From: Pseudomonadales bacterium
GTDB lineage: Bacteria; Patescibacteriota; Microgenomatia; UBA1400; PJMF01
Direction of reading: 5' to 3'
Assembly: GCA_020632235.1 (NCBI GenBank)
Contig: JACKFY010000001.1
Location: 159,334-223,333 of the forward strand
DNA: 64,000 bases
Shown: positions 1 through 64,000 of the stretch, piece after piece
How the letters are laid out: the number at the start of each line of letters is the position of its first letter
Numbering within the stretch: position 1 is the first letter of the stretch
Translations under genes and position numbers: made by a program
Notes under the pieces: model-generated
Databases searched by the model: none
Seen by the model: the letters and a program-made list of their open reading frames with translations, nothing else
What the model was told of the DNA's origin: nothing

Positions 1-2929
1 TCTTGATTACAATATCAACTAATCTGTTCAAGAACTTAGGAAAATCTTCAACTTGGATTCTATCCCTATATTCTTTCAGGATTAGTTCCTGAATCGTTTG
101 CTTGACACCTTTCAAGAACTCCTCTCTCTTTGATGAATTTTGCCAACCCTCATCAAGAACACTTTCCAGCCGTTTAGCTAAATCTCTAGAGAGTGAGATA
201 AGCACTTTCTGATCAGTTTCTGGTAAAAATTCCTGTGAGATAACGAGCAACCCATACTCTCTCAAGTTCAAACCCAACTCCCTTGCCTCATCTGATTTGC
301 TCTTAATGTCGTTCATTAAGTCGTAGTAGCGTTTGATTCTCTCTGAGAGGTCAATTTGATGTTGCTCAAACTCTTTACGAATAGCGGTCAATCTTTCACT
401 GAACTTCTGAAACACAGGGTTGGTGTCGATGTTAATGGAAATCTCCTGCTTGAGCATCTTCTCAAGGTTGAGAGCTTTCTCTTCATCATCCATTTTGTCT
501 AACCGTTCCAGAGTATAGATGTCGTTAATATTAAGCTCCCTGAAACTTTTGGTAATTCCTTCATAATCTAGATTCTCTTGGATTAATTTCTTGACCTTCT
601 GGCCATACTCGCCAAAGGTAGGAATACTACCATCTCTAAAAGCCTCCATGGCCAAGTTTTCTGGACGAAACTCGTTGATAAAGGCAATATAGACACTGGT
701 AGTCCATTCAAAAGTCCTGATGTACTGAGCCAAGAACGGATCAGGAGAGAGCACCTCAAACAACAATTTTAATCGGGAATATTTGTCAGTGAAGTATCGT
801 TGTTTACCTTCATTGTCTATAAAAATCTTGAGACAAGTTCTTAAATTTTCAATCGAAGGATCTTCTTGATTGATGCCAACAAAAATATCTTTAATCTCAC
901 CCAGTACTTCAAGAAATTCCTGCTTGAGATGATCCAAATCAATCATGGCTGAATCGATAATGCTCTCATCAAAATTCAGGGCATCGTAGAGATTTCTGGT
1001 AATTCCATAGTAGTCAATAATCTTTCCGCAACCCTTATTAGGATAGGTTCTGTTAGTTCTGGCGATTGCCTGTAAGAGATTATGATCTCGTAGTGGTTTA
1101 TCCAGGTACATAGCTTGCTCTATTGGAGCATCAAATCCTGTCAACAACATGTCACACACTAAGAGCAACTTGAGAGTACTATTAGGATCTTTGAATGATT
1201 CAATAATTCGTTCTCTTTGAGACTTGGTGGTGTTATATTTTCTGAGGTGCTCTTTGTCTAAATTAGGGTCGCCAGAAGAATAAACCACCTCTGACCATTC
1301 AGGAGAAATTAATTCATCAAACAACTCTTTATACCTAGCCGTTGATTCTCTGTCATAACAGACTACTTGTGCCTTAAAACCATTCGGCTCGATATAAAGT
1401 CGATAATGATCCACAATATCCTGAGCAACTGCTCGCATTCGCTTGTCTAGCTTGATTAGGGCTTCTTTTTTACCAAACCGTTTCATTACCAGTTGCTTTT
1501 GCTCTTCAGATAACTCTGTGGTCATTTCGTCAAACTGTTGGTCAACCCGATCCTCATCTATAAAAAACTTAGATAACCTAGCCTCATATGTTACAGGTAG
1601 AGTTGCGCCATCATCGATGGCTTGCTGAATGGAGTAATAGTCAAGATATCTTTCACCCTCTTGACCAAAGTTCCTGTGAGTATTGAGTGTAGTTTTGTCG
1701 ATTGGTGTGCCAGTAAAACCAAAGAAAAAGGCTTTTCCCATAGAGTCGCGCAACTTAATCGCGGCCACGCCTTCGTTAGTTCTGTGTGCTTCATCGGAAA
1801 GCACAATTACATTCTCATTCGGATTATCCAAACCGAGTGGTAGTTCATTGAACTTCTCAATGGTTGAGATAAAAATACCTCGTTCATCGTTAATGATTTT
1901 CTTCTCAAGATCACGCCTAGAAGTCACTCGAATAACGTTCTTACCTCCAGCGTTAGTGAAGGTGTCATAAATCTGGTCGTCAAGATCAATCCGATCTACC
2001 AAGACAAACACCTTCGGATTTTTCAATTCCTTAGAAAACCTCAGCTTCCAAGCAGTAAAAAACATGGTCAGTGACTTGCCAGATCCTTGAGTGTGCCAAA
2101 TTAAACCTCGTCTTTTCTCTCCATCCTGGACTCTCTCCAAAATTTTATTAGTAGCTCTGAGTTGTTGATAGCGAGCCATCTTTTTAATTCGTCCGTCTTT
2201 TGTCTGTTCAAACAAAATAAAGTTCTTGATGATATCCAGCAACCTCTCTTTGGAGAGTAATGCCACCAAGGTCATTTCAAGCTGCCCATCAAGTTTTTCC
2301 TCTAGCTCTTCATCCCGCCACTGCAAAAAATACTGCTCTGGAGCATAGGTTGTGCCGTAGACAGTCTTGAGCCCATCGGTGGCAATATTAAACATGTTTG
2401 GCCAAAAAAGCTTCATCGCTACTCGCTCATAACGCTTAATTTGACCTACTGCATTCTCATAACTGACACTAGTGGAAGCAGTGGGGCTTTTGGCTTCAAT
2501 ATCAACTACTGGAATACCGTTCAAGAAGATCATCACATCAGTTCTGATGTTTTCCAAATTACCTTCAAAATAAAACTGGTTGGTAACTACAAAGTGATTA
2601 TTTTCAATATTGTCATGATCCACCACCACATAATCTCTCATCTTGCCTGTTGCAGGATCTTTAATGTTGATTCCATTACGCAACAAATTCAAAAAACCTT
2701 CATTAGAATCAATCTTTTTTACTTCTCTCACCACACTTTGCACTTCAGTATCATCGGTCAAATTATTAATTCGCTTTATCGCTTCTACAAGGTGAGACGT
2801 AATTAAATACTGATTTTCAAGCTCACGCAGGAGCGCAAACTCATCCGATTTGATGTACTCATAACCAAGGGTTTCGGCTAAGAACTTAATAATGTGATTT
2901 TCGACTGTGTATTGTTCGTTAAATTTCAT
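1..2929 (-). CDS. hsdR: Type I restriction enzyme R subunit HsdR (C-terminus runs off window start)
   Basis: Minus-strand ORF with ATG at 2929-2927 and no stop in the window. The translation contains SF2 helicase motifs (GSGKS Walker A, VLSDEAHRT DEAH box, TGTP). It directly follows hsdM/hsdS in the same operon. Confidence 0.85.
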   Translation of the reverse strand, partial: MKFNEQYTVENHIIKFLAETLGYEYIKSDEFALLRELENQYLITSHLVEAIKRINNLTDDTEVQSVVREVKKIDSNEGFLNLLRNGINIKDPATGKMRDYVVVDHDNIENNHFVVTNQFYFEGNLENIRTDVMIFLNGIPVVDIEAKSPTASTSVSYENAVGQIKRYERVAMKLFWPNMFNIATDGLKTVYGTTYAPEQYFLQWRDEELEEKLDGQLEMTLVALLSKERLLDIIKNFILFEQTKDGRIKKMARYQQLRATNKILERVQDGEKRRGLIWHTQGSGKSLTMFFTAWKLRFSKELKNPKVFVLVDRIDLDDQIYDTFTNAGGKNVIRVTSRRDLEKKIINDERGIFISTIEKFNELPLGLDNPNENVIVLSDEAHRTNEGVAAIKLRDSMGKAFFFGFTGTPIDKTTLNTHRNFGQEGERYLDYYSIQQAIDDGATLPVTYEARLSKFFIDEDRVDQQFDEMTTELSEEQKQLVMKRFGKKEALIKLDKRMRAVAQDIVDHYRLYIEPNGFKAQVVCYDRESTARYKELFDELISPEWSEVVYSSGDPNLDKEHLRKYNTTKSQRERIIESFKDPNSTLKLLLVCDMLLTGFDAPIEQAMYLDKPLRDHNLLQAIARTNRTYPNKGCGKIIDYYGITRNLYDALNFDESIIDSAMIDLDHLKQEFLEVLGEIKDIFVGINQEDPSIENLRTCLKIFIDNEGKQRYFTDKYSRLKLLFEVLSPDPFLAQYIRTFEWTTSVYIAFINEFRPENLAMEAFRDGSIPTFGEYGQKVKKLIQENLDYEGITKSFRELNINDIYTLERLDKMDDEEKALNLEKMLKQEISINIDTNPVFQKFSERLTAIRKEFEQHQIDLSERIKRYYDLMNDIKSKSDEARELGLNLREYGLLVISQEFLPETDQKVLISLSRDLAKRLESVLDEGWQNSSKREEFLKGVKQTIQELILKEYRDRIQVEDFPKFLNRLVDIVIK

Positions 2930-2930
2930 A

Positions 2931-3701
2931 TTATTTTTGTTTTTCTTGTTTGACTTTTTGAATGCTAAACAACCTACTCGGATCATAAGAATTAGAATCG
3001 ATCCTGTACAATCCCTTTTTCGGATGTTTGACAAAGATTGTTCTTATTGGATTTGCAAAGTTATTCAAGTCTTGAAAATCAGAAACAACAGTTACTTTGT
3101 CTGCGAAAAACTCATTTATTCTATTAAAAATTTCCTCAGTTGTAGCAACTCTTTGAGATTTATATTCACTGTCATTGTATAAACGAATCGAGAACAACGA
3201 AATTGACGTTACTGACAGTGTGATGAAGAAAATAAATAATATGGAACCAATCCAAACAACTTGACTAAAATTTATTAATAGTACAAATGATATAAGCGAA
3301 AACAGTAAGAATAAAAACCCTAAATCAATTGCCGTCATGCTCTTTGGATACGCTGGCCACTGTACTGTAGCTTTGTATTTTTCTGCTTCTTCAATTCCTT
3401 TTTCGAGAATAAGCTTATTAATCTCGTCGTTAATTTGGTTTCGCTTTTTGTTGTACCCAACACTATCCCAAGGAAACAATATAAATGGATTGAGCAATCT
3501 GCTTCTCAAGACAAAAACTCCAAGTATTAATCCAATTGAAATAATAAGTGCGACCAAACTTGATGCCTTATATATTTCTTCATTGCCAGAAAAAAACACT
3601 ACAAAACTTTCATTCAAGGAATATTGAGAAATTGCCACGGCTACGGCAGCAATAAAACCAATATTTTGAAGCAAATCAGCTAAAAATGAGTTTTTGTTCA
3701 T
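2931..3701 (-). CDS. hypothetical membrane protein (about 4 TM helices) embedded in the RM operon
   Basis: 256-aa ORF with four hydrophobic helices. Its stop lies 2 nt from the hsdR start and its start 2 nt from the stop of the upstream gene. No recognisable family. Confidence 0.5.
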   Translation of the reverse strand: MNKNSFLADLLQNIGFIAAVAVAISQYSLNESFVVFFSGNEEIYKASSLVALIISIGLILGVFVLRSRLLNPFILFPWDSVGYNKKRNQINDEINKLILEKGIEEAEKYKATVQWPAYPKSMTAIDLGFLFLLFSLISFVLLINFSQVVWIGSILFIFFITLSVTSISLFSIRLYNDSEYKSQRVATTEEIFNRINEFFADKVTVVSDFQDLNNFANPIRTIFVKHPKKGLYRIDSNSYDPSRLFSIQKVKQEKQK

Positions 3702-3702
3702 A

Positions 3703-4548
3703 TTATTTTTTCCCTAACAGTTTTTTCATTTTGTCTGAAAAATTTTTTGCTTTGTCGCTTCTACTTCTGATTTCCTCAAGCAGATAAGTGAGAATAGCTT
3801 TTATTGTTTCTGCCAGATCCAGGCACTCCTCATCTGTTTTATCGTGGATTCCATCACTTAAGGCTGAATGTAAAGCCTTTAAAGGATTAAATCCATCTGG
3901 CTGAAGCGACGAGGGAAGCAAATCTTGAACAAGTTCAATTTTTTCCTCTGTAACCCTAGTTTTCTTAACTTTCTCTAATGCTGCCTGATACCTTGCTTTG
4001 TCTTCCTCATCGAGTAAATCAGTGATGGAGTTCAATAGCTCATCTATGACATTTTCAGTAATCCGTCTGAAATATGCATACGAACCGATACCATAACTTT
4101 GGGATTCGCAAACTAAACCTTTTTTGTACAGTCCGGCATCTTCACTCAACGCCTTTGCTAGGTTCTGATCGATATCGATTTCCCAAGGCGGAGTTTGGCC
4201 GATCTTCCATACGTAGCCAATATAATTATTTTCATCCGATTTACTCTTTCCAGTTTTTATAAACTCTAAAAAGAATTTGAACTCGTAACTGTTACAAGAT
4301 GAACAAATATATTTGACTCGAAAAGTACTCCCCCAAACATCAGTATTTCTTGCGGTAGATTGATTAGATGCATGAACTTCCCAATAGTTATTGTTATTAT
4401 TAAATGTCTGAACAGATTTGCAGACCTTGCAATACATATTAATTGCAGGTTGTCCAATATCAGTGATGGAATCAGCGTGATAAGGCAATTCCAGCAAGAG
4501 CTTCTTATACAGAGGATATGATTCTAAAAATTGTTTTGTGATTATCAT
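3703..4548 (-). CDS. hypothetical protein with Cys-pair zinc-ribbon-like N-terminal region and an alpha-helical C-terminus resembling DUF4145
   Basis: 281-aa ORF with CKVC...CSSC cysteine pairs. The C-terminal segment (ALHSALSDGIHD...TIKAILTYLLEEI) resembles the DUF4145 domain, which often accompanies Type I RM and abortive-infection loci. The assignment is from memory and not verified. Confidence 0.4.
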   Translation of the reverse strand: MIITKQFLESYPLYKKLLLELPYHADSITDIGQPAINMYCKVCKSVQTFNNNNNYWEVHASNQSTARNTDVWGSTFRVKYICSSCNSYEFKFFLEFIKTGKSKSDENNYIGYVWKIGQTPPWEIDIDQNLAKALSEDAGLYKKGLVCESQSYGIGSYAYFRRITENVIDELLNSITDLLDEEDKARYQAALEKVKKTRVTEEKIELVQDLLPSSLQPDGFNPLKALHSALSDGIHDKTDEECLDLAETIKAILTYLLEEIRSRSDKAKNFSDKMKKLLGKK

Positions 4549-4549
4549 A

Positions 4550-5710
4550 TTAATTTATAGTTACTTTCTGACTAAAAATATCTTGCATGAGGCCTTTTTT
4601 TAGAGATATTAGAGTGTTTTTTTGTTTAATCTCACTTTCTATTTTAATATCAAGTTTGCAAAGTATATCTGCTATTTTTTGTTGCTCATCTGAGGAAGGT
4701 TTTGGAACGTACAAATTCTTTATATGCTTTAGACTCAGGGTCTTTTGATTTGACCCCACAACCTGCTTAGCAACCTGCTCAGTGGGAATTGGAGACTGTA
4801 AAGCGTAATAGAGATATTTACCATTTATTAATGGAGATATTATTGCTGTGTTTTGTCCTAAACAAAACTGCTTCGTTGTTGCCACATAAGAAAATACACC
4901 AAAGGAACCTACTCTGCTTATGACGATGTCGCCTTGCGCTGGAACATGATTTTTTGTGAATAGGTCATAAACCTTTTTTTCAACTTTGATACAACTAGAC
5001 AGATCTAGGTCACCTTGCTTAATATCAATAACTCTAACCATTGGCAATCCATCACCTGAATACTTTGGTGTTTGATGCAGAGAATCCACGACCTTTGCCA
5101 CTAAACTAAGCATTTTTATTTCCCACTCCTCAGGAATTTCACCCAATTTTGTCTTCTTAAACTTCTTGTGTCCTATTCCTTTGGTCAACAACTCACTCAT
5201 CAAACCTTGCTTGAGCTTCTCAGTTTTTTGAATTATTTGATCAGTTTTCTCAATCGTTTCATCAATTGTAGATAAAATATCGGCAACTTTTGCCTGAATT
5301 TTTAATGATGGATTTAGTATTTTTATTTTGTTTAATGAAGCTTGATTTAACTTTCCCCTGGTTGTTCCAGAAATGTAATTTCTCAGATCTGAGTAATTGA
5401 GATAATTCATTACGAACTGGATATTGGCATTTTTTATTCTCAGAACATGAGCATGGTTATTTACCCAACTCTTACCGTTAATGATAAATGCCGTGTTGGC
5501 TCCACCTGACCAGTCAGCTCCATCTTCGCCAATAAGCAGCAATTCCTCATCAAATATGTAGTCATTAACATAGTCAACAATCCCCGTTGCGCCATAGTAG
5601 GGAATATCACCAGATTTCCTCTTTAACTTAGCAACAGGCACTCTTTTGCTATCTAAGTTTTCAGATATATCGCTTATTGTTGTTGTGGGCCATTTATTTG
5701 TCATATTCAT
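4550..5710 (-). CDS. hsdS: Type I restriction-modification specificity subunit HsdS
   Basis: 386 aa with two target-recognition-domain halves separated by a conserved central helical region (LKQGLMSELLTKG), which is typical HsdS architecture. Confidence 0.85.
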   Translation of the reverse strand: MNMTNKWPTTTISDISENLDSKRVPVAKLKRKSGDIPYYGATGIVDYVNDYIFDEELLLIGEDGADWSGGANTAFIINGKSWVNNHAHVLRIKNANIQFVMNYLNYSDLRNYISGTTRGKLNQASLNKIKILNPSLKIQAKVADILSTIDETIEKTDQIIQKTEKLKQGLMSELLTKGIGHKKFKKTKLGEIPEEWEIKMLSLVAKVVDSLHQTPKYSGDGLPMVRVIDIKQGDLDLSSCIKVEKKVYDLFTKNHVPAQGDIVISRVGSFGVFSYVATTKQFCLGQNTAIISPLINGKYLYYALQSPIPTEQVAKQVVGSNQKTLSLKHIKNLYVPKPSSDEQQKIADILCKLDIKIESEIKQKNTLISLKKGLMQDIFSQKVTIN

Positions 5711-6042
5711 TTCTTAAACAAACCAATTATTGAATCAAATCCGTACTTGATGGGAGCTAGTAATGCCTTTTCTGCTGATATAACTACCAACCTTGTTCTC
5801 CAGGGATAAGCTGCTCCACACTCATGACAGTTCCAAGGAACTTCTTTTTTAGTAAGATCCAAAACACTATCTGAATGGTACTTACCTCGAATTTTTGCTT
5901 GGCAAATCAAACATTTAGTAACTGTTTCACCACCACATTTATCACACCGCTTCTGCCTATGGTTTGGTGAAGAATCGTAGTAGGCGGTAATTTGATTACC
6001 GCACCTGCGACACACTTGCATCGTGTCGTAATAATTACTCAT
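5707..6042 (-). CDS. small zinc-ribbon protein (four CxxC motifs)
   Basis: 111 aa with CRRC...CDKC...CLIC...CHEC. It has 4-nt ATGA-type overlaps with both neighbouring genes, which suggests translational coupling inside the RM operon. Confidence 0.5.
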   Translation of the reverse strand: MSNYYDTMQVCRRCGNQITAYYDSSPNHRQKRCDKCGGETVTKCLICQAKIRGKYHSDSVLDLTKKEVPWNCHECGAAYPWRTRLVVISAEKALLAPIKYGFDSIIGLFKK

Positions 6043-6935
6043 TCTCCTAACTCCTTTCTCTTCTGCGGTACCAATTCCTCACCAGTCCCTATCATATCGG
6101 TGACATCACCGGCATGATCGCTGCCCTTGCCCAAGTAGTTACTCCCAGTTACTACTTTTCTTCCTGTCTCTTGTTCTAATTTCTTTCTGGCATCACCAGC
6201 AATATTACCGCCACGCTTGGCTACATGTTTGTTTTGGGTAAATCCTTGAGGGTGTTCTGATTTAGTAATCTCGGTGGTCGATGCTTCACCAAGCATGGAG
6301 AACAATAATTCTAAATCGCTCATGTGATCGCGCAGATTTTCTCGTTTGAGTCCTTTTACTTTCTTATGGGCAGAAGGAGTAATACCAAAGGCAGCCTTTG
6401 ATATTTCTGCCGTCAAGATCGCATATTCTTTCGATTCTTCAATACCATGCTTTTGCCATTCATCTGTGAGTTCTTCACGAATTGCGATCGAACGCATTCT
6501 TCTTTCGATCCATTCATCAGGATAGCCTTTTGCTTTGTATAAAGCTCTAGCTCTTTTTTGGGCAAGCTCGGGATCTTCAATTTCCTGAATTCGCTCATAG
6601 CCTACTTTTGCCAACCAACGTTTGAAGGGTTCTGCTTTGGGTGAAGGAACCGATTGAATAATACGAAAAATCCCCTCAGTATTGGCGCAGTTTACCTTTT
6701 GCTTACCTCCGGCTGTTTGTATCAAAAGGGGGGTGACAATTTGTCCATACCCTTTTGCCAACTCCTCATCACGCTTTCTCATTTTGCTGAGATAGTCTTT
6801 GGGATTGACGCTATCAGTTAGAGCCACAATGACATCTTCGACTACAAACCACCATTCATTTTTATGGATGGTTTTGCGGATCTCTTTTTTTCTAAAAATA
6901 GCAATTTTAGTCAATTCACTGATTTGTTTATTCAT
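6039..6935 (-). CDS. Bro-N/ORF6N-like (antirepressor/RhuM-like) DNA-binding domain protein
   Basis: The N-terminal segment EWWFVVEDVIVALTD...NPKDY...KRWLAKVGYERIQE matches the Bro-N-type fold found in phage antirepressors. The gene lies between hsdM and hsdS, a position where RhuM/Bro-like genes are known to occur. Confidence 0.5.
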   Translation of the reverse strand: MNKQISELTKIAIFRKKEIRKTIHKNEWWFVVEDVIVALTDSVNPKDYLSKMRKRDEELAKGYGQIVTPLLIQTAGGKQKVNCANTEGIFRIIQSVPSPKAEPFKRWLAKVGYERIQEIEDPELAQKRARALYKAKGYPDEWIERRMRSIAIREELTDEWQKHGIEESKEYAILTAEISKAAFGITPSAHKKVKGLKRENLRDHMSDLELLFSMLGEASTTEITKSEHPQGFTQNKHVAKRGGNIAGDARKKLEQETGRKVVTGSNYLGKGSDHAGDVTDMIGTGEELVPQKRKELGE

Positions 6936-8619
6936 AGCCTAGCTCCTTAATAAAACCTGTAACCTTTTTATCGATTTCGTCTCTTTCGGTTTCCAGCTGC
7001 TTAATTTCACCCCAAACCTGCTTAACATCAATCACTTCCTGCTCATCACTGGAATCGATGTAACGCCTGATGTTGAGATTAAAATCATTTTCTTCGAGTT
7101 CATCAGTATCAACCACGCGAGCGTATTTCTCCACGTTCTCATACTTGTCATAAGACGAAACAATCTTATCTATATCCTTCTTCCTTAGGGTATTTTGGTT
7201 TTTGCCTTCCGCATAGTCACGCTCAGCATCAACAATCAGAACCCTGCCTTTTTTATGTTCAGGCTTGTTCCTATTAAAAATTAAAATAGCTGCCGGGATG
7301 CCGGTACCATAGAACAACTTAGAAGGCAGAGCGATAACCGCTTCCAGGAGATCATTCTTGATGATCTGCTCACGGATCCGACCCTCGCTGCCTCCCCGGA
7401 ATAAAACTCCGTGGGGAAGAACCACGCCCGCCCTACCGTTGGCATTCATAGATTTCAAGATGTGGAGCACGAAAGCGTAATCGGCGTTTTTCTTTGGTGG
7501 TTGATCGTAACCCTCAGTACGACCATACTTATCGCTTTTAAATAGCTCAAATTCCCAGTCTTTGATGGAGTAAGGGGGATTAGCCACTACGATATCGAAT
7601 GTCTGTAGGTTGCCCATATTGGTCAAGAACTGGGGGTTGGCCAGCGTGTCGCCTCTCCTGATATCGGCGCTATCCAATCCATGCAAGAACATGTTGATCT
7701 TGGCGATGGCAAAAGTGCTGATGTTGATTTCCTGGCCATAGAGATAAAGAGTTCTAGCAATTTGCTCACCTGATTTATCCTTGAGATAGTTGTAGGCTTC
7801 AAGCAGGAAACCGCCAGAACCTACTGTAGGGTCATAGATGTGATCTTTTTGGTGAGGTTTAACAATACCAATAATGATTCGCTCAACTTCTCGAGGGGTA
7901 TAAAACTCTCCGCCCTTCTTGCCAGCATCAGCGGCGAACTGCTTGATCAGGTACTCATAAGCATCGCCAAGCAAATCCGAGCTTATGTAATTGCTGCCAA
8001 AGTTGTATTGGGAAAAATGGTTAACCAACCTCTGGAGTGTCTCATTAGGGAAGCGGTCTTTGTTGGCAAAATCCAGATCATCAAAAATCTTGTCCAGCTT
8101 AGGACTATTAACATTAGTAATCTTGTCAAAAACATCATTAAGCTTCTGCCCAATGCCCTCTGAAGTTTCGGCGATCACCTGCCAACTGCAATCTTTAGGT
8201 ACTTGAAAACGGTGATTGTAATCAGCGGCGGCCAGAGTCTTGTCGCCGTACTCACCCATTACACTCTGGTACTCCTCGTCCCAAACATCGCTTATCCGTT
8301 TATAAAACAGTAGTCCAAAGATATATTTCTTATAGTCAGAGCTGTCGATTTTACCTCTTAAGATATCTGCCGACTTCCATAAGAATTGCTCAAGCTGAGC
8401 TAAAGTGAGTTTACTACTCATTTCCTCTGCCAAAAGCTGGATGTCTTGCTTACGATATTTGCGGTCCTGTCTCGGCCCAACTCTAAGAGGAGTGAGTTTG
8501 CCAGCTTTCTCCCAATTTCTCAGGGTATCACGGTGGATTTTGAATAAATCAGCTACTTCCCCGATGGTTAGAAGGTCTGGTGTATCTTCAATAACTTTTT
8601 GAGTGATGCTTTTGCTCAT
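6928..8619 (-). CDS. hsdM: Type I RM N6-adenine DNA methyltransferase HsdM with N-terminal MerR/excisionase-type HTH extension
   Basis: The HsdM N-domain (LEQFLWKSADILRGKID) is present, together with an AdoMet-binding region and the VANPPYSIKDW motif IV. The first ~60 aa (LTIGEVADLFKIHRDTLRNWEKAGKL) form a MerR/Xis-like HTH. Confidence 0.9.
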   Translation of the reverse strand: MSKSITQKVIEDTPDLLTIGEVADLFKIHRDTLRNWEKAGKLTPLRVGPRQDRKYRKQDIQLLAEEMSSKLTLAQLEQFLWKSADILRGKIDSSDYKKYIFGLLFYKRISDVWDEEYQSVMGEYGDKTLAAADYNHRFQVPKDCSWQVIAETSEGIGQKLNDVFDKITNVNSPKLDKIFDDLDFANKDRFPNETLQRLVNHFSQYNFGSNYISSDLLGDAYEYLIKQFAADAGKKGGEFYTPREVERIIIGIVKPHQKDHIYDPTVGSGGFLLEAYNYLKDKSGEQIARTLYLYGQEINISTFAIAKINMFLHGLDSADIRRGDTLANPQFLTNMGNLQTFDIVVANPPYSIKDWEFELFKSDKYGRTEGYDQPPKKNADYAFVLHILKSMNANGRAGVVLPHGVLFRGGSEGRIREQIIKNDLLEAVIALPSKLFYGTGIPAAILIFNRNKPEHKKGRVLIVDAERDYAEGKNQNTLRKKDIDKIVSSYDKYENVEKYARVVDTDELEENDFNLNIRRYIDSSDEQEVIDVKQVWGEIKQLETERDEIDKKVTGFIKELGYE

Positions 8620-8689
8620 GCTCTCAATAATATCAGTATTTTAGAAAATGTCAATAAATATCTTTCATAGGTATTCATAGGTTTGATTG

Positions 8690-8745
8690 AAAAAACCAGT
8701 TGTTCGGAAATTCCGGACAACTGTACGATCTTTGCGTACAGTTGG
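8690..8745 (-). terminator. tandem hairpins followed by a T-tract on the minus strand, between the upstream gene and hsdM
   Basis: There is an imperfect 11-5-11 palindrome CAGTTGTTCGGAAATTCCGGACAACTG and a 10-bp-stem hairpin CAACTGTACG-ATCTTTG-CGTACAGTTG. On the minus strand they are followed by GGTTTTTT. This element could also be an operator for the HTH-HsdM. Confidence 0.4.
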
Positions 8746-9019
8746 TTCAACTCATTTCTTACCCCACAACAGCAGTAGTCAAGAATTCCTTGACAACTGG
8801 TGTCTACTCCACACCCATAAAAACGAGCACTGAGCTACTGTGGCCGCTTTTGTGGGGCGTTTGCTGCCTGGTTGGAGAAGTTATGCCTTACGAAACCTTC
8901 AAACCGCTTCTTGGGGACGTTGTGAAGAACGGAAAACCAAACGTTTTAATAGCCTAACCTGCATTTCGATAAACATCAGGAGTTTGAGAGCAATAAAGCG
9001 ATGTAGCTTTTTCATAAAA

Positions 9020-9922
9020 TTATCTGATAGCGGCTCTACTTACCGGTCCATCCAACTCATTGGAGAAGCTAATCAGCTGACCGCCACTAGTAAAGGCGAT
9101 GGAGATGCTTGGTGTTTCTGTGGATTCGTAGACCTTAATACAGGGAACCCCATTGCCGTTGTAATACAAGCCCTCAACGTCTTTATTTAAGTCCTCGCTA
9201 CAGGTTTCAAGCGGTGGGTTATGCTGGACAGTTTGGGCTTCGCCTCTCCAAATGAAGAAATAATTTACCCTACCGTTACCACCATCTTTCCTACCAGTTT
9301 CCAATGCCAGCTTACTCAGATCAATGTCGCCAATAGCTGAGGAGTGTTTGGCAATAAAGCTTCTGGCAAGTCGTTCGACTTCCTCCTGAGAGTAATTTGC
9401 CGAGTAATCATATTCTTTGCCTTCACTAAACCAACGGCTGCCATCGATTTTGTATCCCCAAGTCCCGGGAGTTTCTTCTACCTGCAGGACATGATTAGTT
9501 TCAGGATCCACAATAAAGTAAGTTAAACCAACTATATAAGTCTCACCTTTAGCGGGAATAAGCTTATCTTCTTCCAAGCTATAAAAAGCGTTACTACACT
9601 CATATTCCACTTCCACAGTTGGCATTTCCAGGAAATCACGAACAGAGGCAATAGCTTTCTCTCGCTCTTCCACCGGCCGCGCCGTCAGAGAACATAGCTT
9701 TTCTCTCAATTCCTTGGTGGCTTGAGCAGTATGGTCCCGATATTTAGGGTCGGTACTGAGCTTTTCGGTGATCTCTTTGATCTCCTGAACCCTTTGGTTC
9801 TCAGTTTGTTGAGTTCTATAAGACTGGTATTTTGAACGCGTCACATTAAGCCCAAAGTAAATCACCACCAGGAGCAAAATAACCAGAGCTAATCGTTGAA
9901 AATTTTTCATTGTCATATTCAT
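9020..9922 (-). CDS. hypothetical protein with N-terminal signal-anchor (secreted or membrane-anchored)
   Basis: 300-aa ORF with an N-terminal hydrophobic segment LALVILLLVVIYFGL. No recognisable family. Confidence 0.5.
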   Translation of the reverse strand: MNMTMKNFQRLALVILLLVVIYFGLNVTRSKYQSYRTQQTENQRVQEIKEITEKLSTDPKYRDHTAQATKELREKLCSLTARPVEEREKAIASVRDFLEMPTVEVEYECSNAFYSLEEDKLIPAKGETYIVGLTYFIVDPETNHVLQVEETPGTWGYKIDGSRWFSEGKEYDYSANYSQEEVERLARSFIAKHSSAIGDIDLSKLALETGRKDGGNGRVNYFFIWRGEAQTVQHNPPLETCSEDLNKDVEGLYYNGNGVPCIKVYESTETPSISIAFTSGGQLISFSNELDGPVSRAAIR

Positions 9923-9989
9923 AATTATCCTCCTTTCCTCAAGGTTTGCCGATGTTAGCTTCGTTAGCCATCGGTTGTCAAATCTTCTC

Positions 9990-10055
9990 TCGGTTTCACT
10001 AAAATCACCCTTTTCACTTATTAGTGAAAGTACCCGATTTAGTGAAAATCACCAG
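9990..10055. promoter_or_regulatory. cluster of direct and inverted repeats (TTTCACT / AGTGAAA, AAAATCACC) in a divergent intergenic region
   Basis: The sequence TTTCACTAAAATCACCC-TTTTCACTTATTAGTGAAAG-...-TTAGTGAAAATCACC includes the perfect palindrome TTCACTTATTAGTGAA. It is a candidate operator, or origin-associated site, upstream of the 10156 ORF. Confidence 0.3.
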
Positions 10056-10155
10056 AGGCAATTTACACAAATAAACAGTAACTATCACAAAGTTTATTGA
10101 GATAAACATACGGTCCCGGCTAGGCTAGACATAGTTAATTTTAATCTGAATTTCT

Positions 10156-10410
10156 ATGTCACAAGCAAAACCTGCCACTTATCTCACCAGCGACCTTGCT
10201 CTCGCTACCACCATCTCCCTTAACTTTCCTATTGCAGATATTGATCGAGCCAATCCGCGCAAAGCGGTTTTTGTGTTTCAGCGGTCCCCGGAATTGGAAG
10301 CCTTAGTTGATTCTTACTTCACCCATCAGCTCAAAGTTTCTCCACAGATATTTTTCAACCAGTTACGTGATGTCAAAGCCAGGCTCTATGCCGAAAAACG
10401 ACCATGGTAA
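10156..10410 (+). CDS. hypothetical small protein
   Basis: 84-aa ORF downstream of the repeat-containing intergenic region. No family recognised. Confidence 0.3.
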   Translation: MSQAKPATYLTSDLALATTISLNFPIADIDRANPRKAVFVFQRSPELEALVDSYFTHQLKVSPQIFFNQLRDVKARLYAEKRPW

Positions 10411-10533
10411 GCCAACAACTATTACTCGAGCTGAAGAAAATCATCGAAGAAGACTATGGAATCAAACTAACTTTGGCCGAAGTCATGGAAGTGGCAACCA
10501 CCCTGGTCCAGTTTGCTGAAGTGGCCATGAAGA

Positions 10534-11070
10534 TTGAAGCCAAACCAACAGCTCTTAAGAAGCTTTGTTCAACAAATGAAAATGAAGATGTCAAAACAAC
10601 AACCCACAGACAATCTGTACCTCCAAATCTGGAGAAACCCTATTTTCAAGAATCTTCTTTTGGCGCAAGTAACAGCCGACCAATGGCATACCTTTACTGC
10701 TCTGGCAGTCTTCATGAACAAAAAGGGCGAATGTTACCCGTCTCAGAATAAACTCCAGATACTTGGTTTAAATAGTGTGGCTAGCGTGAGTAGAAGAATT
10801 GCCTCTTTAGAGAAGGCACGTTTTGAAGGCGAACCTTTAATCAAAGTCTTTCGAGATAAAAAGATGAAACGTAAAGGCAAATTCCTCTTTGCCAGCAATG
10901 GCTATCAGCTTAATCAAAACATCATTACTATCTTCGCTCCGCATGACACCACCATCGCATATAGGCGACAACAAATGGAAGCACTCAAAGAACTTAAGGC
11001 TAAAACCTTGGATTCATTAAGCATGGCTGCGTCACGGAAAGACGATAAACAAACTAGAAGGAGTTTTTAA
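10534..11070 (+). CDS. helix-turn-helix protein resembling plasmid/phage replication-initiator HTH (HTH_36-like)
   Basis: The segment CYPSQNKLQILGLNSVASVSRRIASLEKARF is typical of Rep-like winged-helix/HTH proteins. An iteron-like array follows immediately downstream. Confidence 0.4.
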   Translation: MKPNQQLLRSFVQQMKMKMSKQQPTDNLYLQIWRNPIFKNLLLAQVTADQWHTFTALAVFMNKKGECYPSQNKLQILGLNSVASVSRRIASLEKARFEGEPLIKVFRDKKMKRKGKFLFASNGYQLNQNIITIFAPHDTTIAYRRQQMEALKELKAKTLDSLSMAASRKDDKQTRRSF

Positions 11071-11184
11071 CAAAAAATTTAACGAAAACGGCGCCGTTTA
11101 TGAAAGACAAATCAATAGTAAAATCAACAGAACAACTTATAAGGAAGCTTGGTCAATTCCCGGTCAGAAATTGGTCAACTTTTT

Positions 11185-11440
11185 TGGGTGGGCAGAAGGT
11201 GGGCAAAATGCGGGCGGATTTAGAGGATTTTCAGGCTAAACAGGGTGTACAAAAGGTGGACAGAAATAGGACGGAAATACTTCACCAACGCTTCACTGAA
11301 ACTTCACCGGATTTTAGAGCTCTTAGCCTGAAAACCCTTCGGCAGCGCTTCGGCGCAGCTTCGGTGGTTTTGGAGAAGATTAGCCAAGAAAAATGTCGGC
11401 AACGTAACGGCAAACTGTCGGTGGTTTCGAACACATTTCT
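11185..11440. repeat. iteron-like array of short direct repeats with about 11-bp periodicity
   Basis: GGTGGGCA x2 plus TGCGGGCG, GGTGTACA/GGTGGACA, CTTCACC x3, CTTCGGC x3 and TGTCGGC x2, each set spaced by about 11 nt. The track ORF 11100-11543 covering this region is probably not coding. Confidence 0.5.
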
Positions 11441-11539
11441 CCTGCTTCCGTGTATAGCCCAATATATGCGGAATGTCCTGATTCAATTTGATATTCCCTC
11501 GAGTTACCTATATGTTGTTGTGTTGAAAAAGCCAGTCTC

Positions 11540-12797
11540 ATGAAAAGCGTTATATTCTGCCGAGTCTCCAGCAAAGAACAGGAAGAAACGGGCTACTCGC
11601 TCCCGGCGCAGGAGAAGTTCCTCAGAGAATATGGTGATAAACAAGGCTTGGAAGTTAAAAAAGTCTTTGCTATTTCCGAGTCAGCAGCAGGCAAAAGCCA
11701 ACGCAAGGTCTTTGAGGAAATGATCACCTATGTTAGGAAACAGAATATCTGTGCCATCATTGTCGAAACCACCGACCGTTTGACCAGAAACTTCTCCGAC
11801 GTGCCAACTATCGACCAATGGATTACCGAAACGAAACCACCAGATTCACTTAGCCAAAGAAGCCTGTGTCCTGCACAACTCCTCCTGTTCCACGAATGGT
11901 TTATGGCGGGTTAAAGTTGCTACTGCCGAGTATTACGTCCGCCTCCTTTCCGAGAATGTGAAGAAGGGACAAAAGAAAAGCTGGCACAAGGCTGGCTACC
12001 GACCAGACCACCGCTTGGCTACAAACTGTCGGCGAAACCGGCCACAAAATCCACATTATTGATGAAGGCGCTTCTAGGCTGGTGATCAAAATGTTTGAAC
12101 TCTCTGCCTCCGGCGATTATTCCATCAAGAAACTGGCCAACACCATGTATAAGGAAGGCATGAGATCGCCTCAGGGAAATAAGCTGGCGGTCAGTCGAAC
12201 ACACTCCCTACTGCGCGATCCCTTCTATATGGGTAAGATTAGATGGAACGATGAGATTTATGAAGGCAAACAGGAACCATTAATCAGTAAAGAAGTATTC
12301 GATAAAGTTCAGAAGTTACTCAAAAGCAAAACCACACCCACTTATATGAAACACAGTTATTTATTCAAAGGTTTAATTCGCTGCGCTACCTGCAAAGGGC
12401 TGATCACCTGGGAGTTTCATAGTGGCCATCGTTACAGCCACTGCAACCACTACAACGAATGTGATCAGGAAACCCGCACGAGGCAGTTTCTAGAAGAATG
12501 GACAAGTTATACGACGACAAACTTGATGAAAAAATCACCCAGGAGTTTTATAACCGCAAGTTTAAGCAGTACTCAAAGGAAAAAGACGAGCTGACTGAAA
12601 CCATCAAGAGGCACTCCACCGCCAGCACCGGTTACCTGAATCTGGGCATCAACCTCTATGAACTCTCTCAGCGGGCCAAAGAAATCTACTTAACCGCCAA
12701 AAGAAGGAGATGCTAGACGAACAACGCGCACTTATAAGGCTGGTCTTTAAGAAACTCATCTTAGATGAAGGAAAACTCAGCTGGGAATACTCCTGAG
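11540..12797 (+). pseudogene. large serine recombinase (resolvase/integrase family) disrupted by frameshifts
   Basis: The resolvase catalytic N-domain (VIFCRVSSKEQ...) is in ORF 11540-11914. The SENVKKGQKK...GYRPD segment is readable only in another frame at 11915-12080. The recombinase-domain plus zinc-ribbon piece (CATCKG...HCNHYNEC) is in 12082-12594, and the coiled-coil tail is in 12498-12716, continuing in yet another frame to about 12797. Confidence 0.7.
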
Positions 12798-12941
12798 CCT
12801 TTAAGATCCTGTCTGAGGCAGTAAGTCAGACAAATTGTTCTAAAGTGGAAAATTTGGAGGGTTTGAAAAAGAAACTTTCGAACATCGAGAAAGAGCGATG
12901 TTTCGGGACAAAGGACTCTTTGTTGCCCTCTCATGCCATCT

Positions 12942-13013
12942 GGCCCCCGGGAGGATTCGAACCTCCAACCTACCGGTTAACAGCCGGGCGCTCTGCCATT
13001 GAGCTACAGGGGA
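12942..13013 (-). tRNA. tRNA-Asn (anticodon GTT), no encoded CCA, predicted 1:72 T-C mismatch
   Basis: The reverse complement reads TCCCCTG-TA-GCTC-AATGGCA-GAGC-G-CCCGG-CTGTTAA-CCGGT-AGGTT-GGAGG-TTCGAAT-CCTCC-CGGGGGC-C. This gives a cloverleaf with the GTT anticodon and a canonical T-loop, and the 3' end faces the recombinase pseudogene. Confidence 0.6.
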
Positions 13014-13029
13014 TTGTTAAGTATCTTTA

Positions 13030-13090
13030 TCAGCCGGGCGCCCTGCTTGCGCAGGCAGGTCTGCACAGTGAGCCACAGGGTGTCACCTTG
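13030..13090. repeat. degenerate partial duplicate of the tRNA-Asn 5' half
   Basis: CAGCCGGGCGCCCTGC...CTGCACAGTGAGCCACAGGGTG parallels CAGCCGGGCGCTCTGCCATTGAGCTACAGGGG within the tRNA. Confidence 0.35.
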
Positions 13091-13192
13091 TTTTCCCACA
13101 GGTGAAAGTATACCCCATCACCCTTATTTTTTCAGCATGATGTTGTTGTCATCGGCCTTGACATGACGCATGAGTGCTTTCACACTAGAGGT

Positions 13193-13492
13193 ATGTATGC
13201 TACTAGCCTCGCTCTTTCTCGACAAGCTGAAGTGCTTGGTGTTTTGGCAAACCAAACCCGCCTGCACATGCTCTACCTACTTGGTCAGCGCGCACGCACG
13301 GTGCAAGAGTTGGTTGTCCAAACAGGTAAGTCGCAATCAAGCACTAGTCAACACCTAAAAATTCTTCGAGAGACGGGCGTTGTAGAGGTTTCTGCCATGG
13401 GTCGCTACCGGGTGTACTCACTGTCCCACCAAGGCTATGCTGATATGCAAGAGTTATTGTTTGTGGTGCTGCGCCGGCAGGGAGAGCGCTAG
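13193..13492 (+). CDS. ArsR/SmtB family transcriptional regulator
   Basis: A winged HTH spans LANQTRLHMLYLL...RTVQELVVQTGKSQSSTSQHLKILRETGVV. The start was chosen at the internal Met (MYATS); the ORF opens at 13163. Confidence 0.7.
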   Translation: MYATSLALSRQAEVLGVLANQTRLHMLYLLGQRARTVQELVVQTGKSQSSTSQHLKILRETGVVEVSAMGRYRVYSLSHQGYADMQELLFVVLRRQGER

Positions 13493-14511
13493 TAGCCAAT
13501 AGTTTTTTTCAAAAATGGCGTTTTACTGATCATAAACGACAAGAGAAAACTGGCTATAACACTCAAAACGATATGCATGAGGAGTGTGGGCGTGCTTACT
13601 TGAAACGATTCAGATAGCTTGAACCAATCCCACACCATGTCTTGGACAAATGGAGAAATAAGATACACACCAAACGTCAATCCAGCCAGCTGAGAGAGCA
13701 TACTTTGTGTGCCGTGAGAGAGAGACTGAAAGTAGGGTTCTTTTTTTTGAAAGAGAAGAAAAATGCTGATAGCTTGCATCGCAACAATGGGGTTGGTGTA
13801 GTCATAAAAGTAGGTGGGGCTCCAGTGGTTGGTAAAAAAACGGTAGCTGGTGAGCAAAAGTATCAAGAGTGAGGCGCTCAAAAATGTTGCCACAAGCCAC
13901 GTTTTTTTGACTAGATGCTGTGTGTACTCTAGGGCTTTGGGTGCGGTGTAGTAAAAGAGAAAAGGTATCCACAACACATAGAGAAAGTCACGATGCCACC
14001 AGGTGAGAAAGGGGGCAAAAAAAAGAGCTACCAGCCCAATGGTGTTTTTGGGTGAAAGTTGTGAAAATATACTACGCAGCAGAGGGGTGACAACGTACAG
14101 CCCAGCTATAATGAACAAAAAATAGAGGTGATACTGTGGTGCTTGGTAAAGCAGTGTGTGCTTAAGAAATGAGGGCGAGAGCATGCCTACCACGTTACTT
14201 TTATTAACCCAAAACAGATAAAACAGCCACCAGAACACAAGAGGAATAGCCACACGAGCAACTCTCTTTTTATAAAAAACACTCGCGGGCTCTTGTGCGT
14301 TAGGCTTGAGTAGTAGCGCTCCGCTCGCCATGATAAACACAGGCACGGCCCATCTGCTCAGGGCGTGGAGTATGTTGGTTGTCCACCAGTCCAGAGAGGG
14401 AATGCTGGTATAGAGATAGAGTAAACCAGCACTCGAGTGAATAGCCACTACCGCTACAATAGCTAGGATTTTGAGTACATCAAGGTAGATAGTGCGCTGC
14501 ATACAATACAA
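13489..14511 (-). CDS. acyltransferase family 3 integral membrane protein
   Basis: 340 aa with about 10 TM helices and an N-terminal YLDVLKILAIVAVVAIH motif typical of acyltransferase_3 (OatA-like) enzymes. Confidence 0.7.
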   Translation of the reverse strand: MYCMQRTIYLDVLKILAIVAVVAIHSSAGLLYLYTSIPSLDWWTTNILHALSRWAVPVFIMASGALLLKPNAQEPASVFYKKRVARVAIPLVFWWLFYLFWVNKSNVVGMLSPSFLKHTLLYQAPQYHLYFLFIIAGLYVVTPLLRSIFSQLSPKNTIGLVALFFAPFLTWWHRDFLYVLWIPFLFYYTAPKALEYTQHLVKKTWLVATFLSASLLILLLTSYRFFTNHWSPTYFYDYTNPIVAMQAISIFLLFQKKEPYFQSLSHGTQSMLSQLAGLTFGVYLISPFVQDMVWDWFKLSESFQVSTPTLLMHIVLSVIASFLLSFMISKTPFLKKTIGY

Positions 14512-14573
14512 AAGCCCCTCACTTTTTCACTTGGATTGTACCAGGAGCCAAAGTGAGGGATTATCTGTTTTTA

Positions 14574-15320
14574 TTAAAGATATTGATCGATCATCGGTTT
14601 GATCTGCTCGACGGGAAGTGCGCCAGAGATGAGTTCTTGAGCACCATCAGCAGTCATGATAAAGGTAGCGGGAGTACCGGTGACCCCGGCTGCCGTGCCT
14701 TCACTCAGCTGTGTTTTGACCAGATCTGCCATCTCACCACTATCAAGACACTCGGTGAATGCTGCTTCGTTTACACCTGCCTCTGTGGCGGCCTGGGTGA
14801 TTGACTCAGGTTCTAACTTACCACCCATTTCCTCATTGATGGCAAAGATAGCATCAGCATAGCTCCAAAACGCTTCTTCTCCACCTAATTTGGCTACACA
14901 CTCGCTGCCTTCAGCTGCTTTTTGGGCATCATCATGAAATGAGAGTGGGTAGTGCCTGTACACCAGGGCTATATCATCGCCATAGTCGGACAAGAGCTGC
15001 TTGGTTGTCGGGTGGAATCGCTGACAGTAGGGACACTCAAAGTCTGAGTACTCTACCAAGACAACAGGTGCATCGGGCCTACCAATGATGTGATCTTCAC
15101 CCGTGACTGGTGGTACAGCGGCTAGCTGCTCGGCGGTAGGGCCGGTCTCTGTGGGTGCTTGTGCTGTTGGGGTTGTGCCCAGGGCAGTGCCACCCAGAGA
15201 TCCTTCCTTGAGCATCTTGTTTTCCGTCCACATCGAGCCCATGAAAAACCCGAGGGCAAACGCAACGACTGCGATGATAACCATGAGTGGCGTGTTGCTT
15301 TGGTGTGTATCTGCTGGCAT
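14574..15320 (-). CDS. DsbA/BdbD-like thiol:disulfide oxidoreductase (thioredoxin fold, CPYC)
   Basis: An N-terminal TM anchor is followed by a FECPYCQRFHP active site and a DsbA-like helical insertion. Confidence 0.75.
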   Translation of the reverse strand: MPADTHQSNTPLMVIIAVVAFALGFFMGSMWTENKMLKEGSLGGTALGTTPTAQAPTETGPTAEQLAAVPPVTGEDHIIGRPDAPVVLVEYSDFECPYCQRFHPTTKQLLSDYGDDIALVYRHYPLSFHDDAQKAAEGSECVAKLGGEEAFWSYADAIFAINEEMGGKLEPESITQAATEAGVNEAAFTECLDSGEMADLVKTQLSEGTAAGVTGTPATFIMTADGAQELISGALPVEQIKPMIDQYL

Positions 15321-15409
15321 AGGTGCTTTCTATGTACGGTGTATTTATTACGTGTTGTATCTGCGAGTGATCAGTATAGAGGGCAATAGAGATTCTGACA
15401 AGAGAGTGT

Positions 15410-17011
15410 TTATTCTCTTGCTTCCCGTATTTCTACAGTATTGTTATCCTCAGACATCATTTCTTGATCGAAGGCGGCATCTTGTCTCATTGAGTCTTTT
15501 TGGGTCTCGATTACAGATGGTGGCGCTTGCATCACTTCTTGGGGTGCTACGACGGGTGCATCAATTTTTTGCTCTGTTACTGCCGGAGTAGCGGTAGGAC
15601 AGAATGCGCCTAACACATTGCACGTCATGCCGGACCGAGCCAAAAAGGCAGGATCTGCCACCCCAATAGCAGGAGAGGTGGGAAGCAGACGAAAATCAAA
15701 GTTTGCCATACCCACATAGAGTGGGTCTGCCTCTACTTTGTTGGGGAAGTCGCAAATTTCATGTCGACCACAGCCTGTATTTTGTCCTTCATTTGCCCAG
15801 ACTAGGTTGTGGTGGATGTCATCGTTGGCCATATTTTCTGGCACCCCTGCATATGCCCCACCGATCCCAAACCCATAGGTGCCATCGGTGTTTTTTCTAG
15901 TGTGAGTGAAGATGTTGTTTACTAGTGTGACCGATGGATTATGGTCTCCTTCTGAGTAAATGTTGATTCCCACTACTCTATTATGAAAAAAGGTGTTGTT
16001 AATTGCAGTAATTTGGGCTTGTCCGTCTGCAAACACTCCATTCAGTTCATTTTCGTACACAGAAGATTGAGTAATAGTGAGTGAGCTTTGATTTCCCGCT
16101 CGCACCCCACTTAATCCGTTGGAATACGCAGAAGATTGGCCAATAGTGAGTGAGCTTTGATCTACTAATGCAATACCGTATTGCTCATTATCATATACAG
16201 AAGATCTTGCAACTGTCGTACTGCTAGATCCATGTAATACTAATCCTTGGCGCCCATTTTCATATAGTGATGAGTCCAATATACTTACATTTGAGTTGTC
16301 ATGTACGTATACGCCATTATCACTACAGTTAGTTATAACAATGTTGCTTATTCTGCCTCTAGTATCATTGCCAAAACTAAAACAACTCGCCGTACTATTA
16401 TAAATACCCATATTTGAAATAATCAGGCCTCCTACTTCCGTTACCCGAAAGCCATCCACCCTACATCCCTGTGGTACCTCGGTTTTATTAAAGTCTATGC
16501 CCACATCACCCTCACCTTTGAGGTACACAGCCTTATCGCCAATATTGATAGAGAAGTTGTCGCATGTTTGACCCATCGCTTTGTAATACCCATTTTTGAT
16601 ATTGATGGTAGTTAGCCCCGTAGTAGGGGCGCTGTCTATTGCCTGTCTGATACCAGCAAACCCTACAAAATCACACCCAGGTGATTGTTCTGGACAAACA
16701 GTTAAATCTGGATTCCCAGTCCCCGGAGCAGTCTTTGCTTGTTGCCTAACATCTTGGCTAGAGCCCATCAAGAGCATGCTGGTTGCCATACCCACGGCCA
16801 GTATGAGAAATAGAAGTGAAGCAAATGCTCGCTTGGCGACTTGCTTATATGAGAGTGCTTTTGTGGTACTGGGACTGTGTTTTGAGCCGGGTGTTTCTGC
16901 TGCCGGCGGGTGTTTGTTACCTGAAACACCAGAAAAGGTGTTTTTGATGGTGGAGGGAGTAAAATTATGCATCAAGCATTTACTATGCACAAAGAGAAAG
17001 CCTTTTGTCAA
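15410..17011 (-). CDS. secreted right-handed parallel beta-helix repeat protein
   Basis: A signal-anchor is followed by repeated xxNGxxGVxxxxSSxxTIxxSSVYxN units characteristic of pectate-lyase-like beta-helix repeats. Confidence 0.6.
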   Translation of the reverse strand: MTKGFLFVHSKCLMHNFTPSTIKNTFSGVSGNKHPPAAETPGSKHSPSTTKALSYKQVAKRAFASLLFLILAVGMATSMLLMGSSQDVRQQAKTAPGTGNPDLTVCPEQSPGCDFVGFAGIRQAIDSAPTTGLTTINIKNGYYKAMGQTCDNFSINIGDKAVYLKGEGDVGIDFNKTEVPQGCRVDGFRVTEVGGLIISNMGIYNSTASCFSFGNDTRGRISNIVITNCSDNGVYVHDNSNVSILDSSLYENGRQGLVLHGSSSTTVARSSVYDNEQYGIALVDQSSLTIGQSSAYSNGLSGVRAGNQSSLTITQSSVYENELNGVFADGQAQITAINNTFFHNRVVGINIYSEGDHNPSVTLVNNIFTHTRKNTDGTYGFGIGGAYAGVPENMANDDIHHNLVWANEGQNTGCGRHEICDFPNKVEADPLYVGMANFDFRLLPTSPAIGVADPAFLARSGMTCNVLGAFCPTATPAVTEQKIDAPVVAPQEVMQAPPSVIETQKDSMRQDAAFDQEMMSEDNNTVEIREARE

Positions 17012-17071
17012 GCTTGAAAGAAAGCTGCGCAGTTCACTAGAAGGTAGGGTTTTTTACAGAGGTTATGTTTA

Positions 17072-17806
17072 GTGCTATACTTTTATTGTATGACAGATAA
17101 AACACTTTCTACACCAAGTAGTACGACCAGTGAGCCTCAGATGTATGTGGCTGAAGGGCAAAAGAAACGAAGTGTAAAAGATACCGTTGCTCGGATTGTG
17201 AAAGCTGCCAAGATAGGCGTGACGTTGGTACTACTAGCAATTTTTGTGTTTGGTGCCTACTCTGTGTGGCGGCTTGTCTCTCCGTCTTCTGGCACTGTGG
17301 CGGTTGATACTTCCCGCGAGAGTGTGGTGAGCAAGATCCAGAGCTTGCAGCGGGTCGAGACTACGCAATTTACGATAGAAAAAATTATCTCGGCTGGAAC
17401 AGAATCAAACAATAGGTTTGACGAGTTGTTGTTTGAAGACAGACTGTTGCTGGTGGCACACGGAGTAGTAACGGCGGGCGTGGACGTCTCTTCACTACAC
17501 AAAGATGACGTGACTGTTACTGGTAGCACACTCACACTTCGCCTGCCACCCACCAAGATCTTGACCACTACCCTTGATAACAACAAAACAACAGTGTATG
17601 ACCGTCAGCAGGGCTTTTTGATCCAGGCAGACAAAGACTTAGAAAGTACTGCTAGACAGGCAGCCCAAGAAGAAATAAGCAAAACCGCGTGTGAGAGGGA
17701 TATCCTGGTACAAGCTGCCACCAATGCCCAGACGATGTTTGAGCAGATGTTTTTGCTGGCAGGCTTTGAGAGGGTGGAGGTGCTGGTAGCAGCGGGGAGT
17801 TGCTAG
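17072..17806 (+). CDS. DUF4230-like membrane-anchored protein
   Basis: An N-terminal TM is followed by the pattern GVVTAGVDVS...LTLRLPPTKIL...D, which matches my recollection of DUF4230. Not verified. Confidence 0.45.
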   Translation: MLYFYCMTDKTLSTPSSTTSEPQMYVAEGQKKRSVKDTVARIVKAAKIGVTLVLLAIFVFGAYSVWRLVSPSSGTVAVDTSRESVVSKIQSLQRVETTQFTIEKIISAGTESNNRFDELLFEDRLLLVAHGVVTAGVDVSSLHKDDVTVTGSTLTLRLPPTKILTTTLDNNKTTVYDRQQGFLIQADKDLESTARQAAQEEISKTACERDILVQAATNAQTMFEQMFLLAGFERVEVLVAAGSC

Positions 17807-17835
17807 GCTCATTTTTTTCAAGTTGAAAAATTTCT

Positions 17836-18498
17836 ATGACTGTTCGAACATTCTGCACAAAGTGGGGCGCGGTAGTTTCAGATGAGTGCCTAGAGTTGTG
17901 TAGCATTGCCGATGCGTATATGCGCAGAAGCAAAGACCCCTTGCACATGCTAGAACACACTCATTCATTACTGACCAATCTAGACTGGCTCTACACTCGG
18001 CGCCCAGAGTTACGAGAGCGTGTGAATCATACCGTGTTGTTGTTGGCTATCTCTTGGCATGATGTGTGGCGTTCGACAAAAAAGTTTGGCTCTCTTATCG
18101 ATATCATAGTAGCATTTGTGTGGGATGGGCGTGGTTCGTCTCGGTTGTTTCAAAGGTACGCTCGTCAGTATCAGCTGGACGAAGAGGTGCTTGCGCAGGT
18201 GTCATACGCTATTGGCAAACATGACTCGTTTCACTTGAGGGGTAGAAAAACACTTGAGTCACGCATCCTCAAAGACATTGACGAGATGGAGGTATTTGAT
18301 GTGCGACGTTTTGTAGCGCTCAAACAACACGTGATGCCCGAATCGCTGGGGTTTGGTGTGCATGCTGGCATGCGGTTTTTCTTGCGCATGAAACTGCGCC
18401 GCTCAAAAAACAGTGCCTACTTTGCAGAAACAAGAGAGTACATCGTGGCTGAACAGACGCGCTTTCTGGAGTATCTTAGCCAAACGGCTGTTTCATAA
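17836..18498 (+). CDS. hypothetical protein, possible HD-domain phosphohydrolase
   Basis: The spacing HxxH (LEHTHSLL) ... HD (ISWHDVWR) ... D resembles HD-domain metal ligands. This is weak evidence. Confidence 0.35.
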   Translation: MTVRTFCTKWGAVVSDECLELCSIADAYMRRSKDPLHMLEHTHSLLTNLDWLYTRRPELRERVNHTVLLLAISWHDVWRSTKKFGSLIDIIVAFVWDGRGSSRLFQRYARQYQLDEEVLAQVSYAIGKHDSFHLRGRKTLESRILKDIDEMEVFDVRRFVALKQHVMPESLGFGVHAGMRFFLRMKLRRSKNSAYFAETREYIVAEQTRFLEYLSQTAVS

Positions 18499-19624
18499 GC
18501 GCGTTGTAGTATGCCAGGTTGTGGATGCTCAGTAGCCTTCCACCCAGGCTGTCTTTAATTTTAAAAAGGTGATGAAGATAGTACCTTGGGTAGTGAGCAG
18601 CACGTGAGGTGATTATTTTGTCCAACACAGAGGTGTCGTGCTTGTACTTGGCATTGGTGATGCGAACTACTCCGTCAGAGCTGTAACATACGCCGTGGCG
18701 AGCATTCCTGGTTGGCAGCACACAGTCAAACAGGTCGTAGCCGTACTGCATACAGCGCAGCATGTCATCTGGGGTGCCCACACCCATAGCATAGCGAGGC
18801 GCATCTGCTGGCAGTAGCTTGGCCACAAACTGCATTACTTCGTCAGGAAAAAACTCTTTTTCAGTGATGGCCCATCCGCCGAATCCATACCCGTCAAACC
18901 CGATCTGGATGAGTGCCTCGGCGCAGTGCTTGCGCAGGGTTTTGTCAATCCCGCCCTGTACGACGCAAAATAGAAGAGGGCGCACCGTGCTTTCCCAGCC
19001 CAAGCCTCGCTTTGCCAGGTGTTGCTCAAACCGCTGTTTACAGCGCTCTGCCCAGGCTATGGTGCGCTCCACTGATGCTACTAGCTCTGCCTCATCTTGG
19101 TAGTGTCTGCAATCATCGAGTACCACCATGATGTCACTACCCAGGTTCCACTGAATATCAATGGCGTTTTCAGGGGTGAGGATGAGCGGCGCGCCGTCTC
19201 TGGGGTTGGTAAAGTGTGCGCCGTCATTATCAACAGAACCTTTGAGATTGGCAGAGTTGTGAATGAGAGAAAATACCTGAAACCCGCCGCTGTCAGTCAG
19301 CACTGGCCTGTTCCACTGCATGAATTGATGGATGCCACCCATCTGCCTGATGTACTCATCACCTGGGTAGCTGCGCAGATGAAAGGTGTTGGTGAGCAAG
19401 AATTGCAACTCATTTTGTTCTCTCAGATGCTCTGCAGAGAGCGTTTCTCCTTGGGTGAGAGTGCCAGACAGATGGGTTATTTCTTCTGGCGAGAGGTGCT
19501 TGATCACCCCTCTGGTCGCATCAGGCCCAAAGGCGGGAGTCATAATCTGTCCGTGTGGAGTGGTGATCACTCCTCGTCGTGGTGTTTCTCCTGGTGGTGT
19601 AAATAACTGAAAGTGTTTTGACAT
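18476..19624 (-). CDS. tgt: queuine tRNA-ribosyltransferase (tRNA-guanine transglycosylase)
   Basis: It has TPAFMPVGT-like motifs (TPAFGPDATRG, VLTDSGGFQVF, DDC...) and a zinc-binding C-terminus. The start was taken at MSKHF. Confidence 0.85.
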   Translation of the reverse strand: MSKHFQLFTPPGETPRRGVITTPHGQIMTPAFGPDATRGVIKHLSPEEITHLSGTLTQGETLSAEHLREQNELQFLLTNTFHLRSYPGDEYIRQMGGIHQFMQWNRPVLTDSGGFQVFSLIHNSANLKGSVDNDGAHFTNPRDGAPLILTPENAIDIQWNLGSDIMVVLDDCRHYQDEAELVASVERTIAWAERCKQRFEQHLAKRGLGWESTVRPLLFCVVQGGIDKTLRKHCAEALIQIGFDGYGFGGWAITEKEFFPDEVMQFVAKLLPADAPRYAMGVGTPDDMLRCMQYGYDLFDCVLPTRNARHGVCYSSDGVVRITNAKYKHDTSVLDKIITSRAAHYPRYYLHHLFKIKDSLGGRLLSIHNLAYYNALMKQPFG

Positions 19625-19669
19625 GAGGCGTTTTGCTATCGTATCATGCAAATGAAGGAAGTAACGTTT

Positions 19670-20926
19670 ATGAAGATTACACACCTCTGGGCACTTGAAG
19701 TACTTGACTCGCGGGGCAACCCGACAGTCCGCGCGTTTCTCGAGCTTGCAAACGGAGCGCGGGTGAGTGCGAGTGTGCCATCTGGTGCCTCAACGGGAGT
19801 ACACGAGGCGCACGAGCTGCGTGATGGTGACACTACTCGCTACAATGGCAAAGGAGTACTAAAAGCAGTCGAGCACGTCAACACGGTCTTGGCAGAACTA
19901 GTGGTAGGCAGAGATGCCAGTGATCAGCAGACTATTGATAGTGACATGATCGCGCTTGACGGGACACAGCATCTCTCCCGATTAGGGGCAAATGCCCTGT
20001 TGGCAGTCTCGATGGTAGTAGCACGCGCAGGAGCAGTGGCCGAACATACTTCGTTGTATCGCTACTTAGCACACTTGGCTGATCGCCCAACCAACTCATT
20101 CACACTTCCCACACCGATGATGAATGTGCTCAATGGTGGCAAGCACGCCGCTGGTGCGTCCGATTTCCAGGAGTACATGATTGTGCCCGTAGGGGCTACC
20201 AGCATGATAGAGCGCGTGCGCTGGGGGAGTGAGCTGTTTCATGCCCTGGGTAAGATCTTGGCTGACGAGGGGTTTCAAACTACCGTTGGTGATGAGGGTG
20301 GCTACGCGCCTTCGCTTCACTCCAACACTGCACCACTTGACTACGCGCTCCGCGCTATTACGGCAGCAGGATATACCCCTGGGACAGATATAGCACTCGC
20401 CCTCGATACTGCAGCTAGTGAGTTTTACGTAAATGATGTGTATACACTCTCGACTGACGGCACAGAATACTCCCCGCAAGAGCTAACCGATTGGTACGCG
20501 AGGTTACTTGAGAAGTATCCGATTATTTCTCTGGAAGACGGGCATGCGCAGGATGACTGGGCGGGGTTTCAAGACGAGATAAAAACATTTGGCAGTAGGG
20601 TGAACATAGTAGGGGATGATTTGTTTGTGACCAATCCCAAGCGTATTCAAACAGGTATTGAGATGGGAGCTGCCAACGCGCTTTTGGTCAAACCAAATCA
20701 AATAGGGACGCTCACCCAGACTTTAGAGGCTATCAAGATAGCTCGTGGTAGTGACTATACTCTAGTAGTATCACATCGGTCTGGTGAGACAGCAGACACC
20801 TTTATTGCCGATCTCGCTGTTGGGGTGGGGGCAGAGTACATCAAAACTGGCTCGTTGTCGCGCTCCGAGCGGGTGGAGAAGTATAATAGATTGTTGGAGA
20901 TTGAGAGGGAGCTTGCGCGTTTTTAA
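19670..20926 (+). CDS. eno: enolase (phosphopyruvate hydratase)
   Basis: Highly conserved enolase sequence (ITHLWALEVLDSRGNPTV..., SHRSGETED-like HRSGETAD). The start was chosen at MKITHL. Confidence 0.9.
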   Translation: MKITHLWALEVLDSRGNPTVRAFLELANGARVSASVPSGASTGVHEAHELRDGDTTRYNGKGVLKAVEHVNTVLAELVVGRDASDQQTIDSDMIALDGTQHLSRLGANALLAVSMVVARAGAVAEHTSLYRYLAHLADRPTNSFTLPTPMMNVLNGGKHAAGASDFQEYMIVPVGATSMIERVRWGSELFHALGKILADEGFQTTVGDEGGYAPSLHSNTAPLDYALRAITAAGYTPGTDIALALDTAASEFYVNDVYTLSTDGTEYSPQELTDWYARLLEKYPIISLEDGHAQDDWAGFQDEIKTFGSRVNIVGDDLFVTNPKRIQTGIEMGAANALLVKPNQIGTLTQTLEAIKIARGSDYTLVVSHRSGETADTFIADLAVGVGAEYIKTGSLSRSERVEKYNRLLEIERELARF

Positions 20927-21255
20927 ACCCTACACTCACACCTTTTTTTCCTTAACAGGCGGTACTGTGCGTCAACAGAGTCTACATATTCGTCTTGTTT
21001 TTCAGAGCCAATAGCCAAAACTTCATCAAGCGGTGAGTGGTGGTTATAGCCTCTTCTGCCCATTTCTTCCACGAGCTGCTCATGTCGCAGAAATAGAGCT
21101 TTTTCTTTTCCCACCCAGCGTTTTGTTTCTGGGTGGTTGGCATATCCACCTACCCCACCATGTTTTGTCAAGATATTCCACAGGCCGTGTAGCTCTCGGT
21201 GTTCACCCAGTAGGTGTTTTCGGCATAGAATTGATGGTGGTACGTCCCAGACTCT
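20923..21255 (-). CDS. pyrimidine dimer DNA glycosylase (T4 endonuclease V / DenV family)
   Basis: MRVWDVPPSILCRKHLLGEHRELHGLW parallels T4 DenV [26 protein letters not shown]. Confidence 0.65.
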   Translation of the reverse strand, partial: RVWDVPPSILCRKHLLGEHRELHGLWNILTKHGGVGGYANHPETKRWVGKEKALFLRHEQLVEEMGRRGYNHHSPLDEVLAIGSEKQDEYVDSVDAQYRLLRKKRCECRV

Positions 21256-21297
21256 CATGTATTTAGTAGTATACGGTATCAGTGCTATACTCACCCC

Positions 21298-22494
21298 ATG
21301 ATCCTCACTGAGCATGAAGCAAAACAACTACTTGCTGCAGCACAGATTGCTGTTTCTCGGTCAGTTTTGATCACCAAAGAGCAGTTTGAAGACGCTCTAT
21401 ATTTTGAAACAACGAGTCACCTGCAGTTTCCTGCTTTTGCAAAAGCTCAAGTCTTGCATGGCAATAGAGCGCTGTCTGGACTTATCCAAAAAGTAGAAAC
21501 GGCCCAACAGCTGGATGATGTACTTACCAACCTTTTTTCTCTTTCAGATCAAAACAAGCAGCCTGTTACGAGCATATTACTAGAGGAGGCAATAGAGCAT
21601 GACGCTCAGCATTACTTGAGTGTAAGTTACAGTACGCGTGAGAGATCAGTGGTGATGCAGTACTCGGATGCCGGTGGGGTAGGGATGGATGAAAGGGGTG
21701 GGGAGATGCAGACGCACATCCTCTCGATTCTCACTCCGCCGACCAGCTTTCCTCTCAATCCAGAATTACTACCCCTCGTGCAACAACTCTGGCATGTTTT
21801 TACCCAGCATGACGCAACGCTGGTCGAGATCAATCCTTTAGTTCAGAATAATGGTGAGTGGGTGTGTTTGGACGCCAAGATAGAGCTTGATAGCGTTGCT
21901 GCCTTTCGACATTCAGAGTGGAGCGCCTATCCTGCACGAACAACTGCCGGTGCACCGCCAACAGAGCGTGAGCAAAAAGCCAAAGCGGTGAGTCGCTCTG
22001 ATCATCGAGGCGTGGCGGGCGAGAGCTTTTTAGAGTTTCCTGGCGGCGAGGTAGGCATTATGGCGTCTGGCGGTGGCGCTTCTCTTTTAGTAATGGACGC
22101 ACTGCTGTTGGTTGGTATCAAGCCGGCCAACTACACGGAGTACTCCGGCAACCCCACGCGCGAGAAAGTCCACCAGCTGACTGAGGTTGTCCTTTCTATT
22201 CCCCGTCTCAATGCACTTTTCGTGGTGGGGAGTAACGCCAACTTTACTGATATTTACGAAACACTGGCGGGAGTTGTTGATGGGTTTCTTGCCAGTGCGT
22301 ACGCATCGCAAGAAGGGTTTATCATCCTGATTCGCCGCGGTGGTCCGCGGTGGCAAGAGGCATTTGAGATGGTGCGTGAGCGGCTGGCAGACAGAAGTGT
22401 TATTTTAGAGCTGTTGGGGCCTGACGCCCCAGTGACGAGCACTGCCGGTATCTTGAAAGAATTGCTTGAGCAACAAGCAAAAAAGAAAGTATAG
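21298..22494 (+). CDS. succinyl-CoA synthetase beta-subunit-like ATP-grasp protein (possible citryl-CoA synthetase small-subunit homologue)
   Basis: It has an N-terminal MILTEHEAKQLL segment, FAKAQVLHGNR (compare VVKAQVHAGGRGK), LVEINPLV, and a CoA-ligase C-domain GIMASGGGASLLVMDAL. Confidence 0.8.
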   Translation: MILTEHEAKQLLAAAQIAVSRSVLITKEQFEDALYFETTSHLQFPAFAKAQVLHGNRALSGLIQKVETAQQLDDVLTNLFSLSDQNKQPVTSILLEEAIEHDAQHYLSVSYSTRERSVVMQYSDAGGVGMDERGGEMQTHILSILTPPTSFPLNPELLPLVQQLWHVFTQHDATLVEINPLVQNNGEWVCLDAKIELDSVAAFRHSEWSAYPARTTAGAPPTEREQKAKAVSRSDHRGVAGESFLEFPGGEVGIMASGGGASLLVMDALLLVGIKPANYTEYSGNPTREKVHQLTEVVLSIPRLNALFVVGSNANFTDIYETLAGVVDGFLASAYASQEGFIILIRRGGPRWQEAFEMVRERLADRSVILELLGPDAPVTSTAGILKELLEQQAKKKV

Positions 22495-22498
22495 ACGT

Positions 22499-23401
22499 AT
22501 GGCGTTTTTAGTTACCTCAGGCACCAAAGCACTCATCCAGGGCATGACCGGCAAAGAAGGGCAACGCGCGCTGGGGTGGATGCGCGCGGCTGGGACAGAG
22601 GTCTTGGCTGGCGTGACTCCTGGCAAGGGCGGGCAAGAGGTAGGCGGTGTGCCTGTGTTTGACAGTGTGGCAGAGGCTACGGTGGCTTTTCCCCAGATTA
22701 ACGCGACCACGCTCTATGTGCCGCCACGGTTTGTGCTCTCGGCGTTTCGTGAGGCAGCCCAGGCCGATATTCCTCTCATCCATATTTTTGCAGAAAACGT
22801 GCCGGTTAAAGACACAGCCGAGATGATCGAGCTCTCTGGTCAAAAAAACATTCGAGTGGTGGGGCCCAGCTCGGTGGGTGTTTTTAGCCCTGGTGTTGGC
22901 AGACTGGGCACGGCTGGTGGGGGGGATGAGAGTAACTTTTTGGCTCCGTCGGGGGTGGGTGGGGTGGCGATTATCTCAAAAAGCGGTGGGATGATCCCCA
23001 CGCTTGCTTTTCCACTGACGCAAGCAGGCATTGCCCAGACCACCGTGGTAGGCATTGGGGGTGATAGCCTGGTGGGTAGTACCTACGCAGATCTTCTCGA
23101 CCTCATCGCAGCTGACGGGCAAACAAAGGCACTTTTTATCATCGGTGAGATAGGTGGTAGTTATGAAGAACAACTAGCCGAGGCCATTATCCAGACCCAT
23201 TTTGCAAAACCAGTAGTAGCGCTCATCACGGGGCTGTTTGCCCAGACGCTGCCGCAAGGCTCTACCTTTGGTCACGCGGGGGCGATTGTGAGCAGGACTG
23301 AAGGGACGCGGGAGGGCAAGATCAAGGCTTTGCAACGCGCAGGGGTGACTATTTTGGATGATGCCAGTCAGGTGGCGAGGGTGGTGGGGGAAGTGTTGTA
23401 G
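22499..23401 (+). CDS. succinyl-CoA synthetase alpha-subunit-like protein (CoA-binding, catalytic His)
   Basis: It contains GVTPGKGGQEV, SKSGGM, GIGGD and the phospho-histidine loop GHAGAIV. Its start is 5 nt after the sucC-like stop. Confidence 0.85.
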   Translation: MAFLVTSGTKALIQGMTGKEGQRALGWMRAAGTEVLAGVTPGKGGQEVGGVPVFDSVAEATVAFPQINATTLYVPPRFVLSAFREAAQADIPLIHIFAENVPVKDTAEMIELSGQKNIRVVGPSSVGVFSPGVGRLGTAGGGDESNFLAPSGVGGVAIISKSGGMIPTLAFPLTQAGIAQTTVVGIGGDSLVGSTYADLLDLIAADGQTKALFIIGEIGGSYEEQLAEAIIQTHFAKPVVALITGLFAQTLPQGSTFGHAGAIVSRTEGTREGKIKALQRAGVTILDDASQVARVVGEVL

Positions 23402-23476
23402 CAACAACAGTATGTGGGGTATACTGGGAGGCGTGTATTTGAGAAGTAGTATTTCCTGCCAAAAAAGGGTGTTTCA

Positions 23477-26400
23477 ATGAAGCAAAAAAAACCAACAAGC
23501 AAAAACACCTTTGCAGATTTCACCAACCTATATTCACTCTCCAAGACTCTTCGGTTTGAGCTTGTCCCCTACAATGATGAAACAAGAACGATGCTTGGTG
23601 AGCATGACATTTCCCAAAAAGGAAAACTACGCAAGGAAAAATATGAACAGACTAAGCCTTTTATAGATAGATTGCATCGAGAGTTTGTACAAGAGGCTCT
23701 CCTAGATGTAAAGCTGGAAGAGTTAGCAGAGTACGCCCAATCATATGAGTTTTGGAAAAAAGATAAGAAAGGCTCAAAACAGAAAAAAGCACTTGAGTCT
23801 GCTGAAAAAGCTTTGCTGAAAGAAATAGGAGTATTATTTGATTCTCAGGGTAAAAAATGGGCAGAAGAATTTGCAGGTATTGAGGAAGTAAGTCTTAAGA
23901 AAAAAGATAAAGCTATTTTATTTGAAGAGGGCATTATGTCTGTGCTCAAGTATAAGTATGGAGAAGATCCAGAAAGTTTTGTACCAGGGGAAGATGGAGA
24001 GCAAGTCTCAATTTTTGATGACTGGAAGGGTTTTAGCGGTTATTTCACCAAGTTTTTTGAAACGAGGAAAAATTTTTATACAACTGATGGGAAAGCAACA
24101 GAAGTCGCAACACGAATAGTCAATAACCTTCGTCTTTTTTTGGATAATAGGGAAACTGCTAAAAATGTTTTGGGGAAATTATCTCAGAAAGATATAGATA
24201 CTGTCGGTAACAATTTTGATCTGGATGTAACAAATATCTTCACCATTGACTATTACAACCGACTCTTACTGCAAGATGGTATTGATCATTACAATATAAT
24301 TCTTGGCGGTGAGACGAAAGATAACGGAGAGAAACTACAAGGGCTCAATGAACTAATCAATCTTTGGAAACAGCAAAATCCAGGCGAGAAGCCTCCTTTC
24401 TTCAAAAAACTACAAAAGCAGATCTTGAGTCCAAAAGAAGCGTTTATAGAGCAAATTGAAAGTGATGAGGAGTTGCGGCAAGAACTGCAAGGTTTGTTGA
24501 CTGCATATGAAAAACATATTCTGCCTGGCAGAGATTTATTTCAAAACTTAAAAAATGATACGCAAGACTATGATTTAGATAGTATTTATTTCAACTCGTT
24601 TGGTCTCAACACGTTGATTCAAAAATGGGTGGGTGATAAGTCAGAGTTTATTAATAACCTCTACGATGTGCTTTCACAAAAAGAGATAAAACAGATATAC
24701 GAAGGATTTGGATTTGGTATAGCAAAACGGACAGGTGAGAATACTAAGTTTCCAGATTTTGTACGACTCTCAGACCTGCAAGCAGCATTGTTGCGCACTC
24801 CTACAGACCATAAACTTTGGAAAGAGTCATATTACTCTGACAAAGTTGTATTAGCAGATGATAAAAAGAATACTACTTGGCAACAATTCTCAACTATTTT
24901 CATACATGAGTTTGAGCAACAGTTTCAACGCAAGATAAGAGGAGAAGATAATCAAAGTATTACTGCAGGTTTGGACACTTCTTATAAAGAGTTGGTAGAG
25001 ATATTGCCAAGCATGCAGGCACCAACTAGAGAGAATAAAGTGGTTATCAAGAATTTTGCCGATGATCTACTGCGCACCTATCAAATGGCAAAGTACTTTG
25101 CTCTAGAGAAAAAGAGGTCTTGGGTGAGCGGCTTGAGCGAAGACCCAGCTTTTTATGCAGATAAAAATTTTGGTTACTACACTCATTTTTATGAAAATGC
25201 ATATGAAGATATCGTCCAGCCCTACAATAGGATCAGAAATTACTTGACCAAGAAAAATTATGGAGAGGATAAATGGAAGTTGAACTTCAATAAAAGTAAT
25301 TTATTGGGTGGTTGGCCAGATAGCCCCCCTGGAAATACACAGTATGGGGGATTGCTGTTTCGCAAAGATGAAAAGTACTTTTTGGGCGTGACAGATTACC
25401 CTAAAGTATTTGATAAAACACAAAATCCAGAGGCATTTAAAACAAGTGGAGAGACATTTGAAAAGATGGTCTACAAACAAATTGATGCCAAGACTTTGTA
25501 CGGCTCCGTCTACAAAGGTTTGTACGGCTCGAAGTACTCTGATGACAAGGAAGAAATGAGCGACAATGAATTAATAGCAAGAGTGAAAGAGGTACTACTC
25601 ACCAAAGTAGATTCATTTCCAAAACTTCACCAAATAATTAAGAAAATCGAAGCTGGTGCATATACTGATGCAAAAGAATTGGCTCGAGAGATAAGCGCTG
25701 GCAATTTTTATAACATCGATTTTATTCAGGTTTCTGCTGACTACTTAAAGCAAGGCCGTTATGTTTCTGGGAAAAATCAAAAAAATCTTTTCCTCTTCCA
25801 AATCAAAAACAAAGACTGGAATAAAGGAGCGAAAAAAACACAGGCATCTAAAAACCTTCATACCCTGTACTTTGAGGCACTCTTCTCAGAAGAGAATAAA
25901 CAAGCAAACTTCCCATTCAAACTTAACGGACAAGCAGAGTTGTTCTTTAGACCAAAGGTAAGTAAAAGTATTCTGGGTACCAAAAAGGATAAGCAGGGTA
26001 AAGAAGTTATAGACCATAAAAGATTCAACAAAGATATGTACTACTTTCATGTGCCTTTGACAGTAAACAGAACTCAGGAAGATACAAATGCATATCGTTT
26101 CAATAGAGAGATAAACGAATTTCTTGCAGACAAGCCAAATATCAACATCATTGGACTTGACCGAGGGGAGAAACACCTTATTTACTACTCAGTGATTGAT
26201 CAGAAAGGCGAGCGAATCGATGCCGGGAGTTTTAATACTATTAACGGGAAAAATTATAAAGAATTGCTTGAACAAAAAGCTGAAGAGAGGAAGAAAGCAA
26301 AACAAGACTGGCAGAGTGTGGAACAGATCAAAGACTTGAAAAAAGGCTACTTATCACTCGTGGTGCGAAAGGTTGTAGATCTCGTGATAGCACACAATGC

Positions 26401-27418
26401 CATCATCGTCATGGAAGACCTCAATATGCGGTTCAAACAGATCAGGGGTGGTATAGAACAAAGTGTGTATCAACAATTTGAGAAAGCACTCATAGACAAA
26501 CTCTCTTTTTTGGTCAATAAAGGTGAGAAAGATCCAGAATCAGCAGGGTACCTGCTACGCGCATATCAACTAGCAGCTCCTTTTGAGTCATTTCAAAAGA
26601 TGGGAAAACAGACAGGGATAATTTTTTACACAACTGCCAGCTATACCTCCAAGATAGATCCGCTGACTGGATGGCGACCCAATATCTACCTCAAGTACTC
26701 TAATCAAGAGAAGGCGAAAAAAGATATTGCCAAGTTCAAGAATATTGTGTTTGACTCAGTGAAAAATAGATTTGAATTCACCTATGATCTGGCAGATTTT
26801 TATAACAAAAAAGGCAAGATTGAGTTTCCTCAAAAAAGAGAATGGACAGTCTGCTCAAATGTAGAGCGTTATGCGTGGGACAAAAGGCTCAGTGGCAACA
26901 AAGGTGGCTATACGCATTATCCAGACCTAACTGACGGCAAAGCAGAAAATATGTTTAAAGAAAACGCTATCTCAAACTTCAAAAATCTATTTGAAAGTGT
27001 GGGAATAGATATACGCGGTGATATTCAAGCACAAATTGCACAGTTAGATACAAAAGATAACAAACAATTTTTCTCAACTTTTATGTATCTGTTCCGCTTG
27101 ATACTCCAAATCAGAAATACCAACTCTAACGAGACAACTGGTAGTGATGACAACGACTATCTGCAATCACCAGTTGAGCCATTTTTTGACACGCGCAGAT
27201 CTGCAGACTTTGCTGAAGGCCTGCCACAAAATGGTGATGAAAACGGGGCATACAATATTGCCAGGAAAGGCATATTCATCCTAGACAGACTCAGTGAGTT
27301 TGAGAACTTGACCGATAACGAGAAGAAGAAACTCAAATATCCAGATATCTTGGTGAGGAATGTGGAGTGGGATGCATTTGCAACAGAGAGTAAGATGTTT
27401 CTATCATCAATTAGATGA
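23477..27418 (+). CDS. cas12a: Cas12a (Cpf1), type V-A CRISPR effector nuclease
   Basis: 1313 aa. The N-terminus YSLSKTLRFELVPY matches the Cas12a WED-I signature. RuvC-I is IGLDRGEKHLIYYSVID, RuvC-II is IVMEDLNMRFK and RuvC-III is NGDENGAYNIARKG. It is followed by cas4-cas1-cas2 and an array whose repeats end in the Cas12a handle TCTACTTTTGTAGAT. Confidence 0.95.
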   Translation: MKQKKPTSKNTFADFTNLYSLSKTLRFELVPYNDETRTMLGEHDISQKGKLRKEKYEQTKPFIDRLHREFVQEALLDVKLEELAEYAQSYEFWKKDKKGSKQKKALESAEKALLKEIGVLFDSQGKKWAEEFAGIEEVSLKKKDKAILFEEGIMSVLKYKYGEDPESFVPGEDGEQVSIFDDWKGFSGYFTKFFETRKNFYTTDGKATEVATRIVNNLRLFLDNRETAKNVLGKLSQKDIDTVGNNFDLDVTNIFTIDYYNRLLLQDGIDHYNIILGGETKDNGEKLQGLNELINLWKQQNPGEKPPFFKKLQKQILSPKEAFIEQIESDEELRQELQGLLTAYEKHILPGRDLFQNLKNDTQDYDLDSIYFNSFGLNTLIQKWVGDKSEFINNLYDVLSQKEIKQIYEGFGFGIAKRTGENTKFPDFVRLSDLQAALLRTPTDHKLWKESYYSDKVVLADDKKNTTWQQFSTIFIHEFEQQFQRKIRGEDNQSITAGLDTSYKELVEILPSMQAPTRENKVVIKNFADDLLRTYQMAKYFALEKKRSWVSGLSEDPAFYADKNFGYYTHFYENAYEDIVQPYNRIRNYLTKKNYGEDKWKLNFNKSNLLGGWPDSPPGNTQYGGLLFRKDEKYFLGVTDYPKVFDKTQNPEAFKTSGETFEKMVYKQIDAKTLYGSVYKGLYGSKYSDDKEEMSDNELIARVKEVLLTKVDSFPKLHQIIKKIEAGAYTDAKELAREISAGNFYNIDFIQVSADYLKQGRYVSGKNQKNLFLFQIKNKDWNKGAKKTQASKNLHTLYFEALFSEENKQANFPFKLNGQAELFFRPKVSKSILGTKKDKQGKEVIDHKRFNKDMYYFHVPLTVNRTQEDTNAYRFNREINEFLADKPNINIIGLDRGEKHLIYYSVIDQKGERIDAGSFNTINGKNYKELLEQKAEERKKAKQDWQSVEQIKDLKKGYLSLVVRKVVDLVIAHNAIIVMEDLNMRFKQIRGGIEQSVYQQFEKALIDKLSFLVNKGEKDPESAGYLLRAYQLAAPFESFQKMGKQTGIIFYTTASYTSKIDPLTGWRPNIYLKYSNQEKAKKDIAKFKNIVFDSVKNRFEFTYDLADFYNKKGKIEFPQKREWTVCSNVERYAWDKRLSGNKGGYTHYPDLTDGKAENMFKENAISNFKNLFESVGIDIRGDIQAQIAQLDTKDNKQFFSTFMYLFRLILQIRNTNSNETTGSDDNDYLQSPVEPFFDTRRSADFAEGLPQNGDENGAYNIARKGIFILDRLSEFENLTDNEKKKLKYPDILVRNVEWDAFATESKMFLSSIR

Positions 27419-27905
27419 TTGTTGTTTTTGACTCTGATTGCACTTCTGTAATGGCTCGTAATCACGAAAAGCTCTCAAGAGAAATGACACGCTTGGACCT
27501 GGTTGAAGCTATTACAATAGCTACGACAATGATAGTGTATGGGGAAAAACAACATGGACTTGCAAATCAAAGCATGCCGCGTTCTAAGCGAATAAGAATG
27601 ATGGAGTACCTTAAAAATGTGTTGGTTCTTAATATCACTGGTGATGCGCCAAAAATATATGGACAGCTATGCTTTGATTTAACTAACTGATTTAAAGAAA
27701 AGTTTAAAAAAGCATGCAAACAAAAAGAGGCAAAGAAAAAGGCTAAGGAAGAAGTAAAAAAATGCATAATGACATCTGGACGGCTGCTATTTGCATAGAG
27801 AACAAAGCTTTACTATATTCAAGAGATCAAGATTTTGCGAAAATAAAAGCCGTAGACGATAGAGTATCTTGGGTTGACTGCAGAGATCTGTTATCTAATA
27901 GCTAA
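27415..27905 (+). pseudogene. PIN-domain (VapC-like) nuclease gene disrupted by an A-rich insertion with an in-frame stop and a frame change
   Basis: The N-terminal piece (27415-27690, MIVVFDSDC...APKIYGQLCFDLTN) ends at TGA. The C-terminal piece (about 27759-27905, MHNDIWTAAICIENKALLYSRDQDFAKI...) is a canonical VapC C-terminus but lies in the -1 frame. The two are separated by about 70 nt of lysine-codon-rich sequence containing an A7 run. The start overlaps the cas12a stop (ATGA). Confidence 0.6.
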
Positions 27906-28467
27906 TTTTATGCACTCCTACATCCAACTCTCAAAACTCAATGATTTCTTGTTTTGCCCGTACTCTGTTTACTTGAAATCCATCTACGACGGTTTCAAGT
28001 CAGACACCTATCATGCTACTCCGCAAAAACGAGGCAAAATCCATCACAAAGCGATAGATGAAGGCACCTATTCTTCTTCAACCCGCTACCTGCAGGGGCT
28101 TTCTGTCTATTCTGAAAAATATAACATAGCGGGGAAAATAGATATTTACGATACAGAGAAAAAAGCTCTAGTCGATCGAAAATACAAAGTAAAAGCCGTC
28201 TACGACGGGCATCGTTTTCAACTGTTTGGACAGTACTTTTGTATGGCGGAGCGAGGGTATGAGGTTGAAAAACTGTTTTTACACTCATTATCAGACAATA
28301 AACGCTATGAGGTGGCACTACCAGAGGGAATATGGCTTGAAAAGTTTGAGCAATTGGTTGTACGCATGCAGAACCCAGAAAACTATGAAAAAGACCCCGA
28401 TGTAACAATTGAAAAATGTCAAAATTGTATCTATAGTGTGCTGTGCCCGTATGCTAAGTCTGCCTGA
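27874..28467 (+). CDS. cas4: Cas4 (RecB-like nuclease with 4Cys Fe-S cluster)
   Basis: A single Cys (FLFCPYS) lies near the N-terminus and a C-terminal C-x2-C-x5-CPY cluster (CQNCIYSVLCPY) follows. It is positioned between cas12a and cas1. The true start may be the internal Met (MHSYIQL) at 27910. Confidence 0.85.
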   Translation: MTAEICYLIANFMHSYIQLSKLNDFLFCPYSVYLKSIYDGFKSDTYHATPQKRGKIHHKAIDEGTYSSSTRYLQGLSVYSEKYNIAGKIDIYDTEKKALVDRKYKVKAVYDGHRFQLFGQYFCMAERGYEVEKLFLHSLSDNKRYEVALPEGIWLEKFEQLVVRMQNPENYEKDPDVTIEKCQNCIYSVLCPYAKSA

Positions 28468-29407
28468 TTTTATCGAAAAAAAGATTTTAGTTGTTCCTAT
28501 AGAAGAAAAACTGGAGAGTCAGTTGAAATTACAAGTTGGCAACATAGTTTTAATGAAAGAAGGAAAAGTTATTGATAAGGTATCGTGCCACATTGTGTTT
28601 TGCATGGTGATTATTGGCGATTGCTCTATCACAACCAAGCTCATCCGAGAGCTTCAAAGCTATGGTATATCGGTTTTCTTACTCAACAGGTCTTTCAAGT
28701 TTATTACCAGCATACATGCACATGCAGAAGGCAACTATCAACTGAGGGAAAAACAGTATTTCCTTGATAAAGATACAGAGCTTTTGCTTTCCAAGCAGTT
28801 TGTCCAGAATAAGATAGATAACCAATGGGGCATCTTGCAGAAGACTGGACGGCTTGATCTTGAGCAGGCATATCGAGACACAACAGAAAAAGTGACGCTA
28901 GCCAACTCCATCGATTCTCTCAGAGGCCTAGAAGGGTCCTTTGCTTCTCGTTATTTTTCTGGTATTTTTGATGAAATTGGCTGGCTTCGCCGTGCTCCCA
29001 GAACAAAGGAAGATATAGCGAATGTCTTGCTTGATATAGGGTACACGTTTGTGTTCAATTATGTAGATGCACTTTTGCGCTTGTTTGGCTTTGACACATA
29101 CAAAGGTGTGTATCATCAGTTATTTTTCCAAAGACAGTCTCTTTCGTGCGATCTGATGGAGCCAATGCGTCCGATGATTGACTACCAACTCAGAAAGTCG
29201 TTCAATTTAGGCCAAATACAAGAAAAAGACTTTGTATTCAAAAACGAATCATTTCGTTTTAAGGACTACTCAGTCTCTGGGTCGTATTCCAATATTTGGT
29301 TTGATTTGATCATGAAGAAAAGAGAAGACATGTATCAATTCATATTTGGGTACTATCGGTGTTTTCAAAATCCAGAAAAGTATGAGTATGCTCAGTTCAA
29401 AGTATGA
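28409..29407 (+). CDS. cas1: Cas1 integrase
   Basis: Cas1-like sequence throughout. It overlaps the cas4 3' end and is followed by cas2 with a 4-nt overlap. Confidence 0.9.
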   Translation: MKNVKIVSIVCCARMLSLPDFIEKKILVVPIEEKLESQLKLQVGNIVLMKEGKVIDKVSCHIVFCMVIIGDCSITTKLIRELQSYGISVFLLNRSFKFITSIHAHAEGNYQLREKQYFLDKDTELLLSKQFVQNKIDNQWGILQKTGRLDLEQAYRDTTEKVTLANSIDSLRGLEGSFASRYFSGIFDEIGWLRRAPRTKEDIANVLLDIGYTFVFNYVDALLRLFGFDTYKGVYHQLFFQRQSLSCDLMEPMRPMIDYQLRKSFNLGQIQEKDFVFKNESFRFKDYSVSGSYSNIWFDLIMKKREDMYQFIFGYYRCFQNPEKYEYAQFKV

Positions 29408-29685
29408 TTGTTGTTGCCTACGATATCAGTAAGACGTCAAAGAGAACGAAGTTCTCCAAATTTTTAGAAAGGTACGGAGACCGCATTCAGTACTCGGTTT
29501 TTGTGTGCAAAAATAGCAAGCGAATTATGGAAAATATCACCACCGAGATAGAACATCACTTTGCCAAGTATTTTGATGCTGAAGACAGCGTGTTTGTGTT
29601 CACTACGTGTCAGAGTTGTGACAAGAAAACGCTCAAATATGGCAATGCTTCTCACTATGAAAAAGATGTGATATATTTTGGCTAG
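29404..29685 (+). CDS. cas2: Cas2
   Basis: 93-aa MIVVAYDIS... Cas2 fold signature, immediately upstream of the leader and array. Confidence 0.9.
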   Translation: MIVVAYDISKTSKRTKFSKFLERYGDRIQYSVFVCKNSKRIMENITTEIEHHFAKYFDAEDSVFVFTTCQSCDKKTLKYGNASHYEKDVIYFG

Positions 29686-29894
29686 CGTGCTCATTAACAT
29701 AGTTTTTTTACACAAAGGTATAAGTCTTTCTGTGTTGAATAAACCTCGGTCTTTCTATTTTGATATATTTATACTCATTTATAATATATTGTGTGTATAT
29801 ATCAATGTAGTCTCTTCCTGAGTCAGTCAAAAATGTCCAAGTTATATGTGCAGCTTTTTGTATCATTTTTGATTGACTCACCAATATTTAGGCA
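29686..29894 (+). promoter_or_regulatory. AT-rich CRISPR leader with candidate sigma70-like promoter (TTGATA ... TATAAT)
   Basis: A roughly 210-nt AT-rich segment between the cas2 stop and the first repeat. TTGATA sits near 29760 and TATAAT near 29780, with about 14-16 nt spacing. Confidence 0.4.
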
Positions 29895-31760
29895 GTTTAT
29901 TCAAAGTAGTCGATTTCTACTTTTTTGTAGATTCTCGAGCTCAGCGAAGTTTATTCAAAGTAGTCGATTTCACTTTTGTAGTTGAGTGTTTATTCAAAGT
30001 AGTCGATTTCTACTTTTGTAGATAGATGTTACCGTTGACCAGTCGCTCAGTTTATTCAAAGTAGTCGATTTCTACTTTTGTAGATAAGTCGTTTGAGGCT
30101 ACACATTCCACGTAGTTTATTCAAAGTAGTCGATTTCTACTTTTGTAGATTATACCCTGTCGTAATGTAGCGAGTTAATTCAACGAGAAGTTTATTCAAA
30201 GTAGTCGATTTCTACTTTTGTAGATTTTTAACAATGACAGTCCTACAGAAGACGTTTATTCAAAGTAGTCGATTTCTACTTTTTGTAGATCTTTAGTAAA
30301 AACATGATTCCGAGTTTATTCAAAGTAGTCGATTTCTACTTTTTTAGATCGTATAGACTTCTCAATCAGTGAGTTAATTTAGTTTATTCAAAGTAGTCGA
30401 TTTCTACTTTTGTAGATGCGCGTATGATGGCATGGATATATGCAAAAGTTTATTCAAAGTAGTCGATTTCTACTTTTGTAGATAAATAGTCATCTTTCTT
30501 TGTAGTCGATTTCTACTTTTGTTTCTGTTTATTCAAAGTAGTCGATTTCTACTTTTGTAGATAGATGAGCTAAAAGCGTCTGTAAAATGTAGTTTATTCA
30601 AAGTAGTCGATTTCTACTTTTGTAGATTTAAATAATGTTTATTCAAAGTAGTCGATTTCTAGAGAAAAGCTACCTCGAGTTTATTCAAAGTAGTCGATTT
30701 CTACTTTTGTAGATATCGATGTGTAGTGAGTGGGTATTGGTGGTGTTTATTCAAAGTAGTCGATTTCTACTTTTGTAGATAAATGTCCTCTGTTTGTCTA
30801 AACAGTTTATTCAATTAGTCGGTTTATTCAAAGTAGTCGATTTCTACTTTTGTAGTTTATTCAAAGTAGTCGATTTCTACTTTTGTATGAAGAGGAGGAT
30901 ATCTACATTAGTTTATTCAAAGTAGTCGATTTCTACTTTTGTAGATAATTGAAAGTTGTAGCGTTCTATTTAATAGTTTATTCAAAGTAGTCGATTTCTA
31001 CTTTTTGATGCTCGCAGTTAAAAAACAGGTTGGTGATAAGTTTAGTCGATTTCTACTTTTGTAGATTGTAGATGGAGCAGCTTAAAGCTCGTTGATGGTT
31101 TATTCAAAGTAGTCGATTTCTACTTTTGTAGATCACCAGGCTGGCTGGTATTGTTGACAGTTTATTCAAAGTAGTCGATTTCTACTTTTGTAGATAGTGC
31201 TGACCTGTCATCGAATGACGTCATGTTTATTCAAAGTAGTCGATTTCTACTTTTGTAGATCTCGAGAAGATTTTTCTTTATCAAGGGTTTATTCAAAGTA
31301 GTCGATTTCTACTTTTGTAGATATTCTTCTAATGATTTTGATCCTTATCCAGTTTATTCAAAGTAGTCGATTTCTACTTTTGTAGATTTTGTTTATAGTG
31401 AGCTAAAATTTGGTTTATTCAAAGTAGTCGATTTCTACTTTTGTAGATTACCAGTTTATTATTCTTCAAGATAACAATTCGTTTATTCAAAGTAGTCGAT
31501 TTCTACTTTTGTATATTCGAAAAAACCACCTTCTATAACTCCGTTTATTCAAAGTAGTCGATTTCTACTTTTGTAGATATATATGACTTATTTATTGCTT
31601 TTGAGTTTATTCAAAGTAGTCGATTTCTACTTTTGTAGATACTACAAGACCAATATTGATAAGGCAGTTTATTCAAAGTAGTCGATTTCTACTTTTGTAG
31701 ATGTGGCACTGCTACTGATTTACTTCTTGGTTTATTCAAAGTAGTCGATTTCACCCCATC
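29895..31760 (+). CRISPR. Type V-A CRISPR array, about 30 repeats of GTTTATTCAAAGTAGTCGATTTCTACTTTTGTAGAT (36 nt), transcribed in the same direction as the cas genes
   Basis: Direct reading of the sequence. Typical units have 23-32 nt spacers. The 3' part of the repeat forms the Cas12a crRNA hairpin UCUAC-UUUU-GUAGA-U. The terminal repeat, from about 31730, is truncated after GATTTC. Confidence 0.95.
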
Positions 31761-32098
31761 GCCCACCGCACAATTCCTACCACTGCGATGGTGTATACAA
31801 CGAGCCCTAAAAACTTCCTCCAAGGGCAAACTCCCTCAAAGATTTCCAGAAGTGCCCAGTAGATGATGGTGATATAGGATGCTGCCCGAAAGAACGGATG
31901 TAGCTGAGTGAACAAGTGATTTGTCACAAAAAGCCCAATAAGCGTTGTAAACCAAGCCAATAGCGGAGCGTTTGCCTTTTGGGCGATGACAACATTTCCC
32001 TCTTTATCAGTGAAGAATGCTCGAATAGAGGTACGTAGTGCGTGATGCATCTTTTTACTATAGCACTTGTCCTCACCGCGCACTATAATGAACTGCAT
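31751..32098 (-). CDS. hypothetical small membrane protein
   Basis: 115-aa ORF with two or three hydrophobic helices. Its stop codon lies inside the terminal degenerate repeat and its 5' end overlaps the start of the next gene on the opposite strand. It may be shorter (Met at residue 17). Confidence 0.4.
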   Translation of the reverse strand: MQFIIVRGEDKCYSKKMHHALRTSIRAFFTDKEGNVVIAQKANAPLLAWFTTLIGLFVTNHLFTQLHPFFRAASYITIIYWALLEIFEGVCPWRKFLGLVVYTIAVVGIVRWAMG

Positions 32099-32834
32099 GT
32101 CTGCAGGACTTCACTTTGACACTACTGTTTCAACTACTGCATCAGACGGTAGTCACCTCCTTCGTGGCAAGGCACTTACCGAGTGTATAGATGATGCAGA
32201 CTTTGTCAGTACATTTTTTCTCTCGCTGACTGGTCGTGAGCCAACCCAGGTAGAGTCTCGGTTGCTCAACGCTATGTTGGTAGCGTCCCTTGACCATGGG
32301 GTAGAGCCGTCATCTATGTTTGTCCCTAGAGTGGTAGCCTCGACGGGTAACGAGATGCTTCATTGCATGGCTACTTCACTCTTGGCGCTTGGGCCCCTGC
32401 ACGGTGGGGCTATCACCGGGGCAATGGAGATGTTCTACAGCCTCAAAGACAAAGAAGATAAAGAGCAAGCGTGTGTGCAGCTGGTAGAAGAGTTTCGCGC
32501 GAAAAAAAAACGAGTGCCAGGATATGGACATCCAAAGTACAAAGACAAAACAACCGGTGACCCACGCGCCCAGCAACTACTGCAGATGGCAGAAAAGGGA
32601 GGTCTTGATACTTCAGTTACCATGACCGCGCGAATTTTGGAAAATACGCTGGAATGGAAACTCAACAAAGTATTGGTGCTCAATATTGACGGGGCAATGG
32701 CAGCGCTTTTAACCACGTTTGGCATTGCGCCAGAGGCAGGAAACGGTATATTTGGGGTAGCACGCGTGGCTGGTAGTATTGCCCACATCGTAGAAGAACA
32801 AGAGAGTGATGCTGGTGTGAGAAGGCTAGCATAA
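32067..32834 (+). CDS. short citrate-synthase-family protein (citryl-CoA lyase-like)
   Basis: It has LVASLDHG (compare the citrate synthase LxxADHE) and VPGYGHPKYKDKTTGDPRAQQL (compare GFGHRVYKxxDPRA), and ends FGVARVAGSIAHIVEE. At 255 aa it corresponds to the CCL/small citrate-synthase-domain size. Confidence 0.65.
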   Translation: MSSPRTIMNCMSAGLHFDTTVSTTASDGSHLLRGKALTECIDDADFVSTFFLSLTGREPTQVESRLLNAMLVASLDHGVEPSSMFVPRVVASTGNEMLHCMATSLLALGPLHGGAITGAMEMFYSLKDKEDKEQACVQLVEEFRAKKKRVPGYGHPKYKDKTTGDPRAQQLLQMAEKGGLDTSVTMTARILENTLEWKLNKVLVLNIDGAMAALLTTFGIAPEAGNGIFGVARVAGSIAHIVEEQESDAGVRRLA

Positions 32835-32849
32835 AGAAAGAATACAATC

Positions 32850-33809
32850 ATGAGTACGTCAAAAAAAAATACACAAAAATCCACTCATCGTCACCCGTGG
32901 CAACTTCTTTTTGTCAAAGGCTTTGCGATGGGCTCGGCTGACATCGTGCCAGGAGTATCGGGTGGTACGATTGCCTTTATTGTCGGTATCTACCAAGACT
33001 TGATTACAAGTATTAACACCCTGACGAGCACCACGCTCAAGCTCTTTTTACAATTGAAATGGAAAGAAGCGTGGCGCTCTATCCCATTTGGTTTTCTCCT
33101 TCCCCTGGGGATTGGTATTATTGCCGCCATTGCACTACTCACCTCTCTCATCGCTCATCTTCTTGCAACATATCCTGTGTTCGTCTGGTCGTTTTTCTTT
33201 GGTCTGATCTGCGCCTCGATTTTTTTGATTGGCAAGAAACTAGGTTCGTGGACTGTGCAAGATGTCGTGGTACTTTGTTTGTCGGCTGGTGTAGCCTACT
33301 GGATTAGTGGTGCTGTACCCAGTCAGACACCAGACACCCCCACTGCCTACTTTTTGGCAGGGATGATCGCCATTTGTGCCATGATCCTGCCTGGAGTGAG
33401 TGGCTCGTTTCTGCTCATTCTGATGGGAAAGTACCAGCAGATATTGGTGGCGGTTAATACGCTTGATCTGATGACACTAGCCACCTTTATGGCGGGGGCA
33501 GTGCTGGGGTTGGTTTCGTTTGCAAAAGTACTCGGCTATCTCTTTGAACATCACTACCGAGTGGTGATTGCTGCGCTGACTGGCTTTATGCTCGGCTCGC
33601 TGAGAAAAGTCTGGCCCTGGAAAGAAACACTTGAAACCTACACTGACTCTCATGGGGAGGTAATCCCGCTGGTGCAGCACAACGTGTTGCCAACAACCCT
33701 TGATGCGGGGGTGATTGGGGCTGTTGTTCTGGCTTGTGTAGGTATGGGTTTGATTGTGTTGTTGGATCGATCGTCAGATAGCTCTACTAGTGGTAAGAGT
33801 GAGTTCTAG
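32850..33809 (+). CDS. DUF368 family membrane protein (putative undecaprenyl-phosphate transporter family)
   Basis: Two copies of the PGVSGGT/PGVSGSF motif (compare the DUF368 PGVSRSG) and about 8 TM helices. Confidence 0.7.
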   Translation: MSTSKKNTQKSTHRHPWQLLFVKGFAMGSADIVPGVSGGTIAFIVGIYQDLITSINTLTSTTLKLFLQLKWKEAWRSIPFGFLLPLGIGIIAAIALLTSLIAHLLATYPVFVWSFFFGLICASIFLIGKKLGSWTVQDVVVLCLSAGVAYWISGAVPSQTPDTPTAYFLAGMIAICAMILPGVSGSFLLILMGKYQQILVAVNTLDLMTLATFMAGAVLGLVSFAKVLGYLFEHHYRVVIAALTGFMLGSLRKVWPWKETLETYTDSHGEVIPLVQHNVLPTTLDAGVIGAVVLACVGMGLIVLLDRSSDSSTSGKSEF

Positions 33810-33834
33810 CTCAGATGTCAGAGGGATTTTTGGT

Positions 33835-34755
33835 TTACACCAATGCGCTTTGCAGCTTGTTACTCAATTGACCGGCAAACATCTTTGCGTTATGTCCGAT
33901 AAACACCAGTGTGTTGCCCACGTCTTGACTATTATCCAGTAGCTCAAGCGTCACCCTTCCAGCCACAGCGTTACAAAGCACCCTGCCTGCTTGTGTGCGG
34001 ACAATGCCTTTGGCACGAAAGAGTTCTGGTGGCACACTCTCAAGCACTTCGAGTAGTTTTTCTTGATCAAATAACCCCTCCAATGTAATAGTACTAGCAG
34101 AAAAGTGGTCGGTTTCTAGGTGGTTGTGCACTGCACTCTCGGCTGTGCGAAGGAGTGTTTCTAGCTCTTGGCGACTCGCTCCCACAATAACAGCAAGTGG
34201 CGCTTTGCCCCCCACCGCCTCAATAATGGGGGAGTGCTCGTTGAGCTCTCGCACGTACGAAACGACTTGGCGTTTTCGCTCGTCATCTACCATTTCTACC
34301 TTGTTAAACACCAAGACATCAGTAAACTTTGTTTGTTCTTGGGCAGTGATAGAGAGATCTTGGTAGCCCTCAAAGTTGACTACATCTATGACGCTAATCA
34401 CACCGTCTCTGGTGAGTAGTGGGTGAGAGGAAATCATCAGGGCAAGGGCAGCGGGGTCGGCGGCACCTGATGCCTCGATAATAATCCGACTGGGGGTGTA
34501 GCGATAGGCCAACTCGTCAATGGTGGCGGTAAACGGCCCCACCAGCGTACAGCAGATGCAACCGTTTAGGAGCTCTGTTGTCTGGACTCCTTGTTCTTTC
34601 AACACCTGCGCGTCAATATCGGTTTCTCCTACTTCATTTTTAATGTAGATAGTCTGCTCACCCCTGGCTTGCAGTTCGTCAATCAAGTGGGTGATGATAG
34701 TGGTCTTGCCCGAGCCTAAAAAACCAGTGAAGAGGGTGGTGGGGATGCTCTGCAT
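33835..34755 (-). CDS. CobW/HypB/UreG (G3E) family GTPase, COG0523 zinc-chaperone-like
   Basis: It has the Walker A GFLGSGKTT, a GCICC metal-binding motif and a CobW C-terminal domain. Confidence 0.8.
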   Translation of the reverse strand: MQSIPTTLFTGFLGSGKTTIITHLIDELQARGEQTIYIKNEVGETDIDAQVLKEQGVQTTELLNGCICCTLVGPFTATIDELAYRYTPSRIIIEASGAADPAALALMISSHPLLTRDGVISVIDVVNFEGYQDLSITAQEQTKFTDVLVFNKVEMVDDERKRQVVSYVRELNEHSPIIEAVGGKAPLAVIVGASRQELETLLRTAESAVHNHLETDHFSASTITLEGLFDQEKLLEVLESVPPELFRAKGIVRTQAGRVLCNAVAGRVTLELLDNSQDVGNTLVFIGHNAKMFAGQLSNKLQSALV

Positions 34756-34776
34756 TATGTCTATGATACCCGGATA

Positions 34777-35556
34777 TTACTGCTTTGTCAGTTGTGCAAA
34801 TCTGCTTTTTCCAAATTCATCGGCAAAGAGCTCACACCTCCATCTATCTAGATGTGGTTGGAAGTGCTCTCTAGTATGGGTGTGGTCGATCTCTAGTAGC
34901 AACACAGAGTGCTGATGCACGTATGTATTCACTTGATCGAGAAACCGCTCAATAATCTCAAAACCATCCCTGCCACCATCAAGAGCCTGGTACGGCTCAA
35001 AGTCTTTGACTGACGCTGTAAGCTTGGCAATTCTTTGTGTTGGAATGTAGGGCAAGTTGGCAATAATAATGCCAAATGGTCGTTGAGTAATGTTTTCAAA
35101 AAGATCCGACTGCACAAGTTCCACCAAGTTGGGGTTCTCAAGCAATGCCTCTTGATTTTTCTGAACAACGCTGAGTGCCGGGGTAGAGACATCACTTACA
35201 ACTATGTGATGGGCGATGGCGTGTTTTTCTAGCTCTAGTGAGAGCGAGATAGCAACAGCACCACTGCCTGTGCCAAGTTCAAGGATGCTCAGTGGCTGCT
35301 TGATTGTTTGAGATAGCTGGCGGGCTGTTTCGACTGCCATCTGGACGAGCTGCTCTGTTTCAATTCTAGGAATAAGCACCGACTCATCAACACAAAAAAG
35401 ATGCCCGCAAAACTCGGCTACCCCAGAAATATACTCTACAGGCATCTGGCCGTACTGCTCGATAGTTTGTAGCACCTCTGGTTTGTAGCGGGCTAGGTGG
35501 GTTTGCTCGTAAGGGCTCAGTATTCTAGTGTTGTTTTTTTTAGATGCGTGTGTCAT
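34777..35556 (-). CDS. prmC: release-factor glutamine N5-methyltransferase PrmC/HemK
   Basis: It has the AdoMet motif ILELGTGSGAVAI and the substrate-binding IIANLPYIP (an NPPY-type motif). Confidence 0.8.
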   Translation of the reverse strand: MTHASKKNNTRILSPYEQTHLARYKPEVLQTIEQYGQMPVEYISGVAEFCGHLFCVDESVLIPRIETEQLVQMAVETARQLSQTIKQPLSILELGTGSGAVAISLSLELEKHAIAHHIVVSDVSTPALSVVQKNQEALLENPNLVELVQSDLFENITQRPFGIIIANLPYIPTQRIAKLTASVKDFEPYQALDGGRDGFEIIERFLDQVNTYVHQHSVLLLEIDHTHTREHFQPHLDRWRCELFADEFGKSRFAQLTKQ

Positions 35557-35762
35557 AGTGAGTTTGTATGGTACTAGAGACGCTTGCGAGATTAGCTAGT
35601 ATAGAGAACGACTTTGGTAATATTATAGCTCCTACTCCTTCTGACTGGTTGGAGGGAGAAGAAGAGAATGCGCAGCCTTCAGGTAGCAACATTGGTGGCA
35701 GATATATAGAAGACCCTTACGAAGACAACAACAATCATCTCAGTCACGATGATTCATAAGTA

Positions 35763-36095
35763 CTAACCTCCACACCTCCAAGCACACTGGCCGTTATTAT
35801 CAAGTGACCACGCTCCCACACACTGCACTCTAGTGATACTTTGTTCTTCTGCCCAGGCAGTACAGCATGTCTGCAGGTCGCCCGAGTTCTCTGTACTGCA
35901 CGCAGTATTCTGTATTTCTTCTGCGGTAGCTGGTGCCTGCGAGGCGATGGGGAGGGCAGTGGGAATACTTTCGTTACTGGCAGAAAAGATGAGTCCGCCA
36001 AGCGCAAAGACAAAAAAACTAAATACAAAGGCGATAGGCAAGAGCAGTGGGTTGGGTTTGTTGAGAGTGAGGGGGTCTTTTTTAGAGCTCGGCAT
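35763..36095 (-). CDS. small secreted cysteine-rich protein (hypothetical)
   Basis: A signal/TM segment LLLPIAFVFSFFVFALGGLIF is followed by a C-terminus with 7 Cys (CSTENSGDLQTCCTAWAEEQSITRVQCVGAWSLDNNGQCAWRCGG). The start was chosen at MPSSKK within the 125-aa track ORF. Several overlapping ORFs occupy this GC-rich stretch. Confidence 0.35.
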   Translation of the reverse strand: MPSSKKDPLTLNKPNPLLLPIAFVFSFFVFALGGLIFSASNESIPTALPIASQAPATAEEIQNTACSTENSGDLQTCCTAWAEEQSITRVQCVGAWSLDNNGQCAWRCGG

Positions 36096-36191
36096 GGGGG
36101 TATTGTAACATGCGAACCACCCTTGCTTGACCCAGCACACTCTCGTATACTACCCATCTAGGTATAAAGTATCCCAACAACCCACTTAACT

Positions 36192-36626
36192 ATGCCAACA
36201 AAAGCAAGTCTAACAGATGATATGAAGACAGCCATGAAGGCGCGAGACACCCAAAAACTGGGCGTGATCCGTTTTTTACTCTCAGAGTTAAAAAACGAAG
36301 AGATTGATAACGGCGAACTTGATGAAGTTGGTATAGAGACAGTTATTGCCAGACAGATCAAGCAAACCAAAGAATCTATCGAAGAACTACAGAAATCTGG
36401 TAGAGATGAGTTGGTAGCGGAAGAAACAGCTAAGTTAGCGGTCCTGCAAAGCTACCTACCCGCCCCGCTGTCTGAAGATGAGCTGCAAGCAGTTGTGTCA
36501 CAAGTAGTAGCCACGACAGACAACCCCAACATGGGGCAGGTCATTACTGCGGTCAAAGCAAAGGTGGGCACGCGGGCCGAGGGCAGTGTGATTGCCACAA
36601 TGGTAAAAGAAGCGCTTTCCCAGTAA
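36192..36626 (+). CDS. GatB/YqeY domain protein
   Basis: The 144-aa sequence begins with the YqeY N-terminal signature TDDMKTAMKARDTQKLGVIRFLLSELKN and runs to the ORF end. Confidence 0.75.
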   Translation: MPTKASLTDDMKTAMKARDTQKLGVIRFLLSELKNEEIDNGELDEVGIETVIARQIKQTKESIEELQKSGRDELVAEETAKLAVLQSYLPAPLSEDELQAVVSQVVATTDNPNMGQVITAVKAKVGTRAEGSVIATMVKEALSQ

Positions 36627-36651
36627 CTCGTGTGCGCGCTACAATGAAAGC

Positions 36652-37293
36652 ATGAAAACAAAGCGCATTGGCGAGCTCTTACTAGAAGAGCGCACCAAAC
36701 AACACATCTCTTTAGATGCACTTTCAGAACGCACGCACATCAAGCGTGAGTACCTTGAGGCGTTGGAAAATAACCAGTTTGAAGTGTTGCCAGCAGCAGC
36801 TTTTGTGAAAGGCTACATCAAGACCTACGCGAGTGTGTTTGACTTTGATCCCTCTCCGGTGTTGGCACTCCTTCGACGTGACTTTAAAGAAAGCGCGCGC
36901 GGCACCCTCGTCCCCCGAGAGTTTATCAAGCCAGTGCTCAAAAAACGCACCATCAACCAAACGACGCTTGGGGCCTTACTGGTCAGTATAATGTTATTAT
37001 TGGTGGCAGGCTACATCGGCTATCGGTGGTTTGAGTTTTTACAACCTCCTCGGCTGCTGCTCGACCAACCAGAAGAGTATGCCTTTGTTGGGGCGGAGAT
37101 GGTGGTAGAGGGCAGTACAGACGCCGATGCGGTGGTAAGTGTTGATGGTCTACCGGTAGAGCTTGCACCAGATGCTACATTTGAAACGACCGTCTCATTT
37201 GAAACAGAGGGCACACACCTCCTGCCCGTAGTTGCAACTGACAGGCGCGGCAAGCAGACAGAGGTAGTACGCAAGGTCTTTGTTCGGTTTTGA
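36652..37293 (+). CDS. RodZ-like HTH (XRE-type) membrane protein
   Basis: An N-terminal HTH (RIGELLLEERTKQHISLDALSERTHIKREYLEALE) is followed by a single TM and a C-terminal beta-rich domain. Confidence 0.55.
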   Translation: MKTKRIGELLLEERTKQHISLDALSERTHIKREYLEALENNQFEVLPAAAFVKGYIKTYASVFDFDPSPVLALLRRDFKESARGTLVPREFIKPVLKKRTINQTTLGALLVSIMLLLVAGYIGYRWFEFLQPPRLLLDQPEEYAFVGAEMVVEGSTDADAVVSVDGLPVELAPDATFETTVSFETEGTHLLPVVATDRRGKQTEVVRKVFVRF

Positions 37294-37320
37294 CCAGTCT
37301 GTAGTGCACTGTTACACTAC

Positions 37321-37629
37321 ATGAGCATGCAGTACGCTCCTCACATTATTGTTATCAGCTTGAGTATGGTGAGCATTGTGCTCTTCATCATGTCATTTTT
37401 TGTCATTAGAGTGCTCCTTCGTGCCAATAGAGTACTTCGTTCTCTTGAAGAAATAGTAGATGTTTCAGGCATGGAGGTGCGCTCATTTGTAACGCAGGTG
37501 TTCGAGCAGATCTTACTCAAAACAGAGCTTAGGCAAGAGCTCATTGAGGATGCTGTTCAGGCAGCTACAACTCCGCCCAAGAAATCACGCAAACCAAAGC
37601 AAAAGAAGCGGTTGTTTCGGGGGGTATAG
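37321..37629 (+). CDS. hypothetical small membrane protein
   Basis: 102 aa with one N-terminal TM helix and a basic C-terminus. Confidence 0.3.
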   Translation: MSMQYAPHIIVISLSMVSIVLFIMSFFVIRVLLRANRVLRSLEEIVDVSGMEVRSFVTQVFEQILLKTELRQELIEDAVQAATTPPKKSRKPKQKKRLFRGV

Positions 37630-37652
37630 AGGTTGTGTAGTACAATGCCTAC

Positions 37653-39518
37653 ATGACACTAGATCAGCTTCGCACAGCCTACATTGATTTTTTTGTAAAA
37701 CGAGGGCACGTCCATATTCCATCGGCCTCGCTGGTGCCGGAAAATGACCCCACCACACTGTTTACCGGCTCTGGTATGCAGCCGATTGTGCCGTATTTGC
37801 TGGGAGCTGTGCATCCAGAGGGAGAAAGACTGGTGAACTCTCAGCGCTGTTTTCGCTCACAAGACATCGAAGACATTGGCGACAACCGCCACACCACGTT
37901 TTTTGAGATGCTGGGGAATTGGTCGTTGGGTGATTACTTTAAAAGAGAGCAACTCTCTTGGGTGTTTGAGTTTTTGACGACTGTAGTTGGTATCGACCCA
38001 GCCAAACTGTACGTGACGGTCTTTGCTGGAAACAGCGACATTGGGGTGAGTGCTGACGAAAGATCGGTGGGTATTTGGAAAGAATTGTTTTCAGGAGTTG
38101 GTATAGAGGCAAAAGCAGTTAAACATGCCGGCACAAAGGGTATCCAAGATGGGCGGATTTTTTACTACGACGACGAGAAAAACTGGTGGTCACGATCGGG
38201 AATACCTGCCAAGATGCCAGTGGGTGAGCCAGGTGGGCCCGACAGCGAGCTGTTTTATGACTTTGGTAGTGAGTTGCGCTTGCATGAAACCTCTGTGTTT
38301 GCCAGTGACCCTTGTCATGTCAACTGCGACTGCGGACGGTTTATGGAGATAGGCAACTCTGTCTTTATGGAGTTTCAAAAAACAGACAGCGGGTTTGCCC
38401 CACTCTCACAAAAAAATGTTGATTTTGGCGGCGGGTTGGAGCGCATTTTAGCGGCCAAGCACAACACGCCTGACGTGTTTCAAACCGATGCGTTTGCCCC
38501 GATCATAGCCAAGTTGGAAACGGCAAGTGGGATTTCTTACACCCAAAACTCAGAGACTACGCGGATATTTCGAGTAGTAGCCGACCACATGCGGGCAGCA
38601 GTTATGCTGGCGGCTGATGGCGTGGTGCCGGGCGGTAAAGGCCAGGGGTACTTTGCCCGTCGCCTACTGCGGCGCAGCGTGCGGTTTGCCCACCAATCAG
38701 GACGAGAGATCCACCTCTCGCCACTCCTGACTCCCGTTATTGCCCAGATGTATGCAACTGTACACCCGACTATCTCAGAACAGGCCAAGTATATCCAAGA
38801 TGTGCTGTTTGAAGAAGAAAAAAAATTTGAAAAAACACTTGAAAAAGGTTTGAAAGAACTGGAAAAGTATGAAACCCTTGATGCAGAACGCGCGTTCAAG
38901 CTCTACGAGACGTACGGCTTTCCGTTTGAGCTGACACAAGAAATTGCTCGTGAACGTGGGCAAGAGCTGTGTGAAGAAGACTTTCAAAAAGCACAAGATG
39001 CTCACTCTCAAGCCTCTCGCTCGGCCTCAGCCGGCATGTTTAAGGGTGGTCTAGAGGATGACTCAGACACAACGGTGGCGTTTCACACAGCAACACACCT
39101 GCTGCATGCAGCGCTGCGCCAAGTGCTAGGAGAAGAAGTGCAGCAGAAAGGCTCCAACATCACCGCCGATCGTCTGCGCTTTGATTTTTCTTGGGGGCAT
39201 AAGCTGACTCAGGAAGAAAAACATGCAGTCATAACCCAGGTAAACGACTGGATTGACGCTGATCTACCCGTGCATCACGCCATGCAAGACAAAGCCGAGG
39301 CGCTCAAACAGGGTGCACTGGCGTTTTTTGGCGAGACGTACCCTGACACCGTCAGTGTCTACATTATTGGTGCGTCTCCTGATGCAGATTGGGTTTCAAA
39401 AGAACTGTGTGGTGGCCCTCATGTGACCAGCACCGGGCAGATAGGCCACCTTGTTCTGCAAAAAGAAAAAGCAGTCAGTAGTGGTGTGCGCCGGGTGTAT
39501 CTTGCTCGCTCGGGGTAG
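37653..39518 (+). CDS. alaS: alanine--tRNA ligase (short form lacking the C-Ala domain)
   Basis: It has the class II catalytic core (FFVKRGHVHIPSASLVPENDPTTLFTGSGMQ, FEMLGNWSLGDYFK) and an editing-domain HxxxH...CGGPH motif. It is only 621 aa. Confidence 0.85.
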   Translation: MTLDQLRTAYIDFFVKRGHVHIPSASLVPENDPTTLFTGSGMQPIVPYLLGAVHPEGERLVNSQRCFRSQDIEDIGDNRHTTFFEMLGNWSLGDYFKREQLSWVFEFLTTVVGIDPAKLYVTVFAGNSDIGVSADERSVGIWKELFSGVGIEAKAVKHAGTKGIQDGRIFYYDDEKNWWSRSGIPAKMPVGEPGGPDSELFYDFGSELRLHETSVFASDPCHVNCDCGRFMEIGNSVFMEFQKTDSGFAPLSQKNVDFGGGLERILAAKHNTPDVFQTDAFAPIIAKLETASGISYTQNSETTRIFRVVADHMRAAVMLAADGVVPGGKGQGYFARRLLRRSVRFAHQSGREIHLSPLLTPVIAQMYATVHPTISEQAKYIQDVLFEEEKKFEKTLEKGLKELEKYETLDAERAFKLYETYGFPFELTQEIARERGQELCEEDFQKAQDAHSQASRSASAGMFKGGLEDDSDTTVAFHTATHLLHAALRQVLGEEVQQKGSNITADRLRFDFSWGHKLTQEEKHAVITQVNDWIDADLPVHHAMQDKAEALKQGALAFFGETYPDTVSVYIIGASPDADWVSKELCGGPHVTSTGQIGHLVLQKEKAVSSGVRRVYLARSG

Positions 39519-39559
39519 TAGCGCGTCCATCTTGAGTCTTTGCCAGGAAGGGTGCTATA

Positions 39560-41779
39560 GTGTTTGAAAAACACCTACCACCCATGCGCCTACCATCATT
39601 CCTTCCTAGTCTACCCAAGAGAAACAAAACGACCGACCCGCAGTACTTATGCGTGCTGTTTTCCCCCAAGTCGCTACGCGCGTGCTTGCTTACTATCTCT
39701 CAGGGGCAGGTGCTTGTCACCGCCCAGTCAAACACCCATGTATACCTTGGCAATCACGACTGCATTGTGAGTACTGATAACGCTTTGCAAGAACTTCCCA
39801 AAGAGTCAGAGGCAGTCCATGAGGTTATTTTTGCCTTAGAAACCAGCTGGATAGACCAAGATGGCATTGTAGACGAAAAAAAGGCACTTCTGAAAGAATT
39901 GAGTAGCGATTTGGCGCTCAAGCCAGTCGGCTTTGTGGTCATGACCGAGACGCTGGTGCAGGCCTATTCACAGCAGAACACAGAGTTTTCAGCCCTTGTT
40001 GTGCAGTTGAGTGAGCAAATGTGTACTGTCTCACTGGTAGATGAAGGCGCGATAGGTCAAGTAGAGAGCGTCCCACTAGAAAAAACCCCCGTCCAGACGC
40101 TGACTCAGGCGCTTGGTCACTTTACCAACACACAACACGCAGAAGGTCGGGAAGACAGCGCTGATGAAGTGTCTACCCCGTCCGCGCAGCTTTACTTTCC
40201 ACCTCATATCGTCGTGTTTGGTCTTGGCGTTGCTCCAGAGCAGCTTTCTTCGTTTGTGTCACAGTTGACCGATCACGACTGGCACGAGACACCCTTGTTT
40301 GGTGACGAAGTGCAGATAGAGCGAATCGCGAGCGAAACACTCACCCAACTAGTGGCAAAAAAAGGAGGTGAGGCAGTGGCGCGCTCGCAGGGTCATGATG
40401 TTGTTATTTCTAGCGCTGATGTAACAGAGCTACCAGCTCAGCCAGAAATTACAAAAGCAGCTATACCCATGGATGACTCAGACTCGCTTGGTGTAGCCGA
40501 GCCGCCTACCTCGTTTGGCGTGCCTATTCAAGAGAGTGTGACCCAGATTGGGGAAGCCCAAGACGAAGCACTAGAAGAGCTTCTTCATGAGGCACACCCA
40601 CCACACTCAAAGAAAAAAATTATGCTGTGGAGCGGTGTGGCGGTACTCCTTGGTCTTTTGGCCACAGGCGTTATTCTCTATTTTTTCTTGGTTCGTAGTG
40701 TGACTGCAGTAGTGATGATTACACCAAAAAAGAACACTATCACCGCCCAGTCAACCCTCACGGTAGATGAAGATGCACGAGAGCCTGATCTAGAAAGCAT
40801 GACCCTACCAGGTATTCTAGTTGAGAAAGCGGTATCGGGTAGTGAGAGCACGACTGCTTCTGGTACCACCACAGTCGGTGACAAGGCTACTGGCAGCATC
40901 ACTCTGCTCAACAGCACTGAGTCGGAAAAAACGTTTGCAGCTGGCACCACGGTGAGTGGGAATGGGCAGAGCTTTACGCTTGATAGTGCAGTGAGTGTAC
41001 CAGCAGCGACACGAAAAGATACAAGTGTAACGACCACCGAGATCAAAAAAGGTGAGGCATCAGCAACAGTCACTGCAACCGAAATAGGTGACGGAGGGAA
41101 CTTGGGTGAAGATGTCCAGCTGCAAGTAGCAGACTTTGCCAGCAATACCTACGAGGCAGTGACACAGAGTGCCTTTTCAGGTGGTTCGAGTAGAGAGATT
41201 ACCGTGGTGGCAGAGCAAGACTTAACAGCGCTACGCACCACGCTTGAAAAGCAACTGCTCGAAACAGGGGGAGGGCAGCTAGCAGACGAGCAAAGTGCAG
41301 GAGTGTACGTACTGCCAGGATACTCTCTTACCGTGAGTAGCGCCCAGTACTCAGCGGAGGTGGGTGACGAAACCAGGGAGATCACCCTCACTATGCAAGG
41401 CACTGTGCAGGCACTTTCGTATCGGGCAGAAGACCTAAAACCACTTGCCCACCAGTTGCTTATCTCGCAAGTACCAGAGGGGTTTCAGCTCAGCGATGAC
41501 GACCCACAGATTTTATCGTCACCAACTGATGCCCAAGAAGAAATAAGTACTAGCACCCGCACGCTGGAGGCAAACATCACTACTACCGCAGTTGCAACAA
41601 TCTCCAGTGAAGATATTAAAACAAGTATTGCAGGAAAACGAGCATCGGAGGCAGAAAGTCAGCTTTCTAGCACGATGGGCATTACCTCGGCCCAGCTTGA
41701 ACTTCGTCCAGTTTTAGCAACACGTTTTGGCATTGGTGTGCCCAGTGACACACAAAAAATAGAGATACTCTTTGAGTAA
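39560..41779 (+). CDS. large hypothetical membrane protein (N-terminal cytoplasmic domain, single TM near residue 355, Thr/Ser-rich extracytoplasmic C-domain)
   Basis: 739-aa ORF with no family recognised. It is immediately upstream of a sortase-like gene. Confidence 0.5.
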   Translation: MFEKHLPPMRLPSFLPSLPKRNKTTDPQYLCVLFSPKSLRACLLTISQGQVLVTAQSNTHVYLGNHDCIVSTDNALQELPKESEAVHEVIFALETSWIDQDGIVDEKKALLKELSSDLALKPVGFVVMTETLVQAYSQQNTEFSALVVQLSEQMCTVSLVDEGAIGQVESVPLEKTPVQTLTQALGHFTNTQHAEGREDSADEVSTPSAQLYFPPHIVVFGLGVAPEQLSSFVSQLTDHDWHETPLFGDEVQIERIASETLTQLVAKKGGEAVARSQGHDVVISSADVTELPAQPEITKAAIPMDDSDSLGVAEPPTSFGVPIQESVTQIGEAQDEALEELLHEAHPPHSKKKIMLWSGVAVLLGLLATGVILYFFLVRSVTAVVMITPKKNTITAQSTLTVDEDAREPDLESMTLPGILVEKAVSGSESTTASGTTTVGDKATGSITLLNSTESEKTFAAGTTVSGNGQSFTLDSAVSVPAATRKDTSVTTTEIKKGEASATVTATEIGDGGNLGEDVQLQVADFASNTYEAVTQSAFSGGSSREITVVAEQDLTALRTTLEKQLLETGGGQLADEQSAGVYVLPGYSLTVSSAQYSAEVGDETREITLTMQGTVQALSYRAEDLKPLAHQLLISQVPEGFQLSDDDPQILSSPTDAQEEISTSTRTLEANITTTAVATISSEDIKTSIAGKRASEAESQLSSTMGITSAQLELRPVLATRFGIGVPSDTQKIEILFE

Positions 41780-41791
41780 AGGAGTATATAT

Positions 41792-42757
41792 ATGTTTCAA
41801 AAACACACTACCCCGAGCTCTACACTCTCTCAGCAAGAAATTATTGCCCTCTACAGACAGGCGGTGGCGAGTGGCCAGTCACTGGGTGAAATAGAAAAAA
41901 AAGTGCAGGCAAAACAAGAGCGACTTGGTGCCACCGACAGGGTAGAGCAGACAGAGGCCTTGAGGCGCGAGACAACGCTTAAAAACAAACTGCCACGCAT
42001 TGTGCGTCTGGGGGCATTTACCGTTCCAGCAGTCTTTATGTTGGCAGGGTTGTATTTGGTGGGCACCGCGCTGTTTCCACTCGTGCGCTACTACGTGAGC
42101 ACCTCACCACAACTGCAGGCAGCCGTACTCAAGACCCCCATTCCGCTCGATAACGTTCTTGATGGTAATGCAGTCGCTATTGTAGGCAGTAGCGAGTCTG
42201 TTATCAGGGAGAAACCCTACACAGGCCCGGTGTTTTTGACCACCCAGCTGGACTACACCAATCTTTCCAACTGGTTTGATACAGAGACAGGCAAGGCGTT
42301 GGCTGCAGAGCCTCCAACCCAAGGATTTACCGAGTACACACTCGACATCCCCAAGCTTAATATAACCAATGCCATAGTAGCGGTGGGTGGCACAGACCTC
42401 AACCAAAGTTTGATAGCCTACCCTGGCACGGCATTGCCAGGTGATGTTGGCGCACCGGTGATCTTTGGTCATTCGGTGCTCAGGCGCTTTTACAACCCCA
42501 GTGAGCAAAACCCCCGCAGATATAACTCTATCTTTAGTACTATCATGACGCTGGAACCAGGAGACGAAATTTACGTTACTGCTGGGGGAAAAGAGTACAC
42601 CTACCGCGTGCAAGACAAAACAGAGGTACAACCCACCGACGTGCACATCTTGGCGCAAAAGTATGACTCAAAACTACTCAAGCTGGTTACCTGCACCCCC
42701 GAGGGCACGTACCTTAGGCGCGGGGTAGTGACCGCGGCGCTGGTGGAGGTGGGGTAG
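41792..42757 (+). CDS. sortase family transpeptidase
   Basis: An N-terminal TM is followed by a catalytic His (IFGHSVLRRF) and a TLVTCTP Cys motif near the C-terminus. Confidence 0.6.
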   Translation: MFQKHTTPSSTLSQQEIIALYRQAVASGQSLGEIEKKVQAKQERLGATDRVEQTEALRRETTLKNKLPRIVRLGAFTVPAVFMLAGLYLVGTALFPLVRYYVSTSPQLQAAVLKTPIPLDNVLDGNAVAIVGSSESVIREKPYTGPVFLTTQLDYTNLSNWFDTETGKALAAEPPTQGFTEYTLDIPKLNITNAIVAVGGTDLNQSLIAYPGTALPGDVGAPVIFGHSVLRRFYNPSEQNPRRYNSIFSTIMTLEPGDEIYVTAGGKEYTYRVQDKTEVQPTDVHILAQKYDSKLLKLVTCTPEGTYLRRGVVTAALVEVG

Positions 42758-42774
42758 GGAGTATACTAATACTC

Positions 42775-43158
42775 ATGCAAAAAACCCTTGCCATAGACTA
42801 CGGCACCAAGCGGGTAGGGGTGGCGGTGTCTCGTGGGACGCTGGCAGAGCCACTACTCGTTGTACCCAATGATGATAGAGTATTTATTACACTCCTGGAA
42901 GTACTTGCAGAACACCAGATAGAGCAGATTGTGGTGGGGTTGTCTGAGAGTGCGATGGCTGTCAAGACAAAAGAGTTTGCCGCTGTGCTGGCTAAAAAAA
43001 CAACCGTGCCCATTGTTTTTGCCGATGAAACGTTGAGTTCTCAAAAAGTGAAGGCACAGTTGCGCTTTTCCAAACAATCCAAGCGTCAGGGGCCGATAGA
43101 CCACTATGCGGCAGCAGAGTTCTTGGGGGAGTGGCTTGACGCGCAATCTCCTCGTTGA
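42775..43158 (+). CDS. ruvX: Holliday-junction-resolvase-like YqgF/RuvX (pre-16S rRNA nuclease)
   Basis: LAIDYGTKRVGVAVS N-terminal signature. 127 aa. Confidence 0.8.
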   Translation: MQKTLAIDYGTKRVGVAVSRGTLAEPLLVVPNDDRVFITLLEVLAEHQIEQIVVGLSESAMAVKTKEFAAVLAKKTTVPIVFADETLSSQKVKAQLRFSKQSKRQGPIDHYAAAEFLGEWLDAQSPR

Positions 43159-43213
43159 CTCTATGCACTCTCTCATTTATATAGTAACAGTTTAATACTC
43201 CTACACCTTCAAG

Positions 43214-44188
43214 TTGCAACATATGAAAAAAATACTTACTGGTGTCATTGGTTGTGGTATTCTTTTGGTTGGTATGGGTGCCTGGTGGTTGAGTACCCAA
43301 CTCCAGCCAGTCTCGGGTGACACTACTACTGTTACCTTCATCGTGAAAAAGGGAGAGTCAGCTGCTAGCATCGCAGATCGTCTGGCAGAGCAAGGTTTGG
43401 TTAAGAACGCGCAGGTGTTTCGCTACTACGCTCGCCTGAATGACTTGATTCCACTCTTTCAGTCTGGCTCGTTTCAGCTCTCGCCGGCTATGGACGCTCA
43501 TCAGCTGGCCCAACAACTCACACAAGGCACCGAGGACATCTGGATTACTATTTTAGAAGGGTGGCGACCAGAAGAAGTAGCAACCTACTTGTTGTCACTT
43601 GGGCTGCCAGAAGAAACACAGACAACACTTTTGACCGCAGCAGAAACACAGCCACAGCTCCTCTACCCAGATACCTACCTTATTCCGCGACAGATAGAAC
43701 CAGCAACACTTAAATCGCTGCTTGAAAATACCTATCAAACAAAAATTGTAGATCAATATGAGTCAGAAATTACTGCTTCATCACACTCTTTAGAAGAGTT
43801 GGTTGCCATGGCGTCTCTTGTGCAGCGTGAGGCCCGCGACCCAGAAGACATGCGCAAGGTGGCCGGTATTTTATGGAAACGAATAGAAATAGATATGCCG
43901 CTACAGGTAGATGCGACACTGCAGTACGCACGTGGTCAGGACGCTCAGGGAGCATGGTGGTCGCCACCACTCGCGATCGATAAAGAGCTTGACTCGCCAT
44001 TCAATACCTATGTCAACGTTGGGCTGCCACCCCATGCAATCAGCAATTTTGGTCAGGCTGCATTTTCGGCCGCCCTCAACCCCATTCTCGGTGACGACCT
44101 ATTTTACATCCACGCACCAGATGGTACTATGTACTACGCCCAGACGTACGATGAACACTTGCAGTTGGTAAATAGATACTTGCGCTAG
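43214..44188 (+). CDS. mltG: endolytic murein transglycosylase MltG (YceG family)
   Basis: It has an N-terminal TM and the YceG-like domain architecture. 324 aa. Confidence 0.75.
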   Translation: MQHMKKILTGVIGCGILLVGMGAWWLSTQLQPVSGDTTTVTFIVKKGESAASIADRLAEQGLVKNAQVFRYYARLNDLIPLFQSGSFQLSPAMDAHQLAQQLTQGTEDIWITILEGWRPEEVATYLLSLGLPEETQTTLLTAAETQPQLLYPDTYLIPRQIEPATLKSLLENTYQTKIVDQYESEITASSHSLEELVAMASLVQREARDPEDMRKVAGILWKRIEIDMPLQVDATLQYARGQDAQGAWWSPPLAIDKELDSPFNTYVNVGLPPHAISNFGQAAFSAALNPILGDDLFYIHAPDGTMYYAQTYDEHLQLVNRYLR

Positions 44189-44368
44189 CTGCATCCTGCT
44201 GTTACAATCGCCCATTCTTGGGGAATTAAGGTAAAGTAGCGGTTGAGGACTAGATACTTGAGGAGCGCCCACACACAAATCGGTAGTACACAGCAGTAAG
44301 TACGAAGTGGTAAGAACACGATAGGTGTTCTTCTTTTGGTGGGGACTAGAAATAATAAAAGGAAATGT

Positions 44369-47300
44369 ATGCGACAGCAATCTCGTCAAAATTGGGGTAC
44401 AAATCACACAGTACTACCAGAGCTGAACTTGGTGCAACTACAGAAAGACTCGTATCGAGAGTTTTTGGAACATGGTTTGGTAGAGGCGCTTGCAGTCGTC
44501 AATAACGAGAATGGAATAGAAGACTACACAGGTAAAAACTGGTCTCTCAAGTTTGGGCAGTATCGATTTGGTCCGTCCAAGTATGGCATAGAAGAAGCCA
44601 AGAGCAAGGGTGTGACCTACGACATGCCGCTCTACGTTGAGGCAGTACTTCTTAATAAAAAAACAGGTGAAGAGCAGACACAGGAGGTGTTTTTGGGTGA
44701 CATGCCTCGCATGACTCCTATCGGCACGTTTATTATCAATGGTATTGAGCGAGCCGTGGTGACACAGCTGGTGCGCTCACCTGGCGTTTCGTTTTCTGCC
44801 GACATTGACCCTGCTACCAATCGTGCGCTCTACAAAGCAGAACTAAGGCCAAAGCGTGGCTCGTGGCTTGAGTTTTCCGTTAACAAGCGTAACGTGATGA
44901 CGGTCAAGATAGATCGTCGGCGCAAGATGCCGGTCACGGTGTTACTTCGTGCCGTTGGTTGGGCGAGTGATGACGAGATCACCAGCGCTCTGAAAGACGC
45001 ACTCAAAGCAGATGAGTATGACTTGGTACAAAACACTTTAGAAAAAGACACGACTAAAACGACCGAGGAAGCGCTGATCGAGATCTATGAAAAGATGCGC
45101 CCTGGAGAGCCGGCGGTGCTTGAAAACGCCAAGGAGTATGTTTCACAGCTATTTTTTGACCCAAGACGATATGACTTGGGTGGTGTTGGCCGCTACAAGC
45201 TCAACAGACGACTTAAACTCTCGATTGATGAGACTACCACTACGCTTGTTCCAGAAGATATTTTGGCAACCGTTGCGTACTTGATACAGCTGCAAAATGG
45301 GCAAGGAAAGACTGATGATATTGACCACCTCTCCAACCGTCGCGTGCGCCAAATAGGCGAGCTCTTAAAAGAGTCAGCGTTTCGTATTGGGCTGATCCGC
45401 CTGGAGCGATCCATCAGAGAAAAGATGTCCCTTACCAAAACAGAAGACGTGCTCACACCAGCAGCGCTTGTTAATGCACGACCGCTCATCGCTACTGTCT
45501 CGGAGTTTTTCCGTCGCAATAGACTATCGACTATTCTTGATCAAACCAACCCGCTATCAGAGATTGATAACTTGAGGCGTTTGTCGGTGATGGGTTCGGG
45601 CGGCGTAACCCGCGAGCGAGCATCATTTTCGATGCGTGACATTAACGCGTCACAGTACTCGCGCATTGACCCTGTTCGCTCACCAGAGGGGCCAAACATT
45701 GGCTTGGTGACGTACTTATCACTCTATACCAAGGTAAATAAGTATGGCTTTCTCGAGGCTCCCTACAGACCAATCACGGTACAAGGAGATACCGCCACTG
45801 TGCAAGATGAAATTGTGTATCTCTCGGCAGATGATGAAGAGGACTACTACATTACCCACGCAGGAGTATCGGTCAGTGACGTGGGAGTGATTGAAGACGA
45901 ATGGGTGCCGATGCGCCATATGAATACGTTTATTGAGGGATCAGCGACCAAGTTGCAGTACATCGATGTTGTGCCGCGTCAGGTAATTGGTACTTCAGCC
46001 TCGATTATTCCTTTTATTGCACACGATGAGGCAACGCGCGCACTGATGGGCACACACATGCAGTGTCAGGCAGTGCCACTAATCAAGCCACAAGCTCCTA
46101 TTGTGGGCACTGGTATGGAGGCGGCAGTCGCAACTGCTATGAACAGAACAGTGATAGCACGACACGCTGGTGAAGTGAGCTACGTTGACGCCAAGCAAGT
46201 ACGTGTAAGACTGAGCAAAGCAGCGCTCAAACACAAAGAAAAAGAAGCAGTTGACAGCGTGTTTGACAACACTACTTCAGTTATCGAAGGTGATGAAGAG
46301 GTCTACGGCGTGTCAAAGTTTGTACGTACTTCCCAGAGCACTTCGTACTCGCAGCGACCAGTGGTGCGTGTGGGCCAAAAAGTAGCAGAAGGTGAAGTCT
46401 TGATTGATGGGCCAGCTGCTGATCACGGCGAACTAGCACTAGGTGCAAACATGGTGATTGCCTACTCCTCGTTTGAAGGTTTGGGGCACGAAGACGCCAT
46501 TGTGATCTCTGACACATTGGTTAAAAAAGATCTTTTGACATCCATTCAAATTAATGAGTATAAGGCAAAGGTGATGGACACCAAGCTGGGCGAGGAAGAG
46601 CTTACTTCCGACATCCCCAATGTGGCGGAAATGTACTTGAGTAACTTAATGCCCGATGGTGTTGTGCGAGTAGGAAGTGAGGTCTCGGCTGGCGATATAT
46701 TGGTGGGTAAAATTGCCCCCAAAGGCGAAACAGAGCTGACCCCTGAAGAACGACTGCTGCGCGCCATTTTTGGTGAAAAGTCGCGCGAAGTGCGTGATAC
46801 CTCTCTGAGAATGCCGCACGGTGAAGAGGGAACGGTTATTGATGTGCAGGTACTTGATTCTGATCTGGGTGACGAGCTTGACCCTGGCACCTTAAAAGAA
46901 GTGATTGTCAAAGTTGCTCAGGTAAGAAAAATTACCGTAGGTGACAAGCTTGCAGGTAGGCATGGCAACAAAGGGGTGATCTCCAAAATTGTCCCCGCAG
47001 CCGATATGCCACATCTGGAAGATGGAACACCTGTTGATATTATTATCTCACCCCTCTCGGTGCTTGCTCGCATGAACCTGGGTCAACTACTTGAGGCACA
47101 CGCTGGATGGGCAGCTCAAAAACTAGGGTACACCATCGCGGTACCTGCGTTTGAGCACTTTGATGAGTCAAAGATTTGGAGTGAGCTGGAGCGCGCAGGA
47201 CTGCCAGTAAGCGGTAAAGCAACGCTTATTGATGGTAAAACGGGCGAAAAATTTGCCGAACCCACAACGGTGGGCATCGGGTATATCTTGAAGTTGAGCC

Positions 47301-47839
47301 ACATGGTGGAAGACAAGATGCACGCCCGGTCAACCGGTCCCTACTCACTCGTTACCCAGCAACCACTTGGTGGAAAAGCGCAGATGGGTGGGCAGCGACT
47401 TGGAGAGATGGAAGTCTGGGCGTTGGAAGCGCACCGAGCTGCTCATGTCTTACAAGAGATGCTTACCATCAAATCTGATGACGTGATTGGTCGCTCAAAG
47501 GCCTTTGAGGCGATTGTCAAGGGTGTGCCGATCCCTGCACCTACTGTCCCAGAGTCTTTCCGAGTGCTGATGCGCGAGCTTAACTCATTGGTTGTTGATA
47601 TTGTGCCGTATGAAGCTACCGAGATAGAAGAAGACGAAGCTATAGATCCAACCATCGCCGCAGAACTGCAGGCAGAAGCCGCGGAAGGTGAAGACGAACT
47701 CAAAGACGCGATGGACAAAGAGGTAGAAGAAGAGATGGAGGAAGTTGATGCAGATGAAGAGGTCGACTTTTCACCTGATGATGACGATGAGGATGATGAT
47801 ACCTCAGATGATGTAGAAGATAGCCATGACGAATCATAA
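44369..47839 (+). CDS. rpoB: DNA-directed RNA polymerase subunit beta
   Basis: Conserved along its whole length, with an acidic C-terminal tail. The start was chosen at the Met preceded by AAAGGA. Confidence 0.95.
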   Translation: MRQQSRQNWGTNHTVLPELNLVQLQKDSYREFLEHGLVEALAVVNNENGIEDYTGKNWSLKFGQYRFGPSKYGIEEAKSKGVTYDMPLYVEAVLLNKKTGEEQTQEVFLGDMPRMTPIGTFIINGIERAVVTQLVRSPGVSFSADIDPATNRALYKAELRPKRGSWLEFSVNKRNVMTVKIDRRRKMPVTVLLRAVGWASDDEITSALKDALKADEYDLVQNTLEKDTTKTTEEALIEIYEKMRPGEPAVLENAKEYVSQLFFDPRRYDLGGVGRYKLNRRLKLSIDETTTTLVPEDILATVAYLIQLQNGQGKTDDIDHLSNRRVRQIGELLKESAFRIGLIRLERSIREKMSLTKTEDVLTPAALVNARPLIATVSEFFRRNRLSTILDQTNPLSEIDNLRRLSVMGSGGVTRERASFSMRDINASQYSRIDPVRSPEGPNIGLVTYLSLYTKVNKYGFLEAPYRPITVQGDTATVQDEIVYLSADDEEDYYITHAGVSVSDVGVIEDEWVPMRHMNTFIEGSATKLQYIDVVPRQVIGTSASIIPFIAHDEATRALMGTHMQCQAVPLIKPQAPIVGTGMEAAVATAMNRTVIARHAGEVSYVDAKQVRVRLSKAALKHKEKEAVDSVFDNTTSVIEGDEEVYGVSKFVRTSQSTSYSQRPVVRVGQKVAEGEVLIDGPAADHGELALGANMVIAYSSFEGLGHEDAIVISDTLVKKDLLTSIQINEYKAKVMDTKLGEEELTSDIPNVAEMYLSNLMPDGVVRVGSEVSAGDILVGKIAPKGETELTPEERLLRAIFGEKSREVRDTSLRMPHGEEGTVIDVQVLDSDLGDELDPGTLKEVIVKVAQVRKITVGDKLAGRHGNKGVISKIVPAADMPHLEDGTPVDIIISPLSVLARMNLGQLLEAHAGWAAQKLGYTIAVPAFEHFDESKIWSELERAGLPVSGKATLIDGKTGEKFAEPTTVGIGYILKLSHMVEDKMHARSTGPYSLVTQQPLGGKAQMGGQRLGEMEVWALEAHRAAHVLQEMLTIKSDDVIGRSKAFEAIVKGVPIPAPTVPESFRVLMRELNSLVVDIVPYEATEIEEDEAIDPTIAAELQAEAAEGEDELKDAMDKEVEEEMEEVDADEEVDFSPDDDDEDDDTSDDVEDSHDES

Positions 47840-47854
47840 GACAAAGGACGCTTT

Positions 47855-50800
47855 ATGAAGAACATTACCGATTTTTCAGCACTAGAAATTCGCATTGCAT
47901 CACCCGATTCTGTCAAGTCGTGGTCGTATGGTGAGGTAAAAAAACCAGAAACAATCAATTATCGTTCTCTCAAGGCAGAGAAGGACGGTTTGTTTGATGA
48001 GAAAATTTTTGGTCCAATCAAGGATTACGAGTGTTACTGCGGTAAGTACAAGCGCATTCGCTACAAAGGCATTATCTGTGATAAGTGTGGTGTTGAGGTC
48101 ACCCAGTCAAAGGTGCGCCGAGAGCGCATGGGGCATATCGGGCTTGCAGCGCCAGTTGCGCACATTTGGTACTTTAAAGGCGCACCGTCCAAACTATCAC
48201 TCCTCCTCAACATCTCTCCGCGCAACCTAAACGCCATTATGTACTTCTCAAAGTATCTTGTCTTGGAGGTTGATACAGACGAAAAACAATCGGTCACAGA
48301 ACAACTCGCTGTTGATATTATTGCCGCACAAGACGAACTGCGTGAGAGCAGTAAACAAGAAATGCAAGCGGTCAAAGACGCACTTGCTGCCGACAAGAAA
48401 AATCTGAAAGAAAAAGTAACCAATAAAGAGACGCTGCAGCTCAAGCTTACCGAGCTTGAAGTCAAAGCTAAAAATAAATTGGTTGGGCTCAAAGAACAGC
48501 TTGCAGTGCAGCTTGATCAAACCAAAGAAATTTATGACACTTTGGGCAAGATGGTCAAGAAAATTAAGAAGGGTTCGATCTTGAGCGAAGATGAGTATCT
48601 CAAGCTTGATGAGTACAACGCCGCTTCGTTTATGCGAGTAGCCATGGGTGCGGAGGCAGTACTCGAGATGGTCAATCAACTTGATATGGACGCGTTGGTC
48701 GAGCGCCTGAGAAACGAGATGGCAGAGACCAAGGGTGCAAAACGCGCCAAGGCAACCAAGCGCTTGCGCGTGGCAGAGGGACTGCGCAAAGCACGCATTG
48801 ATCCTAGCTGGATGTTTATGACGGTACTACCTGTTATTCCACCAGATTTACGCCCTATGGTACAACTCTCGGGTGGTCGGTTTGCCACCTCAGATCTCAA
48901 TGATCTGTATCGCAGAGTTATCAACCGCAATAATCGCTTAAAGCATCTGATTGATCTTGGCGCACCAGAAATTATCTTGCGCAACGAAAAGCGTATGTTG
49001 CAAGAAGCGGTTGATGCACTGATTGATGGTGGTCAAACCAGGCAATCAAGACGACGTTCCAACAGACGACCACTCAAGTCTCTCTCAGAGATGCTCAAGG
49101 GTAAACAGGGACGCTTTAGGCAGAACTTGCTTGGTAAGCGTGTTGACTATTCTGGTCGCTCGGTTATCGTGGTAGGTCCAGAGCTCAGTTTGAGCGAGTG
49201 TGGCCTACCCAAAGATATGGCACTCGAGATGTTCAAGCCGTTTGTGCTGCGCGAGCTGATCATTCATGGTACTGCGCCAAACGTAAAGAGTGCGCGTCAG
49301 ATGATAGAGCAGCGAGACGACATTGTGTACTCTATACTCGAGCGCGTTACGCACAAACACCCGGTGATTCTCAACCGCGCACCAACACTTCACAAACTTG
49401 GAATGCAGGCGTTTTATCCTATTTTGATTGAGGGAAATGCAATTCGATTGCACCCCTGTGTGTGTTCTGGCTACAACGCCGACTTTGATGGTGACCAGAT
49501 GGCAGTGCATGTGCCGCTCACCCAGCAAGCACAAGAGGAAGCGCGTCAATTGATGATGGCAACTCATAACTTGCTCAAACCAGCAAACGGTAAGCCGATC
49601 ACCATTCCCAACAAAGAAATGGCGATGGGTGTGTACTACCACACCGTGATGGATGAGTCACTCGAACAACACGAAACTGTCTTTAGTTCATCCAGCGAGG
49701 CATACTATGCGTACCAAACAGGAAACGTTGCACTGCGACAGCCTATCGAGGTGCGTGTTTCTCTAGATGGGTCACTCCAGCGTGTTGTCACCACCATTGG
49801 GAGATTGCAGTTTAATGATATCTTGCCAGATGACTCACCGTTTGTGAACGAGGCAGTGACAGCCAAGCACATAGAGCAGCTCGTCACACTCGCTATTCAA
49901 ACGCAAGAGAGAGAGACCATCACGGTCTTGATTGATGCTATTAAAGAGCTTGGATTTCGCGCGGCTACCATTTCTGGACTGTCTGTATCAGTGACCGACT
50001 GCGAGATGATTCCAGAAAAAGACGAGATTATAGAGAAAGCCAACAAGCGGGTCGAGGCTGTGCAAGAGCGATACCAAGATGGTTTGCTCACCCTCGAAGA
50101 GCGCAAGCGCTTGGCATTTGACGTCTGGATCGACACCACCGAAGAAGTAGCCGATAAAACCTGGGATTCGTACGATGCTGCAAATGCGGTCAAGGTGATG
50201 ATTAACTCTGGAGGTACTCGTGCATCCAAGGACCAGGTCAAGCAGCTGGCTGCTATGCGTGGGCTGGTTGTTGACCCTCTGGGCAACATTGTTGAGATGC
50301 CTACCAAGTCAAACTTCCGCGAGGGGTTGTCTATTTTTGAGTACGTGACCTCTGCTCGTGGTTCTAGAAAAGGTCTGACCGACTCGGCAGTTAAAACTGC
50401 TGATGCAGGGTATCTCACCAGGCGTTTGACAGATGTGGCCCATGACATGATTATTCGCGATGAAGACTGTGGTACCACGCAGGGCATCATCATCACTAAA
50501 GATAAGAGACCAGATGTATTTGAGACGCGCATCACGGGTCGGGTTACCAATCAAGATGTAGTGGTTGGCAAGAAAGCACTTGTCAAGGCAGGCGAGATGA
50601 TCTCTGCTGAAACAGCAGCCCAGATTGCACACTCAAAACTCGATGAGCTCACCATCCGCTCGCCACTCACCTGCGAACTGCCGAAAGGTATGTGTGCTCA
50701 TTGTTATGGATGGGACTTTTCTACCAGAGCAATGGTCGAGGTCGGTGTACCAGTTGGGATTGTGGCTGCTCAATCTATTGGTGAGCCTGGCACACAGTTA

Positions 50801-51541
50801 ACAATGCGCGTCAAGCACTCGGGTGGCATTGTGGGTCTTGATGTGACGCAGGGCTTGCCCCGTGTTGAAGAACTACTGGAAGCCCGTACCCCAAAGAGCG
50901 TGGCTCTTATTAGTGAAGTGGCAGGCACTGCCCGCATTGAGCAAGCCGACAAAGAGACAACACTCACTATCAGTCCGGCAGGGAGTGACGATGAGGTGCA
51001 GTACATCGTCTCAAACACCACTCCACTACTTGTTAAAAACAACCAGAAGGTGCGACTTGGCCAGCAGTTGACAGCAGGATCACTCAACCCAAAGGAACTA
51101 CTGCAGATCAAGGGCTTGACGTTTACCCAGCAGCAAACCATTAATGATGTGCAAGCGGTATATGAGTCACAGGGTATCCAGATCCATGACAAGCACTTTG
51201 AGGTGATCGTGCGCAAGATGAGTGACAAAGTGCTCATCGAGTCGGCTGGTGACACCAGTTTCTTAACTGGCGAGGTAGTCGAGCGCAGTCGGTTTATCGA
51301 GGTCAATGATGAGACTATGGCGGGTGGCGGCGAGCCAGCGACAGCCAAGATTCTCTTCCTTGGCATCACACGCTCATCAATCTTTACCAACTCGTGGCTT
51401 TCGGCAGCGTCATTCCAGTACACCAAGGCAGTCTTGACTGACGCAGCGGCTTCCGGTTCGGTCGATTATCTAGAAGGACTCAAGGAGAATGTCATTATTG
51501 GCCGACTCATCCCTACTAGTGAAGAGCGCGCCCGTTTGTAA
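47855..51541 (+). CDS. rpoC: DNA-directed RNA polymerase subunit beta-prime
   Basis: It has the Zn-finger [23 protein letters not shown] and the NADFDGD catalytic motif. Confidence 0.95.
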
Positions 51542-51633
51542 TAACTTTGCCGTTACTCATGAGTGAGAGGTATGATACAATGCCTACTCGCTTGAGGGCG
51601 GAAAAAAAAGAAAAAAAAGAAATCATACGCACA

Positions 51634-52047
51634 ATGCCAACGATAAACCAGTTAATTAGAAAAGGTGGACGAAAGTCAAAGTCAAAGCGAGTGAAGGCTA
51701 TGGCACTGCGTCGTAGTTATAACTCCAACACTAATCAGTTGGTAAAAACTAAAAACCCACAAAAGCGCGGGGTGGTGACATTGGTAAAGACCATGACACC
51801 AAAAAAGCCAAACTCAGCACTGCGTAAGGTTGCCCGTGTGCGTCTTTCCAACAAGATGGAGGTGACCGCCTACATCATGGGTGAGAAGCACAACCTCAAT
51901 GAGCACAACATTGTGTTGGTGCGTGGCGGGAGGGTCAAAGATCTCCCTGGTGTGAAGTATCACATCGTGCGTGGCAAGTATGATGCTAGCGGAGTAGATG
52001 GTAGAAAAACCAGTAGAAGCAAGTACGGAGCCAAACGACCAAGTTAA
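51634..52047 (+). CDS. rpsL: 30S ribosomal protein S12
   Basis: It starts [13 protein letters not shown] and contains [16 protein letters not shown]. The track ORF starts earlier at 51547; the internal Met was chosen. Confidence 0.9.
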
Positions 52048-52142
52048 TACTACAGTACTATACACGCCAAGACTCTGTCTTGAGCATGCACTAAGTAATT
52101 TTTCTCGCCTAATCAGGTAGAGAAAAGTGAAGAAAGCACTCT

Positions 52143-52619
52143 ATGCGACAAAAAAAAGCACGCGTTCGATCAATTGCTCCCGACCCTCGATATGGATCGG
52201 TTACTATAGCCCGCATTATCAATCGCGCCATGCGTGATGGTAAGAAATCAGTTGCACAGCGTCAGGTGTATGGTGCGCTCGATGTTGTTTCAAAACAGCT
52301 TAAAAAACAAGTCACAGAGGTAGTTGAGATGGTACTGGCGGCAATTACTCCTCAAATGGAGGTGCGCTCGCGCAGAGTGGGTGGTGCATCCTATCAAGTG
52401 CCAATGCCGGTCAGTGAGCGCCGTGGGTTTTCTCTAGCAGTCCGTTGGTTGTTAGCCGAGGCAAATAAACGCCCCAACAAGCAGTATCACACCTTTGCTG
52501 AAAAACTAGCAGCCGAGATGCTTGACGCCCTCAATGGTGAGGGTGGAGCTATCCAAAAGAAAGAAACCTCTCACAGAATGGCAGAAGCCAACAAGGCATT
52601 TAGTCACTTTCGATGGTAG
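52143..52619 (+). CDS. rpsG: 30S ribosomal protein S7
   Basis: Conserved uS7 sequence. Confidence 0.9.
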   Translation: MRQKKARVRSIAPDPRYGSVTIARIINRAMRDGKKSVAQRQVYGALDVVSKQLKKQVTEVVEMVLAAITPQMEVRSRRVGGASYQVPMPVSERRGFSLAVRWLLAEANKRPNKQYHTFAEKLAAEMLDALNGEGGAIQKKETSHRMAEANKAFSHFRW

Positions 52620-52653
52620 CTATCCTTTTTATAAAGTAGAAAAAAACTGACCC

Positions 52654-54786
52654 ATGGCACAACAACCTGTTAAAAACACCGATAGAAACAAAATCCCTCT
52701 CAAGCGAATTAGAAACATTGGCATTATTGCCCATATTGATGCAGGTAAAACCACCACCACCGAGCGTATTTTATACTTCACTGGTCGCACCTACAAGATA
52801 GGCGAGGTACATGAGGGTGCGGCAACTATGGACTGGATGGAGCAAGAGCAAGAGCGTGGTATCACGATTGTTTCTGCTGCCACTACCACGTTTTGGACTC
52901 CCTACTTTGAAACACACCTAGAAAAAGAGCAGTATCGTTTTAACATTATTGATACTCCGGGGCATGTCGACTTTACCGCAGAGGTAGAGCGTAGCTTGCG
53001 CGTACTTGATGGTGGTATTACCGTGCTGGATGCATCTGAAGGCGTACAATCACAGTCTGAAACTGTCTGGCGCCAGGCAGATAAATACAAAGTGCCTCGC
53101 ATCTGTTTTGTTAACAAGATGGATAAGCTTGGTGCAGACTTTTTTGCCACCGTTGAAGATATCAAGGAAAAATTTGGTGTTGTGCCAGCAGTTATGGTGC
53201 TGCCGATGGGTGCTGAAAACGAGTTTCGGGGCGTTATTCAGCTGCTGGAGCGAAAAGCGCTCTACTGGAAAGACAACGAGGCAGATACCGAGCCAGAGGT
53301 AAAAGATATTCCAGACGAGTACAAAGATCGAGTCGAAGAGCTGCGTTCTCAATTGGTCGAGCAAATTGCCGAGACAAATGACGCAATCATGGAAAAGTTT
53401 TTTGCCGAAGAAGAATTGAGTGTTGACGAGCTGAAAGCAGCTCTCAGGACAGCAGTGATTAACTACCAATTAGTCCCTGTGTACGCAGGCTCATCACTCA
53501 AGAACACTGGGGTGCAGCCGCTGCTTGATGCAGTTGTTGACTATCTACCCTCACCAGTTGACATCGACCACATCACGGGTACCAACCCAAAAACAGAAGA
53601 AGAAACAGAGAGAAAGCTGGTGCCAGAAGAAGATTTTTGTGGTCTTGCGTTCAAGATCCAGACCGACCCTCACGTGGGTCGCATCACCTACTTTAGGGTG
53701 TACTCGGGCGTGTTGCAGGCAGGTAGTTATGTGTATAACCCTGTGCGCGGTGAAAAAGAGCGTGTGGCCCGACTTCTTTTGATGCATGCTAATCAACGTG
53801 AGGAAATTTCCGAGGCGCGTGCTGGTGAAATAGTAGCGGTAGTTGGTTTGAAGGCCACCAAGACAGGTGATACTCTGTGTGATGAGGCTAACCCCATTGT
53901 GCTTGAAGGTATTACGTTTGCCGAGCCAGTTATCTCGCTTGCTATCGAGCCCAAAACAAAGTCTGACCAAGAGAAAATGTCAATGGCGCTTGCCAAACTG
54001 AGTGACGAAGACCCCACATTTACTATCAAGTCCAACACCGAGACGGGTCAAACTATCATCGGTGGTATGGGAGAGCTGCATCTCGAGATCCTGGTTGATC
54101 GTATGAAACGAGAGTTTAAAGTTGATGCCGATGTTGGTGCGCCACAAGTTGCGTACCGCGAGACCATCACTAAAGACTCACAAGGTGAGGGTAAGTACAT
54201 CAAGCAGTCTGGGGGTCGTGGTCAATACGGCCACGTGCTCCTTCGAGTTACTGCAAAGGACAGAGGTACCGGTTATGAGTTTGTTAACGAGATCACTGGC
54301 GGTGCTGTACCCAGAGAGTTTATCGAGCCGACCAACAAGGGCATCCAGGAAGCACTTGAAAGAGGCGTTTTGGCGGGCTATCCCCTCTCTGATATTCAGG
54401 TGTCACTGTACGATGGTTCGTATCATGACGTTGACTCAAGCGAGCTTGCATTCAAGATGGCGGGGTCACTCGGTATTAAAGATGCGCTCAAGGGCGCCAA
54501 GATGGTACTCTTGGAGCCAATCATGAAGGTTGAAGTTTCAACTCCAGAAGAGTACATGGGTGATGTGATTGGTGATTTGGGCTCACGCCGGGCACAAATC
54601 CAAGGTACTGCCCAAAGAAATAATGTCACTATCATCACTGCACTTGTGCCATTGGCAGAGATGCAGGGCTATGTTACAATTTTGAGAAGTATGACGCAGG
54701 GTCGTGCCAGCTCGGTGATGTTACCGAGTCATTACGACATCGTTCCTCAGTCTATTACGGAAGGTATTATTTCGGAGCGAAAGTAA
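52654..54786 (+). CDS. fusA: elongation factor G
   Basis: It has the G-domain motifs AHIDAGKTT and DTPGHVDF and spans 710 aa. Confidence 0.95.
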
Positions 54787-54807
54787 TAAGCCAATACACA
54801 CATTATT

Positions 54808-55080
54808 ATGAGTAAAATAGAGACTTCTACTCTTACTGGTTCTACTGAGGCTAAAAGACTTGCAGAAGGGATAAGAAATGATGTAGGTTGGGCTGAGAAA
54901 AAAAGAGCATATGCTCAAGAATTACAAAAGGAACGAAATTATTTTCCTGTTCCTCCAGAAATGGAATACATTCGGGACTCCTACAAACAAGAGAAAACCC
55001 ACGAAGAACATTTGAGGTGGTGGGCTGGTAGAAATGGAAGAGGAGTGCCTTTGAGAAGAAAGTTCAGATCATCTAATTGA
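54808..55080 (+). CDS. hypothetical protein (AT-rich orphan ORF between fusA and tuf)
   Basis: 90-aa ORF in a roughly 450-nt AT-rich insert. No family recognised. Confidence 0.3.
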   Translation: MSKIETSTLTGSTEAKRLAEGIRNDVGWAEKKRAYAQELQKERNYFPVPPEMEYIRDSYKQEKTHEEHLRWWAGRNGRGVPLRRKFRSSN

Positions 55081-55249
55081 TTAAAAGAAATATTGATCTT
55101 TTTGCAAAAGAGGAAGGCGGAAATGAAAAACATAGGTTGGCATTAGAAATTTTAGCACTTGAGGAAGCTTTGTCAAAACTACAATCTTCTCCAATAAAAA
55201 GATTTAGATTTTTTTAAAAGTAATAAACAATAAGTAAAAAAGGAACCAT

Positions 55250-56440
55250 ATGGCAGACACATTTGTTCGCAACAAGACTCACGTTAACATCGGTACGATT
55301 GGTCACGTGGACCACGGTAAAACAACTCTTACCGCTGCAATCGCAACTACGCTCGCAGACAGGGTGCCTTCACCTATCAACTTGGCAAAGGGCTACACCG
55401 ATATTGATAACGCTCCTGAAGAGGCAGCTCGTGGTGTGACCATCAATATCTCACACATCGAGTACGAAACAGAACAACGTCACTACGCACACATCGATGC
55501 TCCAGGGCATGCTGACTACATCAAAAACATGATCACTGGTGCTGCTCAGATGGACGGCGCTATCCTCGTAGTAGCTGCAACTGATGGCCCAATGCCTCAG
55601 ACAAGAGAGCATATTCTCTTGGCAAAACAGGTGAACGTACCACAACTCGTGGTTGCACTTAACAAAGTTGACATGGTCGATGACGCAGAGCTTCTTGACT
55701 TGGTCGAGATGGAGGTGCGCGAGCTCCTCACCAAGTACGGCTATGATGGCGACAACACCCCTGTTATTCGTGTCTCAGCACTTAAAGCACTCGAGGGTGA
55801 CAAAGATGCGCAAGAAAAAGTTATGGAGCTGATGAACACGGTGGATGAGCAAATCCCCGACCCCGTGCGTGAGCTTGACAAGCCATTCTTGATGCCTGTT
55901 GAAGACGTCTTTTCTATCAAGGGTCGCGGCACCGTGGTCACGGGTAGAATTGAGTCTGGTAAGGTCAAGGTCGGTGAGGAAATCGAGATTGTTGGCCTCA
56001 AGGCAGCGCAAAAATCAGTGGTGACGGGTGTTGAGATGTTTAAAAAGATGCTTGATGAAGGTCAGGCCGGCGACAACGTTGGCATTCTCCTTCGCGGTAT
56101 CGAAAAAGACGACGTCGAGCGTGGCCAGGTTTTGGCAAAGCCAGGTACGGCGAACCCGCACACCGAGTTTGAGGCAGAGGTCTACATTCTCACCAAAGAA
56201 GAAGGTGGTAGACACAAGCCATTCTTCACTGGGTACAGACCACAGTTTTACATCAGAACCACTGATGTAACGGGCGAGGTCACACTCCCTGATGGTGTTG
56301 AGATGGTCATTCCTGGCGATAACGCCAAGATGAAGGTGAAACTCATCGTGCCAGTGGCAATGCAGGAAGGTGTTCGGTTCGCTATTCGCGAAGGTGGACA
56401 TACTATTGGTGCAGGTGCTATTACCAAGGTCATCAAGTAA
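55250..56440 (+). CDS. tuf: elongation factor Tu
   Basis: [18 protein letters not shown] and NKVD motifs. 396 aa. Confidence 0.95.
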
Positions 56441-56454
56441 GTACTACGTATTTT

Positions 56455-56490
56455 CAAAAACCCCTCACTATGTATGGTGAGGGGTTTTGG
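56455..56490 (+). terminator. rho-independent terminator after tuf
   Basis: AAAAACCCCTCAC-TATGTATG-GTGAGGGGTTTTGG, a GC-rich 8-bp stem followed by a T-run. Confidence 0.55.
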
Positions 56491-56494
56491 TAGG

Positions 56495-56523
56495 TTTACA
56501 TCTGGGGCTAAGGGCGGTATAAT
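56495..56523 (+). promoter_or_regulatory. sigma70-like promoter for the S10 operon (TTTACA-17nt-TATAAT)
   Basis: TTTACATCTGGGGCTAAGGGCGGTATAAT lies about 30 nt upstream of the rpsJ start. Confidence 0.5.
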
Positions 56524-56555
56524 CTCACGTCTGTGACGGCATTTATAAGACACAC

Positions 56556-56888
56556 ATGGCAGCAAAGAAACAAACAACAACACCAGAATACAAAATTAGG
56601 GTTCGACTCAAGTCTCACGACCATAGGGTTATCGACGATGCGGGGAGAAAAATACTCGAAACAGCGCTTTCAACGGGGGCAAAGATAATTGGTCCGGTGC
56701 CACTCCCCACGCACATTAAGTCATTTACTGTCTTGGTTTCTCCTCACACCGACAAAAATGCGCAGGAACACTATGAAATTCGCACGCATAAGCGCATGAT
56801 TGAGATAGTAGACCCAACAAACAAAACAATTGACTCGCTGATGCATTTGGAGTTGCCAGCTGGAGTCTCAATTCAGATCAAGATGTAA
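56556..56888 (+). CDS. rpsJ: 30S ribosomal protein S10
   Basis: [14 protein letters not shown]...GPVPLPT. Confidence 0.9.
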
Positions 56889-56916
56889 GGAAGCAATCAA
56901 ACACACATGACTACAT

Positions 56917-57669
56917 ATGCCAGGAGTAACAGATTTTTTCGCCACCAAGATAGGAATGAGTCAAGTATGGACGACAGCAGGTAAGAGATTAGCCATTACT
57001 CGGCTCAAAAGTCAGCCTGCAGTTGTGATTGGAGTGCAAAATGCTCACACTGAGTCAGTCCCCACGCGCATAGAGGTAGGATACGGTGCTAAAAAAGCAA
57101 AAAACACACCAAAGCCACTTCGTGCCAGATTAGAAAAGCTGCAGTACCCTACGGGGGTTCGTCACGTTGCAGCTATTTCCGTTGGTCAAGATCAAGATCT
57201 GCCAGAAATGGGAACGGTTATCTCTGCTGTCGGTCATCTGCAGCCAGGTGATGTTGTTTGGGTGCAAGGCACTACCAAGGGAAAGGGGTTTGCTGGTGGC
57301 ATCAAGCGTCATGGGTTTCATGGAGGGCCAAAAACACATGGTCAGTCAGACAGAGCACGTGCTGTTGGCTCGATCGGCCAGCAGACACCAGGAAGAGTGT
57401 TTAAGGGCAAAAAGATGCCTGGTCACATGGGGGTTACTACCCACACGGTAAAAAATCTTGTAGTACTGCATGTTGACTCGACAACCGGAGAGATTTGGGT
57501 GAGTGGCCCTGTACCTGGCTCCCTAACAGCTTCAGTGAGACTCAGAAAAACAGGTGAGACGAAAACAATCGATCTTGACAAGATGGCCTCTGGAATTCCT
57601 GAAGAAAAAACACAGGAAGTATCTACGCCGGAAGAACAAACCACAGCAGTAGCAGAGGAAACAGCATAA
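56917..57669 (+). CDS. rplC: 50S ribosomal protein L3 (with C-terminal extension)
   Basis: It has TKGKGFAGGIKRHGF and GRVFKGKKMPGHMG plus an extra acidic Thr/Glu-rich tail of about 35 aa. Confidence 0.9.
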   Translation: MPGVTDFFATKIGMSQVWTTAGKRLAITRLKSQPAVVIGVQNAHTESVPTRIEVGYGAKKAKNTPKPLRARLEKLQYPTGVRHVAAISVGQDQDLPEMGTVISAVGHLQPGDVVWVQGTTKGKGFAGGIKRHGFHGGPKTHGQSDRARAVGSIGQQTPGRVFKGKKMPGHMGVTTHTVKNLVVLHVDSTTGEIWVSGPVPGSLTASVRLRKTGETKTIDLDKMASGIPEEKTQEVSTPEEQTTAVAEETA

Positions 57670-57670
57670 T

Positions 57671-58390
57671 ATGAAGTTGACAAAGTATAGCTCTACTGGC
57701 AGTAAAACGAGTATAACTGTGCCTGACTTGTTGTTTGCAAAACCAAATGCACCGTTGGTTGCGCAGGCGGTACGTGTGTATTTAAGCAACCAACGTCAAG
57801 GCACAAGTAGCACCCAGACGCGTTCTGACGTCACTACCTCGCACAGAAAAATATACAAGCAAAAAGGAACGGGTGGTGCTCGCCATGGTTCTCGCAACGC
57901 CCCTATCTTTGTGGGCGGTGGTGTGGCTCATGGTCCCACTGGTACTCAAAACTGGAGCAGATCTTTGTCAAAACAGATGAAGCGCGGAGCTTTGATTGCC
58001 TCCCTCAGTGCTCAAGTTGACCGCTGCATTGTGCATGAAGGACTTGATGCCTTATCAGGAAAAACAAAAGAGGCAGCGCAGCTGCTTTCTTCTGTTTCAG
58101 ACACCACATCATTGGTCGTTTTAGCAGAAAGATCAGAGGTTATTGAGCGGTCACTCAGAAACATACCTGCTGTTTCGTACACCACTGCCTCACTTCTCAC
58201 TGCCTTTGATGTAGCCCGCGCCCACACTATTATATTTGCTGGCGGCGCGCTGGATGCTCTCCAGCAACGACTCGCAAAACAACCCACCAAGGCAGCGCCC
58301 ACTAAAAAATCAAGCAGTACAGCAAAAAAGACAGTGTCAAAACAAGAGGTAACGGTAGAAAAAAAATCAAGCAAAAAATCAAAGAAGTAA
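57671..58390 (+). CDS. rplD: 50S ribosomal protein L4 (Lys-rich C-terminal extension)
   Basis: QKGTGGARHGS motif, with a KKSSSTAKK...SKKSKK tail. Confidence 0.9.
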   Translation: MKLTKYSSTGSKTSITVPDLLFAKPNAPLVAQAVRVYLSNQRQGTSSTQTRSDVTTSHRKIYKQKGTGGARHGSRNAPIFVGGGVAHGPTGTQNWSRSLSKQMKRGALIASLSAQVDRCIVHEGLDALSGKTKEAAQLLSSVSDTTSLVVLAERSEVIERSLRNIPAVSYTTASLLTAFDVARAHTIIFAGGALDALQQRLAKQPTKAAPTKKSSSTAKKTVSKQEVTVEKKSSKKSKK

Positions 58391-58393
58391 CGT

Positions 58394-58696
58394 ATGCATA
58401 GCACGATTATTATAAAGCCAGTTATTACCGAAAAAACTGTTTCTCTTGCCAAGCAGAAGAATGTCTATACCTTTGAAGTTGTCAAGGGCGCAAATAAGTA
58501 TCAAGTGAAAGAAGTGATAGAAAAACTGTATGATGTGCGTGTTGTTGGTGTACGCACCATTATGGTGCAGGCTGGCACAAGAAAAACAGGGAAACGCCGG
58601 CTCTCATCCCAGACCTCAGTGAGTAAAAAAGCGCTTATTAGTTTGAAAAAAGGTGATACAATACCCCTTTTTGATATAGGAGAGACAGAAAACTAA
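58394..58696 (+). CDS. rplW: 50S ribosomal protein L23
   Basis: Conserved uL23 sequence. Confidence 0.9.
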   Translation: MHSTIIIKPVITEKTVSLAKQKNVYTFEVVKGANKYQVKEVIEKLYDVRVVGVRTIMVQAGTRKTGKRRLSSQTSVSKKALISLKKGDTIPLFDIGETEN

Positions 58697-58700
58697 GTAT

Positions 58701-59531
58701 ATGCTACGGAGTAAACATCCTACCACCAGCGGACAACGCCATCAGGTAACGATCGATAGATCACACCTGCATAGCGGTAAGCCAGAAAAGTCACTTTTGG
58801 CGAAAGGTCATAAGAAACGCCAGGGGAGAAACTCCAGTGGTACAATTACTGTTCGTCATCGTGGTGGAGGAGTCAAGAAACGCATGCGTATTATTGAGTG
58901 GAAGCGCACCAAACATGGTGTGCCGGCAGTCGTGGTGCGCATTGAGTACGACCCAATGCGTAGTGCAAACATTGCACTCCTTCATTACAAAGACGGGAGT
59001 AAAGCATATATTTTGGCTCCAAGCGATCTACAGCCAGGTAGCACGGTGGTAGCTGGTGAGTCAGTTGAGGCAACCCCTGGCAACGCGCTGCCACTCAAGC
59101 AAGTGCCGGTCGGTACGCCCATTCATGCTATCGAACTTACCCCAGGCAAAGGAGCTCAAATCTGCAGAGGGGCAGGTACTGCTGCTACTGTGCAGTCAAA
59201 GGAGGGAAAGTTTGTGACCGTACTTTTACCCAGCAAAGAGCTTCGCTTGATAAATGGAGAGTCGTTCGCTACAATCGGCCAGGTTGCAAATGTCCGGTGG
59301 AAGAGTAGAAAGCTTGGCAAAGCTGGCCGCAAGCGCCTGATGGGCATTCGCCCAACAGTACGTGGTACCGCTCAGCATCCAGGCAGTCATCCTCATGGTG
59401 GCGGTGAAGGTCGCGCGGGGGTTGGCATGAAGTATCCAAAAACTCCTTGGGGCAAGCCTGCGATGGGTAAGAAGACTAGGTCGAAACGCAAGTCTCGCAA
59501 GATGATCGTGAGAGATAGGAGAGTCAAATAA
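58701..59531 (+). CDS. rplB: 50S ribosomal protein L2
   Basis: HPHGGGEGR motif. Confidence 0.95.
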
Positions 59532-59532
59532 T

Positions 59533-59817
59533 ATGAGCAGAAGTTTAAAGAAAGGCCCGTTTGTTGACCCAAAATTACTACAAAAAGTAATGGCGCAGAA
59601 GCAATCGGGTGACAAGTCAGCACTCAAGACATGGCGAAGGAACTCGGTTATTCCACCAGAGTTTGTTGGTCATACATTTTTGGTGCATCAAGGAAAAACA
59701 TTTATCGAGGTGTTTGTATCAGAGGCAATGGTGGGGCATAAGCTAGGTGAGTTTGCTCCCACCCGCACCTTTAGAGGCCATGGCAAGATCGTAAAGAGAA
59801 TTACATCAAAGACATAA
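59533..59817 (+). CDS. rpsS: 30S ribosomal protein S19
   Basis: [13 protein letters not shown]-terminus. Confidence 0.9.
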
Positions 59818-60158
59818 TGATAATTACAGCAACACAAAAATACACTCGGCAGGCTCCACGTAAAGTGCGACTTGTGGCCAATGCGGTCAAAAATTTGCCG
59901 TTAGTTGTGGCGATTGATCAGTTAGCTCATATAGAGCAAAAAGCGTCTCTTGTGGTGCTCAAAGTACTGCGACAGGCGGTTGCTAATGCAGAGAACAACC
60001 ATCGACTAGATCCAAATACGCTCAAGATACGGTCGATTCAGGTGCAGAACGGGCCTGTGTACAAGCGTTTTCAAGCGGTGAGTAGAGGGAGGGCGCACGC
60101 TATCCAAAAAAAAACAAGTCATATTATGGTAGAGCTTGAAGCAGTATCAAAACAATAA
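59817..60158 (+). CDS. rplV: 50S ribosomal protein L22
   Basis: Conserved uL22 sequence. Confidence 0.9.
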   Translation: MIITATQKYTRQAPRKVRLVANAVKNLPLVVAIDQLAHIEQKASLVVLKVLRQAVANAENNHRLDPNTLKIRSIQVQNGPVYKRFQAVSRGRAHAIQKKTSHIMVELEAVSKQ

Positions 60159-60164
60159 GAACAT

Positions 60165-60818
60165 ATGGGACAAAAAGTAAACCCGATTAGCTTTCGACTT
60201 GGCAACACACTTTCATGGAAGTCGCGTTGGTATGCTGATGGCGCTGCATACGCCAGCACACTTCTTGAAGACTATCGCATTCGCCGTGCGCTTAAAGACA
60301 AGCTTTCAGGCGCCGGGGTGGTTACGATTGGTATCGAGCGTTCTCCTTCTGCGCTAACCATCATCTTACATGTGGCAAAGCCAGGTGTTGTGATCGGTAA
60401 AGGTGGCTCAAACTTGGAGGAAGTCAAGAAAGTGGTTGAGCGGCTGGTGAACGTCTCCAAAAGCAAAAAAGATAGAGTAAAGATAGACCTCAAAGTAGAG
60501 GAGGTACAGCAGCCAGACTTGAGTGCAAAGTTAGTAGCAGAGCGTATTACCAATCAACTACAAAAACGCTTTCCGCATCGACGGGCTGTTTCACAAGCAT
60601 TAGAAAAGGCAATGCAGGCTGGTGCAAAAGGCATCAAAATAGAGTTGAGCGGTCGCATTGGTGGGGCTGAGATTGGTAGGCGAGAGAAGTACTCTGAGGG
60701 GAGTGTGCCCACCCAGACACTTCGGGCAAAGATTGATTACTACCAAGCACCCATTCCTACTCGCTCTGGGTATGTGGGTTTGAAAGTATGGATTTATACC
60801 GGTGATGCCGTAGAGTAA
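60165..60818 (+). CDS. rpsC: 30S ribosomal protein S3
   Basis: MGQKVNPISFRLG N-terminus and a KH domain. Confidence 0.9.
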   Translation: MGQKVNPISFRLGNTLSWKSRWYADGAAYASTLLEDYRIRRALKDKLSGAGVVTIGIERSPSALTIILHVAKPGVVIGKGGSNLEEVKKVVERLVNVSKSKKDRVKIDLKVEEVQQPDLSAKLVAERITNQLQKRFPHRRAVSQALEKAMQAGAKGIKIELSGRIGGAEIGRREKYSEGSVPTQTLRAKIDYYQAPIPTRSGYVGLKVWIYTGDAVE

Positions 60819-60819
60819 T

Positions 60820-61224
60820 ATGTTGCAACCAAAAAAAACAAAATACCGCAAAGCATTTCGAGGTCGCATCAGAGGCAGCGCTTCTCGTGGGGCAGACATT
60901 GCGTATGGTGAGTTTGGTCTCAAAGCCACTAGCTTTGGTCGCGTCAACTCTCGAGAAATTGAGGCTGCTCGCAAGAAAATCACCTACATGACAAAACGAG
61001 CGGGTATTTACTGGATCAGAATCTTCCCACACAAACCAGTTACCAAAAAGCCAGTTGGTGTCAAGATGGGAGGAGGAAAAGGCGCACTTGACTCGTACGT
61101 GGCAGTGGTAAAGCCGGGCACTATTTTGTTTGAACTAGGTGGGGTGTCTGAAGAAATAGCCAAAGAGGCGTTTCGCAAAGCAGGGCATAAGCTCTCGGTG
61201 CAAACGACGTTTGTAGCAAAATAA
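60820..61224 (+). CDS. rplP: 50S ribosomal protein L16
   Basis: MLQPKKTKYRK N-terminus. Confidence 0.9.
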   Translation: MLQPKKTKYRKAFRGRIRGSASRGADIAYGEFGLKATSFGRVNSREIEAARKKITYMTKRAGIYWIRIFPHKPVTKKPVGVKMGGGKGALDSYVAVVKPGTILFELGGVSEEIAKEAFRKAGHKLSVQTTFVAK

Positions 61225-61228
61225 ACAT

Positions 61229-61462
61229 ATGAAGCGATACACAAAAAAAACACTAGCAGACAAATCCACCACAGAGCTCAAAGAGCTTGTTTCGCAGCTC
61301 CGCACAGAGTCAGCGCAAGCCATGCTTGAAAAACGAGCAGGGACTGGACGCACAAACGTTCGATTCCTCAGAGATCAACTCGCACGAGTGCTCACCATTC
61401 TTTCCCAAAAGGAGCGAAGCGAAGCACTGATTGGACACACAACAGACAAAGGAACAGCATGA
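61229..61462 (+). CDS. rpmC: 50S ribosomal protein L29
   Basis: Size and position between L16 and S17, with the helical KELVSQLRTE.. segment. Confidence 0.8.
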   Translation: MKRYTKKTLADKSTTELKELVSQLRTESAQAMLEKRAGTGRTNVRFLRDQLARVLTILSQKERSEALIGHTTDKGTA

Positions 61463-61701
61463 AAACACTCCAAGGAACTGTCGTTTCACTCAAAACCCCA
61501 CGAACTGCGCAGGTGCGTGTAGCCAGGCAGTGGCAGCACCCTCTCTATAAAAAGTCGGTCAAGAGAACAAAGCGATACGCCTGTGACTATCAAGGATTAG
61601 AGTTAGCGTTGGGTGACACAGTGATCATTAGAGAATCAAGACCGCTCAGTAAAACAAAGCGCTTTGTGGTTGTAGAAAAGGTGGTGGAAGGAGCACAATG
61701 A
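61459..61701 (+). CDS. rpsQ: 30S ribosomal protein S17
   Basis: LQGTVVS...VIIRESRPLSKTKRF. Confidence 0.9.
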   Translation: MKTLQGTVVSLKTPRTAQVRVARQWQHPLYKKSVKRTKRYACDYQGLELALGDTVIIRESRPLSKTKRFVVVEKVVEGAQ

Positions 61702-62072
61702 TACAGCTGAGATCAGTTCTTCATGTTGCCGATAATAGCGGAGCGAGGAAAATCAGAGTCATTCAAGTTCATGGCGGCTCTCGTCGTCGGTTTGGTCGGG
61801 CTGGCGATATTGTTGCAGCCTCAGTTATCGATGCGGATGCAAATAGTGCTATTCCTAGAGGGGAAAAGGTAAAGGCAGTTATTGTGCGTACTAAAAAGGA
61901 AGAACGTCGTCCGGGTGGTGAGTACGTACGTTTTGATGACAACGCAGCGGTGATTATAGAGTCAAGAAAGAACACTGTGCCGTTGGGCAGTCGTGTCTTT
62001 GGCCCTATTTCAAGAACAGTCAAGAACAAAGGGTTTAGTAAAATAGCAAGTTTAGCACCAGAGGTTATATGA
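61698..62072 (+). CDS. rplN: 50S ribosomal protein L14
   Basis: MIQLRSVLHVADNSGA N-terminus. Confidence 0.9.
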   Translation: MIQLRSVLHVADNSGARKIRVIQVHGGSRRRFGRAGDIVAASVIDADANSAIPRGEKVKAVIVRTKKEERRPGGEYVRFDDNAAVIIESRKNTVPLGSRVFGPISRTVKNKGFSKIASLAPEVI

Positions 62073-62470
62073 AATTACGGGTAGGAGACAACGTTATAGT
62101 TACAGCCGGCAAGGACAAGGGTGTTAAAAGCGAGATTACCCGGGTCATCCCTAAATCAAATAAGGTGGTGGTGAGGGGTGTTAATATGTATGTCAAGCAC
62201 ACTAAGCCCATGATGGGCAGAAGCGGTGAGCGTACCCGCACTGAGCGACCACTTTCTACAGCCAAAGTTGCGATACTTAACCAAGAGGGAGCTCCAGATA
62301 GAGTAGGGTACGTAGTCGATAAAAAAGGCGTCAAGCAGCGCATCTTTAAGAAAACAGGTAACGCTGTAGATGCTGCCTCAACACCAAAAAAATCAGCTGC
62401 AGCAGCTACCGCCAAGAAAACAACAGCAAAAGCAAAAAAATCAACCAAGAAGTCAGCTAAAAAGAAGTAG
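62069..62470 (+). CDS. rplX: 50S ribosomal protein L24 (Lys/Ala-rich C-terminal extension)
   Basis: A KOW motif (RVGDNVIVTAGKDKG) and a tail AAAATAKKTTAKAKKSTKKSAKKK. Confidence 0.9.
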   Translation: MKLRVGDNVIVTAGKDKGVKSEITRVIPKSNKVVVRGVNMYVKHTKPMMGRSGERTRTERPLSTAKVAILNQEGAPDRVGYVVDKKGVKQRIFKKTGNAVDAASTPKKSAAAATAKKTTAKAKKSTKKSAKKK

Positions 62471-62473
62471 TTT

Positions 62474-63034
62474 ATGTCATCACTCAAACAACTCTACCAG
62501 GATACTATCACGCCCTCTATGATCAAGGAGTTTTCCTATAGCTCTCCTTTTCAAGTACCGCGACTGCAAAAAATCATCCTCAACATGGGTGTAAGTGAGC
62601 CTCAAGATCCTAGAGCACGAAAGCAAGTAGTTCAAAACATCGCTGAGCAGTTTGCTGTTATTTCTGGACAAAAAGCACAAATCACGACTGCTCATAAAGC
62701 AATTGCTAACTTTAAGCTACGCGCTGGCGACCCGCTTGGAGTAATGGTGACGCTGCGTGGTGAGCGTATGTGGGACTTTTTTGAAAAACTAATTGCCATC
62801 GCGCTACCCCGAGTAAAAGACTTTCGTGGTGTCTCTCGCACTGCTTTTGATGGTCAAGGCAACTACAGTATGGGGCTGGAAGAGCAGATTATGTTCCCCG
62901 AGATTGACTACGATGCTATCGAGCGAGTGCGCAGCCTGCAGGCTGTGTTTGTTACAACAGCCCAGAGTGATAAGGAAAGCTTTAGATTGCTCGAGCTTTT
63001 TGGCGTTCCGTTTGCTAAAATACAAGACCGTTAA
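62474..63034 (+). CDS. rplE: 50S ribosomal protein L5
   Basis: Conserved uL5 sequence. Confidence 0.9.
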
Positions 63035-63054
63035 TTGGAAGAGATAAAACATAT

Positions 63055-63285
63055 ATGGCAAAAAAATCGAAAATAGCAAAATCAAAAAAACTACTGAAGG
63101 CCCGAGCTTCGTACTTGAAAAAAGGCAAGAGGAAAGCAAACACGGTGTCCACCCGTGGTGTAAACAGGTGTGCTATTACTGGCAGGCCAAAAGGTTTTAT
63201 GCGCTACTTTGGCTTGAGCAGACTTACCTTTCGAGAGTTGGCAGTAAAAGGAGAACTTCCTGGAGTAGTGAAAGCAAGTAAGTAA
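63055..63285 (+). CDS. rpsN: 30S ribosomal protein S14 (short form, single Cys, zinc-independent type)
   Basis: [39 protein letters not shown]. Confidence 0.8.
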
Positions 63286-63296
63286 GTAACACCCGT

Positions 63297-63686
63297 ATGA
63301 CAGATCCTATCGCAGACATGCTCATCAGAATTAAGAACGGTTTCTTGGCTCGTCATACCAAGGTGAGCATTCCATTCTCAAAAGCAAAGAAATCAATTGC
63401 TGATATCTTGGTAGCCGAGGGGTACCTGGCCGATGTACAGATAGTACATGATGGATCGTTTGACACCATACAGGTAACATTACAGTACAAATCAGATGCA
63501 TCAGTTATTCATGATGTGAAGCGTCTTTCTCGTCCAGGAAGACGACTGTACGCCCCCTCAAAAAGCATTCCTCGTGCTCTTGGTGGATACGGCATTACTA
63601 TTGTCTCGACCAGCAAAGGCATCATGACCGATACTGCAGCACGCAAACAAAACGTAGGAGGTGAGCTACTCTGTCAGGTTTGGTAG
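63297..63686 (+). CDS. rpsH: 30S ribosomal protein S8
   Basis: MTDPIADMLIRIKNG N-terminus. Confidence 0.9.
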   Translation: MTDPIADMLIRIKNGFLARHTKVSIPFSKAKKSIADILVAEGYLADVQIVHDGSFDTIQVTLQYKSDASVIHDVKRLSRPGRRLYAPSKSIPRALGGYGITIVSTSKGIMTDTAARKQNVGGELLCQVW

Positions 63687-63687
63687 T

Positions 63688-64000
63688 ATGTCAAAAATTG
63701 GAAAAAAACGAATCACTATTCCTGATGGGGTCACGATTACCGTGAATGAAGGTGTGGTGCAGGTAGCGGGTAGTAAAGGCTCGCTCCATGTTTCACTGCC
63801 TCAAGCTATTACAGTCTCTCTGCAAGATGGGGAGCTTGCAGTCGCGCGAGCGAGTGATGAAAAACAAGCCAGAGCATTTCATGGTTTAGTGCGTAGCCTG
63901 GTGCAAAACGCGGTTATAGGAGTTTCTCAAGGATACAAAAAAACACTCAAACTTGTTGGCACTGGTTATAGAGTGCAGTCGCAGGGAGCAAACCTTTCAT
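63688..64000 (+). CDS. rplF: 50S ribosomal protein L6 (N-terminal part; runs off window end)
   Basis: MSKIGKKRITIPDGVTITV.. N-terminus. No stop before base 64000. Confidence 0.8.
   Translation, partial: MSKIGKKRITIPDGVTITVNEGVVQVAGSKGSLHVSLPQAITVSLQDGELAVARASDEKQARAFHGLVRSLVQNAVIGVSQGYKKTLKLVGTGYRVQSQGANLS

What the first reader, a model, noticed from the sequence alone, without database searches (positions are those of the whole stretch)
27415..27905. VapC-like PIN nuclease gene embedded between cas12a and cas4, inactivated by an A-rich insertion
From the sequence: the ORF starts on the ATGA overlap with the cas12a stop and encodes a PIN N-terminus (MIVVFDSDC..., ...APKIYGQLCFDLTN) that stops at TGA. 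About 70 nt later, in the -1 frame, comes a textbook VapC C-terminus (NDIWTAAICIENKALLYSRDQDFAKI). The intervening sequence is lysine-codon/A-rich (AAAGAAAAGTTTAAAAAAGCATGCAAACAAAAAGAGGCAAAG...GTAAAAAAA) with stops in two frames and an A7 run. By inference: a PIN toxin-like gene was once translationally coupled to cas12a, which is a non-canonical addition to a V-A operon, and it is now a pseudogene. Alternatively the A7 run is a phase-variable or frameshift-prone site. No antitoxin gene is apparent.
Basis: partly seen in the sequence, partly recalled or inferred. Interest (0 to 1): 0.65.

Follow-up and report, generated by a model that had tools for sequence, protein, structure and literature searches.

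The report
Broken Cas12a-linked VapC-like PIN gene
Between cas12a and cas4 lies the broken remnant of a small VapC-like nuclease gene; intact copies sit in the same spot in a rare set of other Cas12a CRISPR loci, revealing an apparently undescribed accessory gene of this widely used system.

Summary
A 91-codon ORF (27415-27690) starts on the ATGA overlap with the cas12a stop and ends at TGA. A second open frame (27747-27905, -1 frame) carries the PIN C-terminus. An A-rich, Lys-coding 71-nt linker with an A7 run lies between them. The same TGA and A7 occur in four other assemblies, so it is not an artefact.

The two pieces are collinear halves of one VapC-like PIN domain, and all four catalytic acids are kept. 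The closest intact relatives form a small family of 13 protein clusters (150-178 aa). In 10 of 10 contexts examined the gene lies directly 3' of cas12a, usually with a 4-nt overlap. cas4(-cas1-cas2) follows wherever the contig reaches that far. No antitoxin gene is present.

All PIN-linked Cas12a proteins, including the window's, share a C-terminal tail (...[FL][ILV]SS[IL]x) that PIN-less relatives lack.

The window copy is a pseudogene. It needs a stop-codon reversion and a 1-nt frame repair, it is unusually diverged, and it is enriched in strain differences. A second locus (L019) has independently lost most of the gene, and the window's nearest Cas12a relatives lack it entirely.

The nearest functional precedent is PcrIIC1, a PIN-domain helper of Cas9. 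I found no report of such a gene in V-A loci.

The parts
23477..27418 (+). cas12a (1313 aa), a canonical full-length DNA-targeting-type Cas12a with RuvC motifs I-III intact
   Evidence: ORF. The PDB phmmer search gives full-length hits to Cas12a orthologues: 8qwd at E=7.5e-156, plus the Fn, As and Lb enzymes. RuvC motifs. Identical to an NCBI protein labelled Cas12a from a Pseudomonadales MAG.
27383..27415 (+). Cas12a C-terminal tail TESKMFLSSIR, matching the motif T[KNE][ST]x[KMG][FL][ILV]SS[IL][ILR] that is specific to PIN-linked Cas12a proteins
   Evidence: Present in 10 of 10 PIN-linked Cas12a C-termini, with synonymous codon variation.
27415..27690 (+). PIN pseudogene, N-terminal part (91 codons). 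It holds catalytic D6 and E44, and its ATG overlaps the cas12a stop (ATGA).
   Evidence: NCBIfam VapC profile positions 10-85. Family alignment.
27688..27690 (+). Premature TGA stop, lesion 1
   Evidence: Identical in five assemblies. TGA is a genuine stop in this window, because cas12a has 1313 codons with no in-frame TGA and itself ends in TGA.
27691..27761 (+). A-rich, Lys-coding loop segment. It reads FKEKFKKACKQKEAKKKAKEEVKK in the N-piece frame, is about 12-13 codons longer than the family loop, and contains a 14-nt x 2.4 tandem repeat at 27707-27741.
   Evidence: No other copy exists in the window or in the related loci.
27756..27762 (+). A7 run. Adding one base here, or anywhere in 27747-27762, joins the two frames and gives ...VKKMHNDIW, which matches the family motif LK[NS]MHNDLW. 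This is the likely site of lesion 2.
   Evidence: A7 is present in all five assemblies.
27747..27905 (+). PIN pseudogene, C-terminal part, in the -1 frame. It holds catalytic D120 and D138/D140 and the NDIWTAAICIEN helix.
   Evidence: NCBIfam VapC profile positions 91-122, E=5e-5. Alignments.
27910..28467 (+). cas4 (185 aa)
   Evidence: Pfam Cas_Cas4 on the identical gene in L001 and L003. 43-53% identical to Cas4 of six related loci and 35% to that of L024.
28451..29407 (+). cas1 (318 aa as called in L001/L003; a longer TTG-started ORF begins at 28409)
29404..29685 (+). cas2 (93 aa)
29895..31750 (+). CRISPR array of about 30 repeats, GTTTATTCAAAGTAGTCGATTTCTACTTTTGTAGAT (V-A type 3' stem-loop), with several irregular units

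Best explanation
The 27415-27905 segment is the decaying remnant (pseudogene) of a VapC-like PIN-domain gene. That gene belongs to a small, conserved family of accessory genes in type V-A CRISPR-Cas operons.

In intact loci the order is cas12a-PIN-cas4-cas1-cas2. The PIN gene usually starts on a 4-nt overlap with the cas12a stop, so it is translated from the same mRNA, probably by coupling. There is never an antitoxin gene.

In this window the gene can no longer give a full PIN domain. Translation stops at TGA 27688 after 91 codons, which carry two of the four catalytic acids. The rest of the domain lies 71 nt downstream in the -1 frame. Restoring it needs a stop reversion plus a 1-nt insertion, or removal of a 59-nt block. 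The Cas12a system itself looks intact and presumably works without the PIN, as most V-A systems do.

Inferred, not shown:
- The V-A island came by horizontal transfer from an AT-rich donor.
- The PIN gene diverged under weak constraint and was then knocked out fairly recently. It has few lesions, its catalytic residues are kept, and strain differences are already in excess.
- In intact loci the PIN protein most likely acts as a Cas12a partner docking on the family-specific Cas12a C-terminal tail. This would be analogous to PcrIIC1 on the C-terminal helix of Cas9, rather than to a free toxin. I rate this last step about 0.4.
For: Homology and collinearity of the two halves:
-.
- All four PIN acids are kept: D6, E44, D120 and D138.

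Family:
- There are 13 clusters of 150-178 aa. All 13 hit Pfam PIN at E<=0.01, with a best E-value of 2.3e-09; P0063 scores 32.3 bits against a 23.6 cutoff.
- An AlphaFold model of member P0063 has pLDDT 92.7. Its best PDB neighbours are all VapC toxins, led by 3zvk at E=2e-6.
- Motifs shared with the window are D[TS]xC, YGE[KR]xxGL, KxMHND[LI]W and C[IL]E.

Context:
- Ten of ten family members examined lie immediately 3' of cas12a. cas4(-cas1-cas2) follows in every locus whose contig extends far enough.

Not an artefact:
- The TGA and A7 are identical in L001 (GCA_020429005.1), L002 (ERZ28656077) and L003/L004 (SRR12358675/6).

Decay signals:
- The window's PIN is only 0.58x as similar to family members as they are to each other. 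The same ratio is 0.83 for Cas12a, 0.92 for Cas4 and 0.82 for Cas1.
- It has lost family-invariant residues L5, T7, G8, I10, D11, R45 and S125.
- Three of the 25 differences between two strains fall in these 491 nt, against 0.6 expected (P=0.02), and all three change an amino acid.

Recurrent loss:
- L019 keeps only codons 1-59.
- The three nearest Cas12a relatives have no PIN at all.

Tail:
-.

Precedent:
- PcrIIC1 is a PIN-domain accessory protein that binds a Cas9 C-terminal helix conserved only in PcrIIC1-linked Cas9 proteins (PMC13153721; PMC12669027).
Against: - The window fragments score below the curated Pfam and NCBIfam cutoffs.
- With only two lesions and all catalytic residues retained, residual function of some kind cannot be formally excluded.
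- The excess of strain differences rests on three substitutions.
- The window copy is so divergent (26-30% identity) that it could represent a separate sub-lineage rather than decay.
- The Cas12a tail could be shared by descent rather than maintained for binding. No interaction was modelled or measured.
- No homology specifically to PcrIIC1 was detected.
- Absence from the literature was tested only in the open-access library.
Confidence: 0.85

Rival explanations
1. The gene is still expressed as one protein through recoding, by read-through of the TGA plus a programmed -1 ribosomal frameshift on the heptamer A_AAA_AAA (27756-27762).
For: In the N-piece frame the run reads GTA AAA AAA. That is a classical X_XXY_YYZ slippery site, and a -1 slip gives exactly ...VKKMHND. 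A purine-rich AAGGAAG lies a few bases upstream. The linker is open in that frame.
Against: It needs two independent recoding events within 75 nt. TGA is a normal stop here, since cas12a ends in TGA and has none in frame. No stable structure lies downstream of the run (z = +1.04, with 167 of 200 shuffles folding as well). No family member uses such an arrangement, and all 13 are single ORFs.
Confidence: 0.03
2. It is a sequencing or assembly artefact, and the real genome has one continuous ORF.
For: Homopolymers can be miscalled.
Against: The TGA and A7 are identical in five assemblies from at least four samples and three sources: NCBI MAG, ENA and Logan. The two lesions are 66 nt apart, and the TGA is not in a homopolymer.
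Confidence: 0.02
3. The two pieces are made separately, as a 91-aa N piece and a 47-aa C piece from ATG 27762, and either reassemble into a split PIN or the N piece alone retains a non-catalytic role such as binding the Cas12a tail.
For: ATG 27762 is preceded by a purine-rich, weakly Shine-Dalgarno-like stretch. The N piece is still translationally coupled to cas12a. The catalytic residues are all kept.
Against: The ATG is an internal conserved Met in the family. Strain differences are enriched and all non-synonymous in both pieces. Family-invariant residues are lost. I know of no precedent for a split VapC (own knowledge).
Confidence: 0.06
4. For the intact family: the PIN is a toxin rather than a helper. 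Either it is an abortive-infection RNase released when Cas12a is engaged or inhibited, or it is an addiction module that penalises loss of the cas operon. In both cases Cas12a, through its tail, or crRNA would act as the antitoxin.
For: The fold and sequence are closest to VapC toxins. The catalytic acids are conserved in the family. No VapB gene is present, and cas12a occupies the upstream, overlapping position where the antitoxin sits in vapBC operons (operon layout from established knowledge). In structurally characterised VapBC pairs the VapB C-terminal region binds the VapC active-site groove (established knowledge), and here Cas12a has a family-specific C-terminal tail. A Cas13a-HicAB coupling has been reported (PMC13448076). 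Repeated loss (window, L019, PIN-less relatives) fits a costly gene.
Against: No toxicity or RNase data exist. No PADLOC defence model matches. Easy loss of the gene argues against a strong addiction function.
Confidence: 0.3
5. For the intact family: the PIN works with the adaptation module (Cas4-Cas1-Cas2), for example in prespacer trimming, rather than with Cas12a.
For: It sits at the junction between the effector gene and the adaptation genes in every locus. Cas4 is itself a prespacer-processing nuclease (established knowledge).
Against: The start codon overlaps cas12a, not cas4, and 57-190 nt separate the PIN gene from cas4. The feature that co-varies is on Cas12a. VapC-type PIN enzymes are RNases (established knowledge).
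Confidence: 0.12

Closest known systems
VapC toxins of type II VapBC toxin-antitoxin systems (PIN domain, PF01850), e.g. Rickettsia felis VapC2 (3zvk), NTHi VapC-1 (6nkl), Shigella VapC
   Same: Same fold and about the same size. The conserved acidic residues are in the same order. They are the best sequence and structure matches.
   Different: No VapB antitoxin gene is present. The gene is embedded in a cas operon and overlaps cas12a instead. The family has two insertions, a long helix at about residues 57-92 and a longer basic loop before NDxW. About half the members have Asn at the canonical fourth-acid position followed by an invariant KDF. The window copy is not intact.
PcrIIC1, the PIN-domain 'pro-CRISPR' factor of some type II-C Cas9 loci (Zhang et al. 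2024, Nature 630:484; described in PMC13153721 and PMC12669027)
   Same: Both are small PIN-superfamily proteins encoded inside a class 2 cas operon. Both occur in only a minority of loci. In both cases the effector proteins that have the accessory share a conserved C-terminal element that the others lack: the CTH helix of Cas9, and the ...[FL][ILV]SS[IL]x tail of Cas12a here.
   Different: The effector is different (Cas12a, type V-A). No sequence or fold match specifically to PcrIIC1 was seen. Interaction and enhancement are untested here. This family looks more VapC-like.
Canonical type V-A CRISPR-Cas operon (cas12a-cas4-cas1-cas2-array)
   Same: All canonical parts are present and apparently intact in the window.
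   Different: There is an extra gene, here a pseudogene, between cas12a and cas4, and Cas12a has an extended C-terminal tail.
TPR-DUF3800 accessory genes of Cas12a2/Cas12a3 loci and the Cas13a-HicAB coupling
   Same: Both are nuclease or toxin-type accessory genes linked to class 2 effectors (PMC13594972, PMC10910872, PMC13448076).
   Different: The protein families are unrelated (RNase H-like DUF3800; HicA). The effector subtypes differ, and the window's Cas12a is a canonical Cas12a.

Membership tests
PIN domain / VapC (PF01850; NCBIfam VapC models) | Profile match above the curated cutoff | tested here: not met
   Window fragments and repaired ORFs score 13.7-22.1 bits against a Pfam cutoff of 23.6, and 22-30 bits against NCBIfam cutoffs of 80-140. 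All 13 intact family members hit Pfam PIN at E<=0.01; P0063 scores 32.3 bits, above the 23.6 cutoff. Homology of the window copy instead rests on collinear phmmer hits to about 50 VapC proteins, with E-values down to 1e-7.
PIN domain / VapC (PF01850; NCBIfam VapC models) | Conserved acidic active-site residues (D, E, D, D/E) in order | tested here: met
   D6, E44, D120 and D138 align with invariant columns of 20 VapC proteins. D140 aligns with the family's near-invariant KDF.
PIN domain / VapC (PF01850; NCBIfam VapC models) | PIN alpha/beta/alpha fold | tested here: met
   Tested on family member P0063, not on the window copy. The AlphaFold model has pLDDT 92.7, and the top 32 Foldseek PDB hits are VapC-type or other stand-alone PIN proteins.
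PIN domain / VapC (PF01850; NCBIfam VapC models) | Intact open reading frame | tested here: not met
   There is a TGA at 27688 and a frame change before 27762, in five assemblies.
Type II VapBC toxin-antitoxin module | Cognate VapB antitoxin gene immediately upstream, usually overlapping | tested here: not met
   The upstream overlapping gene is cas12a in the window and in all 10 related contexts. No small upstream ORF is present.
Type II VapBC toxin-antitoxin module | RNase activity and growth inhibition, neutralised by the antitoxin | not testable with these tools
   Needs expression and cleavage assays.
Type V-A CRISPR-Cas | Cas12a effector with RuvC motifs, cas4-cas1-cas2, and an array whose repeats end in the ...TCTACTnnnGTAGAT stem-loop | tested here: met
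Cas12a-linked PIN family (defined here) | Motifs [VI]LDTGCID, NYAERxSG and KxMHND[LI]W; position directly 3' of cas12a; Cas12a with the ...SS[IL]x tail | tested here: met
   Position, overlap and Cas12a tail are all met. The motifs are present but degraded: FDSDCTS, VYGEKQHG and KKMHNDIW. Profile E=1.4e-25 for the N piece (P0001).
Pro-CRISPR factor of PcrIIC1 type | PIN-superfamily protein encoded in a class 2 cas operon, with a conserved C-terminal element only in the linked effectors | tested here: met
   Operon position. The tail is in 10 of 10 linked Cas12a proteins; among the 120 listed homologues only the window's own Cas12a and P0087 (which matches the PIN-linked L006 Cas12a) end in SS[ILV]x.
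Pro-CRISPR factor of PcrIIC1 type | Homology to PcrIIC1 itself | tested here: inconclusive
   No PcrIIC1 or Cas9-complex chain appears among the PDB profile hits (E<=10) or the top 50 Foldseek hits. I could not verify that a PcrIIC1 chain is in these libraries.
Pro-CRISPR factor of PcrIIC1 type | Physical complex with the effector and enhancement of interference | not testable with these tools
   Needs multimer modelling, pull-downs and interference assays.

The most novel reading that the evidence does not exclude
A rare sub-group of type V-A systems carries a dedicated VapC-like PIN protein that I could not find described. It is co-translated with Cas12a and docks on a Cas12a-specific C-terminal tail. 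It would be either a Cas12a counterpart of the Cas9 helper PcrIIC1, or a latent toxin held in check by Cas12a and released during infection or on loss of the locus. The window records this gene being discarded after transfer of the island into a new, higher-GC host.
Probability: 0.4. Interest if true: 0.8.

Novelty: new variant of a known kind. Interest (0 to 1): 0.62.

Why it matters
Cas12a is one of the two main genome-editing nucleases, and its operon is regarded as a minimal four-gene unit. A conserved fifth gene would matter for three reasons.

- The PIN gene is fused by overlap to cas12a and paired with a distinctive Cas12a tail, so it would be the first accessory nuclease reported for canonical V-A systems.
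- It would be a direct parallel to PcrIIC1 for Cas9, which was shown to boost DNA binding and cleavage.
- If it instead acts as a toxin restrained by Cas12a, it would add a protein-based example of coupling between CRISPR immunity and dormancy or suicide.

Either way, the intact loci (for example L008, L010 and L026) give ready-made constructs to test.

The window's own copy is a pseudogene and adds little by itself. Its value is evolutionary. The gene is dispensable, it is lost repeatedly, and the tail outlives it.

Tried and rejected
- **Alternative genetic code (TGA as a sense codon).** Rejected. cas12a has 1313 codons with no in-frame TGA and itself ends in TGA, and the flanking genes give long table-11 ORFs.
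- **A-rich linker as a mobile element or repeated sequence.** No other copy exists in the window or in 27 loci.
- **Programmed frameshift.** No downstream RNA structure.
- **Internal promoter or terminator in the remnant.** Promoter-like sites are not above shuffled expectation, and no terminator was found.
- **Cas12a as an RNA-targeting Cas12a2/a3 variant.** Rejected. The full-length best matches are canonical Cas12a orthologues.
- **PIN as a replacement for a dead RuvC.** Rejected. RuvC motifs I and II match in all six PIN-linked full-length Cas12a proteins examined, and motif III matches in five. L013's motif III did not match my narrow pattern.
- **Genome-contig scan with Cas12a.** It found only one distant hit.
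- **Viral-contig scan with the PIN profile.** Nothing found.
- **Metagenome-contig scan.** Only three loci.
- **PADLOC.** No hits.
- **An error of mine.** My first Cas4 comparison used a start that was off by one base. I redid it.
- **P0002, an Ig-repeat protein hit.** This is a spurious repeat match.
- **Literature.** Seven searches found no V-A PIN accessory gene.
Full report
**1. The observation**

- cas12a (23477-27418, 1313 aa) ends ...FLSSIR-TGA.
- The ATG at 27415 overlaps that stop (ATGA) and opens a 91-codon ORF, MIVVFDSDCTSV...APKIYGQLCFDLTN, which ends at TGA 27688-27690.
- A second frame, -1 relative to the first, is open from 27747 to 27905 and reads GRSKKMHNDIWTAAICIENKALLYSRDQDFAKIKAVDDRVSWVDCRDLLSNS.
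- The 71 nt between them are A-rich, and an A7 run lies at 27756-27762.
- The first frame stays open after the TGA all the way to the A7 run (FKEKFKKACKQKEAKKKAKEEVKK). Converting the TGA to a sense codon and adding one base at the run restores a single 163-codon ORF.

**2. Is it real DNA?**

The exact 91-aa product is encoded on an NCBI MAG contig (GCA_020429005.1) and an ENA metagenome contig. A 98%-identical variant is on two Logan contigs from other runs. All five copies have the same TGA and the same A7. An assembly or homopolymer artefact is therefore very unlikely.

**3. Is it a PIN domain?**

On their own the pieces are weak. Pfam PIN gives 13.7-22.1 bits, below the 23.6 cutoff. The evidence for homology comes from elsewhere.
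- NCBIfam VapC models place the N piece on profile positions 10-85 and the C piece on positions 91-122.
- A phmmer search of 1.84 billion representative proteins with the joined pieces returned about 50 intact proteins of 125-135 aa. Each aligns as a single collinear stretch.
- The six intact ~130-aa hits I scanned are bona fide PIN proteins.
- In the alignment the four PIN active-site acids are all present: D6, E44, D120 and D138.

**4. The key finding: a Cas12a-linked family**

The two most similar intact proteins, P0010 and P0032, share telling motifs with the window copy: an N-terminal D[TS]xC, YGE[KR]xxGL, and K[SN]MHNDLWIA..C[IL]E. The 'start' ATG of the C piece is therefore an internal, conserved Met. 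This confirms that the frames join at or just before the A-run.

Both proteins are encoded immediately after cas12a. A profile search found 11 more members of 150-178 aa.

Every context I could retrieve has the gene directly 3' of cas12a. These are L006, L008, L009-L012, L013-L015, L016, L018, L019, L026 and L027. Most have a 4-nt overlap. cas4, and where the contig is long enough cas1 and cas2, follows in every locus that extends that far. None has an antitoxin-like gene.

Further properties of the family:
- All 13 members hit Pfam PIN at E<=0.01.
- An AlphaFold model of P0063 is confident, at pLDDT 92.7. Its PDB neighbours are VapC toxins: R. felis VapC2, NTHi VapC-1, M. tuberculosis VapC5, FitB and Shigella VapC.
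- A profile search of PDB sequences also finds only VapC proteins.
- The family is rare. There were three loci in the metagenome collection and none in the viral collection.

**5. A co-varying Cas12a tail**

All ten PIN-linked Cas12a proteins end in T[KNE][ST]x[KMGR][FL][ILV]SS[IL][ILR], and the window's version is TESKMFLSSIR. The three PIN-less close relatives end differently. Among the 120 closest Cas12a homologues listed, only the window's own protein and P0087 have an SS[ILV]x ending, and P0087 matches the PIN-linked L006 Cas12a in length, contig length and C-terminus.

The conservation acts on the protein, not on the start-site overlap.
- The codons vary synonymously: TCA/TCT/TCG for Ser and CTA/TTA/CTT/ATT for Leu or Ile.
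- L008 and L027 keep the tail although the two genes do not overlap there.

RuvC motifs are intact in these Cas12a proteins, so the PIN is not a substitute nuclease. The window's effector is a canonical Cas12a.

**6. State of the window copy**

It is the most divergent member. It is 26-30% identical to the others, which are about 50% identical to each other. It has lost residues that are invariant in the rest of the family.

Relative to how similar the PIN-bearing loci are to each other, the window's genes score as follows:

| Gene | Ratio |
|---|---|
| Cas4 | about 0.92 |
| Cas12a | about 0.83 |
| Cas1 | about 0.82 |
| PIN | 0.58 |

Between the window and strain L003 there are 25 differences in 20.3 kb. 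Three of them fall in the 491-nt remnant, where 0.6 would be expected (Poisson P=0.023, Fisher P=0.022). All three change an amino acid.

Only two lesions are visible, and the catalytic residues survive. I therefore infer that inactivation was fairly recent and followed a period of weak constraint.

The loop before NDxW is about 12-13 codons longer than in the family. It contains a 14-nt tandem repeat of 2.4 copies. It is not a copy of anything else. Two scenarios fit and I cannot separate them:
- an in-frame loop expansion, followed by a nonsense mutation and a 1-nt loss;
- a single 59-nt (3n+2) insertion at 27688-27746.

**7. Evolutionary setting**

The V-A island (23.4-31.75 kb) is 36% GC, against 47-55% in the flanks. 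All PIN-bearing loci are 27-37% GC. Many of the Cas12a homologues that carry a source name are from Patescibacteria. This suggests horizontal acquisition from an AT-rich donor.

On a Cas12a tree the window is sister to three PIN-less loci. L019 shows a second, independent decay, with codons 1-59 kept and the rest deleted. The PIN gene is therefore dispensable and is lost repeatedly.

**8. Mechanism**

Shown:
- gene order
- start-stop overlap with cas12a
- VapC-like fold
- retained catalytic residues in the family
- absence of an antitoxin gene
- the Cas12a tail

Inferred: the PIN protein is made with Cas12a and works with it. The closest precedent is PcrIIC1, a PIN-domain protein in some II-C loci. 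It binds a C-terminal helix found only in its partner Cas9 proteins and enhances DNA binding and cleavage (PMC13153721; PMC12669027). I favour an analogous partner role, at about 0.4.

A toxin model comes next, at about 0.3. In it, Cas12a or its tail occupies the antitoxin's place. This fits the VapC-like features and the vapBC-like gene order, and a Cas13a-HicAB coupling has been described (PMC13448076). An adaptation role is less likely, at about 0.12.

**9. Novelty**

Seven full-text searches found no report of a PIN or VapC gene in V-A operons. The 2025 classification update lists PcrIIC1 (II-C) and DUF3800 (V-A2, VI-F) as class 2 accessory nucleases and says that more probably await discovery. 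The library is open-access only, so prior description cannot be excluded.

**Verdict**

The insertion and phase-variation details are not. The window's copy is an ordinary decaying gene. It nevertheless points to a conserved Cas12a accessory gene that appears to be undescribed and is worth testing.

Noticed in passing
window 23400-31750 versus flanks 21298-23401 and 32067-32834: The whole V-A island is 36% GC while its flanks are 47-55% GC. It sits between ATP-citrate-lyase / citryl-CoA-synthetase-like genes and a citrate-synthase-domain gene, so it looks like a horizontally acquired island splitting that gene set.
   Followed up: partly
window 29895-31750: The CRISPR array has about 30 repeats but many irregular units. 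Start-to-start spacings of 33-45 nt indicate no spacer or a very short one, and repeats are truncated near 29949, 30503, 30637, 30822/30855 and 30976. In strain L003 the sequence joins 29932 almost directly to 31649, so most of the array is absent or collapsed there.
   Followed up: no
L019 720-1030: This is a second, independent decay of the Cas12a-linked PIN gene. Codons 1-59 are intact (82% identical to P0063). Then come a stop and about 115 nt of hairpin-rich non-coding DNA in place of the C-terminal two-thirds, followed by cas4.
   Followed up: yes
window 27383-27415 and the Cas12a C-termini of L006, L008, L009, L013, L016, L018, L019, L026, L027: A conserved Cas12a C-terminal tail...T[KN]Sx[K][FL][ILV]SS[IL][IL], is found only in PIN-linked Cas12a proteins, and its codons vary synonymously.
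   Followed up: yes
L013 8510-8936 (also L014 966-1247): Two extra small ORFs of 93 and 60 aa, with no Pfam hit on record, are inserted between the PIN gene and cas4 in one lineage.
   Followed up: no
L020 1150-1807 / L021 1070-1727: A PIN-less close relative has a Gp49 (HigB-like) plus HTH gene pair directly upstream of cas12a. This may be a different toxin-antitoxin module at the same operon.
   Followed up: no
L016 541-2168: Upstream of a PIN-linked cas12a there is a 122-aa ORF with a RuvC_1 hit, possibly a cas12a fragment, and an AAA_14/DUF4143 ATPase gene.
   Followed up: no
PIN family alignment A4/A5, the column aligned with the fourth PIN acid: About half the family members have Asn instead of Asp at the canonical fourth acidic position (LYT.[DN]). 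A near-invariant KDF follows, so the fourth metal ligand may have shifted by 2-3 residues.
   Followed up: no

What the first reader, a model, noticed from the sequence alone, without database searches (positions are those of the whole stretch)
29895..31760. Eroded, irregular CRISPR array: degenerate leader-proximal repeats, truncated repeats, repeat fragments inside spacers, and a repeat-repeat junction with no spacer
All of this is seen directly in the sequence. Repeat 1 (29895) has a TTTTTT loop, and others have T5 or a G-to-T change. Repeat 2 (29949) lacks a T and is followed by only 6 nt before repeat 3. Spacer 1 is 16 nt, and other spacers range from 9 to 39 nt. Truncated repeats occur at about 30637 and 30976. 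Isolated 3' repeat fragments lie inside spacers at about 30498 (GTAGTCGATTTCTACTTTTGT) and 31041. A 5' fragment (GTTTATTCAATTAGTCG) lies at about 30805, followed by two repeats abutting without a spacer (about 30824-30890). The terminal repeat is truncated. Degeneration at the leader end is unusual, because new spacers are normally added there. This suggests recombination or deletion between repeats, loss of adaptation, or assembly collapse in a repetitive region.
Basis: seen in the sequence. Interest (0 to 1): 0.6.

Follow-up and report, generated by a model that had tools for sequence, protein, structure and literature searches.

The report
Cas12a CRISPR array, garbled by assembly
This is an ordinary Cas12a (type V-A) CRISPR array next to a complete set of cas genes in an uncultivated wastewater bacterium, and its broken repeats and stunted spacers are most likely errors of a Nanopore/Illumina hybrid assembly across a part of the array that varies between strains, not real erosion.

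Summary
Window 29895-31752 holds 31 copies or fragments of the 36-nt repeat GTTTATTCAAAGTAGTCGATTTCTACTTTTGTAGAT. Twelve of the first 20 units are aberrant, against 1 of the last 10.

The array is a type V-A array with the Cas12a crRNA handle. It lies downstream of intact cas12a-cas4-cas1-cas2 and a 209-bp AT-rich leader.

The erosion reading is doubtful. The window's Cas12a is identical to NCBI MCB9801678.1, which sits on a 271,383-bp contig. That length matches the longest contig of MAG HK-STAS-PATE-17 (Patescibacteria, 0.044% abundance) of Liu et al. 2021. That MAG was built from 86.7%-accurate Nanopore reads and re-assembled with Unicycler, which inserts raw long-read consensus wherever the Illumina graph dead-ends.

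Short-read contigs of the same locus, two of them from that study's own Illumina runs, dead-end at or collapse this array. They show a canonical first repeat followed by normal 26-27 nt spacers that differ between samples. They also carry at least 3 cas haplotypes. Outside the array the window shows no indels over about 20 kb.

So adaptation is active, and the lesions are confined to the part that is hardest to assemble. My estimates are about 0.7 for an assembly artefact and about 0.2 for real lesions. Only the truncated terminal repeat is independently confirmed. Interest is low.

The parts
23477..27418 (+). cas12a (1313 aa), intact
   Evidence: Matches TIGR04330 cas_Cpf1 at 724 bits (cut-off 300) and Pfam REC1, RuvC_1 and NUC. 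RuvC motifs GLDRGE and MEDLN are present. It is 100% identical to NCBI MCB9801678.1.
27415..27690 (+). 91-aa ORF overlapping the cas12a stop codon; a weak, truncated PIN/VapC-like match
   Evidence: NCBIfam VapC match at E = 1.5e-4 and 22 bits, far below the cut-off. No Pfam or PADLOC hit. The ORF is called in all related contigs. It has two non-synonymous differences between strains.
27910..28467 (+). cas4 (type V)
   Evidence: TIGR04328 cas4_PREFRAN at 204.5 bits, cut-off 70.
28451..29407 (+). cas1
   Evidence: TIGR00287 at 144.5 bits, cut-off 71.7. The type V model TIGR04329 scores 288.5 bits, just under its cut-off of 300.
29404..29685 (+). cas2
   Evidence: TIGR01573 at 45.4 bits, cut-off 24.5. 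The identical protein occurs in 5 other contigs.
29686..29894 (+). AT-rich leader
   Evidence: Identical in L001, L002, L003 and L005. A promoter-like site, TTGATA-16-TAATAT, lies at 29760-29787; this is a consensus match only. New spacers differ between samples immediately after the first repeat.
29895..31752 (+). Type V-A CRISPR array: 31 repeat copies or fragments, transcribed on the + strand
   Evidence: The repeat ends in the Cas12a handle ATTTCTAC-TTTT-GTAGAT.
29925..31066 (+). Irregular zone (units 1-20). Half of its repeats are perfect. The rest carry T-run changes, small deletions, truncations and fragments. Spacers range from 4 to 39 nt. Probably long-read-derived or badly polished sequence.
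   Evidence: The first lesion (two extra T at 29925-29926) begins exactly where the Illumina contig L002 dead-ends, at window 29924, which is repeat position 30.
31067..31729 (+). Regular distal block. It opens with the 31-nt second spacer of unit 20, followed by units 21-30 with spacers of 25-32 nt. One repeat substitution, G->T, at 31514.
31730..31752 (+). Terminal repeat truncated to 23 nt. This one is real.
   Evidence: The same truncated repeat and the same junction (…GATTTC|ACCCCATCG) occur in the independent Illumina contig L001.

Best explanation
The locus is a normal, active type V-A CRISPR-Cas system. It runs cas12a, a 91-aa ORF, cas4, cas1, cas2, leader and array, in a low-abundance Patescibacteria (CPR) bacterium from Hong Kong activated sludge.

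How it works (inferred from established knowledge of type V-A systems): the array is transcribed from the leader. Cas12a itself cuts the pre-crRNA just upstream of the 3' hairpin of each repeat. This yields crRNAs made of about 19-20 nt of repeat handle plus the first 20-24 nt of spacer. Cas4-Cas1-Cas2 add new spacers at the leader-repeat junction.

The irregularities in the leader-proximal 1.15 kb (29925-31066) are most likely not in the DNA. The contig comes from a Unicycler hybrid assembly of 86.7%-accurate Nanopore reads plus Illumina reads. The source population holds several strains that differ in exactly this part of the array. There the Illumina graph dead-ends, the long-read consensus is pasted in as a bridge, and short-read polishing cannot repair it. 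The result is T-run length errors, 1-3 nt deletions, and mis-registered consensus that truncates repeats and spacers.

Shown: the identity of the system, the leader end, active acquisition, strain heterogeneity, the provenance of the contig, the assembler's behaviour, and the confinement of lesions to the array.

Inferred: that this particular stretch is a long-read bridge.
For: 1. System identity.

2. Provenance:
- The window's Cas12a equals MCB9801678.1, which lies on a single contig of 271,383 bp.
- 271383 appears once in Table S3 of Liu et al. 2021 (PMC8518188). It is the ctg_max of HK-STAS-PATE-17: 6 contigs, 0.87 Mb, GC 0.457, abundance 0.044%, Patescibacteria/Microgenomatia/UBA1400.
- The partial relative in GCA_020429005.1 is labelled Woesebacteria, which is consistent.

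3. Method of that study: metaFlye on Nanopore reads of mean accuracy 86.7%, then Unicycler hybrid re-assembly twice.

4. [quoted passage not shown] It also states that a bridge can rest on a single read (PMC5481147).

5. SRR12358675 and SRR12358676 are that study's Illumina runs. Their Logan contigs hold the same locus. L002 dead-ends at repeat position 30. L001 collapses the array to one spacer.

6. Heterogeneity:
- There are three cas haplotypes: the window, L001 and L002.
- There are four different spacers after the first repeat: the window's, and those of L001, L003 and L005.
- The trailer-most spacer in L001 also differs.

7. In L001, L003 and L005 the first repeat is canonical (T4) and the spacers are 26-27 nt.

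8. Outside the array the window is clean. It shows 0 indels against L001 over about 20 kb. Coding density is 89% with no broken genes.

9. Lesion pattern:
- Almost all lesions are indels or truncations in otherwise perfect repeats.
- They are interspersed with canonical repeats.
- They are enriched in the young part of the array, 12/20 against 1/10 (p = 0.017). Time-dependent decay would give the opposite.

10. A relative's V-A array (L090) is regular in short-read data, and it too dead-ends or collapses.
Against: No reads were examined, so no irregular junction has been shown to be absent from the raw data.

The link between window and MAG rests on protein identity plus an exact match of contig length, not on an accession. 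NCBI labels the protein's source 'Pseudomonadales bacterium', which disagrees with the paper's taxonomy.

Half of the repeats in the irregular zone are perfect. Raw R9 consensus would be noisier, so partial polishing has to be assumed.

My crude simulation of a long-read consensus did not reproduce the observed pattern.

The sample contains a strain whose last spacer differs (L001). The clean distal block is therefore not explained simply by all strains sharing it.
Confidence: 0.7

Rival explanations
1. The irregular units are real. They arose in vivo in this strain through faulty or ectopic spacer integration (a misplaced second nucleophilic attack gives a truncated 5' repeat copy), through error-prone gap filling after integration, or through microhomology-mediated deletions. 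This could be favoured by the reduced DNA-repair repertoire of CPR bacteria. Units that keep an intact 3' handle would still yield working crRNAs, because Cas12a needs only the last 19-20 nt of the repeat.
For: - Unit 13 (25-nt 5' repeat, 17 nt, then a full repeat) has the layout expected of a mis-measured integration.
- Some junctions share microhomology, for example GTAG at the 17/18 junction.
- A 7-nt tandem duplication, TTGTAGA, lies at 31059-31073.
- About 20 of 30 units keep an intact handle.
- Sequence quality elsewhere in the window is high.
- A path in a short-read graph would contain only k-mers that exist in reads.
Against: - It needs about a dozen independent, array-specific lesions in the youngest part of the array, with none in about 20 kb of flanks.
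- Contigs with the identical cas and leader sequence show canonical first repeats and full-length spacers.
- Spacers of 4, 9 or 16 nt, and two repeats abutting with no spacer, are not products of integration.
- The contig comes from a pipeline known to leave long-read errors exactly where the short-read graph breaks.
Confidence: 0.2
2. The array is decaying because adaptation or interference has been lost. This is true erosion, as in an orphan or degenerate array.
For: Many aberrant repeats. The terminal repeat is truncated.
Against: - cas12a, cas4, cas1 and cas2 are full length and score as family members.
- Different spacers follow the first repeat in contigs that share the same cas and leader sequence.
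- Decay should give scattered substitutions and hit the oldest units hardest. Here the oldest 10 units are almost perfect.
- A truncated terminal repeat is common in healthy arrays.
Confidence: 0.05
3. The degenerate leader-proximal units are functional elements. Unit 1 (T6 loop plus 16-nt spacer) and unit 2 would act as a Cas-regulating crRNA-like RNA (CreR- or mini-array-type) that uses partial complementarity to repress a promoter without cleavage.
For: A degenerate repeat with a short spacer next to the cas operon has the general form of such regulators. Cas12a binds but does not cut with guides of about 16 nt or less (established knowledge).
Against: - The 16-nt spacer has no match near the cas12a promoter or elsewhere. 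The best match has 3 mismatches and lies inside a metabolic gene at 23095, at the level of chance.
- The 17-nt spacer has no match.
- No spacer has a self-target in the window.
- The units are absent from L001, L003 and L005, which have a canonical repeat 1.
Confidence: 0.03

Closest known systems
Type V-A (Cas12a/Cpf1) CRISPR-Cas loci, e.g. Francisella novicida U112, Acidaminococcus sp. BV3L6, and the Parcubacteria and Peregrinibacteria Cpf1 loci
   Same: The gene order cas12a-cas4-cas1-cas2-array is the same. The repeat is 36 nt and ends in the handle AUUUCUAC-UUUU-GUAGAU. No tracrRNA-type element is needed. Regular spacers are 25-32 nt. Solved Cas12a structures match at E = 1e-116 to 1e-156. 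The nearest natural homologues, at 44-52% identity, are mostly from CPR MAGs.
   Different: An extra 91-aa PIN-like ORF lies between cas12a and cas4. The 5' half of the repeat is unique. In the WED region the protein reads EVIDHKRF and lacks the upstream His seen in FnCas12a, AsCas12a and LbCas12a. This trait is shared by its whole CPR clade. The apparent irregularity of the array is probably not biological.
Long-read consensus bridges in Unicycler hybrid assemblies (Wick et al. 2017)
   Same: The errors are confined to a stretch where the short-read graph dead-ends. The flanks are at Illumina accuracy. The error spectrum is homopolymer length changes, small deletions and mis-registered repeats. 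The source MAG was built with this tool from R9 Nanopore reads.
   Different: Whether this particular stretch was a consensus bridge, rather than a graph path, cannot be seen from the sequence. Half of the repeats in it are perfect.
Degenerate or truncated trailer-end repeat of CRISPR arrays
   Same: The last repeat (31730-31752) is cut to 23 nt. The same form occurs in an independent Illumina assembly.
   Different: This explains only the last unit, not the leader-proximal lesions.
Cas-regulating crRNA-like RNAs (CreR, mini-arrays; described for types I-B, I-E and V-A)
   Same: A degenerate repeat followed by a short spacer lies close to the cas genes.
   Different: There is no partial target in any promoter of the window, and the unit is not conserved in sister strains.

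Membership tests
Type V-A CRISPR-Cas | Single effector Cas12a with RuvC and Nuc domains and no HNH domain | tested here: met
   TIGR04330 at 724 bits against a cut-off of 300. Pfam RuvC_1, REC1 and NUC. PADLOC Cas12a at 1017 bits.
Type V-A CRISPR-Cas | Repeat of about 36 nt whose 3' end forms the 5-bp hairpin UCUAC-N4-5-GUAGA followed by U, with the spacer downstream | tested here: met
   Seen directly in the sequence: …ATTTCTACTTTTGTAGAT in 20 perfect copies. The hairpin is predicted when the 5' part is absent (sixth sequence). In the full repeat, a competing stem AAAGUAG/CUACUUU is the minimum-energy fold.
Type V-A CRISPR-Cas | Adaptation module cas4-cas1-cas2 between the effector and the array | tested here: met
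   TIGR04328, TIGR00287 and TIGR01573 all score above their cut-offs.
Type V-A CRISPR-Cas | T-rich 5' PAM (TTTV) next to protospacers | not testable with these tools
   No protospacer was found. The whole array against GenBank phages gave nothing significant. Four spacers had no exact match in IMG/VR. There is no self-target.
Type V-A CRISPR-Cas | Cas12a RNase residues for pre-crRNA processing (Fn H843, K852, K869) | tested here: inconclusive
   In low-confidence alignments, As H800 aligns to T836 and As K860 aligns to the D of EVIDHKRF. The [ND]HKR[YF] arrangement is conserved in dozens of clade members, so it is a clade trait. Activity is unknown.
Active (adapting) CRISPR array | Polarised spacer turnover at the leader end between otherwise identical strains | tested here: met
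   L003 and L005 have 0 differences from the window up to the array, but different first spacers.
Eroded or orphan CRISPR array | Absent or inactivated cas genes, substitutions scattered over the repeats, and the oldest units most degraded | tested here: not met
   The cas genes are intact. The lesions are indels and truncations, and they concentrate in the youngest units.
CreR-type regulatory mini-array | A short spacer partially complementary to a cas promoter, conserved across strains | tested here: not met
   Searches found no target. The unit is absent from L001, L003 and L005.
Hybrid-assembly long-read bridge artefact | The contig was produced by a pipeline that inserts long-read consensus where the short-read graph has dead ends | tested here: met
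   Searches give the provenance. Searches give the method. One search gives Unicycler's behaviour. Searches show the same study's Illumina data dead-ending or collapsing at this array.
Hybrid-assembly long-read bridge artefact | The irregular junctions are absent from accurate reads | not testable with these tools
   Raw reads cannot be searched here. Look-ups of array ORFs and a profile search for array-derived pseudo-proteins found nothing on record.

The most novel reading that the evidence does not exclude
The lesions are real. A CPR bacterium with a minimal DNA-repair repertoire would then run a sloppy type V-A adaptation and repair cycle. That cycle would routinely produce truncated repeats, repeat fragments and stunted spacers at the growing end of the array. 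The array would still work because Cas12a needs only the 3' 19-20 nt of each repeat. This would be a natural example of error-prone CRISPR adaptation tolerated by the effector's processing rule.
Probability: 0.15. Interest if true: 0.5.

Novelty: already known. Interest (0 to 1): 0.12.

Why it matters
This matters mainly as a caution. CRISPR arrays in hybrid or long-read metagenome assemblies of mixed strains can look 'eroded' when they are not. The spacers between 29.9 and 31.07 kb should not be used for virus-host linking or for evolutionary inference until they are checked against reads.

Biologically, the locus is one more active Cas12a system in a Patescibacteria genome, and its protein is already annotated in NCBI.

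If the lesions were real, they would say something about the fidelity of spacer integration in organisms with reduced repair. I consider that unlikely.

Tried and rejected
- Exact repeat scans of GTDB genomes, JGI metagenomes and IMG/VR gave 0 hits. No further arrays of this species could be fetched that way.
- Cas12a against JGI metagenome contigs found no relative.
- Enolase against GTDB genomes gave only 51-57% hits from many phyla, which did not help with taxonomy.
- Four spacers against IMG/VR and the whole array against GenBank phages found no protospacers.
- The array region against plasmids gave nothing.
- A self-target search in the window gave only chance matches of 15 nt or less.
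- The CreR-like regulator idea for the 16- and 17-nt spacers found no target.
- I looked for independent assemblies of the array interior:
  - Exact look-ups of three array ORFs, the leader ORF and the downstream gene gave nothing new.
- The look-up of P0001's contig is not on record.
- A literature search for the accession numbers gave 0 hits. A search for 'ReChb' gave only irrelevant hits.
- A crude simulation of a Nanopore consensus, clonal against mixed strains, was too noisy without a polishing step and was uninformative.
- Shared k-mers between spacers turned up only GAGTTAATT (a degenerate repeat start in units 5 and 8) and TGAGCTAAAA (spacers 11 and 25, compatible with chance). There are no duplicated spacers.

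Full report
**1. Is the observation right?**

Yes. Window 29895-31752 (+) holds 31 copies or fragments of one 36-nt repeat, GTTTATTCAAAGTAGTCGATTTCTACTTTTGTAGAT. Twenty copies are perfect.

- a T6 loop in repeat 1, followed by a 16-nt spacer
- repeat 2 lacking a T and followed by 6 nt
- T5 loops and G->T variants
- spacers from 9 to 39 nt
- truncated repeats at 30637 and 30976
- 3' fragments at 30502 and 31040
- a 5' fragment at 30805, followed by two abutting 33-nt repeats
- a 23-nt terminal repeat

I found two further hidden fragments. The 39-nt 'spacer' of unit 5 contains GTTAATTCAA at 30174. The spacer of unit 8 ends in GTTAATTTA.

Aberrant units number 12 of the first 20 and 1 of the last 10 (p = 0.017).

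**2. What is it?**

The repeat ends in the Cas12a crRNA handle, ATTTCTAC-TTTT-GTAGAT. Directly upstream on the same strand lie:
- cas12a at 23477-27418 (1313 aa; TIGR04330 at 724 bits, cut-off 300)
- a 91-aa ORF
- cas4 (TIGR04328)
- cas1
- cas2
- a 209-bp AT-rich leader

Solved Cas12a structures match at E down to 1e-156. So this is a complete type V-A locus with its array in the usual position and orientation.

The cas2 side is the acquisition end. Three other assemblies have the identical leader followed by a first repeat and a different first spacer in each. The truncated last repeat, with the same junction to the flank, is also present in an independent Illumina contig.

No protospacers were found. 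No self-targets were found.

**3. Where does the sequence come from?**

The window's Cas12a is 100% identical to NCBI protein MCB9801678.1, which lies on one contig of 271,383 bp.

That exact number is the longest-contig length of MAG HK-STAS-PATE-17 in Table S3 of Liu et al. 2021 (PMC8518188). The MAG has 6 contigs, 0.87 Mb, GC 0.457 and relative abundance 0.044%. Its taxonomy is Patescibacteria; Microgenomatia; UBA1400.

The NCBI organism label 'Pseudomonadales bacterium' disagrees with this. Three things fit a CPR organism instead:
- A second MAG fragment of the same locus is labelled Woesebacteria.
- The Cas12a homologues are from CPR genomes.
- The best enolase hits include many Patescibacteria.

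The study assembled PromethION reads of mean accuracy 86.7% with metaFlye. It then re-assembled each bin twice with Unicycler, using Illumina plus Nanopore reads.

[quoted passage not shown] It also says that one read can be enough for a bridge (PMC5481147).

**4. Do the Illumina data of that study break at this array?**

Yes. SRR12358675 and SRR12358676 are the study's two Illumina runs (PMC10928208, Supplementary Data 9).

Their Logan (k = 31) contigs carry the same locus at 99.9% identity. L002 stops at position 30 of the first repeat, which is window 29924. The window's first lesion, two extra T, begins at 29925. L001 collapses the array to leader, repeat, one 26-nt spacer and the truncated terminal repeat.

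Contigs from other samples of the same plant's time series and from an NCBI MAG (L003, L004, L005) also end at or just inside the array. A related V-A locus behaves the same way in short-read assemblies, and where it is assembled it is regular with 61-62 nt spacing.

**5. Is the population heterogeneous exactly here?**

Yes.
- The window, L001 and L002 are three different haplotypes. They differ at 6-8 SNPs, all within 26391-29209.
- L003, L004 and L005 have no difference from the window before the array. Even so, L003 and L005 have first spacers that differ from the window's and from each other.
- L001's trailer-most spacer also differs from the window's.

Reads that span this array therefore come from several array variants.

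**6. Is the rest of the window clean?**

Yes. Against L001 there are 0 indels and only the 8 SNPs over about 20 kb outside the array. Coding density is 89%, with long unbroken ORFs. Whatever made the lesions acted only on the array.

**7. Weighing the explanations**

Biological decay predicts substitutions scattered over the repeats and more damage in the oldest units. Recombination between repeats predicts loss of whole units. Neither matches the data.

The lesions are almost all indels or truncations in otherwise perfect repeats. They include three changes in the T4 run. They are interspersed with canonical repeats, and they sit in the youngest two-thirds of the array.

Faulty integration could give a truncated 5' repeat plus a spacer, as in unit 13. 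It cannot give spacers of 4, 9 or 16 nt, or repeats that abut with no spacer. It would also need about a dozen independent events in one strain, while sister contigs with the same cas and leader sequence show canonical units.

The hybrid-assembly explanation accounts for several things at once:
- the location, which starts where the Illumina graph dead-ends
- the error spectrum
- the clean flanks
- the clean distal block

My estimates are about 0.7 for the artefact, about 0.2 for real lesions, 0.05 for true erosion through loss of function, and 0.03 for a regulatory role.

The regulatory (CreR-like) idea was tested and failed. The short spacers have no target, and the units are absent from the sister strains.

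**8. Limits**

I could not see reads, so no junction is proven absent from the raw data. The link between window and MAG rests on protein identity plus an exact contig length. Half the repeats in the irregular zone are perfect, which requires that polishing partly worked. My simple simulation did not reproduce the pattern. The decisive test is a count of junction k-mers in SRR12358675 and SRR12358676, together with per-read unit lists from the Nanopore runs.

**9. If the sequence were taken at face value**

Cas12a needs only the 3' 19-20 nt of a repeat (established knowledge of type V-A). About 20 of the 30 units would therefore still give usable crRNAs. These include unit 20's second copy, which has a 9-nt deletion in the dispensable 5' part, and probably the T5-loop unit 7.

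The following would be dead or doubtful:
- units 2, 13, 16, 17 and 18, the first copy of unit 20, and the fragment in unit 10, because the handle is broken
- unit 12, because its spacer is only 9 nt
- unit 1, because its spacer is only 16 nt; its T6 loop also makes the handle doubtful
- units 8 and 27, because a G->U change breaks a stem pair

**10. Verdict**

This is an ordinary, already-annotated type V-A CRISPR-Cas locus. The apparent erosion of its array is most probably a product of the assembly method. Only the truncated terminal repeat is independently confirmed as real. Interest is low.

Noticed in passing
window 21298-23401 and 32088-32834, with the island at 23402-32087: The whole CRISPR-Cas locus (GC about 0.37, flanks about 0.50) sits between two genes resembling citryl-CoA synthetase or ATP-citrate-lyase subunits and a gene resembling a citrate-synthase C-terminal domain or citryl-CoA lyase. 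It looks as if an island had been inserted into that gene cluster. The same arrangement is present in the Illumina contigs L001 and L002. Such genes are unexpected in a 0.87-Mb Patescibacteria MAG.
   Followed up: partly
window 27415-27690 (+): A 91-aa ORF overlaps the cas12a stop codon. It has a weak match to the N-terminal two-thirds of a PIN/VapC nuclease (E = 1.5e-4, 22 bits). It begins MIVVFDSD. Two of the 8 strain SNPs are non-synonymous changes in it, R56P and G76S. It may be a decaying toxin gene or an accessory gene.
   Followed up: partly
window 26391-29209: All 8 differences between the window and L001 lie in the 3' end of cas12a, the 91-aa ORF, cas4 and cas1. There are none in about 17 kb of flanking genes. 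This suggests local recombination or diversifying selection in the cas genes.
   Followed up: partly
window 25950-26010 (Cas12a residues about 826-850): This Cas12a reads RPKVSKSILGTKKDKQGKEVIDHKRF. It lacks the His that aligns with the pre-crRNA-processing His of FnCas12a, AsCas12a and LbCas12a. It has D-H where they have K-D. Dozens of CPR-clade homologues share [ND]HKR[YF]. This may be a rearranged RNase site and has not been tested.
   Followed up: partly
each repeat, e.g. window 29996-30016: In the full 36-nt repeat the predicted minimum-energy fold is not the Cas12a handle hairpin. It is a competing 7-bp stem, AAAGUAG/CUACUUU, at -7.6 kcal/mol with a z-score of -3.3.
   Followed up: no
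window 31751-32098 (-): A 115-aa ORF with hydrophobic stretches has no family match. It overlaps the last 2 nt of the terminal repeat. A terminator-like hairpin lies on the same strand at 31842-31817, inside the ORF, which argues against a real gene. The ORF is not called as a gene in the Logan contig.
   Followed up: partly
NCBI MCB9801678.1 and HK-STAS-PATE-17: The NCBI protein record names the source 'Pseudomonadales bacterium'. The MAG with the matching contig length is classified as Patescibacteria/Microgenomatia in the paper. This is probably a labelling error in the public record.
   Followed up: partly
window 1-6000: GC falls to 0.36-0.39 in the first 6 kb, including part of a minus-strand ORF of more than 1000 codons that runs off the window start. 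The rest of the window is at about 0.48. This may be another horizontally acquired segment.
   Followed up: no
L089 13947-14035 and L090 13942-14167: The closest well-sampled relative (Cas12a P0006, 51% identity) has the repeat GTTAAATAGCTTTATTAAATTTCTACTTTTGTAGAT. Its last 18 nt (ATTTCTACTTTTGTAGAT) are identical to the window's repeat and its 5' part is unrelated. Only the 3' handle is conserved.
   Followed up: yes
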